A stretch of DNA of 64,000 bases from Nitrospirota bacterium (lineage in GTDB: Bacteria; Nitrospirota; UBA9217), in NCBI GenBank assembly GCA_963818475.1, contig CAWFSF010000002.1, forward strand, positions 544,001-608,000, in the 5' to 3' direction. Below are positions 1-64,000 of the stretch, piece after piece. The notes under the pieces were generated by a model. It was given only the letters and a program-made list of their open reading frames with translations, was not told the origin of the DNA and did no database searches. A program made the translations under genes and the position numbers. How positions within the stretch are numbered: the stretch's first letter is position 1; the number at the start of each line of letters is the position of its first letter.

Positions 1-50
1 TAAACTGGCCCAGTCAGTATCGTCTCCTATTTTTACCGGACTCGCTTCTC

Positions 51-494
51 TTACCTGAATGTTCCGTCTCCTAATTCCCCCCGGAGATTATGACCCCATG
101 CGTACCATTTGCCATCGGCTTTTCTACCGAATGAATGGTACCACCCTCCGGCCATATCAATCCATTCGCCGGGATTTCCGACCTGAGTGGGCGTTGTTTT
201 GCTTATCAGGCTGTTGATTCCCAGTTCTCCGTGAAGATTGTATCCCCATGCCCATAATGTTCCATTTGCGTCTTTCGCCAGTGTATGGTGTCCACCAGTC
301 GCAATTGAAACGATTGCCGCCTGATTTTCGGTTGGGATGGATATTTCGACCGGCTCCGGAGCAGTCACGTTCGACCCATTTCCTATCTGCCCGTAAACAT
401 TATATCCCCAGGTCCATACCGATCCATCTGACTTGAGCCCCGCCACATGGTTGGCCCCGGCGGAAATCATGGCCCAATCAGTGTGGTTAGGCAC
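51..494 (-). CDS. RCC1/BLIP-II repeat segment of the giant secreted protein (frameshifted continuation; runs past the window start)
   Basis: Repeats such as SAGANHVAGLKSDGSVWTWGYNVYGQIG. Another frame at 1-50 continues the repeat (SPVKIGDDTDWASL). Confidence 0.8.
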   Translation of the reverse strand: MPNHTDWAMISAGANHVAGLKSDGSVWTWGYNVYGQIGNGSNVTAPEPVEISIPTENQAAIVSIATGGHHTLAKDANGTLWAWGYNLHGELGINSLISKTTPTQVGNPGEWIDMAGGWYHSFGRKADGKWYAWGHNLRGELGDGTFR

Positions 495-2425
495 GATTGA
501 GGGATAAGGGAATCTGTTGGGAAATTGTTCCCTAATTGACCATATGCATTATCGCCCCAGGCCCAGAGGCTTCCGTCACTTTTTATTGCCAGGGCAAAAT
601 TTGCTCCTCCTGCGACTGCAACCCATGTTGTATCAGGATTTGCATTGATGACATTGACCGGGATCAGTGAATCCGTTATTTTGTTATTCCCCAATTGACC
701 GAACGCATTATCACCCCACGCCCATAATGAACCATTGGAGTCGATAGCATAGGAAGTATAATTTCCCGCTGCTATTGAAATCCAGTCAGAGGCGGTCCCA
801 ACCTGAACGGGGAAAGTCCTGCTGATCATTGTTCCGTCTCCCAGCTGCCCACCCGCATTGCCCCCCCAGGCCCACAGCGTGCCGTCTGATTTGAGCCCGA
901 GGACATGGTCACGACCTGCTGCGATTTTGGTATAAATGATGCCTGCAGGCGGTGTTGTATCAAGAGTGATCGAAGCGGCGGTGCCAGCCGACCAGAGTCC
1001 TGCATTGTCCTGGTATTTTACATAAACGTTCTTTTGTCCGTCGTCTGAGGAGAGTATCCAGGTCATCTGAGAAACGAGAGGCAGGGTGCTCCAGGTGCTG
1101 CCGCTATCATTGCTCAACCCCATCGCGGCGACGCCGTTAGCATCGTATGCGGCCAATACCAGGCTTACCGACGCACTATTTGCATATAATGCTCCATTAT
1201 TAATGATTATGGTTCCGACAGGCGGTGTAGTGTCAAGAACGATGGTATCTGTACAGGCAGGAGACCAAATGCCTGCCGCATCCTTAAACCTCACAGAGAC
1301 CGACTTTACCCCTTCCCCTGAAGCAAGCTGCCATGTTTTTGTCGTCTGATAATCTTCTTCATGAATAGGCCACGCCGTTTCGTCGTTAGTGAGCTGCATC
1401 TTCGCGATACCGCTGGAATCCGTGCCTGACAAGGTCAGCGTTACCGTAGGATCTGTCGCGTAGGAAGCGCCGCTGTTGATGACAATGCCGCCATCGAGAC
1501 AAACTGGAGCCGTCCTGTCAAACGTGATCGTATCACTGTACACCTCTGACCAGTTGCCCGCATTGTCCATATATGTTACGTAAACAGTATTCGTCTCTTC
1601 CGACGCGAATGTCCAGGTCATCGACGTCACCAGTGGCTCAGGATAGGACCAATCCACTCCGTTGCTGCTCAGCTTCATCGCCAGGACGCTGTTCCCATCC
1701 GTTGCAGACAGAGTCAGCGCCGTCACGAGACTCGTCGAGTAGACATCGTTGTTGTTGATGACAATGCTCCCGACAGGCGGATCGGTGTCAAGGATGATCG
1801 AGTCGCTATACGGGACTGACCAGTTACCGACAGAGTCCTTATACTTGACATACACAGTGTTCGTCCCCTCGAAGGCAAGGGTCCATTGTCTTGAGCTTAC
1901 ATATGCTTCCTCCAGGGACGACCAGTCGCTTCCGTCAGCGCTGAACCGCATGGAGGTAACCCCGTTAAGATCAGAGGCGGACAGGGTAAGTATCGCGACG
2001 GCATTGGTCGTGTATGTGGCATCGCTGTTGATCGTTATGTCGCCGGTCGGTGTGACCGTATCTATCGAGAAGTTGGCCTGGCCAAAAGCAGGATTTCCCG
2101 CGGCATCAGTGGCCCCTATCCAGATTGTATGAGAGCCGTCATCAAGTGGACTAAGATTTTGTCCGGATGTTTTTTGAACAATTGCGCCATCGACTTTCAC
2201 GGCTACAACAGCGTTTGCGTCATCGACGGTATACTCGAGATAAGGCTGGTTGTTATTGATTGCTCCCACAGGCGATGTAATAACTAAAACAGGGGGTGTA
2301 GCATCTATTGAAAAGTTGACTTCCTTCGCCGCGAAATTGCCGACTGCATCGGTAGCGCTCACCCAGACCTTTATGGGGGCCTTCGGCAAGAGGGCCGACA
2401 TTCTCACCTGACGTTTTTTGGACAA
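467..2425 (-). CDS. Ig-like (DTTPP-type) repeats plus RCC1 repeats; frameshifted continuation of 2253..9125
   Basis: Repeated LDTTPPxGxIxINxGAxY units, then GRDHVLGLKSDGTLWAWG repeats. It joins the upstream ORF if one A is removed near 2371 (CATAAAGGTC). Confidence 0.8.
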   Translation of the reverse strand: MSKKRQVRMSALLPKAPIKVWVSATDAVGNFAAKEVNFSIDATPPVLVITSPVGAINNNQPYLEYTVDDANAVVAVKVDGAIVQKTSGQNLSPLDDGSHTIWIGATDAAGNPAFGQANFSIDTVTPTGDITINSDATYTTNAVAILTLSASDLNGVTSMRFSADGSDWSSLEEAYVSSRQWTLAFEGTNTVYVKYKDSVGNWSVPYSDSIILDTDPPVGSIVINNNDVYSTSLVTALTLSATDGNSVLAMKLSSNGVDWSYPEPLVTSMTWTFASEETNTVYVTYMDNAGNWSEVYSDTITFDRTAPVCLDGGIVINSGASYATDPTVTLTLSGTDSSGIAKMQLTNDETAWPIHEEDYQTTKTWQLASGEGVKSVSVRFKDAAGIWSPACTDTIVLDTTPPVGTIIINNGALYANSASVSLVLAAYDANGVAAMGLSNDSGSTWSTLPLVSQMTWILSSDDGQKNVYVKYQDNAGLWSAGTAASITLDTTPPAGIIYTKIAAGRDHVLGLKSDGTLWAWGGNAGGQLGDGTMISRTFPVQVGTASDWISIAAGNYTSYAIDSNGSLWAWGDNAFGQLGNNKITDSLIPVNVINANPDTTWVAVAGGANFALAIKSDGSLWAWGDNAYGQLGNNFPTDSLIPQSCLTTLIGP

Positions 2426-5400
2426 TTACATTGTCGAGTTTAACGACTACCGTAACTGGGCTTGCATCGGTAACGGTATAGGTAAGCGTGGGTTGATTAT
2501 TGTTTGACAAGCCTGACGGCGCGGCAATCACGACATTCGGCGGCAGCGTATCTACAAAAAACTCAATGACAGCAAATGCCGAATTTCCCGCGGTATCCGT
2601 GGCTTCAATCCATACGCTATGAGAACCATAGGCAAGAAGTTCAAGGTTCTCTCCTGATTTTTTCTCAACAATTCCATTATCTACCTTAACAACAACAATC
2701 ACTGGGCTTTCGTCCGTTACAGTATAAATCAGCTGAGGCTGACTATTACCAGCAAAACCTAGTGTTGGCGAAATTATCGTTACCTGCGGCGTCCCCGTAT
2801 CGATGAATTTAATGGTAGTCGCAGTAGTACTGAATCTGCCCGATGAATCTGCTTCCCGTACATAAATGATATTATCTCCATGGATCAAATTCGAGACCGT
2901 GCACGCCCATGTTGTACCTGAGATGCCGTCGGGATACGTTATCTCCCCGGTGGATGCACCTGTTGATACGGTTACCATCACAATGGCATCAGCCTGTTTC
3001 GTGCCGGTGATATCCTGAGTGGTCGAATATACTGGAGTCGTAACAGTATTAATTGAAACAACGGGTAAAAAGGGAGATAATTTCATGATAAAAAGATCAT
3101 TCCCCGTCCCCACTCCGTCCATATAGCCCGACGTAGCGCCTAGGATGATCGGATTATTTTGACTGTCGATCTTGATACTCCTACCAACATCATTATATTC
3201 CGAACCCAACTGCCTCGACCAGAGTTTTTCGCCAGCGCTGTCGAATACCGCAACGATCAGATCGCCATAGAACCCAAGCTTGACATTACCATCAAAGTTG
3301 CCTTCTGTATAACCCGTCACCCAAATAAAATCATCTGCATCTATAGCTATACCGTTGGCGATATCCGTCATAGTTGAGCCAACAATTATCGGCTGAGCCC
3401 AGAGCGGATTTCCATTCTGATCGTATTTTGCCAGAAAAACCTCGTCGCCCCGGCCGTTCGCGATGTTCACATTCCCGGTAATATAAATATTACCTTTCGT
3501 GTCAAGTGCTACTCCGTTCGCGTTCCCGCCGTACTCGGAATAGATAAGCTTGCCCCAAACAAAGTCACCGCTAGAGTTGTATTTGATCACCACAGGACAG
3601 TTCGGCACAGATTGTGACGTATTCTCCGGATTTACGGATGTTTGGCCGGCCAGATAAATATTACCTGTTGGATCAACGGCAACACTATTGACGCTGTCAT
3701 TTCCGTACAAGCCGGACTGGATCGTCCAGTCGGTGTTACCATTTCCATTAATCTTCGAGATAAAGTAATCCGTGCCGCCACCGCCACCGTACGTTTGCGA
3801 TGCTACACTGCCGTACACATTACCGACAACGTGAATAATTCCGGACGTATCGTCGACTGTCAAATCTGTAGCGGTGTCTTCCAAGGAATAGTTGGTATTG
3901 GTCGATTCAAGGTCTGTATTCGACCATATTTCAGTGCCCATGTACCCGCTATTCTTCGTAACATTGATGGTGAAGGTGAAGGTGGTCTTGGGGCCATGGC
4001 TCGTGTTGGTCCTCGTTGTCCAGGCCGTATGAACGTTCCCGCCTTCATCCACCGCTATTGCATTGCCCTTGCTGTCTATTCCGAATTGCCATGCAGGTGC
4101 AGGCATTGTTGTTTTATTGCCCTGACTGTCGTACTGCAGCACGACAACACCTGGCGATTCAGTAGTAACATTCGTCACAATGTTTCCACCAGCATAGCCG
4201 ATAGTGTAGGAATTACCGGTTTTATCCAGAGCAAGGTCGGAAACATATTCATCTTTATAAAGTGGGCCTTGCAGCATTCCTATTTGCCTGATCCACTCTG
4301 GATCATAGGACCTCAATCCGATGGCCAGGCCCTCGGCCTCGAATGTTATCTCTGCATAGGTTATATTTCCTGAATTATCGATTGCCTCGACTCTGACGGT
4401 GTTTGTGCCCGGAAACAGACAAAGGAGCCGAGAGCCTGATTGCGTAAATATCTGGATGCCGTTCACAAATACTTTGGTATCGCCTTCGGAAACAGTGTAG
4501 ATGAGGTCGGGCTTTGTGGTGTACGTCAGGCCGCTTACCGGAGAAAGAATCGTCAGAATCGGGGGGTCGGTATCGAGGATGATCGCGCGTTCAATATGGT
4601 TCCTGAACCCCGCCATATTTTCACCCGTCGCAATGGCAACACCATTACTGCCTTTCACGAGTCCACTTACAGAACTGCTCCAGCGTCCCGGCAAAGGGGT
4701 AATGACGGGCGCGGCAATGGCAGGAGCATCGGCGATAACGGTTACCGACATCCCTGTTTCTACAGATCCTGAAAGAAGAACACTCTCCGTCTTTGTCCAT
4801 ATTTTCGACCCTTGATCCAAAGTGAGCATCGGCAATCTGGGATCAGTCAATTTGTATAAGAAAGACGTAGACGCGTGGTCGCTTGATACATAAAGGTTAT
4901 TCGAAGCATCAAGAATCACCGCACGACCTATTTCCGAAAACGAGCCCATTTGCTTAGCCCAGCGCTCATTTCCACTGCTATCTAATTTAATAACGAATAG
5001 TCCGCCTGTTCCTGATGCACCGGGCAGACTCCCTTGCATTAAACCTGTCAAGTAGATGTTCCCGTTTGGCTCTGCAATTACATCAGATCCTTGATCAAAA
5101 TAGGTGCCCCCCCATTGCTTTGACCACTGATATACTCCATTACTGTCATACTTCATCATAAATATATCGGCAGTGTCATAGCCTGCATTCCATGCTGCAA
5201 GTGACCCATATGTTCCCCCAACAATATATACCCCGCCAAGAGCGTCAACGGATAAACCCCACACCCTGTCAATCTCTTCAGTTCCCCCCTGGATTACCCA
5301 TGAGTTTCCAGTCGGCTCGAATTTTGCCAGGAAATAGTCTTCATACCCGAGATTCCATTTATCTTCGACATCCCCGTCCGATGTTCCGGCCAAATAGACA

Positions 5401-8400
5401 TTACCGCCCCTGTCCAGCGCTATTAGGGTTCTGCGTGTGACGCTTGATCGAGTCGTCAAGATGCGCTTATCGATCTGATTTCCATTTGCATCGTACTTGA
5501 TCCAGAAAGCATGCTGGTATCCGTCGAAAATCTGCCATCCAAACAGATCTCCTACAGTGGTACCACTTACATAGATATCGCCTGATGTATCAATTGCAAC
5601 ACCATGAACTCCATCTGCCTGATCAGTTGCAATCTGTTTTGTCCATTTCAAAATACCCGCAGCATCGTATTTTACGAGGTATCCATCTCTACCCCCCTGA
5701 CCTACATTGCCGTCCACCCCGCCAGCAGAAGTCAAAGCTACATAAACATTTCCTTCTGAGTCAGCAGCAATTCCCCCTGGGGTAATATTGTTATCAGTGC
5801 TCGAAAGCGTTTGTGACCAAACAAGCATTCCGTTCGCACTATATTTAACAAGCAGGAGCGCACCCGAGGAAGTCTTTCCGGAAACATAAATATTTTCCTG
5901 TTTGTCACGCGTTAATCCGAATGTATTTACCATGCTGATAGTTTGCGACAATGCAGGATCAAGTATGTAAGCCTGCTCTGTCCCTATCGAAACTACGATG
6001 CGAACTTCAGCGAACGAGCTGAGATTGCCTATTCTTGCTTCGACCCGAATAGTATAAGGACCATCAGAAAGGTCGAGCAATGATCCGGTGAAAGGATTCC
6101 CGTTGACCGTGACTATAGGTGTGCCGTTAGTGACCTCGTAGCTCAATGGGATCGAACCAGTAGAATAAACACCTTCAACCGGCGAATGAATAGTGACCAC
6201 AGGAACCCTAGTGTCGATCACGAAACTAACAGCAGCAGAGCCCACATTCACTCCGTTGCTTGCTTGCACAGTTACGGTGTGTGTTCCTTCGGCAAGATCG
6301 AGATAATCCCCTGATGCTTTAAAGAGAGGATTATTGTCGATGATGACCGTTACTAGCGCATCGGACGGAACTACTTCATAAACAAGCTGGGGTGTATGGG
6401 TGGCAATAGTTCCGACGGTCGGAGAAATGATCGTTACCAAGGGGGCGACATCGTTATCCATGATCGAGTAGTTATGAGTGCTCTGCCCCAGCGTTGCGTT
6501 GCTCGGGTTTAGGAGGTCGACTAGAATCGATTCGTCTTCCTCATGCAGAGGGTCATCCACGATCAGGAGATCGACATACTTAACCGTATCGCCCGGACTG
6601 AAAACAAGAGAACCTGGAGCAAGCTTGAAATCCAAGGTATTCGTAGCTGTGCTTGCAAGGAGGTTAACGGTGTAGCTGACCGATACCGGGAGATGATACT
6701 CGCTGTTTAGAGAGACCTGCAGGCGGACAGACGGGGCGCTTTCGTCATTGGCTGAACCAGCCAAATTGAATCCGACAACTGGCTTGGGGATAGTGCTCAC
6801 AATCGTATTCGAAGCGATATTGTTTAGTTTACTTGTTTCTATGACTACGTTGTTCGGATCAACCGATACTTCATAGGTGTGGCTCAACCCATCAGTGATC
6901 TCTACAACAAACAAAACCATTGTCGCTGTCTGACCTGGAAACGACGTCGTGACGTCATTTCCAACCTTTACACGGGTGCCGGAAATCGGGTCAACTTCAT
7001 AAAGCCTAACCAGGGCGTTCGAAACCGAATTCTGCCCGGTGTTGTTGATCCTGGCGGTGATTGTTACTGATTCCGAAAGGGTCGTAACGAACTCAGGATT
7101 GAAGACGATGTTAGAAGCAATAATGGAGAGGTCGGGATCGGTATCGGTTAATCGCAGCGCCCTTACTGCCAGCGCCGTTTGGAAGGTACTGTGATTCCAG
7201 TTTCGGTAGGGAGATTCGATATCTTGGGTATCGCGAAGGAAGGTAAGACCATTATTCGTTATGCTCGTATCTGCCCTCAGTTCGCGCAGCGCAAGCACTG
7301 CAACAGCAGTATCATATACGGTACTCGGACTGTTCCCGAAGCCGCCGTCTTCCAAGTTCTGTTTGCGCTGGAGCCATGTTTTACCGGTTGATATTTTTTC
7401 CTCGTCTAGGCCAAAACCGGATCTATAAACATTGAATGCGGAAAGGACCGACGCTGTGGGAAGGATCGTGCTCGTCATCGTGTCTTTCCCGTTGCCGGCG
7501 CTCCATCCGTTATCAGAATTTTGATTCGCTGAAAGATAGGCAATGGCGTTTGTCAGTACGGTCGGATCGGCATATCCAGCGGAAGCGAGGGCTTTAAGCG
7601 CAAGCGCGGTATCCAGGTTGTTGCTTCCGAAACCACTTTTGCTTCCCCAGCCGCCGTCTGAATTCTGTCGGCCGATCAGTTCGTTCTTCAGGACGCTAAC
7701 GTCCTGCCCCGGATCGGAGGATAACGCTTCGATCGCGCGGGCAAGGTAGTCGGTATTTTCTATAGAGGCGGTGTTTAACCAGGTGAGTCCGCTAAAATAG
7801 TTCTGCTGCGCGCTGGTGAAATATTTGAGAGTCAGAAGTGTCTCCGCGGTATCCCGGAGCGTTGTTGAAGAAAGATCCTCCCACCTGCCGTCCGATTGCT
7901 GCTGACTGATGAGCCAATTGAGGCCGTCGTTAATGCTAACTGGCGTTGTTCTGAGCGTGAGCGTCGGAGAGGTAATGAGGGGATGCTCAGTCAATGACGT
8001 AATCGGGGACGGCGCAACTTCCATCATGGCCTTGCCGTCGGTCAGGACGGAAAATCGGGTGACCCATTCTTTTCTGATCGCTTCGATCCCTGCAAGGTCA
8101 GCGTTGCTGGGTATATCATCGGTGGTCAGATAAATGAACGCCATCTTGATCGTTTTTGAAGTCTCGGCAGCACTCGGAACGCGCTCTCCCATTGCGGCTA
8201 CGATCTGAGTCATGGAGACCGTGGAAACGAGGCCGCTGATCGTATCACCGACTTTGGGAAGTTGATTTTTGTCTATGAGAGGGTTATCGATCAGGAGCAT
8301 GTCGGGAACCTGGGTCTTGTCGATCATGCCCATGAGGTAAAGTTCAAGCGGGCTGAATATCCTCCCTATGCCTGAAACGACATGATTGTCCGGAGAAATA

Positions 8401-9125
8401 GAGGTAAACGTGCCGTCGCCATTATCCTGCCAGTGGTTCCCGTAGAGTGTGGAGCCGTTCGTCTCGAAGAGGTAGCTCCAGTGGGCATTGTCCTTGCCGA
8501 GCAGTCCTTCGCTGTCAGGGCTGTTCAGATCAGCGGGATCGGTCTTGTATCTGATATAAGCACCCCAGCGGTGCATCATCTCATGAGACAGCTCCATCAG
8601 CGTCTCTTCGAACTTGGGATCGAGCGGATCGCTGGTATGGCCTGCGATATTTGCCATTTCTATAAGACCCTGAAGCTTTTTTCCATTGATGCCGTAGCTG
8701 GGCCGGTAATCGAAGAGCTCTTCCGTTCTTCCGGGACCGACACCGATGCCCTGCACATCGTTACGGATGCCGGAATAAAAACCTTTTGCGCCTGCCTGCG
8801 GCATGAAAAAATCGAAATTCGTGAAGATTACGAGGAAGTCATACTCGTCTTTGTGAGTTTCGTAGAATTTCTGTGCTACAAGCGCGCGGGGATTGTAATT
8901 AGATGTGCCGTTGGTAAAATTGGAGAAGTAATTCTCTGTGCCCGTAACGGTCATTACCGTCACTAGATCAACATCGCTGGTTGATTTAACTCCAAAATTT
9001 GTCGCGAATGACAGAGATGGGGCCAGGAGGAGCGCCATGAGCAGTAGCAGTATAAAAGACCGTAGGGTGACAAGGAGATTACTCGTTTTTTTCAGTCCCT
9101 GTCCCATGCTGTGGAATATGCTCAT
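2253..9125 (-). CDS. Giant secreted multidomain protein: HExxH metallopeptidase-like, prenyltransferase/squalene-oxidase QW repeats, CARDB, Calx-beta, Ig-like, two SBBP-type beta-propellers
   Basis: RBS GGAGGAG and signal peptide. Motifs: HEMMHRW; QQSDGRW/QNSDGGW/QNSDNGW/QNLEDGGF; PDLSI..INNTG..VDPNNVVIETSKLNN (CARDB); LVFSPGDT..IVDD..E.DE (Calx-beta); AVDxxGNIYLAG repeats. Confidence 0.85.
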   Translation of the reverse strand: MSIFHSMGQGLKKTSNLLVTLRSFILLLLMALLLAPSLSFATNFGVKSTSDVDLVTVMTVTGTENYFSNFTNGTSNYNPRALVAQKFYETHKDEYDFLVIFTNFDFFMPQAGAKGFYSGIRNDVQGIGVGPGRTEELFDYRPSYGINGKKLQGLIEMANIAGHTSDPLDPKFEETLMELSHEMMHRWGAYIRYKTDPADLNSPDSEGLLGKDNAHWSYLFETNGSTLYGNHWQDNGDGTFTSISPDNHVVSGIGRIFSPLELYLMGMIDKTQVPDMLLIDNPLIDKNQLPKVGDTISGLVSTVSMTQIVAAMGERVPSAAETSKTIKMAFIYLTTDDIPSNADLAGIEAIRKEWVTRFSVLTDGKAMMEVAPSPITSLTEHPLITSPTLTLRTTPVSINDGLNWLISQQQSDGRWEDLSSTTLRDTAETLLTLKYFTSAQQNYFSGLTWLNTASIENTDYLARAIEALSSDPGQDVSVLKNELIGRQNSDGGWGSKSGFGSNNLDTALALKALASAGYADPTVLTNAIAYLSANQNSDNGWSAGNGKDTMTSTILPTASVLSAFNVYRSGFGLDEEKISTGKTWLQRKQNLEDGGFGNSPSTVYDTAVAVLALRELRADTSITNNGLTFLRDTQDIESPYRNWNHSTFQTALAVRALRLTDTDPDLSIIASNIVFNPEFVTTLSESVTITARINNTGQNSVSNALVRLYEVDPISGTRVKVGNDVTTSFPGQTATMVLFVVEITDGLSHTYEVSVDPNNVVIETSKLNNIASNTIVSTIPKPVVGFNLAGSANDESAPSVRLQVSLNSEYHLPVSVSYTVNLLASTATNTLDFKLAPGSLVFSPGDTVKYVDLLIVDDPLHEEDESILVDLLNPSNATLGQSTHNYSIMDNDVAPLVTIISPTVGTIATHTPQLVYEVVPSDALVTVIIDNNPLFKASGDYLDLAEGTHTVTVQASNGVNVGSAAVSFVIDTRVPVVTIHSPVEGVYSTGSIPLSYEVTNGTPIVTVNGNPFTGSLLDLSDGPYTIRVEARIGNLSSFAEVRIVVSIGTEQAYILDPALSQTISMVNTFGLTRDKQENIYVSGKTSSGALLLVKYSANGMLVWSQTLSSTDNNITPGGIAADSEGNVYVALTSAGGVDGNVGQGGRDGYLVKYDAAGILKWTKQIATDQADGVHGVAIDTSGDIYVSGTTVGDLFGWQIFDGYQHAFWIKYDANGNQIDKRILTTRSSVTRRTLIALDRGGNVYLAGTSDGDVEDKWNLGYEDYFLAKFEPTGNSWVIQGGTEEIDRVWGLSVDALGGVYIVGGTYGSLAAWNAGYDTADIFMMKYDSNGVYQWSKQWGGTYFDQGSDVIAEPNGNIYLTGLMQGSLPGASGTGGLFVIKLDSSGNERWAKQMGSFSEIGRAVILDASNNLYVSSDHASTSFLYKLTDPRLPMLTLDQGSKIWTKTESVLLSGSVETGMSVTVIADAPAIAAPVITPLPGRWSSSVSGLVKGSNGVAIATGENMAGFRNHIERAIILDTDPPILTILSPVSGLTYTTKPDLIYTVSEGDTKVFVNGIQIFTQSGSRLLCLFPGTNTVRVEAIDNSGNITYAEITFEAEGLAIGLRSYDPEWIRQIGMLQGPLYKDEYVSDLALDKTGNSYTIGYAGGNIVTNVTTESPGVVVLQYDSQGNKTTMPAPAWQFGIDSKGNAIAVDEGGNVHTAWTTRTNTSHGPKTTFTFTINVTKNSGYMGTEIWSNTDLESTNTNYSLEDTATDLTVDDTSGIIHVVGNVYGSVASQTYGGGGGTDYFISKINGNGNTDWTIQSGLYGNDSVNSVAVDPTGNIYLAGQTSVNPENTSQSVPNCPVVIKYNSSGDFVWGKLIYSEYGGNANGVALDTKGNIYITGNVNIANGRGDEVFLAKYDQNGNPLWAQPIIVGSTMTDIANGIAIDADDFIWVTGYTEGNFDGNVKLGFYGDLIVAVFDSAGEKLWSRQLGSEYNDVGRSIKIDSQNNPIILGATSGYMDGVGTGNDLFIMKLSPFLPVVSINTVTTPVYSTTQDITGTKQADAIVMVTVSTGASTGEITYPDGISGTTWACTVSNLIHGDNIIYVREADSSGRFSTTATTIKFIDTGTPQVTIISPTLGFAGNSQPQLIYTVTDESPVIVVVKVDNGIVEKKSGENLELLAYGSHSVWIEATDTAGNSAFAVIEFFVDTLPPNVVIAAPSGLSNNNQPTLTYTVTDASPVTVVVKLDNVIVQKTSGENVGPLAEGPHKGLGERYRCSRQFRGEGSQLFNRCYTPCFSYYIACGSNQ

Positions 9126-9167
9126 GACTCCTCCATTGTTGTAAGAAATGTCGTAATCCTGTCAGAT

Positions 9168-9593
9168 CTATTGCTGTTTACCGCTGGTTTGCTTGATCCG
9201 CGCGACAGGCGGTTTCGGCATGGCCTTTGACATGATCTCAATAGACTGCTTTCCATTTTCAAGCCGGACGATGATCTTCTCAGGGCCGTCCTTGGTCATT
9301 CTTTCGAGCAGCACCCTGTCTTTCGCGATCTCAACCACTCGGAGTGATTCCTCGGTCGTTTTTTGTTTTTTCTTCTTTTTGGCCGCTGTTGAATCCGTTC
9401 CTTTTTCTTCTGCGCTGATCACATCCCCGACCCCGACCATCCTGAGCTTTCCGTCGATGTCCTTGATGACAGCCTTCCCTTCCGGCTCGGAAATCTTGAC
9501 GAAATGAATTTTGTCGAGAGGATTTGCGTGAACCGGAAGTGGACTCAGCAATAATAATGCAGCTAGATATGATAAAATATTATGGCGTTTCAT
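9168..9593 (-). CDS. Secreted PilP / GspC-HR-like small protein
   Basis: Signal peptide (..PVHA). Pattern KAVIKDIDGKLRMVGVGDVI...RVVEIAKDRVLLE resembles the PilP/GspC HR beta-domain. Confidence 0.6.
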   Translation of the reverse strand: MKRHNILSYLAALLLLSPLPVHANPLDKIHFVKISEPEGKAVIKDIDGKLRMVGVGDVISAEEKGTDSTAAKKKKKQKTTEESLRVVEIAKDRVLLERMTKDGPEKIIVRLENGKQSIEIMSKAMPKPPVARIKQTSGKQQ

Positions 9594-9800
9594 ATAAACC
9601 TCCGGACAACATTGATTTCCATACCCGCTGATGCGATCATCCCATGATGCACTTGATGCCTCGTGGCGAGTGCTTTTCCTATTGATGAAAACCTATTGAT
9701 CCACTCCCACGATAGTTATGCACCGTAAGAACCAACGTCCCCAAAGATTCTGCGACTGATACTGCTCTGCTACATGTCTAATTTCACGTCAAAATCGATA

Positions 9801-9878
9801 CGCAACGGGTGCAACTACGTCCCCAAGCGTTCCGCAACGGGTGCAACTACGTCCCCAAGCGTTCCGCCCAAGCGTTCC
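9801..9878. repeat. 32-bp tandem direct repeat (two full copies plus a partial third)
   Basis: CGCAACGGGTGCAACTACGTCCCCAAGCGTTC at 9801-9832 and 9833-9864; CCCAAGCGTTCC again at 9867-9878. Confidence 0.9.
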
Positions 9879-9883
9879 AAAAA

Positions 9884-10760
9884 TCACTCTACCCACTTCC
9901 ACCGCAGAATCTTGTACTGCGAATCAGTCCGCATCCATGTGTAGATACTTCCATCAGGACCGGCAACCGCTTCGCCATACTGAGCCACTAGCGTCGGAAT
10001 GCGTTCAACACCTACGATTCGGACCGGACCGAATTCATCATTCGGTTTTATCCATTCAGAAACTACGGCTACCTTGTATTTTTTCTTTTCGTTTGGTTGC
10101 ACCGGTATCTCCTCAGACACTTTATAAGCAGTGGCCTTAAATTTTTGATTTTGTACAATCAGACTCGCGTTCACCTTTAAGAGCCCCTCCTCTTTGATTG
10201 CATCTTTGGCACCTTCATAAATATATATTCCATCAGGGTACTCGATCTGATAGTGCCACTGCGATACGGAAAGCTTCTTTGCCGTAAGCCTGCCGAGTTC
10301 AAGGGGACGGGCGGTCACGGTTTCTTGAAGACCGAAGGAAGCATCATATTTACGATATGTTACTGCATCTTTTGTCCAGAATACCCCAGCTGAGCCAAAT
10401 GCTATTACATCACCCATATAGCTATACTTACTCATCGCATAAGATATTCCACCTTGTGGCCGTTTCACTTTACTCCAATTAACGACTTCTAAAAGACTTC
10501 CATCGGTTTTGTACACTTCCTGTTCTTTCATTCGGAATATCGCTTATTAGTACCCGCCCATCGGAGAGAACTTCAATGGCATCTGGCCAAGCATCAGATG
10601 CCAGAGAGTCACCCTTTGACAACCCAAACTGTGTTGACTCCTGCCCCCACGTGCCGCTTAATACAATCTCTGGCAGCCCCCACATACCAAAAGCACCAAT
10701 TGGAATGAGCATACAGACAATAGCCCACACACAGCACATCATTAGTCTTATTAATCCCAT
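9884..10760 (-). CDS. Secreted protein, candidate immunity protein (frameshift near 10530; ORFs 10479..10760 + 9884..10531)
   Basis: Signal-peptide-like N-terminus and NHL/propeller-like motifs (PDAIEVLSDGRVLISD; VAGPDGSIYTW). The start overlaps the upstream gene's stop. Confidence 0.6.
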
Positions 10761-11660
10761 AATTTCACCCTCCCGAATCCAAGAGGAGACTTCAGTGCGC
10801 CTCTTGTATCTCTTGTAATTTGATTTACGACAGTCATTCTATTAAAATCAGTGCACCAATCAGGTTTTTTCTTACTGCCATAACACACTTTCTCGCTCCC
10901 ACTCGCATGCAATATTCTGATATTCATCTTCCTGTAGGTCTTCACATAAGCCCGAATCATCACCTTTCATGCAATAGACCATTGCTACATGGCTAATAGC
11001 TCCTGCGCTACTGCCGTAGGTCAATAGATCGCCCCGCCTCTTCAGACCTGACAAACCATCAAATAACCAATATGCTCTCTGAATTTCCGTAAATTGCCAT
11101 GCGCCGATCGCCCCATCATCTATGTGATTATTGTCGTTGTCAACATCTATTAAGTCCGGTATTTCGCAAACGAGTCCGGGGATGTCCAAACCTTTGCCAG
11201 ACGTTCCAAGTCTCTGGATGAACCCCGAGCAATCTATACCGGCCCAACTTTGGAATGCAAAATACTGAGAAGCCGTATTTATTTCTGTAGAATGCAGTCC
11301 GGAATATTTTTTCGTTCCTGTCATCCCGCATCCCGAATCATTCACATTTCCCGCATAGGCGCTGCCTACCTGACCTACTGCCGACGGAGTGCATTGTGTG
11401 ACTGATTTCCAGAACTGCTCATAGGTGTTCTTACATCCGAAACAGTAGCTTTCAGCTTCTGAAACCGTATTTCCGGTTCTTGACGTCCACGACGTATTTG
11501 CTCCTGAATAGTCGTTTCCATTCGAATGCAAGTATCTTTCTCCGTCTTGTATCATGCCGTTTACAAACCGTTGTATAACGTTCTCGTATAGCTCCAACAA
11601 GCCGGTGTCCATCTGTGTGTTCCCCGGTTCGCTGTTCGGGATCGTGTCAGTTTCTTGCAC
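10751..11660 (-). CDS. NlpC/P60 peptidoglycan-hydrolase-like C-terminal domain of the transglutaminase giant protein (frameshifts near 11655 and 10915)
   Basis: SYCFGCK, GIDCSGFIQR, RGDLLTY and SHVAMVY, then ILHASG in the shifted frame 10751..10963, giving a Cys-His-His set. Confidence 0.75.
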
Positions 11661-14188
11661 GCTGTCCCGACCAAAGACTCTTTTTCCATGATTTTGTAGA
11701 ACCAGTACAACGGCGGGCTGTTGGTGTCGGTCGCATCGAGTCCGTAGTCTTTTTTGATCTTGTTGTACGTGTCGCTCGCAGCAGGTTCTATACCAAAGCT
11801 TTGTTTGAACAGTTTGACCCCGGCATACGCGACATTGTCATAGATTCCATTTTCATCCAATAGGCTATATTGATTAGGGACCCATGCGCTGCCGTCGTAG
11901 GTTTCCCGCATTCTCGGAACGACCTGATTTAATAGTTCCTGGACATAATCCAGCTTTCGATACTCATCCTTGCTTGCCGTTGTCTTGCCCTTATGATTGT
12001 CTCCACTTGCCGTATCATAGGTGAACACGGCCTGTCCATCCAGCACCTCTTTTAAATTGGTATTGGCATTGGTTTTCACGTTCCAGACAGGCTGGATGGT
12101 TTGCGTTGTTGTAGTTCCGTCCGACGCCATGAGGCTGAACTGGACCTGTATGCCGTTGGTGCCGGTTAAGGGATCGCTGTTCATGACTGGGCCGAGCGTA
12201 GGATCAGCTGTGAGCGTGAATTCGGTTTTACCCGCGCCGTCAAGCATCACTTCCGGCGTGATATTGATTGTGAAGTTTGTCGGCGCAAGAATTTTCGCTT
12301 TTATCTTCCTGCCGGTTGTCGGCGTTCCGTCCAGGTTCATGCCTTTGACCGTGATCTTCTTGCCCCCTAGTGCAGGATAATAATCAAAGTACCTGAGTTT
12401 TGAATTCGGGTATTGCGTATCGACACTCTCCAGATAAATGCCGTACGCCTTCACCTGCACCTTCTTGCTCCAAATCTCGGACGAACCATGGCCGTAGTTG
12501 AGCACCACCTGCATCTCGTATGTCTGCCCGGGTACAAATGAATACCCATGTGCGATGGTCTCGGTGATTGTCCCCTGAGCAAGCGTCTTGTACCGGAAAT
12601 CAAACAAGGAACCATTCTTGTAGAAGGCCAGCTGCGCTGTCGCCGCCCGATACTCTGTTGGCACGATCGAGTAGCTTATAGCGGTATCTTGTATAGCTCT
12701 GCCGTACTGGTCTACTGGAATAAATACATCTGGCGGCAACTGAGCATCGACACCATATATTGTGATTGCCAGCGTATTGGTTAATGATCCAGTAGCAGCA
12801 TCAATATTTACGCTATTCGGGCCTGATGGGAAATTTAACTGTCCGTTGTACATCCCGTTAACGTGAGACGTGGAGAAAACATTGTTGAATTTAACCGTTA
12901 GATCCTCCGGATACACGACGGACATGACACCGTTTCGGACTCCGAGAACATATGATTTTGCGCTGATCGAACCAAGTGATCCGGTTTTTCGGGCATCGAT
13001 TCTAGTTCCTGTTGAATCGGCATCGTTGAAATAATCCAGGACAAGCACATCGTCCGGGGGACTCGTCTGGCTGCAAGAGGGGATGCTATTAGTTTTTAGC
13101 ATCGAAAAAGTCGTGGTAGAAGTTCCTTGTGTATAAACATCGACCGGATACGTCGCATTCGGCAGTCCTCCTAAAATCGCACCGAGCAATACACTACCGT
13201 CGCTATAGCTTTTAATACTGGTCACAGTATCCGGTCTCTGACCACATTCCCCCCACGCCGGATTATTCTTTGCGCAAACTGTATCTTCAATGAGCTGCAG
13301 CTTAAGCTTAGCCTGATCGGCAATAGCACATACTGCTCCAATAGGATCTTGTGCCGTAAAATTTAACGGAACGTTCGCTTTCGGGTTTCCATGTTGGTCT
13401 TTGACGTAAGCACCTACTGTCCCTATGTAGCTCAAGATGGCGCCCGATCTGTCACCGCTGCCCCCCCATGGTGTGATTTGGGCAGAAATATCAGGAAACG
13501 CCAGGATTGAAAAATAACTGGGCAACGGAGTGTCCAGCCTGCCCGATTTTAACACCGCGTCAATGATATTCTCTCCAACCTGGTTTGGATAGACATCGCC
13601 TATTCTTTGAATGAAGCTGGTGTTAACATACGTGCTTTGTCCGGGTTTCATTTTGATCGACGCGATCCCTAGTTCATTCGCTTGAACTTCTTTTGTCTGT
13701 ACCAGCTCGCCATTACCCGGATCAACCAATGCGCCCCCACCTGAGCTGATTCTAAACTCCACCCTTGCGCCTGCCACAGGTTTTTTTGTAATATCGCGCA
13801 CGAGGACCATAAGAGAAGAATTGTCAGGATATTGCATAATCTTATCTACTGTAGCCAGCTGCAAGTCAGTCGCTGTTACCTTCTCAATATAGTAAGCTTC
13901 ATCAGCGTTGGAATTCACCGGTCCATAGTTTGGGGCTTCGAGTATCGCCACGAGGTTCAGATCCGACCAGCTAACCGCTCCAAGGGCAGTCATCCCACCC
14001 GCTACCATGCCGGACAGCATATAGCCCGCCTCGCCGGTTGTCGTGTTCTCTTTGATGTATCCGATCCCGGTCCAGTCCTGATAGGTAATTTCAGATTGCG
14101 GAATGCGGATTGCGGAATTATTTGCAACTGCTTCACGTAATGTCTTGCTTGATATTGTCGTCAAAAGGCAAGGTCGGAAGAATTGCAT
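11561..14188 (-). CDS. Central part of the transglutaminase giant protein: conserved core end, Ig/invasin-like stalk, PG_binding_1-like domain
   Basis: WTGIGYIKEN..GEAGYMLSGMVAGG; VLVRD..KKPVAGARVEF and VKDQHGNPKANVPLNF (Big_1-like); VQELLNQ..LDENGIYD..GVKLFKQSFGI. Confidence 0.7.
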   Translation of the reverse strand: MQFFRPCLLTTISSKTLREAVANNSAIRIPQSEITYQDWTGIGYIKENTTTGEAGYMLSGMVAGGMTALGAVSWSDLNLVAILEAPNYGPVNSNADEAYYIEKVTATDLQLATVDKIMQYPDNSSLMVLVRDITKKPVAGARVEFRISSGGGALVDPGNGELVQTKEVQANELGIASIKMKPGQSTYVNTSFIQRIGDVYPNQVGENIIDAVLKSGRLDTPLPSYFSILAFPDISAQITPWGGSGDRSGAILSYIGTVGAYVKDQHGNPKANVPLNFTAQDPIGAVCAIADQAKLKLQLIEDTVCAKNNPAWGECGQRPDTVTSIKSYSDGSVLLGAILGGLPNATYPVDVYTQGTSTTTFSMLKTNSIPSCSQTSPPDDVLVLDYFNDADSTGTRIDARKTGSLGSISAKSYVLGVRNGVMSVVYPEDLTVKFNNVFSTSHVNGMYNGQLNFPSGPNSVNIDAATGSLTNTLAITIYGVDAQLPPDVFIPVDQYGRAIQDTAISYSIVPTEYRAATAQLAFYKNGSLFDFRYKTLAQGTITETIAHGYSFVPGQTYEMQVVLNYGHGSSEIWSKKVQVKAYGIYLESVDTQYPNSKLRYFDYYPALGGKKITVKGMNLDGTPTTGRKIKAKILAPTNFTINITPEVMLDGAGKTEFTLTADPTLGPVMNSDPLTGTNGIQVQFSLMASDGTTTTQTIQPVWNVKTNANTNLKEVLDGQAVFTYDTASGDNHKGKTTASKDEYRKLDYVQELLNQVVPRMRETYDGSAWVPNQYSLLDENGIYDNVAYAGVKLFKQSFGIEPAASDTYNKIKKDYGLDATDTNSPPLYWFYKIMEKESLVGTACKKLTRSRTANRGTHRWTPACWSYTRTLYNGL

Positions 14189-14361
14189 CGATATTGGCCT
14201 GATCGATAGTCAGAATAGGCGTTGCCGGCTGACTGCCGCTGGCTATGCCGAAGAGCTTTGCCGTTGAGATCGATCCTACGTCGAACGCATCTTCAAACAG
14301 CTTGCTTTCGAGCACCGAGCCCTGGAGGCCTGACAGCTGCATGAATGTCAGGGTCCGGCTG

Positions 14362-16356
14362 TCAGGGATCAGCGTCCGTGGTTACAGCCTCCACACTTCT
14401 CAAATCAGCATCCAGAAACAAACCCTTCCACTCGAAACCCTGCGGATCTTCTCCCGCATAGGTGACATCGATTGAATTGGCAAGGGTGACGATTGTCGGA
14501 AGAGGCCTGCTTAAGGCAACCTTGAACAGGGAAGAAAGCTCGACCTCCGCCTTGTTCCAGTTGTCGATATAATTTATAGCCTCCCGGTACAGGAGGTTCG
14601 CTGCTTTTGTATCATCCAGTCCTATGGGGATGACTGCATTCTGAGAAACGACGCCAAGGGCGGTCAAATTCCCGCTGATCATCGAGTTCGTAAAGGTTTC
14701 TGTTCCATTGGGAGACGTGATCGTAATTGAGAGGTTATAATCAGCTCCCATGGCGATGCCGCCGGTCCCGACAACGATCCTCTCATCATCGATCATGAGG
14801 ACAGGGCGCAAATGAACAAGATAAGCCGGGGTATTGTCCAGGCCACCGAAGGTGTTTATGGTCTCCTGGTCGTCCACCGTCTCGGGTTCATAGCTTATGA
14901 TGACTTTCCTGTTCGAGAGCTTCTGCATATCCAGCGTGATCGAAAAAAGCTCATTATTGGCGAGATCCTTTGCCAATAAGGTCGCTTTATGGATAAGCTC
15001 GGCCGGAAGGGCTGTATACTCCCCGGTGATCGCCGTTTCCTTGAACTGCAGGCTCGAAGGCAGGATCTGCATCACGTCGGAATTCAGCGTCCTGGTGCTG
15101 AGGTAATCCGTGTAGGTTTTTGTCGGACTGGTCTGGAGGAGATGCTCGTTGATCCGTGCTGTAAGATATTCGAGCGGCGTTCCGGTCTGGACTGCCGAGA
15201 GATAGTCATCCCGCATGGCAGTGAGCGACATCCCGCTCAACAAGATGTCATCTGACTGATTTTCCGCGTACCCGCCTGCTTTGATACTCGTGTCTAGGGC
15301 CAGCCAGATTTCCCCCTGTTTATCCATGACCGCCCCGCGGTAGTTGGAATAAGGGACGAAGGTCTCTACCCAGAGATGCTCGATCTGGATATTCTTTATC
15401 ACGGTCCCGTCCATCACGACCTGATGGGGAATGCCTGCCTTCTGAAAGAACTCGCCGAGCTTCGCAGGATCACTCACCCCGGTCAGGTTCTTCGCCTTCT
15501 CGATATCCGGGAAAAACTCGATCGTGCCGCGGACATAGCGTGTCGGATAGCCCGATGCACGCATGAGCGCGACCAATAATGCAGCCTGATCGCAGTCATT
15601 CCCGCTCTTTTGACGAAGCGTTTCCTCCGCGCCTTTCATGCATCCCCAGTACCACTCGGTCTCGATGTTGTTCTTGACGAATTCATAGATTAAGACCGGA
15701 TTCCAGTTGAGGGACTGGGCTTTAGCGACGATCTCTGCTGACAGAGGTGCCTCTGCCGTGCCCTTTGTATCGTCAGTGGCCACAGATTGGTTGCCGTTGC
15801 GATAGGCCGGAATAATAACAGGAGTGGCACTCGGTAAAACTGCCGGGTAATTCAGATGTTTATAAGGAAGGCTGCCGATGATGGGATGTTTCTTTTCATG
15901 AACGATGCGATCGAGGAGCTTTTCCAGCTTATCAGCAATGCGGGAAGAAACTTCACCTGAATCGGGTATGGAATTGACGAGGCTCAAGTACTCCTCAAGC
16001 GCCTTGAGGTAGCCGCTTTTTACTTTTTCCTGCCGATCCCGGGCCTTGCTCCCGAGATTTTTCACTTTTTCGTCGCGCACCCGGAAGCGCTCCTGGAGCA
16101 GCATGTGCGATGCGGCTATATCTTCTGAAAGGGTTTTTAACCGCTTTCCATCGAGGGTTGACGCAGCACCCGACTTCTGCTTTTCACGCACGATCCTGAC
16201 TAATTTTTTGCTTTGCGAAAGCTTGTTCTGCAGATCTTTTTCAAGATCCAAGTCAGCGGCGTTGACTGAGAGCGGGGAAGATGTCAGGCTGAGAAAAAGT
16301 GCGAAGCGTAATAAATTGATACCGATGCTGTTGCCCCTTTGGGAAGTCTTCTGCAC
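14362..16356 (-). CDS. Secreted transglutaminase-like domain protein, N-terminal part (continues via 14133..14342 into 11561..14188)
   Basis: GTG start with RBS GGAGGA and a signal peptide. GNDCDQAALLVALMRASGYPTRYVRG, EHLWVE and WLALD give a Cys-His-Asp triad. Confidence 0.85.
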   Translation of the reverse strand: MQKTSQRGNSIGINLLRFALFLSLTSSPLSVNAADLDLEKDLQNKLSQSKKLVRIVREKQKSGAASTLDGKRLKTLSEDIAASHMLLQERFRVRDEKVKNLGSKARDRQEKVKSGYLKALEEYLSLVNSIPDSGEVSSRIADKLEKLLDRIVHEKKHPIIGSLPYKHLNYPAVLPSATPVIIPAYRNGNQSVATDDTKGTAEAPLSAEIVAKAQSLNWNPVLIYEFVKNNIETEWYWGCMKGAEETLRQKSGNDCDQAALLVALMRASGYPTRYVRGTIEFFPDIEKAKNLTGVSDPAKLGEFFQKAGIPHQVVMDGTVIKNIQIEHLWVETFVPYSNYRGAVMDKQGEIWLALDTSIKAGGYAENQSDDILLSGMSLTAMRDDYLSAVQTGTPLEYLTARINEHLLQTSPTKTYTDYLSTRTLNSDVMQILPSSLQFKETAITGEYTALPAELIHKATLLAKDLANNELFSITLDMQKLSNRKVIISYEPETVDDQETINTFGGLDNTPAYLVHLRPVLMIDDERIVVGTGGIAMGADYNLSITITSPNGTETFTNSMISGNLTALGVVSQNAVIPIGLDDTKAANLLYREAINYIDNWNKAEVELSSLFKVALSRPLPTIVTLANSIDVTYAGEDPQGFEWKGLFLDADLRSVEAVTTDADP

Positions 16357-16858
16357 GTAATCCTCCTGATAAGCTGGGTCTAGGCCAGAGAAACACTCTT
16401 AGCAAAGCTGAAAAGAAGTTACTTACTTATATGACATTGACGAATCTACCCGATTCAAGCGATAATTCTGTAAAAGAGATGGAAGGCAGTCGTTGACAGG
16501 AAATGAATCTAAATGAAATTGACTGCAACAAAAGTATTATATTCGACTATGGGGAAACGACTAGACCGTGCAACAAAATAAATGGGGTATTTTCAGGGTA
16601 TTGACGTTTATTGCAGTTTATTGCAAGGAGGAAGTCGCCAAGGGGTCCCCTTGGGAGCCGCATCCGAATGGTCCCCCTGTGTATCGAAGACAGAAATCTT
16701 TTGCCCATATTGTTGAGGTATGCGATCGTGTGTAGGAATGAAGAATCTGTGTTTCTTTACGTTCCTGCGGCCAGGGGAAAACAACCGTAAAACAACCGTC
16801 GTTTTTTTGTTTAACGTACTCACCTATTGCACCATGCCGGCCTTTAGTTATGCATCGA

Positions 16859-17124
16859 ATTCCGCGGTCTGATGCACCCTGCTTGAGGTGCGGAGATTCC
16901 TGTCAGGGTTTTAAATTTGCAGAATAATGCATGTGTTCGAACAAAAGTCGGATTTTTTCGAAGCCGTGGAAGCTTATCAAGGTGAGAGCAAAGGAGGACT
17001 TAGTAACTATAGAATCATACCGAGTCGCAGCTTGTAACCGTGGACCTTAGAATGAAAACGAGATTGCCGCGGTCGCTGCACTCCTCGCTTGACATGCGGA
17101 GATTCTGTGCGAGGTTTTAAATTT
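16859..17124 (+). repeat. ~60-bp imperfect direct repeat, two copies (16859-16918, 17063-17124)
   Basis: Both read CCGCGGTC..TGCAC..CCT..GCTTGA..TGCGGAGATTC..TGT..GGTTTTAAATTT. Confidence 0.75.
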
Positions 17125-17165
17125 AAACTGGCTTTACAACATCCGCAGGCACCCGGAGGTGCGCT

Positions 17166-18226
17166 ATGAAAAAAGTACTGTACTGGCTATCCTCGATCTT
17201 TTTAGTTGCTGGTTTATTCGCGATCCTGTTCTACTCTTGCAGCGGACACAACGGAGGTGGCGCTTCGTCGGCCAAAGTGGGTCTCTATATTACCGACGAT
17301 ATGGCGGACTATAAGCAGGTGAACGCCACCGTCACAAAAGTGCAGGTCCTGCAGACCGGCTCAGGCGCTGTCTGTGATCTGCTCACCACGCCGGTGGCCC
17401 TGGATATTGCCGAGCTTTCCGATGTGCTGCAGCTCGTATCAGTTTCAACCTGTGCAGCCGTTCCCTACAACCGGATCCACATCGAGTTTGAGAAGAGCGT
17501 CGAACTGATGAGCAATGCAACCACGACCTCGCCCTGCAGCTTCACCTCCTATAGGGACCTGGGGACAGCGCCGAATGTGCTCCAGTGCAACGGGTCGACC
17601 TGCTCGCTCGACATCAACGGTGCGGTGAATGTGCTCGTCAATCAGCAGAACAAGCTTGCCCTCGACTTCGTTCTTAAGGATTTTGAGGTTGCGAACTTCG
17701 GCGATCCCGCGGCCTGCTCCGTGACCATGAAGGTTTCCCCTCTTCACGCCGTGGATATGGGAGCACGGGGCCATCCCGAGGGCATCACGGGCCTGATCTC
17801 CGGCCTGTCCACTACAGACCGGACCTTCACGCTCACGAGAGGCAACACCGCGTTCAGCGTGCTCTATTCCGGCATCACCCCGAGCCGGCAGCCGGGGATC
17901 GACAGCCTGCTCGAACTCGCCCAAACCGACAGCCTGCGGGTCAAGGTCGTGAGTTCCAGCATCGACTTTTTATCGCAGACCATCGATGCCACAGCGGTTT
18001 ACGTCAAGGTGGAGGGAACGGTTTCAACCTGGATCCGGTGGCCCATACCTTTACGCTCACCTACAAGGCAGGCAAAACGATCGTGGTTGATTACAGCAAT
18101 GCCGGCGTGGACGGAATCCTTGTTGACGGTGCCTGGGTAGCGTTGAAGCTCTATGGATTCGACGGCGGGAATTATCTCGCTTCGAAGGTCGAGGTGTGGG
18201 AAAGCGGCATGACGACCGATGACTGA
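17166..18226 (+). CDS. DUF4382-like lipoprotein (frameshift near 18030)
   Basis: Lipobox-like FYSC; VGLYITDD..VNATVTKVQV pattern. The C-terminal OB-like repeat continues in ORF 18038..18226. Confidence 0.7.
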
Positions 18227-18436
18227 AGTATGTTGTTGCCGGCAATTCAATCCCGTTTTTTTCTGGAGGCGAAGCGGGGCAAGGAGGTCAAATCAGGGAA
18301 GCTGGAGCCGAAGAAGCTCAGCAACGAGGGCGGCGTGATGAAGGCCTCAGACACTTTCAGTAATGCCGCCAATGAGAAAGGCGCTGAAGGTCCTGCTCAA
18401 GGCCGCGTAACAGAACTGGCTGCAGTCTCCTTGTTT

Positions 18437-18469
18437 AAGGGCCTGCCCTCCTCTGGGAGGCAGGCCCTT
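18437..18469 (+). terminator. GC-rich hairpin, putative terminator
   Basis: AAGGGCCTGCC...GGCAGGCCCTT followed by GTTGT. Confidence 0.45.
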
Positions 18470-18581
18470 GTTGTGCAGCGTGAAGCTCATCGCCATACTG
18501 CTCCGAACACTGCTTCGGATGCCGGGTTCGGAAATCTGTTCGCTCGTGAATTGACAAACTCACTTTTCGGAGGGAGAAGCC

Positions 18582-18932
18582 GTGAAACCGATTATCGCGG
18601 ATGCCAGCCTGGTTGCCTATTGCGGATTGTATTGCGGCGCATGCAAGGGATATTTAAAGGATACCTGTCCCGGATGCCATGACAACAACAAGGCCACGTG
18701 GTGCAAGGTCAGAAGCTGCTGCAGACAGCAGGGATATGCATCGTGCGCCGAGTGCAGCAACGTTCAGGACCCGGCTGAGTGCAGGAAATTCAACAATGTC
18801 ATATCAAAGGCCATCGGGTTTGTCCTGCGCTCGGACAGGCGGGCCTGCATCCTGCAGATCAAAAAAATGGGCATAGCCGATCACGCCGAAAATATGGCTG
18901 CGAGCAAAAGACAGAGCATCAGACGGGCATAG
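18582..18932 (+). CDS. DUF3795 Cys-rich protein
   Basis: AYCGLYCGAC, CPGC, CKVRSCC and CAEC motifs; GTG start with RBS GGAGG. Confidence 0.85.
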   Translation: MKPIIADASLVAYCGLYCGACKGYLKDTCPGCHDNNKATWCKVRSCCRQQGYASCAECSNVQDPAECRKFNNVISKAIGFVLRSDRRACILQIKKMGIADHAENMAASKRQSIRRA

Positions 18933-18963
18933 TTTTTAGCACCTGCGACAGCGAGTACCGAGC

Positions 18964-19599
18964 TCACTCTCGATGCACGGGGCGCTCTCCTGCGAGTAAA
19001 ATATCCTGACGCGTTGCGAACTTAGCGACGACGGCGCGGTAATCTTCTTCGGTATCCATGTCCAGGACAACACCTTCATCAGGAACATCGACCACCAGCA
19101 CCCGGTCGCCCTCGTCGCGGATCAGGTCGCGCAAACTGCCCAGAAAAAAGATATCGCTGATGACCGAGAAGGGAAAAAGAGTGGGGTGTCCGCGTCTTCC
19201 TTCGAAGGCAGGGATGATGATCCTCTCCGGCGACTGTTTGTGTGCGTCGACGATCGCCCGGTACGTATTGCAGCTGACGAGCGGGTGATCGGCCAGGCAG
19301 ACGAGAACTGCCGGACAGGTCTCATCCACGGCGCGCATCCCGATCCGCACCGAATCGGCCATCTGGCCTCCCTTTGTCTTGTTCCAGACGATGCGTGCGC
19401 CTGTCCCGATGAGCTCAGCAGCGCAGGCATCATGCCCTGCTCCGCAAACGACAACGATCTGCCCGATCCCGGCGGCCGCGAGCGTGTCTACGCAGTGCCG
19501 GATGACGGCCTTATTACCGAGCCGCAGAAGCTGCTTTACGGTCCCCATCCTCGTTGATGAGCCTGCTGCAAGAACGAGCGCTGTTGCGCGAAACTCCAT
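18964..19599 (-). CDS. mocA: Molybdenum cofactor cytidylyltransferase (MocA-like NTP transferase)
   Basis: LVLAAGSSTRMG..KQLL, LADHP, GRRGHP, DMDT; adjacent to xdhC and molybdo-hydroxylase genes. Confidence 0.8.
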   Translation of the reverse strand: MEFRATALVLAAGSSTRMGTVKQLLRLGNKAVIRHCVDTLAAAGIGQIVVVCGAGHDACAAELIGTGARIVWNKTKGGQMADSVRIGMRAVDETCPAVLVCLADHPLVSCNTYRAIVDAHKQSPERIIIPAFEGRRGHPTLFPFSVISDIFFLGSLRDLIRDEGDRVLVVDVPDEGVVLDMDTEEDYRAVVAKFATRQDILLAGERPVHRE

Positions 19600-20356
19600 T
19601 CGCTCTCCTTTTCTGGACGATCTGCGCCATGATGCTTACGCTGATCTCCTCGGGCGTGACTGACCCGATCTCCATGCCCACGGGTATGATGACCCTGCTG
19701 ATAGCTTCCTGGGAAAAGCCGCTTTGTTCCAGCGCCTGGTACAGCAGGGCTTTTTTGCGCCTGCTCCCGAGAAGGCCGATGTAGCCTGCGCTGGTCCGGA
19801 GCGCGGCCTTCACCGCATCGAGATCGTGGTTGTGGCCGCGCGTCGCCACGACAACGAATGTGCCGCTCCCGACCGGAACGGCTGCAAAGGCGCGGTCGAA
19901 TTCCGTGACCATCAGCTCATGCGCATCGGGGATGTTCTCCTGGTTGGCGTACTCCTGCCGGTCGTCCACCACGGTCACGCGGAACCCGGTGAACCGTGCG
20001 AGTTTGGCCAGCGTTTTCCCTACATGGCCCGCGCCGAGGATCACGAGATTCGGTTCGAGCATCAATGGTTCGATGTACACGAGGACCGTGCCGCCGCATA
20101 CGAGCCCGCCTTCCCGTTCCGTGAGCGCGACGGGCATGGTCGCCGGCTCTCCGTCCTTCATGGCCATGAGGGCGGCCTGCACCACGTCCGCCTCAAGACA
20201 TCCGCCGCCGAGGGTCCCCAAAAGCGAGCCGTCGTCCCGCACGAGCATCTTGGCGCCCTGCTTCTGCGGCGACGAGCCGCGGCATTCTACGATCGTGGCG
20301 ATGGCCGAGGTCCTGCCCAGGCGTTTGAGCCGGAGTGCTTCTTCATAGATCTGCAT
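19514..20356 (-). CDS. xdhC: XdhC/CoxI family Moco-insertion chaperone
   Basis: GSSPQKQGAKMLV, GTLGGGCLE, CGG, GAGHVG, TRGHNHD, YIGLLGSRRK, TPEEISVSI. Confidence 0.9.
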   Translation of the reverse strand: MQIYEEALRLKRLGRTSAIATIVECRGSSPQKQGAKMLVRDDGSLLGTLGGGCLEADVVQAALMAMKDGEPATMPVALTEREGGLVCGGTVLVYIEPLMLEPNLVILGAGHVGKTLAKLARFTGFRVTVVDDRQEYANQENIPDAHELMVTEFDRAFAAVPVGSGTFVVVATRGHNHDLDAVKAALRTSAGYIGLLGSRRKKALLYQALEQSGFSQEAISRVIIPVGMEIGSVTPEEISVSIMAQIVQKRRANGVSRNSARSCSRLINEDGDRKAASAAR

Positions 20357-20399
20357 AGATCACCTCGTGGAAAAATTCTTTGACACTGATAACATCCGA

Positions 20400-20950
20400 C
20401 AAAGGCTATGAACCTGAAAAAAGCATTTGGCCGCAGATACCAGAAGTAGGCGCTTCTAAGCGAAATCGGATAAACGCGGATTAAACCTACAAAACGGCAT
20501 CTTGAACACGTAAAAGACTCGGACACATCTGAGGTGAACGCGGATAAATCCTTAATGCAAAGCATTCGGACCATCGGGTGAACCTCGTATAAAAGCCGGA
20601 TAATCCGCCGATTATCCGTCTCTTATCCGTGTTTAAGATGCTTCACCCAATGGATAAAAACTTCAAAACAAATCGCTGTTAACAGATAAATACGATTCAC
20701 CCCTGGGCCAAAACCGTTTTTAGGTTAATCCTGAATGCCTGATTTTATCTGCGTGAATCTGCGTAAATCTGCGGCCAACTGCCGTTTATAGGATGAAACT
20801 TCTATGTCGAAGAGTCAGCGGTAATGTTTAAGCTGACTTTTCAGGAATCATGGTCCTTCATAGCCTTTTATCCGCCCTGATCCGTGTCAAAGATATGGCT
20901 CAGGCTTTGATTGCCGTCCTCGCGTCCTTCGCGCCATCGCGGTTAAATGC
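20400..20950. repeat. Non-coding cluster of degenerate short repeats (ATCCGTG/ATCTGCG type)
   Basis: ATCTGCGTGAATCTGCGTAAATCTGCGG, TTATCCGTCTCTTATCCGTG, TATCCGCCCTGATCCGTG and inverse CGGATAAACGCGGATT units. Confidence 0.6.
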
Positions 20951-20958
20951 CTTTTAGC

Positions 20959-23126
20959 TCATGCCTTCTTCATCGCCGCAAGCACGGTCTCCGGCTTCAT
21001 CGGCAGCTCGCGCACCCGCGCCCCTGTTGCAACGAACACCGCGTTCGCGACCGCAGGTGCTGCCGGCGGCACGCCGGGCTCTCCAATGCCGCTGAGCTTC
21101 TCTCCGCTTTTCACGATATGCACCTCTATATCGGGCGCCTCGCTCATCCTGAGAAGCTCGTAGTCCGCGAAGTTCTCCGACTTGATGCCTCCGTTCGCGA
21201 TCTCGATCTTTTCCTTGAGCGCCGCGGAAAGGCCCATGGTGATGCCTCCGATCATCTGCGCGGAAACGATCGCGGGGTTGACGATCGGTCCGCAGTCTAC
21301 GGCGCAGGTCACCTTGTGGACGGTGATCGACCCGCTTTTACGGTCAACGGAAACCTCGGCGACCTCGGCCACGTAGCTCCCGAAGGACAGGTGATACGCG
21401 ATGCCGCGCGCCTGGCCCCGGGAAAGGGGCTTGCCCCACCCCGCCTTTTCAGCGGCGACCTCGAGCACCCGCCGCGCCCGCGCATGGTTCTTGAGCAGGC
21501 CGAGCCTGAATTCGAGCGGGTCCTTCTTCGCGGCAAAAGCGAGCTCGTCGACAAAGCTTTCGACCGTGAAGGCGTTGTGCGAACTGCCGACGGAGCGCCA
21601 GAAGCCCACGGGCACCGGCGTGTCGATGCTGTACATACTCGACGTGAACGTTCGGAACCTCGTACTCCATGTTCTCAACGCCCTCCACGGCTGCGTTGTC
21701 GATGCCGTTCTTCATCATTTGCGGAAAGACGCGGCTGAAGATCGAAGGGCAGACGATGGTATGCGACCAGGCAGTTGCGCGGTCTTTGGCGTCGAGCGCG
21801 GCCCGGATCCTGGTTGCGTTCATGGGGCGGTAAAAATCGTGCTGGATGTCCTCTTCGCGCTTCCAGACGAGCTTGACCGGCTTGCCGGCTGACACGGACA
21901 AGGTAAGGGCCTCTTCGACAAAATCCTGTTCAAAGCGCCTGCCGAACCCGCCGCCGAGGTAGGTGGTATGGACAAGCACCTGCTCGGGCTTCAGGCCTGT
22001 GATCTTCGCTGCCATGCCTCGTACGCCGGTCTGGTTCTGCGTCGGCACCCAGATATCGCACCCGTCGCTCCGCACATCGACGGTGCAGTTCATGGGCTCC
22101 ATGGTCGCATGGGAGAGGAAGGGCAGCTGGTACACCGCTTCGACTTGCCGGCTGGCACCCTCTATGGCCGCCTTGGCATCGCCGTCGTTCCGCGCCACGA
22201 TGCCGCTCGTGTCCAGCTTGCTCAGGAATTCCTTCTGGAGCGACCCGGTGCTGAGACCCGGATATTTCTCTTTCTGCCAGACCGGCTTGAGGGCATCCCT
22301 TCCCTTCCACGCCCCATCGATCGTATCTGCCAAGACGGCCATCCCGGCCGGAATCGGCACGACCGAGCGGACGCCGGGCATGGCCGCTACTTCATCCCTG
22401 TGGGACGAGGCAAGAGTCGGCACCGTAGGCCGGTGGCCGGGCGATCGCGGCATAGAGCATGCCCGGCACAAAGGAATCGATGCCGAACTTCGCCCTGCCG
22501 TTCACCTTGTCTTCCATGTCGAGCCGGGGCATCTCCTTTCCGATGTACCGGAACTGGCTTTCCTTCTTGAGTGCGGGATTCTGAGGCACCTCGAGCTTTG
22601 CCGCCTTCTGTACAAGCTTGCCATAGGAGATCGTCCTCTTGCTCTTCACGTGCCGGACCTTGCCGAGATCTGCCGCGCAGTCCCTGATCGGCACCTTCCA
22701 CTCGCGTGCCGCGACAAAGACCAGCATCTCGCGGGCCGCTGCGCCTGCTTTTCTCAAGGGTTCGTACATGTGGCTGATGCTGGAACTGCCGCCCGTGGAC
22801 TGGAGGCCCCAGACAGGGTCCTTGTAGGCGTCGCCAGCGGGAGCGACCTCCATCTTCACGTTCTTCCAGTCCGCGTCCAGTTCGTCGGCAACGATCATGG
22901 GCAAGGACGTGTACACGCCCTGCCCCATCTCGGACTTGTTCACGATAACGACGACGGTGTTGTCAGGCAGAATGCGGAGCCATGCGCTCGGCTGGAAGGC
23001 CGGGGTTTCCTTTTCCATCTCTGCGGCAGAGAGCAGGCGGTAGCCGGCCGACGTCGAGACAACGGCAATGGTCAGACCCGTACCCGTCATTTTCAGGAAA
23101 TCTCTTCGTGTAAGGTCGGTCTTCAT
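20959..23126 (-). CDS. iorB: Tat-exported xanthine-dehydrogenase-family molybdopterin subunit (IorB-like); frameshifts near 22420 and 21630
   Basis: TRRDFLK Tat motif, [46 protein letters not shown] across three overlapping ORFs. Confidence 0.88.
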
Positions 23127-23575
23127 TTTTTCCCTCCTGCGGATGCGAGCCGAATGGCGCTCTTGATCCTGACATAGGTGCCGCAGCGGCAAAGGTTCCC
23201 GTTCATGTGCTGGACGATCGACCCGTCCGTGGGATGCGGGTCTTCGGCAAGGAGCGCCGCGGCCTGCATGATCTGGCCGGACTGGCAGTATCCGCACTGC
23301 GGCACCTGCTCCTTGACCCAGGCCCGCTTCACCGGATGGGTTTCGGGAAGCCCTTCGATGGTCGTGATCTTTTTGCCCTGCGCAGTGCCCACCGGGGTCT
23401 GGCAGGAGCGGATCGCCTTGCCGTCGAGGTGCACGGTGCAGGAGCCGCACAGGCCGATGCCGCATCCGAATTTCGTACCCGTCATCTGGAGCCGCTCGCG
23501 GATGACCCACAAAAGCGGCACGTCTTCAGCAACATCAACGTCGTATTTTTTCCCATTGATCTCCAACTGTATCAT
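23123..23575 (-). CDS. iorA: (2Fe-2S) subunit of molybdo-hydroxylase (IorA-like)
   Basis: [33 protein letters not shown]. Confidence 0.92.
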
Positions 23576-23952
23576 GGAACACCTCCGTCACAGGTTATCG
23601 ACGATCCGGCGATCTTGCCCAGGGGTTTAGACGTGTTGTCGCAGCATCTGTCTGAATGTTGCAGTTGGCTGGTGACTTTTTCGGTCGTAATGGATAATCG
23701 GCTGTAATTTACTATAGCTCGAAAAGGCGGAAGTTCAAGTTTCTATTCGATAGTGGAAATGAATACTACTTTCTGCGCAGAGGTGTCGTTTGTGTTGCGG
23801 GTTGCAGGAAAAGGAGCGATGAAGCGGCCGTTGCCGTGAGAGGAGGCATCGTCTTTTATCACGGTTCGGGTTCGCGAAAAGCAGAAAAAAGGTGCAGACA
23901 TTTTCTGCACCTTTCCAGGTTAACCTGTTGTCCAGAACCGCGGCAGCGACTA

Positions 23953-24141
23953 TCACGCGGCCTTTTTCAGTTTTTCGAGCACGGTCTTCAGAGCTTCTTC
24001 GTCTATTTTCAGTTCATCACGGTTGATCTTCCGCATGCCCGAAGCGACCAGCTCCCTGATCTGCGGAATCGTGGTCTCCTCCAGTTCGTGAACAAGCAGA
24101 TCCCGTTCTTTTTTATCCAGATCGATGATCATAAAGCTCAC
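23953..24141 (-). CDS. Small hypothetical protein
   Basis: 62-aa helical, charged ORF with upstream GAGG. Confidence 0.5.
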   Translation of the reverse strand: MSFMIIDLDKKERDLLVHELEETTIPQIRELVASGMRKINRDELKIDEEALKTVLEKLKKAA

Positions 24142-24210
24142 CTCTTTTCCTTCAGGATATCATCCTCCTGTTGTAATTATATCACCAAAGCGCCTGCACG
24201 GCCGGCTGCC

Positions 24211-24239
24211 TTGACAGCGCTGCGGTACAGCGATATCAT
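24211..24239 (+). promoter_or_regulatory. sigma70-type promoter
   Basis: TTGACA-N17-TATCAT upstream of the SnoaL-like gene. Confidence 0.6.
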
Positions 24240-24318
24240 ATAATCAGGATACAATAGGTCCTGTTAACGAGGGGTATCCGGCTGCCGGGGGCAGAGCTCA
24301 ACGGTTGAAAGCAAAGGA

Positions 24319-24855
24319 ATGGTGATGAACATGAAACGGGCAACGAACATCAAAAAATCAACGGCCGTGAAAAGAGGATCGGCCGTAAAACGAACAGCAA
24401 CGGTAGTGCCGCTGGAACGGCGGCAGAACGCGGTCGATAAGCGGCTCAAGACCTTTGACGAGCTGGACTTCGAAGTGTTCAGCAACCAGAAGTGGGACCG
24501 ACTGCAGGAGAGCCATGCCGAGGATATCGTCGTTACCTGGCCCGACGGACATGAGACGACCGGCATCGGAAAGCACATTGATGACCTCAAGGCCATGTTT
24601 GTTTACGCGCCGGATACGAAAATCAAGGTCCACCCGATCCGGTTCGGATCAGGCGATTTTACCTGTGTGGCCGGCGTCATGACCGGTACCTTTACGAAGC
24701 CGATGCCGGCAGGGGAGGGAAAAACAGTCCCGCCGACAGGCAAGGCGTTCAAGCTGCCCATGACGACGATTGCACACTGGAAGGGCAACATCATGGACCA
24801 TGAATGGCTGTTCTGGGACAATCACGAGTTCATGCGCCAGATCGGCCTTGCCTGA
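24319..24855 (+). CDS. SnoaL-like ester cyclase family protein
   Basis: FDELDFEVFSNQKWDRL..HAED..WPDG, GTFTKPM, PPTGK, WDNHEFMRQIGL. Confidence 0.85.
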   Translation: MVMNMKRATNIKKSTAVKRGSAVKRTATVVPLERRQNAVDKRLKTFDELDFEVFSNQKWDRLQESHAEDIVVTWPDGHETTGIGKHIDDLKAMFVYAPDTKIKVHPIRFGSGDFTCVAGVMTGTFTKPMPAGEGKTVPPTGKAFKLPMTTIAHWKGNIMDHEWLFWDNHEFMRQIGLA

Positions 24856-24916
24856 GGGGCTGTGATTCGTTCGACGAAATCGATATGCAGCAGGAGTCGG
24901 AAGGGAGGAACTGTTC

Positions 24917-25255
24917 ATGCCGGAAACAGGGGTAGTAAATATACGCGTTGACGAGGCCGGATTCCTCGTGGACCTTGAGGAATGGACAGAGGAGGTGGCG
25001 CGCGTTCTTGCCGCCACGGAAGGCATACGGGAACTGTCTAGGGAGCAGCTCGATATCCTGAAGTCCCTGCGGTCCTATTACCGGAGCCATGCGTTCTTTC
25101 CGATCGTACGTTCTGTGTGCGCGGACGTGCATCAACCGCGTACTTGCGTCACGGACCAGTTCGTCGATCCGGTCACTGCCTGGAAGATAGCGGGTCTGCC
25201 GAACCCGGGCGAGGAAGTGCTCGGCTTCCGGTCGTGGGAGCCGCTCGGGTACTAG
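24917..25255 (+). CDS. TusE/DsrC-family protein lacking the C-terminal Cys
   Basis: VDEAGFLVDLEEWTEEVA..LA..EGI.EL, LRSYY, KIAGLPNP. Confidence 0.8.
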   Translation: MPETGVVNIRVDEAGFLVDLEEWTEEVARVLAATEGIRELSREQLDILKSLRSYYRSHAFFPIVRSVCADVHQPRTCVTDQFVDPVTAWKIAGLPNPGEEVLGFRSWEPLGY

Positions 25256-25296
25256 CGTGCCCCCGTGATCATCCGTAATAGTAAAGGAGCACGACC

Positions 25297-27054
25297 ATGG
25301 AGGGAAGGTCAATTCTATCCATTATTCGAATAACCGCAGGTTACGCCCTGTTCGGCGGTCTCTGGATCGCCGTGTCGGACCGCGTTCTGGAGACCCTGGT
25401 GGCGGATCCCCACCGGCTCACCCTGCTTCAGACTTACAAGGGCTGGGCCTTTGTTGCCGCCAGCGCCGTGCTGCTCGCGTTTTTGGCAGGCCGTGAACTG
25501 CACGGACGGGAGCGGGCGGAGCAGCGCCTGCGGCGCGAGCGGGAATCGGCGAGGATGTACCTCGATGTGGCGGGTGTCATCCTCCTCGTCATCGGAAGGG
25601 ACGAGCAGGTGAAGCTTATCAACCGGAAGGGCGCGGAGGTCCTTGGCATGCCCGAGGAAGAGATCATCGGCAGGAACTGGTTCGACTCTTTTCTTCCCGA
25701 AGGCTCCCGCCTTGAAGCGCGGGCCGCCTTCCAGCGGCTGGCTGCCGGGGAAGCGCTGTCCGGAGGGGACCGCGAAGGGCAGGTGCTTTCATCGGACGGA
25801 CGGGAGCGGCGCATCGCCTGGCTGGACGCGCTCGTCCGGGATAGTGCGGGCGTGATTACGGCTATCCTCAGCTCGGGAGAGGACGTAACCGACCGCAGGC
25901 ACACGGAACAGCAGGCCGCGTGCAGGCTTGACCAGCTCGCCGCGCTCCATGCGGTCGACCTCCTGATCGCCTCGACGCAGGACCTCCGCGTCATCCTGAA
26001 GCAGTTCCTCGACCTGGTCATCGCGCAGTTCCGCGTCGATGCTGCGGACGTACTGCTCGTGAACCGCCACACGCCCGTGCTCGAATACGCGGCGGAAAAG
26101 GGCTTCCGCAGCGCCGGCATCCGCCGGTCGAAGCTCAGGATCGGCGAAGGGCTCGCCGGCAGGGCTGCGCTCGAGCGGAGGGTCATCAGCGTACCCGACC
26201 TGCGGGACCCGGAAAGCGGGTTCGTACGGCCGGGGCTCATCAAGGAAGAATCATTCATCTCCTACTTCGCCGTGCCGCTCGTGACCAAAGGGGTCGTGAA
26301 AGGGGTGCTCGAACTGATGCACCGCTCCCCCCTTCTGCTGGACCGGGAGCAGGAGGATTTCCTGGAGTCCCTGGCATCCCAGGCCGCCATCGCCATCGAC
26401 AACGCCGCGCTCTTCGACGAGATCCAGCGGTCGAACGTCGACCTCCTGCTTGCCTACGACGCCACCCTCGAAGGATGGGCGCGGGCACTCGACCTCAGGG
26501 ACCGGGTGACCGAGCGGCACACCGAACGAGTGTCCGAGATGACGGTGAGCATAGCGCGGGAAATGGGGGTGCGCGAAGAGGAAATCGTCCATATCCGTCG
26601 CGGCGCGCTGCTTCATGACCTTGGAAAGATCGGGATCCCGGACAACATTTTGAGAAAAGAGGGCCCGCTCACACCGGAGGAGCGGCAGATCATGCAGCGC
26701 CATCCTCTCCTTGCTTTTGAAATGCTCCGGCCCATCGCCTACCTTCGGCCTGCGCTCGATATCCCCTACTGCCATCATGAGCGCTGGGACGGAAAGGGCT
26801 ACCCGCGGGGGCTCAAAGGGGAGCAGATCCCGCTGGCGGCGCGGATCTTCGCCCTGGTCGATATCTGGGATGCCATCCTTGCAACGGACCGGACCTACCG
26901 CAGTCCCCTGTCGCGCAGCCAGGCTTGCGAGCACATCCGGCGACTGGCAGGCACGCATCTGGACCCGAAGGTCGTGGACACGTTCCTGCGCATGGAGGAG
27001 CATTACTGCCCTGTCAGGATCGTTGAGCGGGACGAAGAAAAAGTCGCTTCGTGA
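25297..27054 (+). CDS. Membrane-anchored PAS-GAF-HD-GYP cyclic-dinucleotide phosphodiesterase
   Basis: Two N-terminal TM segments, PAS, GAF (LASQAAIAIDNA), HTERV, LHDLGKIGIPD, HHERWDGKGYPRGL. Confidence 0.92.
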   Translation: MEGRSILSIIRITAGYALFGGLWIAVSDRVLETLVADPHRLTLLQTYKGWAFVAASAVLLAFLAGRELHGRERAEQRLRRERESARMYLDVAGVILLVIGRDEQVKLINRKGAEVLGMPEEEIIGRNWFDSFLPEGSRLEARAAFQRLAAGEALSGGDREGQVLSSDGRERRIAWLDALVRDSAGVITAILSSGEDVTDRRHTEQQAACRLDQLAALHAVDLLIASTQDLRVILKQFLDLVIAQFRVDAADVLLVNRHTPVLEYAAEKGFRSAGIRRSKLRIGEGLAGRAALERRVISVPDLRDPESGFVRPGLIKEESFISYFAVPLVTKGVVKGVLELMHRSPLLLDREQEDFLESLASQAAIAIDNAALFDEIQRSNVDLLLAYDATLEGWARALDLRDRVTERHTERVSEMTVSIAREMGVREEEIVHIRRGALLHDLGKIGIPDNILRKEGPLTPEERQIMQRHPLLAFEMLRPIAYLRPALDIPYCHHERWDGKGYPRGLKGEQIPLAARIFALVDIWDAILATDRTYRSPLSRSQACEHIRRLAGTHLDPKVVDTFLRMEEHYCPVRIVERDEEKVAS

Positions 27055-27093
27055 TGCGTTGTTTCGAAAAAACGAAAACGTAAAGGACGGCGT

Positions 27094-27183
27094 ATGAACA
27101 AAGTTTTCAAGATCATTTTGGCCTGTATCCTCTGCATCGCGGTTATCACGGGCATTGTTTATCTGGTAAAGTGGTTGCTGTGA
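27094..27183 (+). CDS. Putative 29-aa single-TM small protein
   Basis: AAAGGA RBS; MNKVFKIILACILCIAVITGIVYLVKWLL*. Below the ORF-track size cutoff. Confidence 0.5.
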   Translation: MNKVFKIILACILCIAVITGIVYLVKWLL

Positions 27184-27217
27184 CCAGTCCTGATTTATCT
27201 CGAAAGGAGATGAGCAT

Positions 27218-27427
27218 ATGAAAAAGAACATGGGAACCGCTGACCGGGTCATTCGGGCGATCATTGCTGTCGCGATCATCGTTCTTTATTTTGCCGGTCA
27301 GATCACGGGCACGGCTGCGATCATCCTGGGCATCCTGGCGGTCCTTCTTCTTGCCACGAGCATTACCGGCGTCTGCCCGGGCTATTGGCCGTTCGGCATT
27401 TCGACGTTAAAGTTAAAAAAGACATGA
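27218..27427 (+). CDS. DUF2892 (YgaP-like) membrane protein
   Basis: MKKNMGTADRVIR...CPGYWPFGIST. Confidence 0.9.
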   Translation: MKKNMGTADRVIRAIIAVAIIVLYFAGQITGTAAIILGILAVLLLATSITGVCPGYWPFGISTLKLKKT

Positions 27428-27441
27428 GGGCACCGATGAAG

Positions 27442-27486
27442 CAGGGCATCCGGTCGGCAAGGTACCGGATGCCCTGATATTTTTTG
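27442..27486 (+). terminator. Rho-independent terminator between convergent genes
   Basis: CAGGGCATCCGGT-loop-ACCGGATGCCCTG followed by a T-run. Confidence 0.7.
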
Positions 27487-27496
27487 TACGTACAGG

Positions 27497-27928
27497 TCAG
27501 GCTCCCTGACCTTTTCCCATCACGAATTTTCCGGTAAAATAATTCTTCCGTGTTTGCCCGGCCTCTTCCTCGATCCAGCGTTCGAGCCCGATCTTCTTGA
27601 TCCTGCAGAGGTTGTACACTTTCAGGTTGTGCGGGCGGATCGCGGCCAGGTCCGCCACCGGCGCCAGGAATGAACAGGGGAAATCGTCGCAGTCGCTGCA
27701 GAATTCAACTTTTTTGGCCTTTACACAATCGAGGGTCGCGCACCCCTGCGGCAGATGGATGTGCTTGCCATCCTGCTTGCGGCAGCCTTTGCAGGCTATT
27801 TCTTCCTTCGGCCAAGCATACTTTCCGTGCAGCACTTCCGCGACCTCTTTCGACAAATTCTTTTCGTAAATTTCACAGTTGAAACAGTCTATTCCGCACG
27901 GTGACGTCAAAGCCTTTTTGTCTTTCAT
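27497..27928 (-). CDS. DUF3795 Cys-rich protein
   Basis: SPCGIDCFNC, CKGCR, CATLDC, FCSDCDDFPC. Confidence 0.85.
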   Translation of the reverse strand: MKDKKALTSPCGIDCFNCEIYEKNLSKEVAEVLHGKYAWPKEEIACKGCRKQDGKHIHLPQGCATLDCVKAKKVEFCSDCDDFPCSFLAPVADLAAIRPHNLKVYNLCRIKKIGLERWIEEEAGQTRKNYFTGKFVMGKGQGA

Positions 27929-27961
27929 AGTTTCTCCTTAAATTTGGTTGCAGTCTAAGAG

Positions 27962-27990
27962 TTAGACCGGTCTGGAGGCGAAAGGTTACA
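27962..27990 (-). promoter_or_regulatory. Putative ECF-sigma promoter for the DUF3795 gene
   Basis: Minus strand TGTAAC-N17-GTCTAA (AAC / GTC ECF signature) just after the sigma gene stop. Confidence 0.55.
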
Positions 27991-27996
27991 AAAAGG

Positions 27997-28800
27997 TCAG
28001 GAAAAAAACTGCCATTCTTTGTTCTTAATACCATCCCTCACGCGCTGGACAAAAGTTTCGTCAGCATTGTTCTGGTAGAGATCCCGATAGAAATCGCGCA
28101 AGGTCCGGAGCGTGAGGACATCTTTTCTGGCCTGGAGGGTGACCGGCAGTCGAGGATCGACACGGACCTCTTTCGATATCCAGCCCCGCTCCAGTCCGAA
28201 ACGGACCCATTGCCTGCAGGTGCAGGGATTTGTTTTCTTGATAAACTGACACCTGTTCTCCATGTACCCGAACCATCGTTTCTTGGCCCGGTGAAGGGTA
28301 GTTTTTACGGAAGCTAAAGATATGTCGAGGATTTCCGCGACGAGCTTGTGAGGCAGTCCGACCGTGATCGCCAGGCAAAAAACCTTTCGCTGCTCAGGGG
28401 GGAGGCATTCAGTCAGACAATGCAGGCATTTTACCCGCGCTTGATACGCGAGCAGCTCGGTCTCCGGATTGCTGGCGGGATTGGGGTCGACGATGTCCTC
28501 GAGAGAATAGCCGTGCTCCTCGGTAAGCTCATGGATCGGCAGCTTGGTCCTCTGCTTTAAATGGTCATTGGCGACATTCAGGGCGATACGGTAGATCCAG
28601 GTGAAAAAAGAGCTTTCTGCACGGAAGGTGTCGTAGGAGCGAAAAGCGCGGAAGAATGCCTCCTGGGTGATGTCCTCGGCATCGTGCGCATTGCCGGAAA
28701 GCGACACAGCAAGCCTGTAAACTTTCGGCTGATTATCGCGGTACAGTTGGTCAAAAAGTTCCCTCTGCTCGGCAAGCATGGACTGCACCTCTCTTTTCAT
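27997..28800 (-). CDS. ECF RNA polymerase sigma factor with Cys-rich C-terminal extension
   Basis: DAEDITQEAF, FFTWIYRIALN, VAEILDIS..SVKTTLHRAK; CLHCLTEC and CQFIKKTNPCTC. Start taken at MKREVQ. Confidence 0.9.
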   Translation of the reverse strand: MKREVQSMLAEQRELFDQLYRDNQPKVYRLAVSLSGNAHDAEDITQEAFFRAFRSYDTFRAESSFFTWIYRIALNVANDHLKQRTKLPIHELTEEHGYSLEDIVDPNPASNPETELLAYQARVKCLHCLTECLPPEQRKVFCLAITVGLPHKLVAEILDISLASVKTTLHRAKKRWFGYMENRCQFIKKTNPCTCRQWVRFGLERGWISKEVRVDPRLPVTLQARKDVLTLRTLRDFYRDLYQNNADETFVQRVRDGIKNKEWQFFS

Positions 28801-28810
28801 CAGGATCCGC

Positions 28811-29362
28811 CTAGCGGAGCATCCCGATGATCTCCTCCGCGCTTGACACCTTCGCAAAAACAGCGCCCAATGCGGCCATGTACGATCCGTGAACATGTTT
28901 CGCAGGAATATCGAGACCGTTGAACACAAGATTTCTCGTCGCGCAGGCATCGTGTGCAACCATGCAAGCATAACCCATGTCGAAAGCCGCCCGCGTTGTC
29001 GCATCGATGCACATGTGCGACATCATCCCGCAAATGACCAGTTCCCTGATTTTGCTGGACAGAAGATACTCCTGCAAGCCTGTATCCCGGAAACTGTTCG
29101 GAAAATGTTTTTTGATCACCATTTCATTGGGAAGGGGCTTTACGCTTTCGTGGAAGTTTATTCCCTCCGTATCCGGCAGAAGAAAGGTAGCGTTTGGCCG
29201 CGCTGCGATGTGCTGGATATGGACGATTGGCAGATTCTTTTCCCGGAAATGGTCCAGCAGTCTTTGAGCGACTTGAGATGCTTCGACTGCGCCGACGACC
29301 TCCATCCTTCCTTTCGGGAAATAGTCCTGTTGAATATCCACTAATACCAATGCAGGTTTCAT
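28811..29362 (-). CDS. Isochorismatase-family cysteine hydrolase
   Basis: ALVLVDIQQDYF, KHFPNSF, GMMSHMCIDAT, HDACAT. Confidence 0.92.
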   Translation of the reverse strand: MKPALVLVDIQQDYFPKGRMEVVGAVEASQVAQRLLDHFREKNLPIVHIQHIAARPNATFLLPDTEGINFHESVKPLPNEMVIKKHFPNSFRDTGLQEYLLSSKIRELVICGMMSHMCIDATTRAAFDMGYACMVAHDACATRNLVFNGLDIPAKHVHGSYMAALGAVFAKVSSAEEIIGMLR

Positions 29363-29856
29363 GCATTCTCCTCGATTCTAATATTTTCAAACTGCTCCCT
29401 GGTCATGTCCATGTCGATAAATTCAATGTCTTTCCCCTGGATCGTATGAATGCTTTCTCCCGTTATTATAAATCCGATGCTTTTATAAAGCTGCGATGCC
29501 CGGGGATTGTTTTTTCTCACGATCAGATGGATCTTAGCTAGGTTCAAGTGCCGGAAACCCGTTTTCAGGGTCGCAAGCGTAACTTCTCTTCCCAAACCTT
29601 TGCCTGTCCAAACCGGATGGATGGCAATGCGAAATTCCGCTTCCTCGCCAGCCGTAACGCTCAACAGGCTGAAACCGACGACCCGGTTCTTCCTGAATAC
29701 AACGGCGTAGACCCAGGTGTTTGACTTGTCCCGGAATTCATCGAGCCACCCATTATCCCGCAGGGCGTAGTCCATCTGCTCAAACTCACCAAGGTAAGGG
29801 GGCCAGTTTTTTATTTCAGCGATGTCTTCGGCACTGATCGGCCGCAGCTGGATCAT
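29359..29856 (-). CDS. GNAT N-acetyltransferase
   Basis: IHPVWTGKGLG, NNPRASQLYKSIGF. Confidence 0.88.
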   Translation of the reverse strand: MIQLRPISAEDIAEIKNWPPYLGEFEQMDYALRDNGWLDEFRDKSNTWVYAVVFRKNRVVGFSLLSVTAGEEAEFRIAIHPVWTGKGLGREVTLATLKTGFRHLNLAKIHLIVRKNNPRASQLYKSIGFIITGESIHTIQGKDIEFIDMDMTREQFENIRIEENA

Positions 29857-29871
29857 ATTGTCCTTTATACG

Positions 29872-29965
29872 CTATCCAATGATTATTTCTTCGAGCATTA
29901 ACCTTTTCCTCGGCTCCGGTAATTCGGCGGGATAGCCGATGGGCAGCAGCGCGGTAACGTAGAGT
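29872..29965 (-). pseudogene. Nitroreductase C-terminal remnant
   Basis: VTALLPIGYPAELPEPRKRLMLEEII matches the family C-terminus; no N-terminal part is present. Confidence 0.55.
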
Positions 29966-30083
29966 AGAAAGGCTTTCACTGCTTGAGAGCGCTGAAGAGA
30001 GCAACGCAGCCCTTCACCAGTATCGAGGTGTCGACGAAATGTTTTTGCAATCTCGCTTCCAAATCCTTGAGGTTGAAGGTCCG

Positions 30084-30632
30084 TTAATTTCTGCGCCACA
30101 TAATTCCGCCTGACGCCTTGGCCCAGGATCGTGGAGCCGAGGAGGCCCCCGTCCGCAGAAAAGGTTTCAGGTTTCCGAACACCATGCTTTTGCTCGCAAG
30201 GTGTCCGGGCAGACAATGAAGGAGATAGTTGAGGCCAATGGAAGAATATTCCGATATGCCGGCATCGATCGGCTGAAGGACATCGGACAGGTGACAGGAA
30301 GGACTGTAACGGCGCAGACGTTTTGCTGTTGCGCGCAAACTGTTGGGGTTCAGGTCTATAAGAGCGATAGTCGGAGTCGAGGAAGGAAACCGGCACTTGT
30401 CGAGAAAATAACCAGTGCCGACGCCAACGTCGAGGTGCCTTTCGGTAATGTGTTGGTTGTAGAAATTGAGAATATCTTGAGAGGGGCACTTCCAGGCGAA
30501 AGAGTTGGAAAAACCCAGGACGAACAGGTCGTATAGGGACAACGCCGCTTTCGTGTATGCTGCCGCGCCTTTGGCCGGGTCCTCATGCTCGCCGGCAAAG
30601 TGTGTTGAACATTGTTCATCGTCATGCCTCAC
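30084..30632 (-). CDS. Class I SAM-dependent methyltransferase (frameshifted/degenerate C-terminus)
   Basis: HLDVGVGTGYFL, DLNPNSL, NYLLHCLPG; continuation GLLGSTILGQGV in another frame near 30150. Confidence 0.8.
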   Translation of the reverse strand: MRHDDEQCSTHFAGEHEDPAKGAAAYTKAALSLYDLFVLGFSNSFAWKCPSQDILNFYNQHITERHLDVGVGTGYFLDKCRFPSSTPTIALIDLNPNSLRATAKRLRRYSPSCHLSDVLQPIDAGISEYSSIGLNYLLHCLPGHLASKSMVFGNLKPFLRTGASSAPRSWAKASGGIMWRRN

Positions 30633-30799
30633 GATTCTCCTATCCGGATGTCACGGTGAATATACAAATATACCATGAATAGGGTTGACGAACAACTGGT
30701 GTGTATGTGATATTGTCAGAGGAATGAGAGGCTTATTTCTGCCCCCCTTGGTTAGGGGTATTTCGAGAGTCGGAGCAAATTCCCAAAGTGAACATATTT

Positions 30800-31045
30800 A
30801 CCGCGAAGATGCACGAATAACAACCGAACACAACCTGAACAAGTCTTTGACACGGATCAAGGTGGAGAAGAGCTATGATAACTGCGGATTTTTCTTGGCC
30901 AGGAACTTGGCCCTTTTGTGGGATACCCAATCCTTTGCTCTTTTTCTCCGCCATTATCATAGCCGTTATCCGTGAAAATCCGTGTCAAAGGTCCTGCTCC
31001 TTCTACCTCATGATGTCATTCGCGTCCATTCGCGTAATTCGAAGT
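30800..31045. repeat. Cluster of degenerate ATCCGTG/ATTCGCG repeats
   Basis: TTATCCGTGAAAATCCGTG, ATTCGCGTCCATTCGCGTAATTCG and inverse ACACGGAT/CACGAATA units. Confidence 0.55.
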
Positions 31046-31053
31046 TACCTGCT

Positions 31054-31914
31054 TTACAGCTCCCGCCACAATTCCAGCGCATTCCTTGCAGAACGGAACC
31101 CGAACTGCCTGAGCGGCTCCAGATAGGGGCTCTTCATGGCCGGTTCGCCATTGATCGTCTCGATCACGATTTTCCTGACCGGATTGAACTCCCGGCCGAG
31201 CAGGTCCTTGAACAGGACGAAATATTCAGCAAGATGCTCGTCGTCAGGCGGGACCATGAGCTCGATGTTCTTGCCCAGGCGCTTCGCGATCATGACCAGC
31301 CTGCTGCCGTGATAGACCAGGTGCGTCGAGGAAATGCGGGAAGGCAGTCCCGCTATCCCCGCAAGGCCCAGTCCGCAAAGGGACGCGGGGTCGGCTGCGT
31401 TGATCCAGAACACGGCGTCCTTTGGCAGCGGCTCCTGCAGCATGCGGAACGCCTCGGGCGATACGAACTGCGGGCCCGGGACCCCTTCAAAGAAGTAGCC
31501 TGACAGCACCTCGCCCGAAAGCTCCATCATGCGAAGCGACCGGAACACTGCGCGCCACTGGAAAGGCGGCAGCTCGTTCGCAAGAAGCGGGCGGAATAAA
31601 ACCCCGAAGCGCTTGAGCAGCTGCCTGACGCGGTCCTTCACCAGTTCTTCGGTTTCGAGGATATCCTGCTCCTGCGGCACGGGATCGATCCGGAGCCAAT
31701 GCCCTTCCAGCGGCCTCGATACCTTCCACCGGTTAAAGCCGGCACGCCGGGACATGAGCCGCTCGTCATTCCCGAACGGTCTGTCGCTCGAGAACCCGGT
31801 CAGGACCCCTTTTCTGATGACGCGGAAGGAATCGCTCGTCACATTCCCCTTCCATGCCTCCTTCCAAAGAAGCTCCACTGGCATGGGTTGTGTCCATATG
31901 GGAAAACCCCGCAA
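31054..31914 (-). CDS. lhr: Lhr helicase C-terminal part (frameshifted)
   Basis: LLKRFGV, MELSGEV..GYFFEG..GPQF, AADPASL. Confidence 0.75.
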   Translation of the reverse strand: MRGFPIWTQPMPVELLWKEAWKGNVTSDSFRVIRKGVLTGFSSDRPFGNDERLMSRRAGFNRWKVSRPLEGHWLRIDPVPQEQDILETEELVKDRVRQLLKRFGVLFRPLLANELPPFQWRAVFRSLRMMELSGEVLSGYFFEGVPGPQFVSPEAFRMLQEPLPKDAVFWINAADPASLCGLGLAGIAGLPSRISSTHLVYHGSRLVMIAKRLGKNIELMVPPDDEHLAEYFVLFKDLLGREFNPVRKIVIETINGEPAMKSPYLEPLRQFGFRSARNALELWREL

Positions 31915-31950
31915 TGTCGAGGAAGCTGTATTTGCCGCGGCGGTCGGGGA

Positions 31951-34563
31951 TCAGGTGGTCGAGCTCTTCGTCCTGCTCTCGCTCCCGCGGCAGGGCGAAA
32001 GAGCTCCAGGTCCTGGTTGAAGCCAAGGCTGATGCGCTTCTGTCCGCAGCCGAACCAGACAAGGTCGCTCTCGCTCATGAGCCGGTCGAGCCACTCGCCC
32101 CGGTACTGCTGCATGCGGCAGGGAAGGAGGTATTCCTCCCAGGCCGCGACCGGCGCAGGCAAGTCCGAAGAGCTGCTCCAGCCTTTGCTTGAGGTCGTCC
32201 AGGGACTGTCCGGCCGGGACAATTCCCTGATAAGCAGCAAGGAACAGCGGAAGCTGTTCAGCAGGAAGCGGTTCGAATGAGGGCTGGCGGTATTTTCGCG
32301 CCATGCGAAGCAGGACTTCGAGGTTTCCGCTGTCGCAGATCTCGATGCCGCGGCTCTCTTCGCCAAAGCGGTCCATGACGAGGTCCTGCGACTCGATCAA
32401 AGGTTCGATCGCTTCATCGATCCGCTCCGCGGTGATGCCGAGGAGATGGACCAGCTCTTCCTTCTCGATCGGTCCGTAAAAGGAGAGCCACTCGGAAAGG
32501 AAACTTGCCAGATCGTACTCCTCGCTTACCCGGGCAGACTCGGGCGGTTCGCGCAAAAAAGAGAGGACGCGTTTGGCAAGGGTTTCCGCTTTTTCTTCAC
32601 TACCCGCAGGCCGCAGCGTGAGAACGTCCGGGTGCAGACGGAAGGCGACGATCACTTTCGGCATTGTTTCGAGGCTGCATAAAAGCGGGTGTCTCACTCC
32701 GGGCCAGCTTACCCAGAAGAGCTTCTTTGCCTGGGCCGCAAGCCATGCTGCTCCGTCCTCGTCAAGGTCGCGCCTGATCGCGCCTGCCAGCTCCTTCCAT
32801 TCCGTTTCCGGGATGAGCATTCGCTCCTTCACCCAGTCCAGAAGCTCCAGGGCCGTGGCCGGAGCGTAGCCGGGTGCTGTGCGCTTCAGCTTGTTGTCCA
32901 GGATGCGGACCACTTCCGCAGGCAGCTTCGGACGGAGGTGGGACGAGAACAGAAGCTCTTTGATCAGATCAGGCCGCAGGGCCGACTCTTTTGCGAAGAT
33001 CGGCGTATCGTCCTCGTACATGTACTTGTTCGTCTGTTTCCAGACAAGGCTTCCGGCAAAGGGAGAGGCCGTCCTGGTCACGGTCTCGCTCACGCGCACC
33101 ATGCCCGTCCGGAGCTCTTCGATCACGCTCCTGACATGGCTGAGATCGAACTCGTCCTCAAGGCAGGTGCGCCATGTTTCAAGCACGATCGGGAAATCCC
33201 CGTAGGACGAAACAGCCGCGAGCAGTTCCTTGGACCGAAGCCTGATGAGCCAGAGCGGCATCCTGCGCTTGAAGCTCGCTTTCGGCAGCAGGAGCGCCCG
33301 TTCTGCGTTCTCCCGGAACCGGGCGCCGAAAAAGCCGGTCTGCTCCAGTCTCTTTCTGAGGAAGGTCTCGACGTTTTCCGGCGTCAGGAGCGAGAAGAGC
33401 TCGTCCGCATGGAACGCCCTTGGCAGCATCAGCAGGATCGCGTCGTCGTTCGCGATGAATTGCAGCGGCATTCGCTCCTTCTCTTCCCAGGCCTGGGCCA
33501 GGGCGAGGCTGAATGGCCGGTTCACTCTGCCTCCCCAGAAGGTATGCAGGATCACCTGCTTGAAGTCGCCGCGGCCGCCCGGCTCTTCCACGTGCTCGAT
33601 CAAAAGATGATGGCGGTGAGGAAGCGCGCTGCCGGTCGCCTCTTTCTGGAGTTTCAAGAACGCGATGAGCTCATCTGCCGCGGCATCTTCCATCATATAG
33701 CGATCCAAAAGCTCCTGCCTGAAATCGGGGGCCGCGAGCGCGGTGTCCGCATGTTCGAGAAAGAGGCCGATCTTTTCCGAGAAATGATAATCCCTGTCCT
33801 GCTGCTCCGCCTTCCAGAAAGGGAAAATGCCGACAGCGGACCTGACCGGAACCACCTCGACGTCGTTGTGCGTGATCTTCTCGATCCTCCAGAGCTGGGT
33901 GCCGAGGGTGAAGCTCTCGCCGATGGACCGCTCCCAGACGAACTCCTCGTCCAGCTCGCCGATCTTCGCACGCGTGTCCGTAAGCCGCAGATCGAAGTAC
34001 CCGCGCTCGGGGATCGTCCCGCCTGAGGTATAGAGAAGGTAGGGCACTTCGCTGTGCGCCTGGATGGTGTTGTCCACCCGGTCGAGCGAGACACGGGCCT
34101 TCAGCTCCCGCAAGCGGGAATCGGCATAGCGGCCGGAAAGCATGTCGAGCACCATGTCGAAAAGCTTCCGTGAAAGGGCGCGGTAAGGATAGCTGGTTTT
34201 GAGGAACGCATAGAGCTCGTCGATGTCCCATTTCTCCATGCTGACCATCGAAAGGATGATCTGGGCCAGGAGATCGAGCGGCGCTTCGACGGGATGCACT
34301 TCTTCGATGTCCTGGTCCAGGCAGGCCCGCGCCATGACCGCGGCGTCGATGAAGTCCCTGCCATGGGTCGGGAAGAGCAGCCCGCGGCTCTTTTCTCCCA
34401 CGGAATGGCCCGACCGTCCGATGCGCTGCAGGGCCGACGAGACCGAGCGCGGCGTCTGGATCAGCACGACCTGGTCAAGGCTTCCGATATCGATGCCCAG
34501 TTCGAGCGAGTTCGTGGCAACGATGGCCCTGAGCTCTCCGTTCTTCAGTTTTTGCTCCACCAC
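31951..34563 (-). CDS. lhr: Lhr helicase central part
   Basis: VATNSLELGIDIG, LQRIGRSGH, SGGTIP, GELDEEFVWE, PFWKAE. Confidence 0.9.
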   Translation of the reverse strand: MVEQKLKNGELRAIVATNSLELGIDIGSLDQVVLIQTPRSVSSALQRIGRSGHSVGEKSRGLLFPTHGRDFIDAAVMARACLDQDIEEVHPVEAPLDLLAQIILSMVSMEKWDIDELYAFLKTSYPYRALSRKLFDMVLDMLSGRYADSRLRELKARVSLDRVDNTIQAHSEVPYLLYTSGGTIPERGYFDLRLTDTRAKIGELDEEFVWERSIGESFTLGTQLWRIEKITHNDVEVVPVRSAVGIFPFWKAEQQDRDYHFSEKIGLFLEHADTALAAPDFRQELLDRYMMEDAAADELIAFLKLQKEATGSALPHRHHLLIEHVEEPGGRGDFKQVILHTFWGGRVNRPFSLALAQAWEEKERMPLQFIANDDAILLMLPRAFHADELFSLLTPENVETFLRKRLEQTGFFGARFRENAERALLLPKASFKRRMPLWLIRLRSKELLAAVSSYGDFPIVLETWRTCLEDEFDLSHVRSVIEELRTGMVRVSETVTRTASPFAGSLVWKQTNKYMYEDDTPIFAKESALRPDLIKELLFSSHLRPKLPAEVVRILDNKLKRTAPGYAPATALELLDWVKERMLIPETEWKELAGAIRRDLDEDGAAWLAAQAKKLFWVSWPGVRHPLLCSLETMPKVIVAFRLHPDVLTLRPAGSEEKAETLAKRVLSFLREPPESARVSEEYDLASFLSEWLSFYGPIEKEELVHLLGITAERIDEAIEPLIESQDLVMDRFGEESRGIEICDSGNLEVLLRMARKYRQPSFEPLPAEQLPLFLAAYQGIVPAGQSLDDLKQRLEQLFGLACAGRGLGGIPPSLPHAAVPGRVARPAHERERPCLVRLRTEAHQPWLQPGPGALSPCRGSESRTKSSTT

Positions 34564-34623
34564 AAGACGCAGTTCGCGCGAGAGCGACCCGTGGTGGGCG
34601 TAGGCAAGTTCGTTTCCTTAACG

Positions 34624-35688
34624 CTAAATCCCCTCACCCCAGCCCTCTCCCACTGAGGGGAGAGGGTGCGTGAAACCAACCTCTTTTAAAGGAAGAGGCT
34701 GTAGCCCCTCCCTTGATGGGAGGGGTTGGGGGAGGGTGGCAGTGTCACCCCTCCCCTCGTGGGAGGGGCCAAGGGGGAGGGGCGAGGCCTCATTGATCAG
34801 CCGCGTCACCTTCTCCGTTGTCCTCCTGCTGTTCGCAAACAGCAGCGTCGATCGCTGCTGCTGGATGGTTTCCCGGAACGCATCAATGAGCGCCGGCCAC
34901 CAGGAGCCGTTCACCATCTTCTCCCGCGCATCAGGAGGAAAGGATACGGTGATGTCGTATTCCTTTGCCTGTCTGGACTGAATAAGGGTCACGGGCCGCT
35001 TTTCAAGAATGCTGTCTTTGCCAAAGCCGGTTTTCCGGAATCCTCCGACGAATTCAGCGACCCGCTCCGCAGGATTGACCGTGGCAGAAAGCGCAATGCG
35101 CTGAAAATCGCCGGAAAGCGGCACCAGCCGGTCCACTGCGGTGATGAGATGGGTGCCGCGCTTGGTGCCTACGACCGCATGGATCTCGTCGAGAATGACC
35201 GTTTGAATGCCCAGGAGCATGCCGCGGCCGCTCCGGGAAGTGAGCAGCAGGTTCAGCGACTCCGGCGTCGTGATCAGGATCTCCGGCGGCCTGCGTACCA
35301 TTCGCCGCCGCTCCTCGCCCGGTGTGTCGCCGCTGCGGGTGAGAACGGTGATGTTCGGGAAAGGCGTGTTTGTGCGGTTGAAGGTCTCCCGCAATTCCGC
35401 GAGCGGCTTCAGCAAGTTTCGCTGAACGTCGTTGTTCAGGGCTTTAAGCGGCGAGATATAGAGGACGCGGATTGTGCCGCCGGACCAGGTCCCGTTGATG
35501 AGCTGGTTCAAGGCCCACAGGAAAGAGGCCAGCGTCTTGCCGCAGCCTGTTGGCGCGGTAACGAGCACGTGCCTGCCCCGGCTGATCTCGGGCCAGGCTT
35601 TCTCCTGAACGTCGGTCGGTTTGCCGACCAGCTCCCTGAACCACTTCTGGATGAGGGGATGAAATAGTGAGAGGCTCGATTCCGGCAT
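34624..35688 (-). CDS. lhr: Lhr DEAD/H helicase N-terminal part, ending inside a repeat insertion
   Basis: APTGCGKT, YISPLKALNND, TTPESL, DEIH, LSAT, FANSRR. Confidence 0.9.
   Translation of the reverse strand: MPESSLSLFHPLIQKWFRELVGKPTDVQEKAWPEISRGRHVLVTAPTGCGKTLASFLWALNQLINGTWSGGTIRVLYISPLKALNNDVQRNLLKPLAELRETFNRTNTPFPNITVLTRSGDTPGEERRRMVRRPPEILITTPESLNLLLTSRSGRGMLLGIQTVILDEIHAVVGTKRGTHLITAVDRLVPLSGDFQRIALSATVNPAERVAEFVGGFRKTGFGKDSILEKRPVTLIQSRQAKEYDITVSFPPDAREKMVNGSWWPALIDAFRETIQQQRSTLLFANSRRTTEKVTRLINEASPLPLGPSHEGRGDTATLPQPLPSREGLQPLPLKEVGFTHPLPSVGEGWGEGI
34628..34786. repeat. Three palindromic CCCCTC..GAGGGG units inserted in lhr
   Basis: CCCTCACCCCAGCCCTCTCCC..GGGAGAGGG, CCCCTCCC..GGGAGGGGTTGGGGGAGGG, CCCCTCCC..GGGAGGGGCCAAGGGGGAGGGG. 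Confidence 0.85.
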
Positions 35689-35699
35689 GTGCTTTCTTC

Positions 35700-35738
35700 C
35701 TCAATTAAAACATAGACCAGGAGGGGGAGAAAAGCAAG
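35700..35738 (-). promoter_or_regulatory. sigma70-like promoter upstream of lhr (copy A of a duplicated element)
   Basis: Minus strand TTGCTT-N17-TATGTT; near-identical copy at 39487-39525. Confidence 0.6.
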
Positions 35739-35776
35739 AGAGGGGTAAGGTATTGTCCTGTTCTATCCGCTGAAGC

Positions 35777-35836
35777 GGTGAACGCTGAGCTAAGGGGCGG
35801 AAGTTTTGCCCGTCCCTCTTGAGTGAATTGTTAAGT
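35777..35836 (-). mobile_element. Integron attC site
   Basis: Minus strand ACTTAAC AATTCACTCAAGAGGGACGG..CCGCCCCTTAGCTCAGC GTTCACC; imperfect palindrome following the gene stop. Confidence 0.8.
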
Positions 35837-35854
35837 TAGTTTTATTTGCTTGTC

Positions 35855-36277
35855 CTACTGTCTTTGTCTCGGTAAGATCATGTAAAATTTTCCGCCTTTT
35901 TCCCCGACAGGCATCGTTAGCGTACCAAATGTTTTACTACCTTCTAAGGTCACAACTAATTCATGGCTTACCTTTAGATTCGGGACATACGTAATCCCGT
36001 TCCTTGTCTTGATCAATCTATTTTTGGTTTTATTTGATCGTTTTAAAACGACTGATTTTACTTTTTGCGTTACCCAATACTCTCTGGATTTATTGTCTTG
36101 TTCCTTATCTTCATCTGTCACGCCCTCAAAACATGTCAAAGCTATTAATGCGGCAGGATCCTTTCTGGAAAAGGCATCTTTGATTGCATCAATAAAGCGT
36201 GTTTCTTCCTGGACTGAAGCTGCATTTGCCGAGGCTAATATTCCAAGCAGTATTGCAAGAATGACGAATGTACGCAT
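35855..36277 (-). CDS. Cassette-encoded secreted hypothetical protein
   Basis: Signal peptide (ANA-A), AT-rich, bounded by attC sites. Confidence 0.7.
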   Translation of the reverse strand: MRTFVILAILLGILASANAASVQEETRFIDAIKDAFSRKDPAALIALTCFEGVTDEDKEQDNKSREYWVTQKVKSVVLKRSNKTKNRLIKTRNGITYVPNLKVSHELVVTLEGSKTFGTLTMPVGEKGGKFYMILPRQRQ

Positions 36278-36304
36278 GGCAAGTTCCTTTGTAATTATAC
36301 TGTC

Positions 36305-36365
36305 AGTTAACCACGCGCCTGACGCGCCGACTTTTAGCGCGTCGCTGTCAAGGCGCTCGTTGGAA
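36305..36365 (-). mobile_element. Integron attC site
   Basis: Minus strand TTCCAAC GAGCGCCTTGACAGCGAC..GTCGGCGCGTCAGGCGCGTG GTTAACT. Confidence 0.8.
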
Positions 36366-36392
36366 TATTTTCGGGTTTTACTTCGTCGACAG

Positions 36393-36797
36393 CTAGTCAG
36401 GGCTCTTTCCCATTTCGTAAGGCGTCAATAACTCGACCTTAAGGGTCGCGCTATTATTCAGTACCCATGCCTCCGATTTTTTTAACAGTGTAAAAACTAA
36501 TTGATCAGAATCAGGATGAACTTTTACGATAATTGAGGTGTTATCAGGTGACGGAGACCCAGCTTGAAGTTGAAACTTCTTTGACAAAATATATCCGAGA
36601 TAGCCCTCTATCTTATCTTGAAGCCTTGCCAGCGATCCCTTGTCGCCCTGAAGCGGTGTTGCGATAACGATGGTCAGATCAGCACCTCCTCCCTTTTTTA
36701 TATTCATCACATCTATCACTGCCAGGGAAGGAATTGGATGATTCGGATCGTCACGCGGATCTATAGGAGGATTATGTTTAAATATTGGTGCTGCCAT
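36393..36797 (-). CDS. Cassette-encoded hypothetical protein
   Basis: Start MAAPIF with RBS GGAGG right after the attC; the longer ORF call runs into the attC. Confidence 0.7.
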   Translation of the reverse strand: MAAPIFKHNPPIDPRDDPNHPIPSLAVIDVMNIKKGGGADLTIVIATPLQGDKGSLARLQDKIEGYLGYILSKKFQLQAGSPSPDNTSIIVKVHPDSDQLVFTLLKKSEAWVLNNSATLKVELLTPYEMGKSPD

Positions 36798-36806
36798 TAG
36801 TGACAC

Positions 36807-36862
36807 CTCCAACGACGAGTTCACACGCCGCGAAGCGGTCGGCAAGGAACGATTTGTTAAGC
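36807..36862 (-). mobile_element. Integron attC site
   Basis: Minus strand GCTTAAC AAATCGTTC..CCGCTTCGCGG..GAACTCGTC GTTGGAG. Confidence 0.8.
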
Positions 36863-36867
36863 CAAAT

Positions 36868-37365
36868 TTATCGGCTGGTCCGCCGTTGTGAGTCGTAGCC
36901 GTTTTCGCTCGTCTGAAGCAGTACTGTCACACGTCTCCAGCTATCTTGGACCGTTTGGTGCGGCTTGATATCTCTCAAGTCATAGCAGACCGGGTCGAAC
37001 CTGGATATTATTGCGTCTGCCGGACGAACCAAGATTAGTGTTCTGTCATCGCGCCATATCATCTTATCGACAATGATGCTGCCTGTCATGACAGGCCATT
37101 CATAGTGTTTGTTCTTTTTATCAAGAGCGAGACCTGAAGGAACCACGTATAAACGCACTACGGATGATCCAAATGAAAAACCGGATTCTTGAATGGTCAG
37201 TACGGCATCATATTCCTTCCCTGGTGAAGCCAGTCGAAATTCTTCAGCCTCCTCTGGACTAGAACCAAAATCGAGTTCAAATTTCAAATAAACCCCAAGT
37301 GCGATGAGCGCGAGAAGGCCTATGGCAGCAAGAATATTCCGAAGTACAATAATAACTTTTTTCAT
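36868..37365 (-). CDS. Cassette-encoded membrane-anchored hypothetical protein
   Basis: N-terminal TM helix, AT-rich, followed by attC. Confidence 0.7.
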   Translation of the reverse strand: MKKVIIVLRNILAAIGLLALIALGVYLKFELDFGSSPEEAEEFRLASPGKEYDAVLTIQESGFSFGSSVVRLYVVPSGLALDKKNKHYEWPVMTGSIIVDKMIWRDDRTLILVRPADAIISRFDPVCYDLRDIKPHQTVQDSWRRVTVLLQTSENGYDSQRRTSR

Positions 37366-37395
37366 AATAATTCGCGGTGCCGCATATTAAAAGAG

Positions 37396-37412
37396 AATTA
37401 ACCAGTAGTTGT
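37396..37412 (-). mobile_element. attI-like site heading array 1
   Basis: Minus strand ACAACTACTG GTTAATT; core shared with 43581-43597; no attC hairpin. Confidence 0.45.
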
Positions 37413-37580
37413 CTACTTAGGGCTAAGTCACTAGCAACGGATTTCCGTTCTTTACGAGTTCAGCAAAAAGGATGCCGGATACGAGCTTCCAATTTGAAAT
37501 AAAGTAGCATGGTTTGCAGGGGTGGTCAATGAATTTAAGAAAAAACAAGGCGCAAGCGCTTGTGAGGGGCTGATGATGCG

Positions 37581-38237
37581 TCACGGGCGTGCTGCGTCGG
37601 GATCGAAGATCACCGTTTCCTGGCCGACTTCTACTTCGCCATACCTGAGATCGCCGGCTCGCTCGTATACGTGCAGAACAGCGCCGGTTTTGGTCAGTTG
37701 TGTGTCAACAAGCCGGAAGCTTCCCGGGATCGTGCCTTCGCCGAATAGGCGCTTGCCGGTACCGAGAACCACAGGGAACTGCCAAATGCGAAAGGTATCG
37801 ATAAGGTCGTGTTTGAGCAGGGTCTGGAGAAAATTACTGCTGCCGTGGACCTGGATCTCGCCGCCTTCCTCTTTTTTGAGTTTCGCGACCTCCTCGGCAA
37901 CGTCTCCCTTGAGCAGGAAGGAGTTGCTCCACGTGACCTCCTCGAGCGTCCGCGAAGCGACGAACTTCGGCCGGGTGTTAAGGGCGGCAGCGATCTCATC
38001 CGCCGGGTCGGTGGACTTGGGCCAGGAAGCTGCGAAAATCTCATAGGTCTTGCGGCCGAGCAGGAAGGCGCCGGCCTGCCTGGTCCACGCGGTCATGATT
38101 TCACCGAACTTATCATCAAAATAAGGAACGAGCCAGCCGCCGTGCCGGAAGCCGCCGTCGCGGTCCTCATTGGGGCCGCCGGGCGCTTGCATGACGCCGT
38201 CGAGAGTCAGGAAGGTTCCCGCAACCAGCTTTCTCAT
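37581..38237 (-). CDS. Dihydrofolate reductase / RibD C-terminal family protein
   Basis: TLDGVMQAPGGP..D, LLGRKTYEIF, PKFVASRTL, GSS, PVVLGTGKRLF. Confidence 0.9.
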   Translation of the reverse strand: MRKLVAGTFLTLDGVMQAPGGPNEDRDGGFRHGGWLVPYFDDKFGEIMTAWTRQAGAFLLGRKTYEIFAASWPKSTDPADEIAAALNTRPKFVASRTLEEVTWSNSFLLKGDVAEEVAKLKKEEGGEIQVHGSSNFLQTLLKHDLIDTFRIWQFPVVLGTGKRLFGEGTIPGSFRLVDTQLTKTGAVLHVYERAGDLRYGEVEVGQETVIFDPDAARP

Positions 38238-38297
38238 GTTTGTCCTCTCAAAGATTTTACGGACGCCGAACGCAGCTGATCAGCGGCGCCGCTCCTA

Positions 38298-39360
38298 TCA
38301 CTTTTTATGGTGTTTCATTACGGTCTTGACGAACTGTCCGAATTTTTTGTCCTTTCTGCGTTTTTCAACGTAGGATAGCTCATTGTATTCAGATTCTTTC
38401 ATCAGCTTCAAATAGCTCTGGTATCGATCCGCGTGCAATGTGCCATTTTCAATTGCGATCAGGAGTGCGCAACCGGCTTCCTGAGTATGGGTGCAATTGG
38501 CAAACCGGCAGGTTTTCGAAAGGCTCCAGATGTCAGCGAAGCTTTCCTCAAGCCCTGAGCTGACGCCGATATTCCCCAGTTCCCTCATCCCCGGGGTGTC
38601 GATCAGCATCGCCCCTTGATCAAGGACGATCAGCTGGCGCTGCGCCGTCGTGTGTCTGCCCTTCCCGTCGCTTGCTCGGACAGTGTTTGTCTCAAATAGA
38701 TCGCGGCCGATGATATGGTTCAAGAGCGTTGTTTTGCCCACTCCGGAAGACCCGACCAGGCAATACGTTTTGCCCGGCTCCAGCAGTTGACGCACCTGAT
38801 CCACTCCGAAGCCGGTCACGTTGCTGAGCGGAAGCACTGTGCATTTGATGTTGGCTTGACGTACCTCTGATATTCTTTGCTCCAGCTTCTCGGGGCTGAC
38901 CAGATCGCTTTTTGTCAGGAGCAGTATCGGTTCGATCTGCCCTTCGTTGACCATGACGAGGTAGCGCTCCAGCCTGCGCAGATTGAAATCGAGATCGCAG
39001 GCTTGCACGATCAAGGCGGAATCTATGTTGACCGCGATCATCTGGTAGTCGATCTTCTTGCCAGGCGTTTTGCTCCGTCAAAAATGATTTGCGCGGGAGC
39101 AGGCCATGGATGATGGCAAACGTATCAGCGTTGTGGTACTGGACAAGTGCCCAATCACCGACTGAAGGAAGGTCTGTGCTCGACTCGGCGGAGTAGAGGA
39201 AACTGCCTGCCAATTCAGCGAGAACCTCGCTGTTCTCATTTCTTACGAGGTAGCTGTCCCTGTGGACCGCGGTCACGCGGGCCACCGTGCAGTCAGGCCT
39301 CTGCGCCTCCGATCTTTTGTCTTCAAACCACTGATCAAATCCGAGAAGTTTCAGTTCCAT
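38298..39360 (-). CDS. rsgA: Ribosome small subunit-dependent GTPase A (frameshift near 39075)
   Basis: PSVGDW, RLERYL, LTKSDL, GSSGVGKTTL, GRHTT, IDTPGMRE, CRFANCTH..EAGC. Confidence 0.88.
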
Positions 39361-39464
39361 AGCAGGTCTCGTGTCATCCATTCCCTTGCACGGGTCGGAT
39401 CTTCCAGCCAAGAGAAGATCTTCTCGGGCGTACTCTTAATTTCTATGGTAATTGCTGTTTTCAT
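39351..39464 (-). pseudogene. SRPBCC-family N-terminal fragment
   Basis: MKTAITIEIKSTPEKIFSWLEDPTRAREWM, then truncated at the rsgA start. Confidence 0.55.
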
Positions 39465-39486
39465 AATCCCGGCATAATTTTGTATT

Positions 39487-39525
39487 CTCAACTAAAACAT
39501 AGATCAAGAGGGGAGGAAATGCAAG
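39487..39525 (-). promoter_or_regulatory. sigma70-like promoter (copy B of the duplicated element)
   Basis: Minus strand TTGCAT-N17-TATGTT; matches 35700-35738. Confidence 0.6.
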
Positions 39526-39564
39526 CGGTGGCGTGGGGAAGGGGGGTTGGCTCTCACTGCCGGT

Positions 39565-40227
39565 TTACGTATTGGCCAGCTTCGCGATATCCCGGACCTC
39601 AAGGAGCTGCTTGTCGTACCCTTTATTGACGCTGTTGATCATGGCCAGTCCTATCTCTTTGAGCGTCAAAAGATACTGTGGAAATAATATTTTCCACAAA
39701 GGAAAAAACGGGGCAAGGATGCGATAAAACGAATGGGTGTTCTTCAAGCCTTTGGTCGGCTGGATAAATGCGGGACGAAACATATAGGCCTGGCGAAACG
39801 GCAATCGCAGCAGATCGTTCTCTGTTTTGCCTTTGACCCTGGCCCACATGATGCGGCCCGTTTCGCTGCTGTCGGTGCCCGCGCCGGACACGTAACAAAT
39901 GGTCATGTCAGGGTTCAGCTTTGCAAGCGTACGAGCCAAGGCCATGGTAAGGTCGTAGGTGAGGTGCCGGTACGTTTCCTCGTTCTTGCCGACGGAAGAC
40001 ACGCCCATGCAGAAATATCCTGCATTGCAGCCCGCCAATTCTTTTTCGATGGCGCTGAAATCACTAAAATCCTGATGCAGGATCTCTTTCAATTTGGGGT
40101 GCTGCACGTTGCAAGGCCGTCTGTTGATGACCAGAACGGATTCTACGTCGGGATGGAGGAGACACTCATGCAACACGCCTTCGCCGACCATGCCTGTGGA
40201 GCCGGTAATGATGGCTTTTATTTTCAT
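39565..40227 (-). CDS. NAD-dependent epimerase/dehydratase family protein
   Basis: ITGSTGMVGEGVL, YVSGAGTDS, WARVKGKTEN. Confidence 0.9.
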   Translation of the reverse strand: MKIKAIITGSTGMVGEGVLHECLLHPDVESVLVINRRPCNVQHPKLKEILHQDFSDFSAIEKELAGCNAGYFCMGVSSVGKNEETYRHLTYDLTMALARTLAKLNPDMTICYVSGAGTDSSETGRIMWARVKGKTENDLLRLPFRQAYMFRPAFIQPTKGLKNTHSFYRILAPFFPLWKILFPQYLLTLKEIGLAMINSVNKGYDKQLLEVRDIAKLANT

Positions 40228-40366
40228 AGGAACGTCCTTTCACACTGAGTTTGCAGGTTGCGTTAAGTGTAGCACAACCCAACGGCAAGACGCGCGCCTT
40301 ATGCGCGTCGGGACAAGTTAAAGCATCTTTTCGATTTGCCCGGTGTCCCGGTTCTCCGTGAAAGGC

Positions 40367-40970
40367 TCAACCATTCGGTTCGACCTGCGACTGTAAAAGC
40401 ACATGGAGGGCAGTTCCGAATATCGGCATTAACTGTACCCTGGTTTCATCATCGCCCTGCACAAATCCGGGAATCACTGAATAGCACCTGCTGAAAAGCT
40501 CTTCCACTTCCCCTTTTGCAGTTTCGACAATTTGGCTTGGTATCTGCGTCGCTATCCGGGAAATTTCAAGAATTTCCTTTTTTGCAGCTTGATCATTGTC
40601 CTCCGTCAAGATCTTCTGATAAAGGTGCTGCTCGATCAACTTTTCAGTCAGCTCCTTTACGTCAACAGTAATGCCTTCCTTGCTCACCGCTTGGATTATC
40701 CCAAGCATTACGAACAGGCTGAAGCCGATTATAACGGGTGCATCTCTAGGCAGAACGCCGCTCGAAGAGATACTGCTTCGTCCCAGCAACAGAAGTGCTT
40801 TATCTGAGATGTCCTGCGCAGCCCGCGTTATTCCGAGTTGCAGCAGGTCCTGGTGAGCTTATTGGTGCACGTACAGCAGCCGGCGCTGCAAGAGGATCTA
40901 TCGATTTCACTGCACAAGAAATTAGTGCTCTGGCTAGAGGTTTTGCCTCTAGATCGAACTTGGAGTCCAA
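40367..40970 (-). CDS. Hypothetical protein (probable TTG start at 40970, frameshift near 40870)
   Basis: AAGGAG RBS before TTG; the downstream frame joins ORF 40367..40789. Confidence 0.4.
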
Positions 40971-41215
40971 GGTAATCTCCTTTTATTTTATATCGTTGGC
41001 GCAGAACGCGAACAACGAGTCTGTAGGAAAAGCCCCTCTCAAAGCCCCGAGTCACCAGGCTTCGTTTAACGCAATTAAACTTTCGCGATGTCGCTCAATG
41101 ATGGTCAAGCGAGGAGGGTCCGTCATTCGGGCTCAGAATCGTCACCATTACTATTCTTATTAGTATCAATGAAATATCGTCGCTGCCCTCAAGGGGTATA
41201 AATGCGGGTGCGCAA

Positions 41216-41314
41216 TGCCAATAGCTGAGCTGCGGGCCACTGCCCTTGCAGCAGATAGAATGCTTTACGAGTAGCAAGACCGTGTGTTCCGTCAGCTCTT
41301 GCGTGTTGTTAAGC
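41216..41314 (-). mobile_element. Degenerate integron attC site
   Basis: Minus strand GCTTAAC..GAGCTGACGG...CCGCAGCTC..ATTGGCA; the R' GTT is mutated to ATT. Confidence 0.6.
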
Positions 41315-41319
41315 GATGT

Positions 41320-41703
41320 CTATCTTGTAACCGGACTAATTTTAAAAATAACCATCAAAACGGTTATTATGATTCCAATAATTATTGAGACTATAAATAC
41401 AATTAGGGATGCAATTGACCATTTTCTTTGAACGTTATTAAAGTGTTCAACGCTTTGCCATTTCTTATTTTTCCAAGCCCATTCACGCCCTTTTATTCCT
41501 AAAACAATACATACAACAAACCCAATCACTGGCAGTCCGACGAGATAGGTTAATAATACTGATAAACCAATCCATGTGTTATTGAAAATTGCCCATATCC
41601 AATTCAAACAAAACCCGCCCCAACACCAGCCCTTAATTTCATCAGGAACAAGCGAATCCTTGCCCATACCTGATGTGTTATTGTGATTATTGCTTCCATT
41701 CAT
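41320..41703 (-). CDS. Cassette-encoded membrane protein (W.WGGF family)
   Basis: IKGWCWGGFCLNWIWAIFNNTW, GIKGREWAWK, F..VQRKW. Confidence 0.8.
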   Translation of the reverse strand: MNGSNNHNNTSGMGKDSLVPDEIKGWCWGGFCLNWIWAIFNNTWIGLSVLLTYLVGLPVIGFVVCIVLGIKGREWAWKNKKWQSVEHFNNVQRKWSIASLIVFIVSIIIGIIITVLMVIFKISPVTR

Positions 41704-41737
41704 TATTGCTAATATCCTTTTAAATGCGCATCTTATC

Positions 41738-41787
41738 GCTTAACGACGAGTTGAGCCGCCTTCGGCGGCTCGAACGCCTGGTTATAA
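41738..41787 (-). mobile_element. Very short (50-bp) attC site
   Basis: Minus strand TTATAAC CAGGC GTTCGAGCCGCC GAA GGCGGCTCAAC TCGTC GTTAAGC. Confidence 0.8.
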
Positions 41788-41788
41788 A

Positions 41789-42514
41789 TCATTTTGCTTC
41801 GGCAAGGACGATCATAATTTCGTTCTTATCTTCTTGACCAAAATCGACGATCCATGCCTTTTGCGGATTAGCTGGTTCTCTTGGATCTAGTTCTTCTGAC
41901 CATTCCAAGCCAATTGCGGCGTGATGCCAAATGATAGACCTGATGAATTGAAGCGATTTTCGGATTTCTTTGCGTGCTTTATCATACTTGGTACGTTCTG
42001 CGTTTACAAGTGTTTGAAAGTCCTTTCCAAGTGGATTCTTAGCGTGAAGATAACTGCTACTTTGCTTGTAAATTTCAATCAGCCGTCCGTGTGTAACTGA
42101 TAAGCTTTTATTGTCTACATGGTGTGCGATCTCCGTTTTTACAATCCGTTTGATAGGCCGAGGAAGAAAATAGGGACTGATTTCACTGAGTCGCTTTTGG
42201 ATTTCAGCAGCCTCCCAGTCCTTGGCGTAATCTCCGTGATCTCGATTATTCTCGGTCTTTTGTAGCTCCCGCAGCTTCTTATATCTTGCTTCATCTCGAA
42301 GTGCAGCAGTGAAGGTGATTATCTCGATGATTCTTCGAATTTGAAGAAAACAGAACTCCGCATCAAGAGATGCTAAGCCCGTTACAGGACTTGGCGCTCG
42401 CAGAACGAACTCGGCGCGCTGCAGTCGAAGTTTTAATTCAAGCATGAGCGTGCGATATACCTCATGCGGCGGAACAGTTGCGTTGTTGGAATCAGTTTTT
42501 GTCTTAATCCCCAT
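41789..42514 (-). CDS. Cassette-encoded hypothetical protein
   Basis: 241-aa AT-rich ORF with its stop directly before the attC. Confidence 0.7.
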   Translation of the reverse strand: MGIKTKTDSNNATVPPHEVYRTLMLELKLRLQRAEFVLRAPSPVTGLASLDAEFCFLQIRRIIEIITFTAALRDEARYKKLRELQKTENNRDHGDYAKDWEAAEIQKRLSEISPYFLPRPIKRIVKTEIAHHVDNKSLSVTHGRLIEIYKQSSSYLHAKNPLGKDFQTLVNAERTKYDKARKEIRKSLQFIRSIIWHHAAIGLEWSEELDPREPANPQKAWIVDFGQEDKNEIMIVLAEAK

Positions 42515-42812
42515 AGAATTTTACATAAGTATGTACTTGGCCTTCTGCCTCCCTGACAAGCTGCAATAGCTTTTCCCCAAAAGCCTTTGCCTCTAGAATT
42601 TTCACGTGATTGATTGCATTTGTCAGTTCTCTGATCAATATTGGTATCTGTACCTGATTAAATACCGTATCTCCATATGGATCAATAAATTTTAGACAAT
42701 ATGATGAGCCGTCATTAGGATCGGGCAGTAATTCAGAAAGACGATTTTCTGAATCAAGGCATTGTTTTATTTGGTCGCCGCTTTCTGACTCTATATATGC
42801 ATCGATTCCCAT
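42504..42812 (-). CDS. Cassette-encoded small hypothetical protein
   Basis: 102 aa, FIDPYGDTVFN motif; starts right after an attC. Confidence 0.75.
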   Translation of the reverse strand: MGIDAYIESESGDQIKQCLDSENRLSELLPDPNDGSSYCLKFIDPYGDTVFNQVQIPILIRELTNAINHVKILEAKAFGEKLLQLVREAEGQVHTYVKFYGD

Positions 42813-42821
42813 TATTCACCC

Positions 42822-42878
42822 ATATAACGCGCGCGGAGCCGCGAGCTTGTCGCGGCGGACTCGATGAGCAGGTTGGAA
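42822..42878 (-). mobile_element. Integron attC site
   Basis: Minus strand TTCCAAC..GAGT..GCCGCGA..TCGCGGCTC.. GTTATAT. Confidence 0.65.
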
Positions 42879-43023
42879 TCAGCAAATCAATAATTGCACG
42901 CCAGCTATCAACGTCACCTTGGCCAGCAGTCCCGCCGCTTTACCAATGTCATCGCCCCAGCGTTTGAAGTAGCTGTCATGGAGAATACCTTATCAGTCAT
43001 AGCAATTGTTTGCTCCAAAGCTG

Positions 43024-43086
43024 GACCAACGCTACGGTCGCCCGTGCGGACCGGAGGGTTGCGTCTGGTGCAGAGATTTATTCGAC
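43024..43086 (-). mobile_element. Degenerate attC site
   Basis: Minus strand GTCGAAT AAATCTCTGCACCAGAC...GGCGACCGTAGC GTTGGTC. Confidence 0.5.
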
Positions 43087-43111
43087 GTACTTTCTTCAGT
43101 CTGCTCAGGCG

Positions 43112-43567
43112 TTATCTAGGAAAAATCTTCTTATTACCGTCCCATGCTTCCACGCTCGGTGCAACGGCAGTTCCATCCAATAGTACCGCTATCCTAAGTC
43201 GGGCATGATTTTCAAGCGGTAATGCCGCGTCAATGACTGAGTTTGCTGCGATAAACTCGACAACATAACAGAACTTTCTCTGGTCTAAGGTCTGTGCAAG
43301 TCTTATGTTTGTCACGAGGAGATCATCAGAGACCAGACTCGCCGCTTGACTGCGCGCCGATTTCTCCGCTTCCGCCGGCTGGAGTGGGGGCGGAAACTGC
43401 AGGTTCCACTTAGGAATTGTCTCGAAATCCTTTTCCGTTAGAATTGTTGTGTAAATCTTGCCTTTGTAGAGATCTGACAGGCTGAGAAGAGGCTGTTTTA
43501 TCGCATTAGTGGCGCCGATGCCGCAGACCGCAAGAAATACAGCCAGGATGACGTTAATAACTTTCAT
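43112..43567 (-). CDS. Cassette-encoded secreted hypothetical protein
   Basis: Signal peptide; RBS GGAGG just after GTTAGAC. Confidence 0.7.
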   Translation of the reverse strand: MKVINVILAVFLAVCGIGATNAIKQPLLSLSDLYKGKIYTTILTEKDFETIPKWNLQFPPPLQPAEAEKSARSQAASLVSDDLLVTNIRLAQTLDQRKFCYVVEFIAANSVIDAALPLENHARLRIAVLLDGTAVAPSVEAWDGNKKIFPR

Positions 43568-43580
43568 ATATCGACCTCCG

Positions 43581-43597
43581 GTCTAACCAGTTGTTAA
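43581..43597 (-). mobile_element. attI-like site heading array 2
   Basis: Minus strand TTAACAACTG GTTAGAC. Confidence 0.5.
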
Positions 43598-43627
43598 TTG
43601 GACGGAAACCACTATCTACACATATAT

Positions 43628-43673
43628 AAAAGCATATACAGGTATATGGTTCCATCTACCTGTATATGCTTTT
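43628..43673. repeat. 46-bp near-perfect inverted repeat
   Basis: AAAAGCATATACAGGTA-TATGG-TT-CCATC-TACCTGTATATGCTTTT. Confidence 0.85.
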
Positions 43674-43891
43674 CCAGCGGTGTGTCCGAGATTTTCATTT
43701 TTTATGAACCAGAGCGGTTTCCCAGGATTAACCTTCCTCGTGCTGTTTCAGGTTGGAATCCCACTGTTACCGCGAGAGCTGATGGTACGGGAACCTATAA
43801 CATTGTTGCTAAAATCGCATTACGCTAATGCCTGGAACCAACGCAACGGGTGCAATAATGTCCCTGAGTCACCTGGCCCTTTCGTTCCCTT

Positions 43892-44830
43892 CTATTCTTT
43901 CACTTTCCAGGCTGATCGCATGGAAGCCTGATCGAACGGAGCAGGAATCTTCCCGTCAGCAGCAAAGAGATAAAGCGCGCATATATAGATATGGTTTGCG
44001 ACATTGAATAGATAAGAAAACGAGAGAATACCGATCAGACAAAGCACGGCAGCGATTATAATGATTGAAGTACTATTCAGAAGGATAGAAATAATGAACA
44101 TACCAGCGAAAAAAAAGAGCGACGAAAGAATAATTATAAGGCCGCCGAATTGGATGCCTACATACCCGATCAACGATTCTCCCCATGTTTTCTTCAGAGT
44201 ACCTGCGGATTGCCGTAAGAGATGAAATGGATTGACGCTTGCTTCAGTAATAATAAACGGAATGACAAATACCGAAGCAACGCTCCATGCAATTCCTATA
44301 AAACCCAGAATGATCTTGCCTAAGATCCCGACTTTTTCTTCCAGTGTCCGAATTATATAACCGATCAGGCCTGCAAACAGTGACCAGATTAAAATGGAAG
44401 GAAGTTTTGTGCTTGCAAATCGCAAGCCCCGCATGATGGAAACATCTTGTCCGTTCAATGCACGCAAAATTTCATGATAAAACGCCACGGAAAAAAAGGT
44501 GGCGAGGAACATGGCGGCAAAATAGAGTATCGAAATGAAGAGAATACCATTGTTTGTCAGCTCTGCCGGCAGCGGACTATTGTGGTTCTGAGATGCTTCC
44601 ATTGATCCTGCAGTAAAAATCGTTTGCCCAACGGCTTTCCAATGCTGGATGTCGGTATACTTGAATCCGGTCGGCTGTAAAGCCACAGGTGCAATAAAGA
44701 AAAGAATGATGAGCAGCGTTAATGCGGCGGTAACGATGGGAAATACGAGCAGCTTCTTATGGTCCCTCATGACCGTCAGAGATTGTGTGAACAACTGCCA
44801 ACTATTCTGCAGCCTTGTCGTAAAGCTCAT
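43892..44830 (-). CDS. DUF6159-like multi-pass membrane protein
   Basis: SWQL..QSL.V..HKKLLVFP, WSVASVFVIP, SAGTLKKTWGE, ALYLFA..GKIP. Confidence 0.75.
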   Translation of the reverse strand: MSFTTRLQNSWQLFTQSLTVMRDHKKLLVFPIVTAALTLLIILFFIAPVALQPTGFKYTDIQHWKAVGQTIFTAGSMEASQNHNSPLPAELTNNGILFISILYFAAMFLATFFSVAFYHEILRALNGQDVSIMRGLRFASTKLPSILIWSLFAGLIGYIIRTLEEKVGILGKIILGFIGIAWSVASVFVIPFIITEASVNPFHLLRQSAGTLKKTWGESLIGYVGIQFGGLIIILSSLFFFAGMFIISILLNSTSIIIIAAVLCLIGILSFSYLFNVANHIYICALYLFAADGKIPAPFDQASMRSAWKVKE

Positions 44831-44870
44831 ACTTCCTCCTTTTTTGAGCGCAAGGGTTGCCGCGTTCTCA

Positions 44871-44975
44871 CCCCGGACTTGGTATGACTATATACAAGTT
44901 GATCAAATAGATAAAGAACAAAAGAAGGGTAATTTAAGGTAATGATTCTGTGAGGGAGTCGCGGGGTACTACTCT
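44871..44975 (-). repeat. ~105-bp repeated promoter-like element, copy 1
   Basis: ATGACTATATACAAGTTGATCAAATAGATAAAGAA..AAAGAAGGGT.ATTTAAGGTAATGAT; also at 47600-47704 and partially at 49347-49412. Confidence 0.9.
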
Positions 44976-44992
44976 AGCATGCGTTTAGCCGA

Positions 44993-45337
44993 TTACACCC
45001 GTTTCCCGCCAAAACAGTGTATGGTGCGCGTTCCCGCGACAGCTCTGCCGGAATGCGGCGTGCCTTTCGGGATATAACATTCCCGGCCCGCCTCATAAGG
45101 CTCTTCCTTCCCGTTGCTAATGACCGTATATGTTCCCTGAAGGACCACGAGATACTCGTCATAATCATGGGTGTGCTCTTTTGAATCCCTGTCCTGGTAA
45201 CACGTCCAGAACGCCATCTGGCTGCCGTCCGCGCCGGTAAAAACGTACCCTTCTATCCCTTCGGTGTATTGTGATTCCTTGCCGATACGGTTTGCAGGAC
45301 GTCTCATAAACTCAGGAAACTCTTTCATGTCGTTCAT
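44993..45337 (-). CDS. Cupin domain protein
   Basis: HTHDYDEY..VLQG, IPKGTPHSG. Confidence 0.88.
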   Translation of the reverse strand: MNDMKEFPEFMRRPANRIGKESQYTEGIEGYVFTGADGSQMAFWTCYQDRDSKEHTHDYDEYLVVLQGTYTVISNGKEEPYEAGRECYIPKGTPHSGRAVAGTRTIHCFGGKRV

Positions 45338-45393
45338 CGCTCTATATCTCCTGAGTTTTTTTCACTTTCGCGGTCTTCTCTTTGAATGTATGG

Positions 45394-45873
45394 CTAGTTA
45401 AAAATTTCATACTCCGGAAGGTTCCGGACGTCAGGGCAATTTCTTGAATGGCGTTCGATCTCGCGTCCCTGCTTGCCGCGAGGCCCGGCTTCGTGGATGC
45501 TCAGGTTATAAATGCGATCAGCGTAATTTACGTTTGCGATGTATCGATCGCCGGGCCGGGGAGTAAGGATAGTAGTACTGGGGACGAATCCGTCTGAATG
45601 GAAAACGAAAGCGAGATACGTGGGGCGGCCTGTGGGAATGCCTATCTGCGTCTCACCGTTTTTCAGTTTGATGCTGCCGAGGTAGTCGCTTTTGCAATCA
45701 TCCTTCAAATCATAAATATGAAGGACTACTTCCACGCTCATAAACAGAGATCCCGACGCTTTGGTCTTCACCAACAGATTTTTTTCTGCCGTATTCGGAT
45801 ACGTCTTGAGGCCGGAGCAGGCTGTAACAGCAAATATCACCACTAACCAGAACGCCAGATGAAAACGGCTCAT
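45394..45873 (-). CDS. Hypothetical lipoprotein
   Basis: Lipobox VTAC. Confidence 0.7.
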   Translation of the reverse strand: MSRFHLAFWLVVIFAVTACSGLKTYPNTAEKNLLVKTKASGSLFMSVEVVLHIYDLKDDCKSDYLGSIKLKNGETQIGIPTGRPTYLAFVFHSDGFVPSTTILTPRPGDRYIANVNYADRIYNLSIHEAGPRGKQGREIERHSRNCPDVRNLPEYEIFN

Positions 45874-45906
45874 GATCGGCTCCTCCCGGGACAGCCTTTT
45901 CGTATA

Positions 45907-46419
45907 TTATCGGGTTGTCAGATCCGGACAGCCCATGTTATCGCCCTTGACCCATCCCCGCATCGCATTATGGATAAACTTCTCATCGGGAGACGACCTG
46001 AAAATATCGATTTTTGTCCGGTTCTTGCCGATAGGAGTAGCATCCATGACAATCACATAATCGCCTTCCGGAGGCGCGCCTATCGCGATGACCCCACCCG
46101 CCTTATACTGAAGATGAATTTCAGTCCGATTGGGAGTGGTTACATAGGTCGGTTTAAAAACATTGAATCTTTCGTTTTTACCAATGCAATTGAGGCATAC
46201 GAGGCGGACCGTAACATCAAGACATTCTGTTGCCTTTTTTCGCATCGTCTCCGTGACGTCTTTGAACGAACGTGCGACTTCGAAAGTTTCCACTGTCGTA
46301 AACGGAGTAGCGCGGACAGTTTTCCGGAATTCTTCCGCATTTTTTGCGCCGCACCCTGCAAGGAGAAATACAACTGCTGCCAGCAACAATCCCGTTCTTG
46401 CTCGAAACAGGTAGCGCAT
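45907..46419 (-). CDS. Hypothetical lipoprotein
   Basis: Lipobox LAGC; start MRYLF with RBS GGAGG. Confidence 0.7.
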   Translation of the reverse strand: MRYLFRARTGLLLAAVVFLLAGCGAKNAEEFRKTVRATPFTTVETFEVARSFKDVTETMRKKATECLDVTVRLVCLNCIGKNERFNVFKPTYVTTPNRTEIHLQYKAGGVIAIGAPPEGDYVIVMDATPIGKNRTKIDIFRSSPDEKFIHNAMRGWVKGDNMGCPDLTTR

Positions 46420-46460
46420 CCAAGCCTCCTTGAATTCATAAAGTATCTGCTTGCGGATCA

Positions 46461-46928
46461 TCACTTTATTACGCTTTTACTGTTACGGTGCGTTGAGGTC
46501 GAAGACTGCATCGAAGTCCCTGCAAACCCGAGGATCTCGTCAATTTGCGACCTCAGGTAAGGTTTAAGTCCGCCTCCAAAGAACCCTGGTCCGGCACTCA
46601 CTGTTATCGGTATAAACAATAAGGGCAGCTGATTGGACTGGAGATAATAATCGCCCTCAAGCAGATTTTCGGAGTAGTGCAGATTTGCATGAAACGCAGT
46701 ATAGCCCAAACTTAAGATGGAATGGGTCGGCCACCAATCAGAGATCTCTAACGTGGTGTCGTTGATCCATGACACCGAGTATTCTTTGGATGCCTTCTCC
46801 GCAATGTTTTTAAGCGGGTTTAGATCCACTTGTGAACGGATATTTGTTACGGCGCACCCGCTGAAAAGAACTATTGAAACCAGGCAGAGAACGAGATTTG
46901 AGCGAACTTTCATGATCCTCCCTTTCAT
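46461..46928 (-). CDS. Hypothetical lipoprotein
   Basis: Lipobox FSGC. Confidence 0.65.
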   Translation of the reverse strand: MKGRIMKVRSNLVLCLVSIVLFSGCAVTNIRSQVDLNPLKNIAEKASKEYSVSWINDTTLEISDWWPTHSILSLGYTAFHANLHYSENLLEGDYYLQSNQLPLLFIPITVSAGPGFFGGGLKPYLRSQIDEILGFAGTSMQSSTSTHRNSKSVIK

Positions 46929-46971
46929 AGTTGTTTTAATCTGGCGAGCCTTTCACGCCGCTCTATTCCAC

Positions 46972-47580
46972 CTACGAAACTGTTTCATTCTTTTTCATGT
47001 CTGCATTGTAATCCATGATCCTGGGCGCGCTGCCTATTTCACGAAGAAGATTCTGGTTCTCCTCTACAGAACCAGGCAACAATAAAGTGCCCCCGCGGAG
47101 ATATTTACGAAGATCGGCCCTTTGCTTCAATAAATTTCCAAGTCCTTCGCGCGAAGATGTTGAGATATGAATGCCATCTTTTGTAATATTTGCAAGGACG
47201 ACAAAATGCAATGGTTGCGAAGTTAAACTTTTCATGATCTGGCTCATCGTAGGCGGCCCTCCCGGATCTCGGGCAAGGCTTGAATCGGCCTCCGGAAAGA
47301 AATCAAGATAAGTGAAGCCGCCAGACTTAAAGAGCGTCAACGTGTAATTAGACCAGGCATTACCTTGTCTGAGTGTTGCAGTGTAGCATTTTGGATCATC
47401 ATCATTTTTCTTTATCGTCCAATTGTGCCCGGCACGTTTATCCGCATAGGTGCCGAGCAGGCGATCGTCCTTTATAACTTGCTCCGGCTTGTAAAAAGGA
47501 TTGGTCGAGGTTAGACATCCGCTGAGAATAGCAGTAAGCAATAAAAATAGAATTTGTCGTAAATTTATTGAACTTCGCAT
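46972..47580 (-). CDS. Hypothetical lipoprotein
   Basis: Lipobox LSGC; SGCL.S.NP...DRLLGTY pattern; start MRSSI. Confidence 0.7.
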   Translation of the reverse strand: MRSSINLRQILFLLLTAILSGCLTSTNPFYKPEQVIKDDRLLGTYADKRAGHNWTIKKNDDDPKCYTATLRQGNAWSNYTLTLFKSGGFTYLDFFPEADSSLARDPGGPPTMSQIMKSLTSQPLHFVVLANITKDGIHISTSSREGLGNLLKQRADLRKYLRGGTLLLPGSVEENQNLLREIGSAPRIMDYNADMKKNETVS

Positions 47581-47599
47581 TTCTCCCCCCCTTTTTTTC

Positions 47600-47704
47600 A
47601 CCCGGATTTGGCATGACTATATACAAGTTGATCAAATAGATAAAGAATAAAAGAAGGGTGATTTAAGGTAATGATCCTGTGAGGAAGTCACGGGGTTCTA
47701 CTCT
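47600..47704 (-). repeat. ~105-bp repeated promoter-like element, copy 2
   Basis: Near-identical to 44871-44975. Confidence 0.9.
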
Positions 47705-47735
47705 TCTTTTGCGCGTGGGAATAACACGCCGTATT

Positions 47736-48167
47736 TCAGGAAGTGAGAATTTTGTATTCCGCCGCGATCTCCGCGTTGCCTTTCACCATTGCCCAGACCG
47801 GGCAGACGGATTCCTCTGCCTGCCGAAGCGCCAGCCGAACATCGTCGTCCTTCGCGTCGCTCGACACAACGGTGAATTCAAGGAAGATCTTCTCGAACGA
47901 CGTCGGGTGCTGCTGGCGCCTCGTCCCTTTTGCCTTCACCGTGATCCCGGACACCGTTCTCCCCATCTTTCGGAGCAGGATTCCGATCGTTCCGCCGCTG
48001 CACGCGGCGAGGCTCATCAGCAGCATTTCAAGGGGAGTGTACCCCTGCCCGTCGCCGAACGGGGGAATGTAGTCGATCGGGATCGGTGGATGGTCCCTCA
48101 ACCCGCCGGTATAGCCCAGCTTTTGGTTCGTAGAGTGAACCGTAACTTCCAATGGCGCGATCATCAT
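47736..48167 (-). CDS. OsmC family protein
   Basis: TPLEMLLMSLAACSG, CPVWAMVK. Confidence 0.9.
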   Translation of the reverse strand: MMIAPLEVTVHSTNQKLGYTGGLRDHPPIPIDYIPPFGDGQGYTPLEMLLMSLAACSGGTIGILLRKMGRTVSGITVKAKGTRRQQHPTSFEKIFLEFTVVSSDAKDDDVRLALRQAEESVCPVWAMVKGNAEIAAEYKILTS

Positions 48168-48390
48168 AGTCCTCCTTTGATCATTCCGGGTAACTGCTCA
48201 GCACATATAAAATTCTTTCTCCCGCAGAGCCGCGTAGCCGCAGAGAAATCATTATCAAGAGCTTCGTCAAGATTCAATAGGCAACTGCGCGCCGCCGTCA
48301 CCCAAGCAGCTGTTCTTGTCGCGTTTTTTGCCTTCCTCTGCGCCTCCGCGTCTCCGCGCGAGTCCCCCTTACAATTCTGGAGCTTCTCCG

Positions 48391-48918
48391 TCATTTCCGT
48401 CCGGCCAAATGCCGCTGAATTTCGTCTTTATGCAGCCCCACGTATGCGCAGCTCGGCGTTGTTCCGCATTTTCTGCATTCGATATCGTAGGCTGAATTTA
48501 TCGTCCCGCAGCGTTGACAGGAATAATGCTCGAGCATTTCCCTATACCAGGTTTCATATCCTGCTTCCTTGATCCGTGCCTGCGACTTCCACAATTCTAT
48601 CCTATGCGGCATCTCGGCCTGGAAGGCCTTCAACTCCCTGCAGGGATATTCCGCGCATTCGCCGCAAAACTCAACGCCCCTGGCCGCGGCGCATTTCGCC
48701 ATCGTGCACCTGGTTTCACAATAAAAGCAGCGCTTGTCGGAACGACATCCGTTGCACTGCATTTCCTCCAGGGGCCGTTTCAAGCGCTCGGCCATTTTCG
48801 CGAGCCCTTCCGGTTCTTCCCGGGTGCCGATAAAAGCGCGACATGCCGGGCAAAACAGGCCGCAGACCGCCGCAAGGCGCTTGTCCGGCGTGCGAATGCT
48901 GTTATCCGCTTTGTCCAT
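48391..48918 (-). CDS. DUF3795 Cys-rich protein
   Basis: AVCGLFCPAC, CNGCRS, FCGECAEYPC, C-terminal CQRCG..CRKCG. Confidence 0.85.
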   Translation of the reverse strand: MDKADNSIRTPDKRLAAVCGLFCPACRAFIGTREEPEGLAKMAERLKRPLEEMQCNGCRSDKRCFYCETRCTMAKCAAARGVEFCGECAEYPCRELKAFQAEMPHRIELWKSQARIKEAGYETWYREMLEHYSCQRCGTINSAYDIECRKCGTTPSCAYVGLHKDEIQRHLAGRK

Positions 48919-48924
48919 GATAGT

Positions 48925-49302
48925 TCACCATCCTTTCGTCAACTGTCCCGATGGACCGCCTCTGGCGAAAATGCCGGCAGACAGACCGCGATATATTCGG
49001 CGCCGTCGGGTCCCGGAGTGCTGTACTGGACCCATTCGTTGCGCTCGCGTAATGATGGCCTGGCCTTCTTTGACATCGATGCTTCCGGTCCGCGTGGTCA
49101 CGCGAAGAAGACCGCGCAGGACCACGGTATATTCATCGAACTCGGGCGTCTGTCCCGGTTCGACCCAGCCGGAGGGACTCTTCATCCGGGCAATGCTTAT
49201 TGCGTCGGTTTTTGAATTGACGCGGCCGACAAATTCCTCGATCCTCTTCGGCATATTGCCCGCAGCGGTGATCACGGTCGGCGTTTCAATGAGTTTGGGC
49301 AT
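48925..49302 (-). CDS. Cupin domain protein (probable frameshift near 49040)
   Basis: PKRIEEFVGRVN, WVEPGQTPEFDEYTVVL.G; WVQYSTP in a shifted frame. Confidence 0.8.
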   Translation of the reverse strand: MPKLIETPTVITAAGNMPKRIEEFVGRVNSKTDAISIARMKSPSGWVEPGQTPEFDEYTVVLRGLLRVTTRTGSIDVKEGQAIITRAQRMGPVQHSGTRRRRIYRGLSAGIFARGGPSGQLTKGW

Positions 49303-49346
49303 ATCGCATCCCTTTCCGCAAATGAGAGCATAGGGCGTTCTTTTGA

Positions 49347-49412
49347 CCCCGGATCTATTATGACTATATACAAATTGACCAAGATTGATAAAGAGTAAAA
49401 GAAGGGTATTTT
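49347..49412 (-). repeat. Repeated promoter-like element, diverged copy 3
   Basis: CCCCGGA..ATGACTATATACAAATTGACCAA..GATAAAGAGTAAAAGAAGGGTA. Confidence 0.8.
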
Positions 49413-49551
49413 ATTAATGGTACTCAAAGTCATCTCATCCTTAAGCATGCCCTCTTAATCCCGATCAGGGCAAACGAGATATAATTAAAGCAGAACTTTT
49501 TTGACCGAGATCGACCCGATCAGACCTATCGGGTGCAGGGAGGTGATATCC

Positions 49552-49980
49552 ATGGCAACGAAGTCAGTGAGAGTGGATAATGATGTCGCCCGTAAACGGA
49601 TGGACAAGGAACATGAACAGATCCTGAATGCGCTTTTGAAACAGTTGACGCCCGTATTTTTGCACAGCCCGGACGGGGTCTATCTGTATCTGGACGACAA
49701 CCATAAGGTATGCAACAAGCGGCTGGCCGACATGTTCGGCATGACTGTTGAGCAATGGAGCAGGGTCCCGAATTTCCTGGAAGGATTTGTGGCGCCGCAG
49801 GACCGGGAGCTGGTCGCATCGAACTTCCAGAAACATGTGGCGGCACTGAGCAGGCCCGTCACGTTCCGCTTTAATGCTGTACGGAAGAACGGCGAGACCT
49901 TCACGGCGGAGACGGAGATGATCCCCCTCAGCTGGGGCGGCTACCCGATCGCCTATCACTTCGTGCGGGAGATAAAGTAG
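49552..49980 (+). CDS. Stand-alone PAS domain protein
   Basis: SPDGVYL..CNKRLADMFG..RKNGETF; RBS GGAGG before ATG 49552. Confidence 0.75.
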   Translation: MATKSVRVDNDVARKRMDKEHEQILNALLKQLTPVFLHSPDGVYLYLDDNHKVCNKRLADMFGMTVEQWSRVPNFLEGFVAPQDRELVASNFQKHVAALSRPVTFRFNAVRKNGETFTAETEMIPLSWGGYPIAYHFVREIK

Positions 49981-50024
49981 ACTGAGCCGATGTGGGAGAG
50001 GGCGGGTGAAAGGCATGACCGGCG

Positions 50025-50585
50025 CTACCACTCTGGGCGATGCGTGACTGCGGTGCTCTTGGCGTCAAGAAAGCGGAGCGCTTTGTCCTTCCATTCCCCG
50101 GCATACTCCACGCCTATCCGCTTCGTACTCCTGATCCGCGGTCGGTAAAGAAGGTCGTGCTCGAGGTACAGCCTGTCTTTTGTCAGGTCCAGACCGTTCG
50201 CGGAGCGGGTGATCTTGAAGCCGCGCGTAAGTTTTCCAGGGCCGGAGAGATCGGCCTTCCAATTTCCCAGGGGTTCTGCCGCCCGGATGAGCACCGCCTG
50301 ACCGCTTCCTGTCCTGCCCGCCACGATATTGAACATCTCGTACATCCCGTAGATCAGGTAAACATAGGCATGACCGGCAGGGCCGAACATGACCTCGGTG
50401 CGTTTCGTGCGGCCTTTGGATGAGTGGGACGCGAGATCATGGGGGCCGGTGTAGGCTTCGGTTTCCACGATGCGCGCCCGGTATTCCCTGCCGCGGCTGC
50501 GATGTACGAGGACCGCTCCGATCAGATCACGGGCGAGCTCTTTTGCGTTCTGTTGGTAGAAGGAACGGCCGAGCTTCTTCACCAT
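50025..50585 (-). CDS. mpg: 3-methyladenine DNA glycosylase (AAG/MPG)
   Basis: RIVETEAY, AYVYLIYGMY, AVLIRAAEP, GPGKL, RIGV. Confidence 0.93.
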   Translation of the reverse strand: MVKKLGRSFYQQNAKELARDLIGAVLVHRSRGREYRARIVETEAYTGPHDLASHSSKGRTKRTEVMFGPAGHAYVYLIYGMYEMFNIVAGRTGSGQAVLIRAAEPLGNWKADLSGPGKLTRGFKITRSANGLDLTKDRLYLEHDLLYRPRIRSTKRIGVEYAGEWKDKALRFLDAKSTAVTHRPEW

Positions 50586-50619
50586 AACACGGGCTCTCGA
50601 TGAGCAGGATGGATACTGC

Positions 50620-51816
50620 CTAGTCCGGACCGCTTTCGCGCAGCGGGACGGTATTGTGGATCCGCTCTTCTTCCATGAGCAGGACGAAGAGGCAGAACAG
50701 CAAAAGCACCATGGCGGAGAGCGGAGAGAGGAACCGGCTCGCGAGGTTTGCCGCGAGCAGGACTGCGAGCGTCCCGGCATATCGGAACGCTGCTGCGCGC
50801 GATTCCCGGGGGTGCATGACGTGGTGCAGAAGCCACCCGCCGAGCGCCCAAAGGTAGACGCCGCTCCAGAGCAGGCCGAAGGTGCCCTGGCGGAAGCGGT
50901 CCGCGCCGCTCTCCTTTATGGCGAGCTCGATGCCGATCCCCATCGCAACGATGCCCACGACCAGCGGGATGTGGCTGTACATGTATGGCTGACCGCTCCC
51001 CATCCTGACCCTGCCGATGGCGCGCTCCAGGTGCCGGAAGTAGATCCACCAGACGCAGACGCCGATGCCGAACCCAAGCGCCGAAACCGCGACGGCCGGG
51101 GCTTCCCAGTCCCTGCCGGCCAGGCCGCGCACCACGGCGCTGATGGACTCACCCAGCACGATGATCGTGAAGAGCCCGAACCGCTCGGGGATATGCGAGG
51201 GGCTCACGGCGGCCGAGGGATGCATGCTTCGCCAGATCTGCCAGGGCACGGCAAGCTCCAGGGCCAGGCTCGCGCCCCACAGGACGTACCGCGCCGGCGC
51301 GGGCATCAGGATCGAAACCGCCCAGAGCGCGGCCCCGGCGCCGAACCCCTGGAGATAGGTGCGGATGAACGGCCGAGCCGCAGGAGCATGCCTGCCCGCC
51401 CGGGCCAGGAGTGCGAGAAGGATGAGCCGTGCCCCAAGATAGGCAAGGCAGAAGGCCCGCGTCTCGCCCTCCGATGCGTGGTGGACCTCCACAGCCATGC
51501 CCACGACCGCGAACATCTGGAGGAACGTGAAGAGCCGGTAGACGAGGTCGTCGGTGTCGAAGCGTGTGGCATAGACCGTGTGGCCGGCCCAGACCCAGAA
51601 CAGGGGAATGAACAGGCCGGCGAAGACGAGCATGCCCCGTGCAGAATGGTTCTCCTCCAGCGCGGACGCCACCTGGGCCACCGCAGCCACGACCACGAGA
51701 TCGTAAAAAAGTTCGAGCCACGTGGCGTGCCGCTCCTCTCCCTCCTGCGGCGTCCGCAGACGGGGCCGGACGAGGAGGGACGCGCGGAGTTTGGGAACGA
51801 GTCGGGAAAGCTTCAT
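50620..51816 (-). CDS. ltrA: Low temperature requirement protein A
   Basis: ATWLELFYDLV, HIPERFGLFTIIVLGE, WWIYF. Confidence 0.9.
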   Translation of the reverse strand: MKLSRLVPKLRASLLVRPRLRTPQEGEERHATWLELFYDLVVVAAVAQVASALEENHSARGMLVFAGLFIPLFWVWAGHTVYATRFDTDDLVYRLFTFLQMFAVVGMAVEVHHASEGETRAFCLAYLGARLILLALLARAGRHAPAARPFIRTYLQGFGAGAALWAVSILMPAPARYVLWGASLALELAVPWQIWRSMHPSAAVSPSHIPERFGLFTIIVLGESISAVVRGLAGRDWEAPAVAVSALGFGIGVCVWWIYFRHLERAIGRVRMGSGQPYMYSHIPLVVGIVAMGIGIELAIKESGADRFRQGTFGLLWSGVYLWALGGWLLHHVMHPRESRAAAFRYAGTLAVLLAANLASRFLSPLSAMVLLLFCLFVLLMEEERIHNTVPLRESGPD

Positions 51817-51849
51817 GGTCGCGAGCCGGGCATTCTTTGGCGCACCGGT

Positions 51850-52662
51850 CTAGGGTGCTGCCGGTTTGTAATATCCCGTCGCCTCGGGCAGGAGTCCCTT
51901 GATATTCTCGATCCTTTTTGCGTCGGCAGGATGGGTGCTCAAAAGCTCCGGCGGCGCTTTGCCGCCCTTGGACGCCATCATCCGCTCCCAGAACGCCACG
52001 GCGCCCTGCGGGTCATAGCCTGCCATTGCCATGAAGATCAGCCCCAGATGATCGGCCTCGGATTCCTGCACTCTGCCGTAAGGAAGCAGCACGCCCACCT
52101 GTGTCCCCAGTCCGTAGGCAGCAAGGAAAAGATCGTTCGTCTTCCCGGAATTCTGCGAAAGCGCCGCATCGAGCGTAAGACCGCCCATTTCCACCAGAAG
52201 AGACTGGCTCATGCGCTCGCCCCCGTGGTTCGCCACGGCATGGGCGATCTCATGCCCCATCACCACCGCGAGCCCGTTTTCATCCCCGGCAACAGGCAGG
52301 AGCCCCGTATAGACCACAACCTTCCCGCCGGGCATGCACCAGGCGTTTACCTCCTTGTCCGCCACGAGATGAAATTCCCATTCGTACCCTTTCAGACGAG
52401 ATGCCATGTTGTGCTCGGAAAGATACCGTTCCACGGCCAGCTGGATCCGCTTACCCGCACGCTTCACCATCTCCGCCTGCTCTCCCTGTTCAACGACCTC
52501 GTGTTTGGCAAGAAAGTCCTTGTACTGATTGAAGCTCAGGGGAAGGATCTGGCTCGCCGGCACGAACGAGAGCTGTTCCCGTCCGGTGATCGGAACGGTC
52601 TGGCAGGAAACTGCAAAAGCTGATGAAAGTATAAGCAGGAGAATGGTAAGGTTCCGTTTCAT
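51850..52662 (-). CDS. M48 family metallopeptidase lipoprotein
   Basis: Lipobox AVSC, NAWCMPGGK, HEIAH, ESEAD, LSTHP. Confidence 0.92.
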   Translation of the reverse strand: MKRNLTILLLILSSAFAVSCQTVPITGREQLSFVPASQILPLSFNQYKDFLAKHEVVEQGEQAEMVKRAGKRIQLAVERYLSEHNMASRLKGYEWEFHLVADKEVNAWCMPGGKVVVYTGLLPVAGDENGLAVVMGHEIAHAVANHGGERMSQSLLVEMGGLTLDAALSQNSGKTNDLFLAAYGLGTQVGVLLPYGRVQESEADHLGLIFMAMAGYDPQGAVAFWERMMASKGGKAPPELLSTHPADAKRIENIKGLLPEATGYYKPAAP

Positions 52663-52711
52663 AAGCACCGCCTCCGTTTCACGCCTACGCATTGATCGCA
52701 ACATGAATTAA

Positions 52712-53185
52712 CTATGGCGCGGGAATGAGGACCAGGTCGAACCCTGCTTCGGTCTTTCCCTGCGCCGGATAGTGCTGCGTGACCAGGGTCTTGAATCCCT
52801 GGGCAGATACCCGGATATGGATGTGAGGCTGCCGGGCTCCGTAGGGCAGCGGGATGTTGCTTTCGAAACGGTACGAGCCGGCGGCATCGGAGTAGACGGT
52901 TGCGCGGTGCGCATCGTCGTACTCTCCGTCAGGCCCGGCAAGCCAGAATTCGATCGCGGCCTTTGCGACAGGTTCGCAGTCCTTTGACGACCTGACGGTC
53001 CCCTGCAGCACATACCCTTTTCCAACGCTTGACCGCACCGGAGCATTGGGCTCGTAAAAAGGTCCGAGAATATCCGATCCCGTGGGCTTGCAGTCTGCTG
53101 CAAGAGATTCGGCGGTAGATATGATCAGCAGGAGGAATACGCCGATCAACATTGGATATCCGGGTTTCATCAATCCGCACCCCAT
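52712..53185 (-). CDS. Intradiol ring-cleavage dioxygenase family protein (secreted)
   Basis: GPFYEPNAP, GEYD, PYGARQPHIH, LVTQHY. Confidence 0.85.
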   Translation of the reverse strand: MGCGLMKPGYPMLIGVFLLLIISTAESLAADCKPTGSDILGPFYEPNAPVRSSVGKGYVLQGTVRSSKDCEPVAKAAIEFWLAGPDGEYDDAHRATVYSDAAGSYRFESNIPLPYGARQPHIHIRVSAQGFKTLVTQHYPAQGKTEAGFDLVLIPAP

Positions 53186-53193
53186 GCCTCGAC

Positions 53194-53850
53194 TCAGTAA
53201 TAACTCACTTCCAGCAGCGGCGCCAGGATCTCCCGGTCACGTCCCGTGGTATCGTTTATCACGATGAGACCGGGAGTGACCGGTCCGAGGTCCTCCATGA
53301 TGCGGACCTGGAAGTCCGGCAGCCCCAGTCGCTGCGCCTCCCTCATCAGGAAAGTAACATCCACCGGAACGTGGTTGCCAAAGTCGGCCTCCGAGATCGG
53401 CGGTTGTATGGTGATGCTGGCCAGCGCAGGCTGCTGCACACGGTCGAAATCCGTACCCATCAGCGTCGGCGGCTGAAAAGAAACGAGGTCGATGCGGATC
53501 GGGATCGTTCCGATCAGCGGGTTGGGAAAGATGTTGTCGATGAAGATATCGAGGGTCGCAGAAGAAATGCCTGCATTGAGCGGAACGCCGCCCGGGCCGC
53601 CAAGATAAAAGTCCAGGAAAGTGCGGTATTCGACGTTGGTTGCAGGGTCAATGCCGGCATACAGGGTTTGCGTGTTGCCCTGCGTCACGGTATACACCCC
53701 CGTATCAGGATCCCGTGCAATGTCGCCGTCGTACGCCGGATCGCTCAATATCTGAGTGACAATGACAGGCGATGAGCTGTGGTCTCCTCCGCATGCTCCG
53801 AGTGTCAAGCTGACGACCAATAGCGTAACAACAACGATGGGAACCTTCAT
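53194..53850 (-). CDS. Hypothetical lipoprotein
   Basis: Lipobox LGAC; RBS GGAGG. Confidence 0.75.
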   Translation of the reverse strand: MKVPIVVVTLLVVSLTLGACGGDHSSSPVIVTQILSDPAYDGDIARDPDTGVYTVTQGNTQTLYAGIDPATNVEYRTFLDFYLGGPGGVPLNAGISSATLDIFIDNIFPNPLIGTIPIRIDLVSFQPPTLMGTDFDRVQQPALASITIQPPISEADFGNHVPVDVTFLMREAQRLGLPDFQVRIMEDLGPVTPGLIVINDTTGRDREILAPLLEVSYY

Positions 53851-54013
53851 GGCGGGCCTCCTCTTGAGCCAGTCCGTAATGTTAAAATAGAACTACAGAG
53901 TCCACGAAAACTTTTTAATGCAACTGCTTCAAGTGTACCACGCGCGGAACCGAAAGAATTGCGTTCCTAACTAATACTTTAGCAGGAGAGCAGCAGCATG
54001 CGATGATTGCGAA

Positions 54014-55753
54014 TCAGCCGGAAGCGGCGCTTCTCAGGTTGCCGCGCCTGAGCCTCCGCAGGAGCTGTCCCGCCTTCAGGGTGTTCAGAACATGCTTTTT
54101 CGTAAGCCACCCGCGCCGCGCAACAGACACACCATAGGCCATGAAGTCGAACTGGTCTGTGAGATGCATGTCCGTGCTGATCGCAAGAGGAACGCCGTAT
54201 TCAGCGGCCAATTTCGCGTACTGGTCCGTGAGGTCCAGCCGCAGGGGATAGGCGTTGATCTCCAGGCAGACGCCGTACTTCGCCGCCTCCTTCAGCACCG
54301 CCTCCAGGTCCACGTCATAGGCGTCCCGCTCATTGATCAGCCTGCCCGTGGGATGGGCGATAACGGAGACCGCGGGATTCCTGATCGCGGCGAGCAGACG
54401 GCCCGTGATCTTGTCCCGGGGCTGGCTGAAGCCCGAGTGGATCGACGCGACCACGATGTCGAGGCCGGCCAGCACGCTTTCAGGGAGGTCCAGGCTTCCG
54501 TCGGAACGGATGTCCACCTCGGTTCCCTTGAGGATGCGGAATCCCGTGAGCTTTTCGTTCGCCTCGTCGATCATCCGCATTTGCTGCGCAAGCCGCTTCT
54601 CGTCCAGGCCGCGCGCCACGCCTAATCCCCTGGTATGGTCCGTGATCGCGATATACTCGTAGCCTTTTTTCCTGGCCGCCTGGACAACGGTGTCGAGGTC
54701 ATGACTGCCGTCGGACATGCTGGTATGCACATGAAGATCGCCCCGGATGTCGTCCAGCGTGATCAGGTCGGGCAGGGTTCCCTCAAGCGCCTGCCTGATC
54801 TCTCCCCGGTCCTCGCGCAGCTCAGGAGGTATCCAGGGAAGACCGAGCGCCTGGTACACGTCTTCTTCTTTTTTCCCGCCGATCTTCTTCTCCGCAGCCC
54901 CCTGGAACACGCCGTACTCGTTGATCTTGAGCCCTGCCCGGACCGCCATCTCCCGCAGCCTGATGTTGTGCTCCTTGCTGCCGGTGAAATACTGGAGCGC
55001 CGCGCCAAAGGAGTCTTCCTCCACCACCCGCAGGTCCACCTGGATGTTGTCGTCGGTCAGGACCGACGATCTGGTCCCTCCCCGGCTCAGGATCCGCGCG
55101 ATCTGCGGCAGCTTCACGAACGCCTCCATCACCGCCTGCGGCTCCTTCGACGTGCAGAGGATATCGATGTCCTTCACCGTGTCCTTCCAGCGCCGGATGC
55201 TGCCCGCGATCTCGATCTTGTGTATCGGCGCGCTTTCCTTGATGCGCCTGACGATCTCATTGGCAAGCGGCAGCGCGCGGCCGAGCGGCTGCCGTCCGCT
55301 CCTCCGCCGGACCAGCTCGATGCCTTTCAGGATGTTCTGCTCGGTTTTGTCCTGAATGCCGGGCAGCCCCTTCAGCCTGCCTGCCTTGATCGCTGCCTCG
55401 AGATCATCGAGGCTTGCGATCTTCAGCTTTTCAAGGAACTGCTTCGCTTTCTTCGGCCCGAGCCCGGGCACGCGCAGCAATTCCAGCACCCCTGCCGGTA
55501 TCTCCTGCTTCAGCTCCTCGTACTTCGCGATCATGCCCGTCGCAAGATACTCGCGGATCTTTGCCGCAAGGTCCTTGCCGATGCCCGGCAGCTCGGTCAG
55601 TTCCTCGTCCGGGAGCGTTGCCACGTCCTTCGAAAGGCCCTCGATGGTCTGGCTGGCACGCTGGTAGGCGCGGATGCGGAAGACGTTCTCGCCCTTGAGC
55701 TCAAGAAGCTCCGCGATATCGTGGAAGATCTGCGCGATCTGCTGATTTTTCAT
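54014..55753 (-). CDS. polX: DNA polymerase X / PHP 3'-5' exonuclease
   Basis: GENVFRIRAY, HhH motifs, AGSIRR..DIDIL, YFTGSKEHN, GDLHVHT..SDG, HPTGRL, RRGW. Confidence 0.95.
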   Translation of the reverse strand: MKNQQIAQIFHDIAELLELKGENVFRIRAYQRASQTIEGLSKDVATLPDEELTELPGIGKDLAAKIREYLATGMIAKYEELKQEIPAGVLELLRVPGLGPKKAKQFLEKLKIASLDDLEAAIKAGRLKGLPGIQDKTEQNILKGIELVRRRSGRQPLGRALPLANEIVRRIKESAPIHKIEIAGSIRRWKDTVKDIDILCTSKEPQAVMEAFVKLPQIARILSRGGTRSSVLTDDNIQVDLRVVEEDSFGAALQYFTGSKEHNIRLREMAVRAGLKINEYGVFQGAAEKKIGGKKEEDVYQALGLPWIPPELREDRGEIRQALEGTLPDLITLDDIRGDLHVHTSMSDGSHDLDTVVQAARKKGYEYIAITDHTRGLGVARGLDEKRLAQQMRMIDEANEKLTGFRILKGTEVDIRSDGSLDLPESVLAGLDIVVASIHSGFSQPRDKITGRLLAAIRNPAVSVIAHPTGRLINERDAYDVDLEAVLKEAAKYGVCLEINAYPLRLDLTDQYAKLAAEYGVPLAISTDMHLTDQFDFMAYGVSVARRGWLTKKHVLNTLKAGQLLRRLRRGNLRSAASG

Positions 55754-55871
55754 GGCAGGCACCTTTCTGCGCACGGTTCTGATCAGAAACAGCTGCTATT
55801 TCGATTGTATCACAGGGGAAGGGGAAGAATTCGCGGCGGGTGATGCGGTTCAGCAATAAAGAAGACGGCGG

Positions 55872-56390
55872 TCACTTCGGGTCTGCATGAAACAGTTTGC
55901 CAATGAGCAGATTGAGGGGGTTGGAGCGGGAGAGAAAGGCGATAGGCGGACTTTTCCGTGTGCCGAGGCGCTGCATTTCTTTTTTGAGCTCCAGATTTCC
56001 CCGGTCATACTGCAACCCTTTTTGAAAGTTCTCGACGGCTTCCTTCTTATTGCCCGAGGCAAGTAAGGTCCTGCCGAGATTGAGATAGAGGATGGGATAG
56101 ACCCTGCCCGCGAGATCGCGATCGGAGGTCTTGAACAGGACGAAGGCCTTCTTGCAGGCAGCCAGTCCGCTCTTGTGTTTCTTGTCCACAATTGCCTGGA
56201 GCCAGCCGCAATAGGAAAGGATGATGGGTTGCTTTGGATAGATCGCGCTTGCCTGGAGCAGAATGCCGTAAGCGTCCTTGCGCCGGCCGCTCCGGAGATG
56301 AGCGCGCGCAGACTTGAGATACTCGGCAGCGGGCATTACCTCGGGCTGGTTCTGTTGTTCTGCTGACCCATGGGTATTGATCGGTTCCAT
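55872..56390 (-). CDS. TPR repeat protein
   Basis: YLNLGR..LASG.KKEA...FQKGL; RS.PLN..IG. Confidence 0.8.
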   Translation of the reverse strand: MEPINTHGSAEQQNQPEVMPAAEYLKSARAHLRSGRRKDAYGILLQASAIYPKQPIILSYCGWLQAIVDKKHKSGLAACKKAFVLFKTSDRDLAGRVYPILYLNLGRTLLASGNKKEAVENFQKGLQYDRGNLELKKEMQRLGTRKSPPIAFLSRSNPLNLLIGKLFHADPK

Positions 56391-56581
56391 GGGCGAGAGT
56401 GTACCATTTGCCTCGCTTGAATCAAGAAAAAACCTTCAGGCCTGATTATTCACGATCCCGCGACAAGATATTTTAGCATCACCCATTTAAAACACCTGGA
56501 GAAACGCGCTGCCCATTCGTTCATGCGTCTGCATACTCTGCGGATATGCGCAGCTGCCTTCTTGTTTTCCTGAAGCAGGAT

Positions 56582-59500
56582 TCAGCAGTCCTCCTTACGT
56601 GCGACTCCCCGCCTCCACCAGCTCGCGAAGCTGATCCGCCGGCACCGGCCTGCTGAACAGAAAACCCTGCGCCTCGTCGCATTCCGACTCGCGCAGAAAA
56701 GCGAGCTGCTCCTCGGTCTCCACCCCCTCGGCAACGGTCTTGATCCCCATCTTGTGCGCCATCGAGGTGACTGCGCCGATGATCGCACGGTCATCGGAAT
56801 CCTGTCACAATGTCCTGGATGAAGGACCGGTCTATTTTGAGACGCTCGATCGGCAGTTTTTTGAGGTAATTGAGCGACGAATAGCCGGTCCCGAAATCGT
56901 CTATCGAAATATGCACTCCCATCTCCCGCAGTTCCCGAAGCTGCGAGGCGCTCTGCTCGACATCGCTCATTGCGGTGCTTTCGGTCACCTCCAGGTCGAG
57001 ACAGCCCGGCGGCAGTCCTGTTTTCCTTCAGAAGTGGCGGATATCATCTCGACGAGCATCGGGCTCTGGAACTGGCGGGCCGAAAGGTTGACGGCAACGC
57101 AAAAACTCTCCAGTCCCGCCTTCTTCCATGCAGCGGCCTGCGAGCAGGCGGTCCTCAGCACCCATTCGTCGATCGATGTTATGAACCCCGTCTCCTCGGC
57201 GAGCGGAATAAAGTCGCGGGGCTCAAGAAGGCCTCTCTCCGGGTGGTTCCACCGGACCAGCGCCTCGGCATAGGATATTTTTTTCGACCTGATGTCGATC
57301 TGGGGCTGATAGAGGACCGAGAGCTCCCCGCGGCGTATCGTCTGGCGCAGCCAGCCTGCCAGCCTCATCCGCTCGATGGTCTTCACGTTGATCGAGGGGT
57401 TATAGAACCGGAACGTGTTCCTGCCGCTTTCCTTTGCGTGGTACATGGCGATGTCCGCATAGCGGAGCAGCGTTTCTATATCGTCGCTGTCGTCCGGGTA
57501 AACGCTGATCCCGACGCTCGTCGTGGCGTGCAGTTCATGCCCGCCGACGATGACCGGCTTCCGGAGGGAATCGACGATCTTGGCCGCGATGTCGCTCACG
57601 TCTTCGGTACGGTTGATATCCGCCAGGATCATGTTGAATTCGTCCCCGCCGATCCGGGCGACGGTGTCCGATTCACGGGTGGTCCACCGGAAGCGGTCCG
57701 AAACTTCCTTCAGCAGATCGTCCCCGGCCTCGTGGCCGAGCGTATCGTTGATCTCCTTGAAGTGGTCGAGGTCGAGAAACAGGATGGCAAGTTTCGTTCT
57801 GCGGCGCCGGGCCTCTGCCAGCTCGACCTGCAGGATGTCGATGAACAGCCGCCGGTTCGGAAGCCCGGTCAGGGCGTCGTGCTGCGCCATATGCCGGATC
57901 TCTTCTTCCATCAGTTTCCGGTCGGTCACGTCCCGCGCGATCCCCGCAGACCCGATGATGATCCCCCCCTCGTTATAGATCGGGGTCTTGATGGTCTCGA
58001 TCCATCGGACCGTACCCTCGGCGGGGACGAGCATCTCTTCGACCTGTTTCAGCGTACCCGACCGCATGACCTCTTCGTCGTCCGCCCGGTATTGTTCCGC
58101 AAGCTCGCGCGGCCATGCGTCCAGGTCCGTTTTCCCGATCAATTCGCCAGGGTCCTTTCCGGCCGCGATCCCGAAGGGAGGGTTCACCAGAATGAACCTG
58201 CCTTCCCGGTCTTTGAGCCAGGCGATATCCGGAATGCTGTTCAGGAAGGCATTGAGGAGCTGCTCGCTTCTCCTGAGAGCATTTTCGGCCCGCTTTCGCG
58301 CCGTAATGTCCTGAACGACGATGTTCACCCCGACGACATCGCCGGTCTGCTCCCTGACCGGATAATAGTGAGCGAGAACAGTTACCGCCCCTTGCATCGT
58401 TTTTCGGGTGAGCTCGATGTTTTCGACCGGCTGCCCGGTTTCGATGGCACGTTTGCAGAGCTCTTCTATGGTCTGGTCTGCCTCATCCGCTACGACCTCG
58501 CGGACGGTCCGGCCGATGGTTTCCTCAATAGGGACGTTGTTCATCTCCGCAAGCCTTCGGTTGATCTTTACATAGCGCATGTTCCTGTCGATGAAACATA
58601 GTCCGACGGGAGCTGTTTCGTAGATCGTCCGGAGTTCAGCAAAACGGGTTTCCGCCAGTTTCCGGTTTTCCTGCAAGGCCTGGTACAATTCCGCGTTCTC
58701 GAGAGCGAGCGAAACGGATGCGGCAAGCTTCCGGGCGAAATCGAGATGCTCGTCGCCGAATTCTAATTGTTTCGAAAGTTCGCAAAATACCATGGCGCCG
58801 ATGACCCGGTCTTTTGTCATGACGGGAGCTGCCAGCAGGGACCGGATCCCGATCTCGCGGAGGAATTGCACGTTCAGCCGTTCGTCATTGAAGGCGTCGT
58901 TGAAGGCTACGGCATCTCTTGCCTTTGCCGCGTAATCCATGGCCAGGCATTCGTCGGAGGTCAGGATCCGGCGGGAAAAATCTTCCGGCATGTTGTGGAC
59001 GTAGCGGACACGAAAAATGCCGTCCTCGAACTGGCCGATCAGGGTCGCGTCGACGTTCATCGCCTTCGCTGCTCCTTTGACGACGCGCTGCATGATCTCG
59101 TCGATGTCGAGGCTCGAGTAAATGACCGTACCGAGATTGTTGAGCGCATCGCTCAGCGCTTTTGATTTTCTGATCAGGTCCTCGGCCCGCCTCCGTTCGG
59201 CGATCTCGATGATGAGTTCTTCGTTGGTTTGTGCGAGTTCGCGCGTGCGCTCCTGCACGTTTATTTCGAGTTCGGCATATGACCGTTTCAGGGTTTCCTT
59301 CACGCGCCGGAGGTTCGCTTGAGATCCAAGGAGTTCCTCTTCGATCCGTTTCCGTTCGGTTATGTCCCGCATGATCGAGGCGTAACCCGTTACCGTGTTC
59401 CCGGTCTTCAGCGCAACGGCGCTCAGCTCAACAAGAATTTCCCTTCCGTCTTTCGCGAGCCTCACGGATTCGTGCGCAAAAATTTTTCTCTCTCCGTTCA

Positions 59501-59717
59501 GCGCCGTGACGCAGTGCTCCAGCTCCTGCTGCGCGATGTCCGCCGGGATGATTACGGAGAAATGTTTGCCGATGATCTCATCCGCCCCGTATCCCAGCAT
59601 ATCTTCCGCACCGTGGTTCCAGCTCTGGATGATAAAATCCGTGCCCGTTACACAGATAGCGTCCGGGATGTTCTGGACAATGGTGAAAAATGGGTATTCA
59701 AATTGGTGAAGGTCCAT
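56582..59717 (-). CDS. PAS-GAF-PAS-PAS-GGDEF-EAL diguanylate cyclase/phosphodiesterase (frameshifts near 57030 and 56800)
   Basis: [15 protein letters not shown]-site, GGDEF, EALVRW; DDFGTGYSS in ORF 56791..56988. Confidence 0.9.
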
Positions 59718-60066
59718 AGTGGTATGCCCTGATGGATTGAGACCGCTCAGCCGCGTCTTTTACAAATCCTCAACATTGATACATATGTAAAGTCAAAATC
59801 TACCACTGAGAGTCAAAAGTCGATTTGAAAAGTTAATGGTTTCTCTGTGCCCGTGCTTCTGTGGTGAATATAGGTTTGTTACTATTTGCTCGAGATTTAC
59901 ATTCCTCATAATTTAGATTGTAACTCTCTTTCACAAGGGACAAAAAGGATGAGAGAAAAGCGTGCTACTTTAGGCTTTTGGTTGAGTACGGGTAGATGCT
60001 GCTATACTTAAAATAAGCGACAACGCGGGGAATCGGGCGCTTTGATCGGCAGCGCGAGGTGAAAAC

Positions 60067-60972
60067 ATGAGGGTCCTGCTCGCAACGGACGGATCTGAAT
60101 ATTCCGGGAACGCGGCGAAGTTCCTGTCCCGCATCAACTGGTCCCCGCAGGACTCCATCACCGTGTTTCACGCCATCTATGCGATCCCGTTCCCGGAAGA
60201 CGGGACATTCCACGCTGATACGCTCAGGGCCGTTAAGATGGAGATCGCACCCAGGATCCTCGATGCGGCAGTGGCCGATCTCAAGCCTGTTCAGGCGGGG
60301 ATCAGCGTCGAGATCAGTGAATTTTGTCCGGCAGAGTGCACACCTGACCAGTGCATCGTGAACGCGGCCCGATCTTCGAAGGCGGACCTCATTGCCATGG
60401 GTGCGCGGGGGACCAAAGGAGCGTCGTCCTTTCTCGGGAGCGTGGCGCGGCTGGTCGCGGCGCATTCCCCGCTGCCGGTCCTGGTGGTCAAGCGTGAAGA
60501 GATACGCCCACCCGGGCCTTTCAAGGTGCTGTTCGCTGTCGACGGCTCGGCCTATGCCCGGGCAGCAGGCGACTTCCTGTTGTCCCTTCCCGTTCCCGAT
60601 AACGCGGAAGTAACTGCCCTCCATGTTGTTGCATCAAGTTTCTCCGATCTGCCGGAGCGGTTTGCCCTGGAGATCAATGACCGGATCAAAGAGGCCGTGG
60701 CAAGTTCCCGGACTCGCGAACTGGCCGCATCGGAAAAAATTCTTGAAGAGGCGAGAAGGTCGCTGGAAAAAAAATTCCGCTCCCTCTCCATTCTTTCACG
60801 GGTCGGAGATCCCTCCACGGAGATCGTGAAGGCTGCAGCGTCCGGAGAAGCGGACATGATCGTGGTGGGCTGCCGGGGACTGCGGGGAATGAAAGGCATG
60901 ATGGGAAGCGTGTCGAAGAACGTCCTCACCCATGCACGGTGCTCCGTGCTGATCGGAAAGACGTGTGGTTGA
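60067..60972 (+). CDS. Tandem-domain universal stress protein
   Basis: VLLATDGS, DLIAMGARG, LGSV, VDGS, GDP..EI, MGSVS. Confidence 0.92.
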   Translation: MRVLLATDGSEYSGNAAKFLSRINWSPQDSITVFHAIYAIPFPEDGTFHADTLRAVKMEIAPRILDAAVADLKPVQAGISVEISEFCPAECTPDQCIVNAARSSKADLIAMGARGTKGASSFLGSVARLVAAHSPLPVLVVKREEIRPPGPFKVLFAVDGSAYARAAGDFLLSLPVPDNAEVTALHVVASSFSDLPERFALEINDRIKEAVASSRTRELAASEKILEEARRSLEKKFRSLSILSRVGDPSTEIVKAAASGEADMIVVGCRGLRGMKGMMGSVSKNVLTHARCSVLIGKTCG

Positions 60973-61019
60973 CAGAAGCAGAGAAAAGCGTGTGCCGGAC
61001 TTCACCGTCGGAGATTATC

Positions 61020-61805
61020 ATGCCCTCAACATCTTCACGCTTCTGGCTTTATCATGCCGTCTACCCCTTTCTGCTTTTTATCCTGCTCGCGATCCTGTTC
61101 GAGAAATCCGATCTTGACCTGTTCTTCTCGGATTATTTCTTTGATTTTCACTATCGGGCATGGAAGTTCAAAGACTCCTGGTGGGCAGAGGGCCTCGTCC
61201 ATGTGCTGGGGAGAAAGCTCGTTCTGTGCTTTAGCTTGTGGCTCCTGGCAGTCTGGGTTCTTTCCTTCATCAGCGAAGCGTTGAGGCCCTGGCGGCGCGC
61301 TGCCCTGTATCTTGTTTGTGCCATCGGTCTCGCGACCGGCTCTGTTGCGCTCGGCAAGGAAGTCCTGAACAGGCATTGTCCCTGTGACTATGACCGCTAC
61401 GGGGGCGACGTTCCGTATGGGAAGTTGCTCGACCCGCCGCCTGCATCCTGCCAAAAAGGGAGGTGTTTTCCGGCCGGTCATGCTGCGGCAGGGTTTTCCC
61501 TGATGAGCGGTTACTTCATCTATTACCGCCGGCATCAGCGAAAGGCGCTGGGGTTTTTCATATTCGGTTTTCTGGTCGGCTCGCTTTTCGGGTTTACACA
61601 GGTTGCCCGCGGTGTTCACTTTGCCTCCCATAATCTCTGGAGTCTGGCTCTCTGTTGGTTTATCGGGCTCGGGCTTTATGCGGGGCCGTTCAGCCGTGCT
61701 GTTTCTCCGCCCGGAACTGAGGTCCGGAGAGGGGCCGCTGCGGTTGTTGGTAATGCAATTGTGCCTCCGACGAGGCAGGCGGGAAAGCGACAAGGGAAAT
61801 TGTGA
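61020..61805 (+). CDS. PAP2 family membrane phosphatase
   Basis: K....RHCP, CFPAGHA, QVARGVHFASH. Confidence 0.88.
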   Translation: MPSTSSRFWLYHAVYPFLLFILLAILFEKSDLDLFFSDYFFDFHYRAWKFKDSWWAEGLVHVLGRKLVLCFSLWLLAVWVLSFISEALRPWRRAALYLVCAIGLATGSVALGKEVLNRHCPCDYDRYGGDVPYGKLLDPPPASCQKGRCFPAGHAAAGFSLMSGYFIYYRRHQRKALGFFIFGFLVGSLFGFTQVARGVHFASHNLWSLALCWFIGLGLYAGPFSRAVSPPGTEVRRGAAAVVGNAIVPPTRQAGKRQGKL

Positions 61806-61815
61806 AACCTGCGCA

Positions 61816-62772
61816 TCACCGGACGGTCTGCCCCTTCCCCCACTCCTCCAAAGACCCTGCGAGCCCTTGCACGACCTTGGCCATGCGTTCATAATCCAGT
61901 GTCCCGGGCAGATCGGTCGGCCTGTGGTAATGGGGGTTGCGGTAAAAAGCGGTGTCCGTGACCATAAGCGCCTGGTAGCCGAATTTGTTGAAGGACCAGT
62001 GGTCGGAGAAATCGATCCCCACAACGATTGCCGGCGCGTTCAGGGTGACCACGGGAAGGTCGGTCGCTTTTTTAAAACTAGCGGCGATGCGCTCGGTAAA
62101 TCCCTTTGAGCGCAGGTTGCCGACAAGCGCGATAAAATTGCCGGCCTTCGGGAAGCGGCGGTTCATGAACGGGAAGGGATAGTGCTGCGAACCCACCGCG
62201 TCGCTGTAGAAACCGAGCATCTCAAGACAGATCATGCCCTCGACATCTTCGTTCTGCGCTTTTAAGCTCCGGGCGTACTGATAGCTCGCCATGTTGCTGC
62301 TGCGGTAGACCGGCCATTCTTCAAGCGCAAAGGCCGCGAACCTGATCGTTTTCACCGGCTTCTTTTTGGACAGCGCCTGCGCAAGGCAGAGAAGTCCTGC
62401 CACACCGCTCGCGTTGTCATCCGCCCCCGGCGTGGTGACTACTGCGTCGTAGTGCGCGCCGACGATAAGGAGCTTTTCCGGGGAACCGCTCCCGCGAACT
62501 TCGGCAATGATATTCTGATAGGTATTTTCGGCAAAATGAACGGGCTGTCTCGTGACGCGACAGCCGAAGGAGGCAAACTGGCCGGAGATATAGTCCGCTG
62601 CCTGGTCCAGGTGGTCCTGGTCCCGGAACGTGCGGATCCCGATCCCGTCGGCAAGCATGGTCACAACCTCTCGGAGCTGTTCAGCCACATCCGTAGAGCA
62701 AAACCTCCTCTCCCTTTTTTCTAAGGGCCGCAGCCGGTCATCTGTTTCCTGAGTAAGCGTCTTGCTCACCAT
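61816..62772 (-). CDS. M28 family peptidase
   Basis: VGAHYD, PGADDNASG, EE, SDHWSF, YHRPTD. Confidence 0.9.
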   Translation of the reverse strand: MVSKTLTQETDDRLRPLEKRERRFCSTDVAEQLREVVTMLADGIGIRTFRDQDHLDQAADYISGQFASFGCRVTRQPVHFAENTYQNIIAEVRGSGSPEKLLIVGAHYDAVVTTPGADDNASGVAGLLCLAQALSKKKPVKTIRFAAFALEEWPVYRSSNMASYQYARSLKAQNEDVEGMICLEMLGFYSDAVGSQHYPFPFMNRRFPKAGNFIALVGNLRSKGFTERIAASFKKATDLPVVTLNAPAIVVGIDFSDHWSFNKFGYQALMVTDTAFYRNPHYHRPTDLPGTLDYERMAKVVQGLAGSLEEWGKGQTVR

Positions 62773-62843
62773 AATCGGGCGACAAACTGACGCATTGAGA
62801 CCACAACATTCAGATCCAATAAATTAGGAACGCGTCTGAAGCC

Positions 62844-63173
62844 CTAAGCCGCCATGCTCGGGGTCACGCTGATGACGCAGTTCGTGCTTCCCCGGTCGTT
62901 CACGACCACTTCCCTGCACTGCGGGTCGGTGATCCAGGACCCGTCCGCGATGTACTTGTACTCGTACCGCCCGGGGACGAGCATGACGGTGGTTTTCCAC
63001 TCACCATGCTTGCTCTTCTTCATGGGGAGCGCGCTCGCGTCCCAGTTGTTGAAGCTGCCGGCAACATACACTTTCTTCGCCTGGGGGGCATCATACACGA
63101 ACTCGACGGCCACTTTCAATTCCACCGGAGCCTTCTGGATTTTTTCCCTTCGCATCTTATCCAGTTCTGGCAT
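62844..63173 (-). CDS. Glycogen-binding (AMPK-beta / isoamylase early set) domain protein
   Basis: VYVAGSFNNW, PGRYEYKYIADG.W..DP. Confidence 0.88.
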   Translation of the reverse strand: MPELDKMRREKIQKAPVELKVAVEFVYDAPQAKKVYVAGSFNNWDASALPMKKSKHGEWKTTVMLVPGRYEYKYIADGSWITDPQCREVVVNDRGSTNCVISVTPSMAA

Positions 63174-63348
63174 TGTTGTCTCCTTCCCTCGACTAGAATG
63201 ATCGTTATGGATATTCTAGCACCATCCCTGAAACATGCAATACGACTTGGTTCGTACATCCTAAAGCATCATTTTTTACATAACCGACGCATCACATGGC
63301 CTCATTCTGTTGCAACAGCCGTCGCTGTCGCAGGTCAGCACCTCATCG

Positions 63349-63912
63349 TTACGCGAGATATTTTTTCCCATCCCGCCAGCAGTCTCCCACCGCAGCTCCC
63401 ATCGTCCAGTACTTTCTGCTGTTCATGTCGAACAGCAGCGGATTCACCTTGGCCAGGTCGACCTGGCCGTCCGTAAGCACCGACTCGTCCGCGTAGGTTG
63501 CCACAATTTCGCCGATGACGACGTCATGGGACTTGATGTCGTAAATGTCCCGCAGCCTGCATTCCATCGACACCGGACAGTCCTTGATGATCGGCGCGGT
63601 CTTAAGCTCTCCGTAAAAGGTCTCAAAGACCGCTGATTTGTCCGTCACAGCCCCGGTGACCATGCCCACGTGGTCCGCGGCAATGAGCTGGGCAGGGCTC
63701 ATGATATTGACGCTGAAGGTCTTCTGCTCACGGATGCCTTTGTTGGTGTGGTGGTGCTTCCCCATCCCGAGCATGATCAGGTGGGGCGGCGCCGCGTTCA
63801 GAATGCCGACATGGGAGATGTTAATGAAATTTACTTTTCCCTTCACCAGCGCTGCCACAACCGTGACCGGCAGGGGATAGAGTGCGTTCATGTTTCCGAT
63901 CTTTTTTTTCAT
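63349..63912 (-). CDS. Flavin reductase family protein
   Basis: LYPLPV, HHTNKGI, FSVNI, APIIKDCPVSMEC, IGEIV. Confidence 0.9.
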   Translation of the reverse strand: MKKKIGNMNALYPLPVTVVAALVKGKVNFINISHVGILNAAPPHLIMLGMGKHHHTNKGIREQKTFSVNIMSPAQLIAADHVGMVTGAVTDKSAVFETFYGELKTAPIIKDCPVSMECRLRDIYDIKSHDVVIGEIVATYADESVLTDGQVDLAKVNPLLFDMNSRKYWTMGAAVGDCWRDGKKYLA

Positions 63913-64000
63913 GGCTGATCACCTCCAGGGACCGATCGTCCGTAAGGTCTGATAATTACCCCAGTTGCTAAGATGGTCATTCGTAAAGCCTCATAAATTA

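Follow-up and report, generated by a model that had tools for sequence, protein, structure and literature searches.

A probable Sec-exported, two-partner polymorphic toxin system in a Nitrospirota genome

Introduction

How does a toxin that leaves the cytoplasm with an ordinary signal peptide reach another cell? Export and target reach are much less clear for signal-peptide polymorphic toxins than for those of the T5SS and T6SS. A group of four genes in a Nitrospirota bacterium raises the question anew. The window analysed here is a stretch of 64,000 nt, and a preliminary description of it proposed an undescribed machine of two giant secreted proteins, exported through a T2SS/T4P secretin by way of a dedicated adaptor. 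In our view the locus is very probably one copy of a widespread family of Sec-exported, two-partner polymorphic toxin systems. We read it as a polymorphic toxin system because a conserved module is followed by interchangeable tips, the next gene varies in step with the tip and in some loci belongs to a known immunity family, and relatives hold orphan cassettes. The families co-occur elsewhere, the C-termini vary and the 141-aa protein has a predicted PilP-like fold, the reverse on each count of what had been named as grounds for refutation.

Gene layout and integrity of the locus

Four co-oriented genes, A to D, lie at the place first noted (Table 1). The start of B overlaps the end of A by ~10 nt and a terminator-like hairpin lies 3' of the end of D; signal peptides of the four genes were assigned by eye. 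The tandem repeat between B and C may be REP-like, and short look-alikes of it are present elsewhere in the genome.

Table 1. Features of the locus, in window coordinates
Feature	Position	Strand	Size	Remarks
Gene A, probable polymorphic toxin carrier	10751..16356 (end ~10751)	-	~1868 codons	From the N-terminus: signal peptide, helical bundle, transglutaminase-like core and conserved C-lobe ending GYMLSGMVAGG; then an Ig stalk, a putative PG-binding domain and a tip of NlpC/P60 type
Conserved N-terminal module of A	14060..16260 (approximate limits)	-	~770 aa	
NlpC/P60-type tip of A	10751..11660	-		Motifs GIDCSG, HVAMV, ILHASG
Gene B, candidate cognate immunity protein	9884..10760	-	~292 codons	Signal peptide
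Tandem 32-nt repeat between B and C	9793..9856			
Gene C, predicted PilP/GspC-HR fold	9168..9593	-	141 aa	Frame unbroken
Gene D, giant secreted partner	1..9125, onward to window -1487 (G000:C2:542513)	-	~3535 codons	HExxH domain, QW-repeat alpha-toroid, CARDB, Calx-beta, Ig repeats, SBBP propellers, RCC1 propellers
Alpha-toroid of D	7140..7950 (approximate limits)	-		

Gene A is interrupted by four frameshifts (near 14365, 14140, 11666 and 10940), B by one break near 10525, and D, in a three-frame translation read by eye, by five (near 2400, 520, 55, 0 and -100). The pieces of A are collinear with five intact homologues of 1926–1986 aa, alignment with the intact homologues P0159 and P0160 spans all five pieces, and an intact 293-aa homologue of B (P0004) covers both of its pieces. 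Because intact relatives run across the breaks, the fragments of A and of B are single genes, and the arrangement of four co-oriented genes, originally seen by bridging the frameshifts, is real.

The roughly ten frameshifts are probably assembly errors. Another reading, that the family is as described and this particular copy is a decaying pseudogene cluster, would suit the frameshift density, which at 10 in 17.8 kb is about twice that of conserved genes of the genome (24 in 100 kb; Poisson P 0.013), and the truncated copies often held in tandem arrays of relatives. We consider decay rather unlikely: 20 of the 83 conserved genes tested in the genome are also broken, as is a molybdopterin enzyme gene in the neighbourhood, the located breaks are frame changes after which homology resumes in the next frame, and all four genes are full length.

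The conserved module of the toxin carrier

The domain string first proposed for A holds in part. Its transglutaminase core is above the Pfam cut-off (Transglut_core, E 1.6e-10), whereas Big_1 (E 8e-4) and NlpC/P60 fall below it, and the PG-binding domain, with no Pfam match and a best solved-structure match of E 0.12, is weakly supported. As first noted, Rhs repeats are lacking: none was found above the Pfam cut-off in the pieces of the locus scanned. A helical bundle of ~130 aa separates the signal peptide from the transglutaminase-like domain, in which the window's A keeps the Cys-His-Asp triad. The catalytic Cys is present in 28 of 62 homologues and lost in the other 34, which rules out the domain as an essential enzyme.

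The sole match of the module in a solved-structure search is a distant transglutaminase (3isr, E 0.0086). A fold search with the 770-aa model returned the transglutaminase core and generic helical bundles, and no new fold is claimed because this search scarcely probed the C-lobe, for which the ESM Atlas held nothing. NCBIfam has no family for the pieces of A, for B or for C. The module family nevertheless comprises 3,638 clusters at 50% identity. Members occur in records of Massilia, Duganella, Pseudoduganella, Andreprevotia and Neobacillus, and this genome alone has three module-toroid loci. Plasmids yielded one weak match with no giant partner annotated beside it, and none of 16 pattern matches in viral contigs was confirmed.

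Exchangeable tips and the genes that follow them

The C-termini vary, as had been suspected: 145 representatives with a tail of at least 80 aa form 91 tip clusters behind the conserved module, a figure inflated by truncated proteins. A first scan covered 32 of 41 tails, leaving out three because of ambiguous bases and six because they seemed frameshifted or truncated (seven duplicate loci had been dropped beforehand), and a second covered 41 representatives chosen from the 91 clusters. Pfam tips include hydrolases (NLPC_P60, CHAP, Peptidase_M23, M15, Phosphodiest, alpha/beta hydrolases and T6SS_Tle1-like) as well as AHH with HINT, Tox-REase-5 and Rhs. Lipases, nucleases and membrane helices are also found across the family, many short tips match no family, and a variant that is common has Ig/PKD domains at its end and nothing recognisable as a toxin. 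Rhs repeats occur in 26 of the 145 representatives, which may be an undercount. AHH, Tox-REase-5, Tle1-like, NlpC/P60 and M23 are known toxin families common to other carriers, and orphan tip-immunity cassettes are present in relatives (L015, L023, L098, L180, L181 and L188), with none in the window's own locus.

The window's tip has the DCS cysteine of NlpC/P60 and, after it, two conserved histidines; the third of these residues falls past the last break, where ILHASG is read in the new frame. Intact tips of this type are found in P0149 and L173. NLPC_P60 (PF00877) scores 17.2 bits on this broken piece (cut-off 23, E 5e-3) and 15.4 bits on P0002, does not match the intact P0149 at E 0.001, and comparison with Spr/MepS gives E 0.23. 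Judged by its motifs, the tip is probably a peptidoglycan hydrolase of NlpC/P60 type, and the same type is carried by a different protein with LVIVD repeats.

In 33 of 1035 pairs drawn from 46 loci both tip and next gene are shared; 13 pairs have just the tip in common, 11 just the next gene, and 978 neither. Here, as in the co-occurrence counts below, related genomes or loci are counted as if independent. The 27 first and second downstream genes scanned (about half of the 56 listed) mostly match no family, and those that do include SUKH (L096), Imm11 behind an AHH tip (L105) and ankyrin (L080). Imm11 is also listed for Tox-AHH in a table of Zhang et al. 2012 (PMC3482391). This co-variation, with known immunity families among the next genes, bears out the expectation that the downstream small gene varies with the tip. 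In four other genomes homologues of B lie directly 3' of the same NlpC/P60 tip, and in two or more of these genomes the tip sits on another carrier; further homologues have no tip upstream, and B is distantly related to NHL/SBBP propellers. It is a candidate cognate immunity protein of the window's tip.

The same family could instead form a surface complex for adhesion or feeding, its tips digesting substrate or prey remains and its next genes encoding inhibitors or chaperones rather than kin immunity. Nuclease tips with HINT or Rhs, known immunity families, orphan cassettes and tip exchange between carriers, all of them marks of conflict systems, make this improbable, even though many tips are hydrolases (phosphodiesterase, lipase, amidase), D has adhesin-type domains, the Ig/PKD variant is common, and Omnitrophota giant proteins near T2SS-like genes have been proposed to serve prey digestion (10.1101/2023.11.21.568195). 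A polymorphic toxin system is the reading followed below.

The giant partner and its pairing with the carrier

The characterization of D as an HExxH/QW-repeat/CARDB/propeller/RCC1 giant was correct: the motif HEMMH is present, and Pfam finds SQHop_cyclase_C-type QW repeats, CARDB, Calx-beta, SBBP and RCC1, with Big_13 below or near the cut-off. The HExxH domain matched nothing in the solved-structure search, and in the ESM Atlas it falls among unnamed clusters, M64 being a weak lead (0.82; 15% of members). The toroid matches the squalene-hopene cyclase/alpha-2-macroglobulin TED fold family. Neither DxDD nor CxEQ occurs in any of the 18 homologues aligned, which excludes D as a terpene cyclase or thioester protein.

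The neighbourhood is conserved, as predicted. Module and toroid occur together in 37 of 401 genomes of the phylum; a further 17 hold just the module, 2 just the toroid and 345 neither; the toxin module is thus present in 37/39 partner-positive genomes, and 17/54 module-positive genomes are without a toroid at E 1e-40. By script, no giant was found in 8 of the 79 loci for which 5 kb of sequence flanked either side. These gene contents suggest that D is a near-obligate partner.

The supposed contact between the N-terminal regions of the two large proteins is supported by a complex model of the intact homologous pair of locus L064, in which the toroid is predicted to dock on the transglutaminase domain (0.79, against 0.01 for the best control); at least 84% of contacts agree between runs, and partner pLDDT is at least 86. 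In this model of the A module (about residues 40–765) with its toroid (about 260 aa), toroid loop 102–113 touches A strand 408–414. Of 157 solved complexes 116 reached the mark used, as did 2 of 215 mismatched pairs; this calibration holds only roughly, the model having been built on a homologue with custom alignments. The A module has no close solved relative, and conservation at its modelled interface is much the same as elsewhere in it (0.59 vs 0.57).

A small protein of predicted PilP/GspC-HR fold

The fold first assigned to the 141-aa protein is upheld by its structural model. The best match is GspC-HR (3oss_C, Z 9.4, rmsd 1.8 Å over 62 residues), PilP (3jc8_Pa) gives Z 8.8, and the first eight matches are all PilP, GspC-HR or GspB-HR domains. 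The model was built from 4 sequences (pLDDT 68.8), Foldseek returned nothing at E 0.001 or better, and homologues of C show weak Pfam PilP and T2SSC matches below cut-off. By eye, C has a cleavable-type signal peptide with an AxA-type site, and neither a lipobox Cys nor the membrane anchor of GspC.

C lies directly 5' of 9/10 HExxH-type downstream giants and of 0/10 toroid-start giants. In a separate count of C at 37 metagenome loci with the HExxH domain, 24 proteins without a toroid match were set aside. In all four betaproteobacterial loci with the toxin behind the giant, C still precedes the giant, which rules it out as a companion of the toxin gene; in L034, toxin and C occur with no giant behind them. 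As gene order indicates, C goes with the HExxH end of the giant, not with the toxin, and is optional. It is missing from the whole toroid-start branch, and the toxin-giant pair is also found in a Neobacillus genome (L105), a genus not known to have an outer membrane; for these reasons the core of the system is the toxin-toroid pair rather than a three-part T2SS machine. The two-giant machine with dedicated adaptor therefore survives as a pair, and not as that three-part core.

HR domains (GspC-HR, GspB-HR, PilP) are reported to bind secretin N0 (PMC9239104). The host genome encodes four secretins and a cluster of T2SS genes, and has PilP-type and T2SS operons of its own away from this locus. 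A GspK co-occurrence search, with matches in 44/61 genomes but not in this one, though a GspK-like gene was seen there by eye, was discarded. That C serves as the adaptor of D to a T2SS/T4P secretin is, for this step alone, a tentative suggestion drawn from the modelled fold. A plausible alternative, which likewise falls short of probable, makes C a chaperone or inhibitor of the HExxH domain, with export by the ordinary T2SS, vesicles or another route. Its usual place before HExxH-type giants, including the rearranged betaproteobacterial loci, and its lack of both GspC's anchor and PilP's lipobox would agree with such a role; its closest structural matches, as reported secretin N0 binders, argue against it, as do HExxH domains that exist without C (L192 and L193 among them).

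Proposed mechanism and significance

We propose that A and D would cross the inner membrane by means of their signal peptides. The transglutaminase-like domain of A would then act as a docking surface rather than a required enzyme and, as modelled, bind the non-catalytic alpha-toroid of D, whose long Ig/CARDB stalk and variable binding domains may tether the complex to, or aim it at, a surface or a neighbouring cell. Past the conserved Gly-Gly junction A ends in a toxic tip that can be exchanged, a pattern seen across the family and presumably renewed by recombination with orphan cassettes. Here the NlpC/P60-type tip would cut peptidoglycan, and gene linkage suggests that secreted B neutralizes it in the producer's periplasm. 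In the HExxH-first branch C would be a dedicated helper of D, most simply the secretin adaptor, with the reservation given above. An unnamed, widespread delivery class, in which a giant adhesin grips a toxin carrier by a toroid-transglutaminase dock and one branch encodes a soluble PilP/GspC-HR secretin adaptor, is a more doubtful proposal still. We know of no precedent for a substrate-encoded secretin adaptor, and if C does bind a secretin it would bear on how T2SS-type machines choose substrates.

With its predicted interface, near-obligate partner and thousands of sequence clusters, the family offers a concrete model for the delivery of signal-peptide toxins, testable in the named genera that carry it. 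The dock suggests a possible job for a catalytically dispensable transglutaminase domain, and the family is also a reservoir of antibacterial tips and immunity proteins not yet classified.

Relation to known systems

The system was first thought to be undescribed. For its toxin N-terminus this does not hold: Zhang et al. 2012 (PMC3482391) reported Rhs toxins that begin with an inactive transglutaminase domain, after which Rhs repeats 'always' come, and the A family is likely the same. Like A, those toxins have a signal peptide, an N-terminal transglutaminase-like domain often without the catalytic Cys, Ig domains and varied tips, and are listed under Sec/T2SS export; the Rhs-bearing relatives L062, L088, L092, L096 and L106 fit that description. 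In contrast, Rhs repeats are confined here to a minority of representatives and are absent from the window's A, which has also not lost its triad residues. The words 'prenyltransferase' and 'macroglobulin' do not occur in the first 300,000 characters of PMC3482391, nor do a partner gene, a toroid or an HR-fold protein appear in the body text available. A literature search covering few subscription papers turned up nothing on the partner, on Rhs-free forms or on an HR-fold gene of this kind; the available text of a review of Xanthomonas secretion (PMC7777525) mentions transglutaminase twice.

The MafA-MafB-MafI system of Neisseria (PMC7738311, PMC4436062) similarly combines a signal-peptide toxin, conserved N-domain, variable tip, immunity gene and cassettes, and MafB depends on a partner encoded in the same island. 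MafA, however, is an oligomeric outer-membrane protein and itself the export route, and MafB carries DUF1020, whereas the partner here is a toroid/Ig protein of several thousand residues; no Maf family matched the window's proteins in Pfam or NCBIfam scans. CDI (CdiBAI) and T6SS Rhs toxins (PMC4436062) share the long carrier, exchangeable tip, adjacent immunity gene, orphan modules and common tip pool. Unlike CDI, there is no TpsB-type gene among the four, and neither VgrG (PF04717) nor TssB (PF05591) was matched in this 91%-complete genome. GspC-HR, GspB-HR and PilP have the fold predicted for C and are membrane-anchored machine parts (PMC9239104), whereas C looks soluble and is encoded with its presumed substrate.

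The word 'transglutaminase' and a carrier-toroid pair are absent from the available texts on VARTIG modules of Thermococcales (PMC8416519), bacterial teneurin-like toxins (10.1101/2025.11.11.687626) and the Omnitrophota giant proteins cited above. All three nevertheless concern large secreted proteins, of Ig/CARDB or repeat type, at variable or conflict-type loci.

Organization and state of the locus

We consider it likely that the locus is a genuine polymorphic toxin system of a widespread type with two partners. It comprises a toxin-carrier gene (A), a candidate immunity gene (B), a gene for a 141-aa protein (C) and a gene for a giant secreted partner (D), with a terminator-like hairpin 3' of the end of D. 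The preliminary description had joined the pieces of these genes across frameshifts, as intact homologues now bear out: five of 1926-1986 aa align collinearly with the pieces of A, which is therefore a single gene, and one of 293 aa covers both pieces of B. Five breaks were read by eye in D. Errors are frequent in this assembly (20 of 83 tested conserved genes broken; 24 frameshifts in 100 kb); since the frameshift density at the locus is about twice that of the tested conserved genes (P 0.013), the window copy is possibly decayed. The closest relatives are, by record title, Nitrospirota or Thermodesulfovibrionales. An oxidoreductase gene of the window likewise lies in three frames, and its neighbours resemble XdhC and MocA/MobA (by eye).

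Coordinates of the locus, of other window features and of related loci (G000, host genome, whose stretch C2:544001-608000 is the window; L-numbers, homologous loci in other genomes or metagenomes)
Feature	Position	Strand	Remark
Locus	16356 to past left window edge	-	four genes
A	16356 to about 10751	-	five pieces, about 1868 codons
B	10760-9884	-	two pieces
C	9593-9168	-	unbroken
D	start 9125, end 1.5 kb beyond window	-	about 3535 codons
REP-like tandem repeat	9793-9856
Imperfect direct repeat (38 nt, 79%)	16881-16918 and 17087-17124		intergenic, upstream of A
Oxidoreductase gene	20959-23510		molybdopterin-binding large subunit
Host paralogous locus	G000:C5:292150-279258		without C
Host paralogous locus	G000:C6:1641548-1629393		without C
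Glucodextran_B/PKD variant	L017:4391-13464
Glucodextran_B/PKD variant	L029:3-5484
LVIVD-repeat carrier	L172:1-13851
LVIVD-repeat carrier	L173:3-5186
Toroid-toxin locus	L185:997-20000		beside gspC-gspD

The toxin carrier and its variable tips

Judged by its sequence, A encodes the carrier protein of a polymorphic toxin. The conserved N-terminal module (~770 residues) folds confidently in a homologue (predicted model, pLDDT 90.5) as a helical bundle, a transglutaminase-like core and a C-lobe with a terminal GYx(I/L)SGxxAGG motif. The module profile matches 3,638 clusters (50% identity) at E 1e-30 or better. In the genome collection its matches were confirmed at 226 places, and by record title the best 80 of these include Nitrospirota, Desulfobacterota, Betaproteobacteria, a Chromatiaceae and a Neobacillus. 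The catalytic His and Asp are near-invariant; the Cys is present in the window copy and altogether in 28 of the 62 modules aligned, so that transglutaminase catalysis is not required.

Behind the GYx(I/L)SGxxAGG junction sequences diverge, and the C-termini vary among homologues as had been proposed: 145 tail-bearing representatives fall into 91 tip clusters, a figure inflated by truncated proteins, which may also lower the count of representatives with at least five YD-like repeats (26 of 145). Pfam families among the tips are NlpC/P60, CHAP, M23, M15, phosphodiesterase, alpha/beta hydrolases, Tle1-like phospholipase, HINT with AHH, Tox-REase-5 and Rhs; numerous short tips are hydrophobic and bear no family name. 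The window tip follows the NlpC/P60 pattern (GIDCSG, HVAMV and, past the last break, ILHASG) below the Pfam cut-off, and the PG-binding domain described as preceding it is weakly supported. Several loci also hold orphan cassettes, which start within the module or stalk, lead into a different tip at their end and bring a next gene specific to it.

One frequent form of A (L017, L029, L067, L089) has Glucodextran_B/PKD Ig domains towards its end and then a short C-terminal domain without a family name, presumably NTF2-like. Behind it, L017 and L029 have a small CarboxypepD-like gene and an unnamed 820-870-aa gene, and the effector may therefore be a separate protein at these two loci.

Genes downstream of the tips

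In sequence comparisons B behaves like an immunity gene. As anticipated, the downstream gene varies with the tip: among pairs of 46 loci, 33 share tip and next gene, 13 the tip only, 11 the next gene only and 978 neither, with genes picked automatically, some loci frameshifted and the genomes related. One next-gene family lies behind 7/7 alpha/beta-hydrolase tips of one cluster and another behind 5/6 phosphodiesterase tips; other tips have SUKH, Imm11 or ankyrin genes behind them. Judged by eye, the likely locations of tip and next gene agree: the proteins encoded behind cell-wall and lipid tips have signal peptides, those behind hydrophobic tips are membrane proteins, and those behind nuclease tips lack a signal peptide. 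In L172-L175 a B homologue stands directly behind a tip of the same NlpC/P60 type, and other B homologues occur without an accompanying tip.

In L172 and L173 this tip and the B-family gene belong to a carrier with LVIVD repeats that has no match to the A module in the available stretch. At L172 a different giant of over 2,500 aa follows, with no toroid or HExxH profile match; such loci are possibly a second two-giant toxin system.

Genes for REP-associated tyrosine transposases lie no more than 4 kb past the toxin gene at L041, L047, L053, L058, L059, L062, L064, L069, L071, L074, L085, L091 and L106, and the REP-like repeat of the window occupies the matching position. A profile derived from the same loci as were counted finds 13 in 153 kb downstream vs 3 in 251 kb upstream, and 14 in the whole 4.66-Mb genome. 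These transposases may feed cassette turnover.

The giant partner

D is a near-obligate partner of A. Within the phylum, the module is present in 54 of 401 genomes, the QW-repeat alpha-toroid of D in 39 and both together in 37, which supports the predicted co-occurrence of the two families; many of the 17 module-only genomes, but not all, are fragmented drafts or have partial matches. The giant lies downstream in 20 of 79 loci and upstream in 11; in eight no giant appears although 5 kb is available to either side, and 40 are too short to judge. Four loci outside the positive count have a partner gene nearby: in L097 an upstream toroid gene, in L062, L092 and L096 a giant just out of range. L034 is a genuine exception.

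Giants span about 1,200 to 7,000 aa and differ in Ig, propeller, FG-GAP, lectin-type or VWA content, the toroid being their constant part; aligned toroids have neither a DxDD nor a CxEQ motif. Modelled as a complex, the intact pair of L064 supports module-toroid binding, scoring 0.79 against 0.01 for the best control, with runs agreeing in at least 84% of contacts and partner pLDDT of at least 86; in calibration, 116 of 157 solved complexes came up to the mark used, as did 2 of 215 mismatched pairs. Toroid loop 102-113 is predicted to rest on module residues 408-414, with further contacts at 314-330; the A residues at this interface are not conserved above the module average.

In L180, L181, L182, L025-L026 and L022-L023 the toxin and immunity genes form tandem arrays together with a truncated giant. 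Their toroid-only genes (~290 aa, with signal peptides) share one end boundary and are either minimal partners or recombination remnants. The HExxH domain, N-terminal in D, has no Pfam family and no solved-sequence match; it also occurs in 365-1,600-aa proteins without a toroid match (L126-L148) and, in the Atlas, in unnamed clusters, most often of Acidobacteriota.

The 141-aa protein and secretins

The PilP/GspC-HR likeness suggested for C was upheld by a wide structure search, started from a modest-quality model (best Z 9.4, rmsd 1.8 A over 62 residues), whose rows 1-8 are all PilP, GspC-HR or GspB-HR chains; Foldseek alone gave no significant match. C goes with the HExxH end of D, as its placement indicates: it lies directly 5' of 9/10 HExxH-start vs 0/10 toroid-start downstream giants, precedes 10/13 HExxH starts in metagenome loci and the giant in 4/4 betaproteobacterial loci with the toxin behind it; in front of two further HExxH giants no C was found. 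C may bind a secretin or the HExxH domain. HR domains bind secretin N0, according to PMC9239104. Four secretins are encoded in the host, placed by eye in a T2SS, a type IV pilus, a Tad and a further GspD-like cluster, and its 91% complete genome gave no VgrG or TssB match. In one case, L185, the locus directly adjoins gspC-gspD. A secretin-adaptor step for C is a tentative proposal, to which we give somewhat less than even weight. On its other side, the L185 locus is flanked by an ATPase gene that we take to be ExeA-like (nearest NCBIfam TIGR03015, below cut-off).

Relation to known systems

At the sequence level the system falls within the definition of polymorphic toxin systems in PMC4436062. 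Inactive transglutaminase N-termini, as reported by Zhang et al. 2012 (PMC3482391), always precede Rhs repeats, and surface anchoring is suggested for them. Matched by description, the Rhs-bearing members here are probably that family. The window copy departs from it in two features, having an intact triad and no Rhs. MafA-MafB-MafI (PMC7738311) is nearest in logic, but its parts are unrelated. In a literature search of incomplete coverage, neither the giant partner nor the dock nor C was found described. That the system forms a new toxin-delivery class, with a toroid-transglutaminase dock and, in one branch, a substrate-encoded PilP/GspC-HR secretin adaptor, seems to us less likely than not.

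The host genome holds two more toxin/giant loci, both with an apparent NlpC/P60-like tip and a toroid-start giant; their next genes differ, encoding propellers in one and a YARHG-like protein in the other (by eye).
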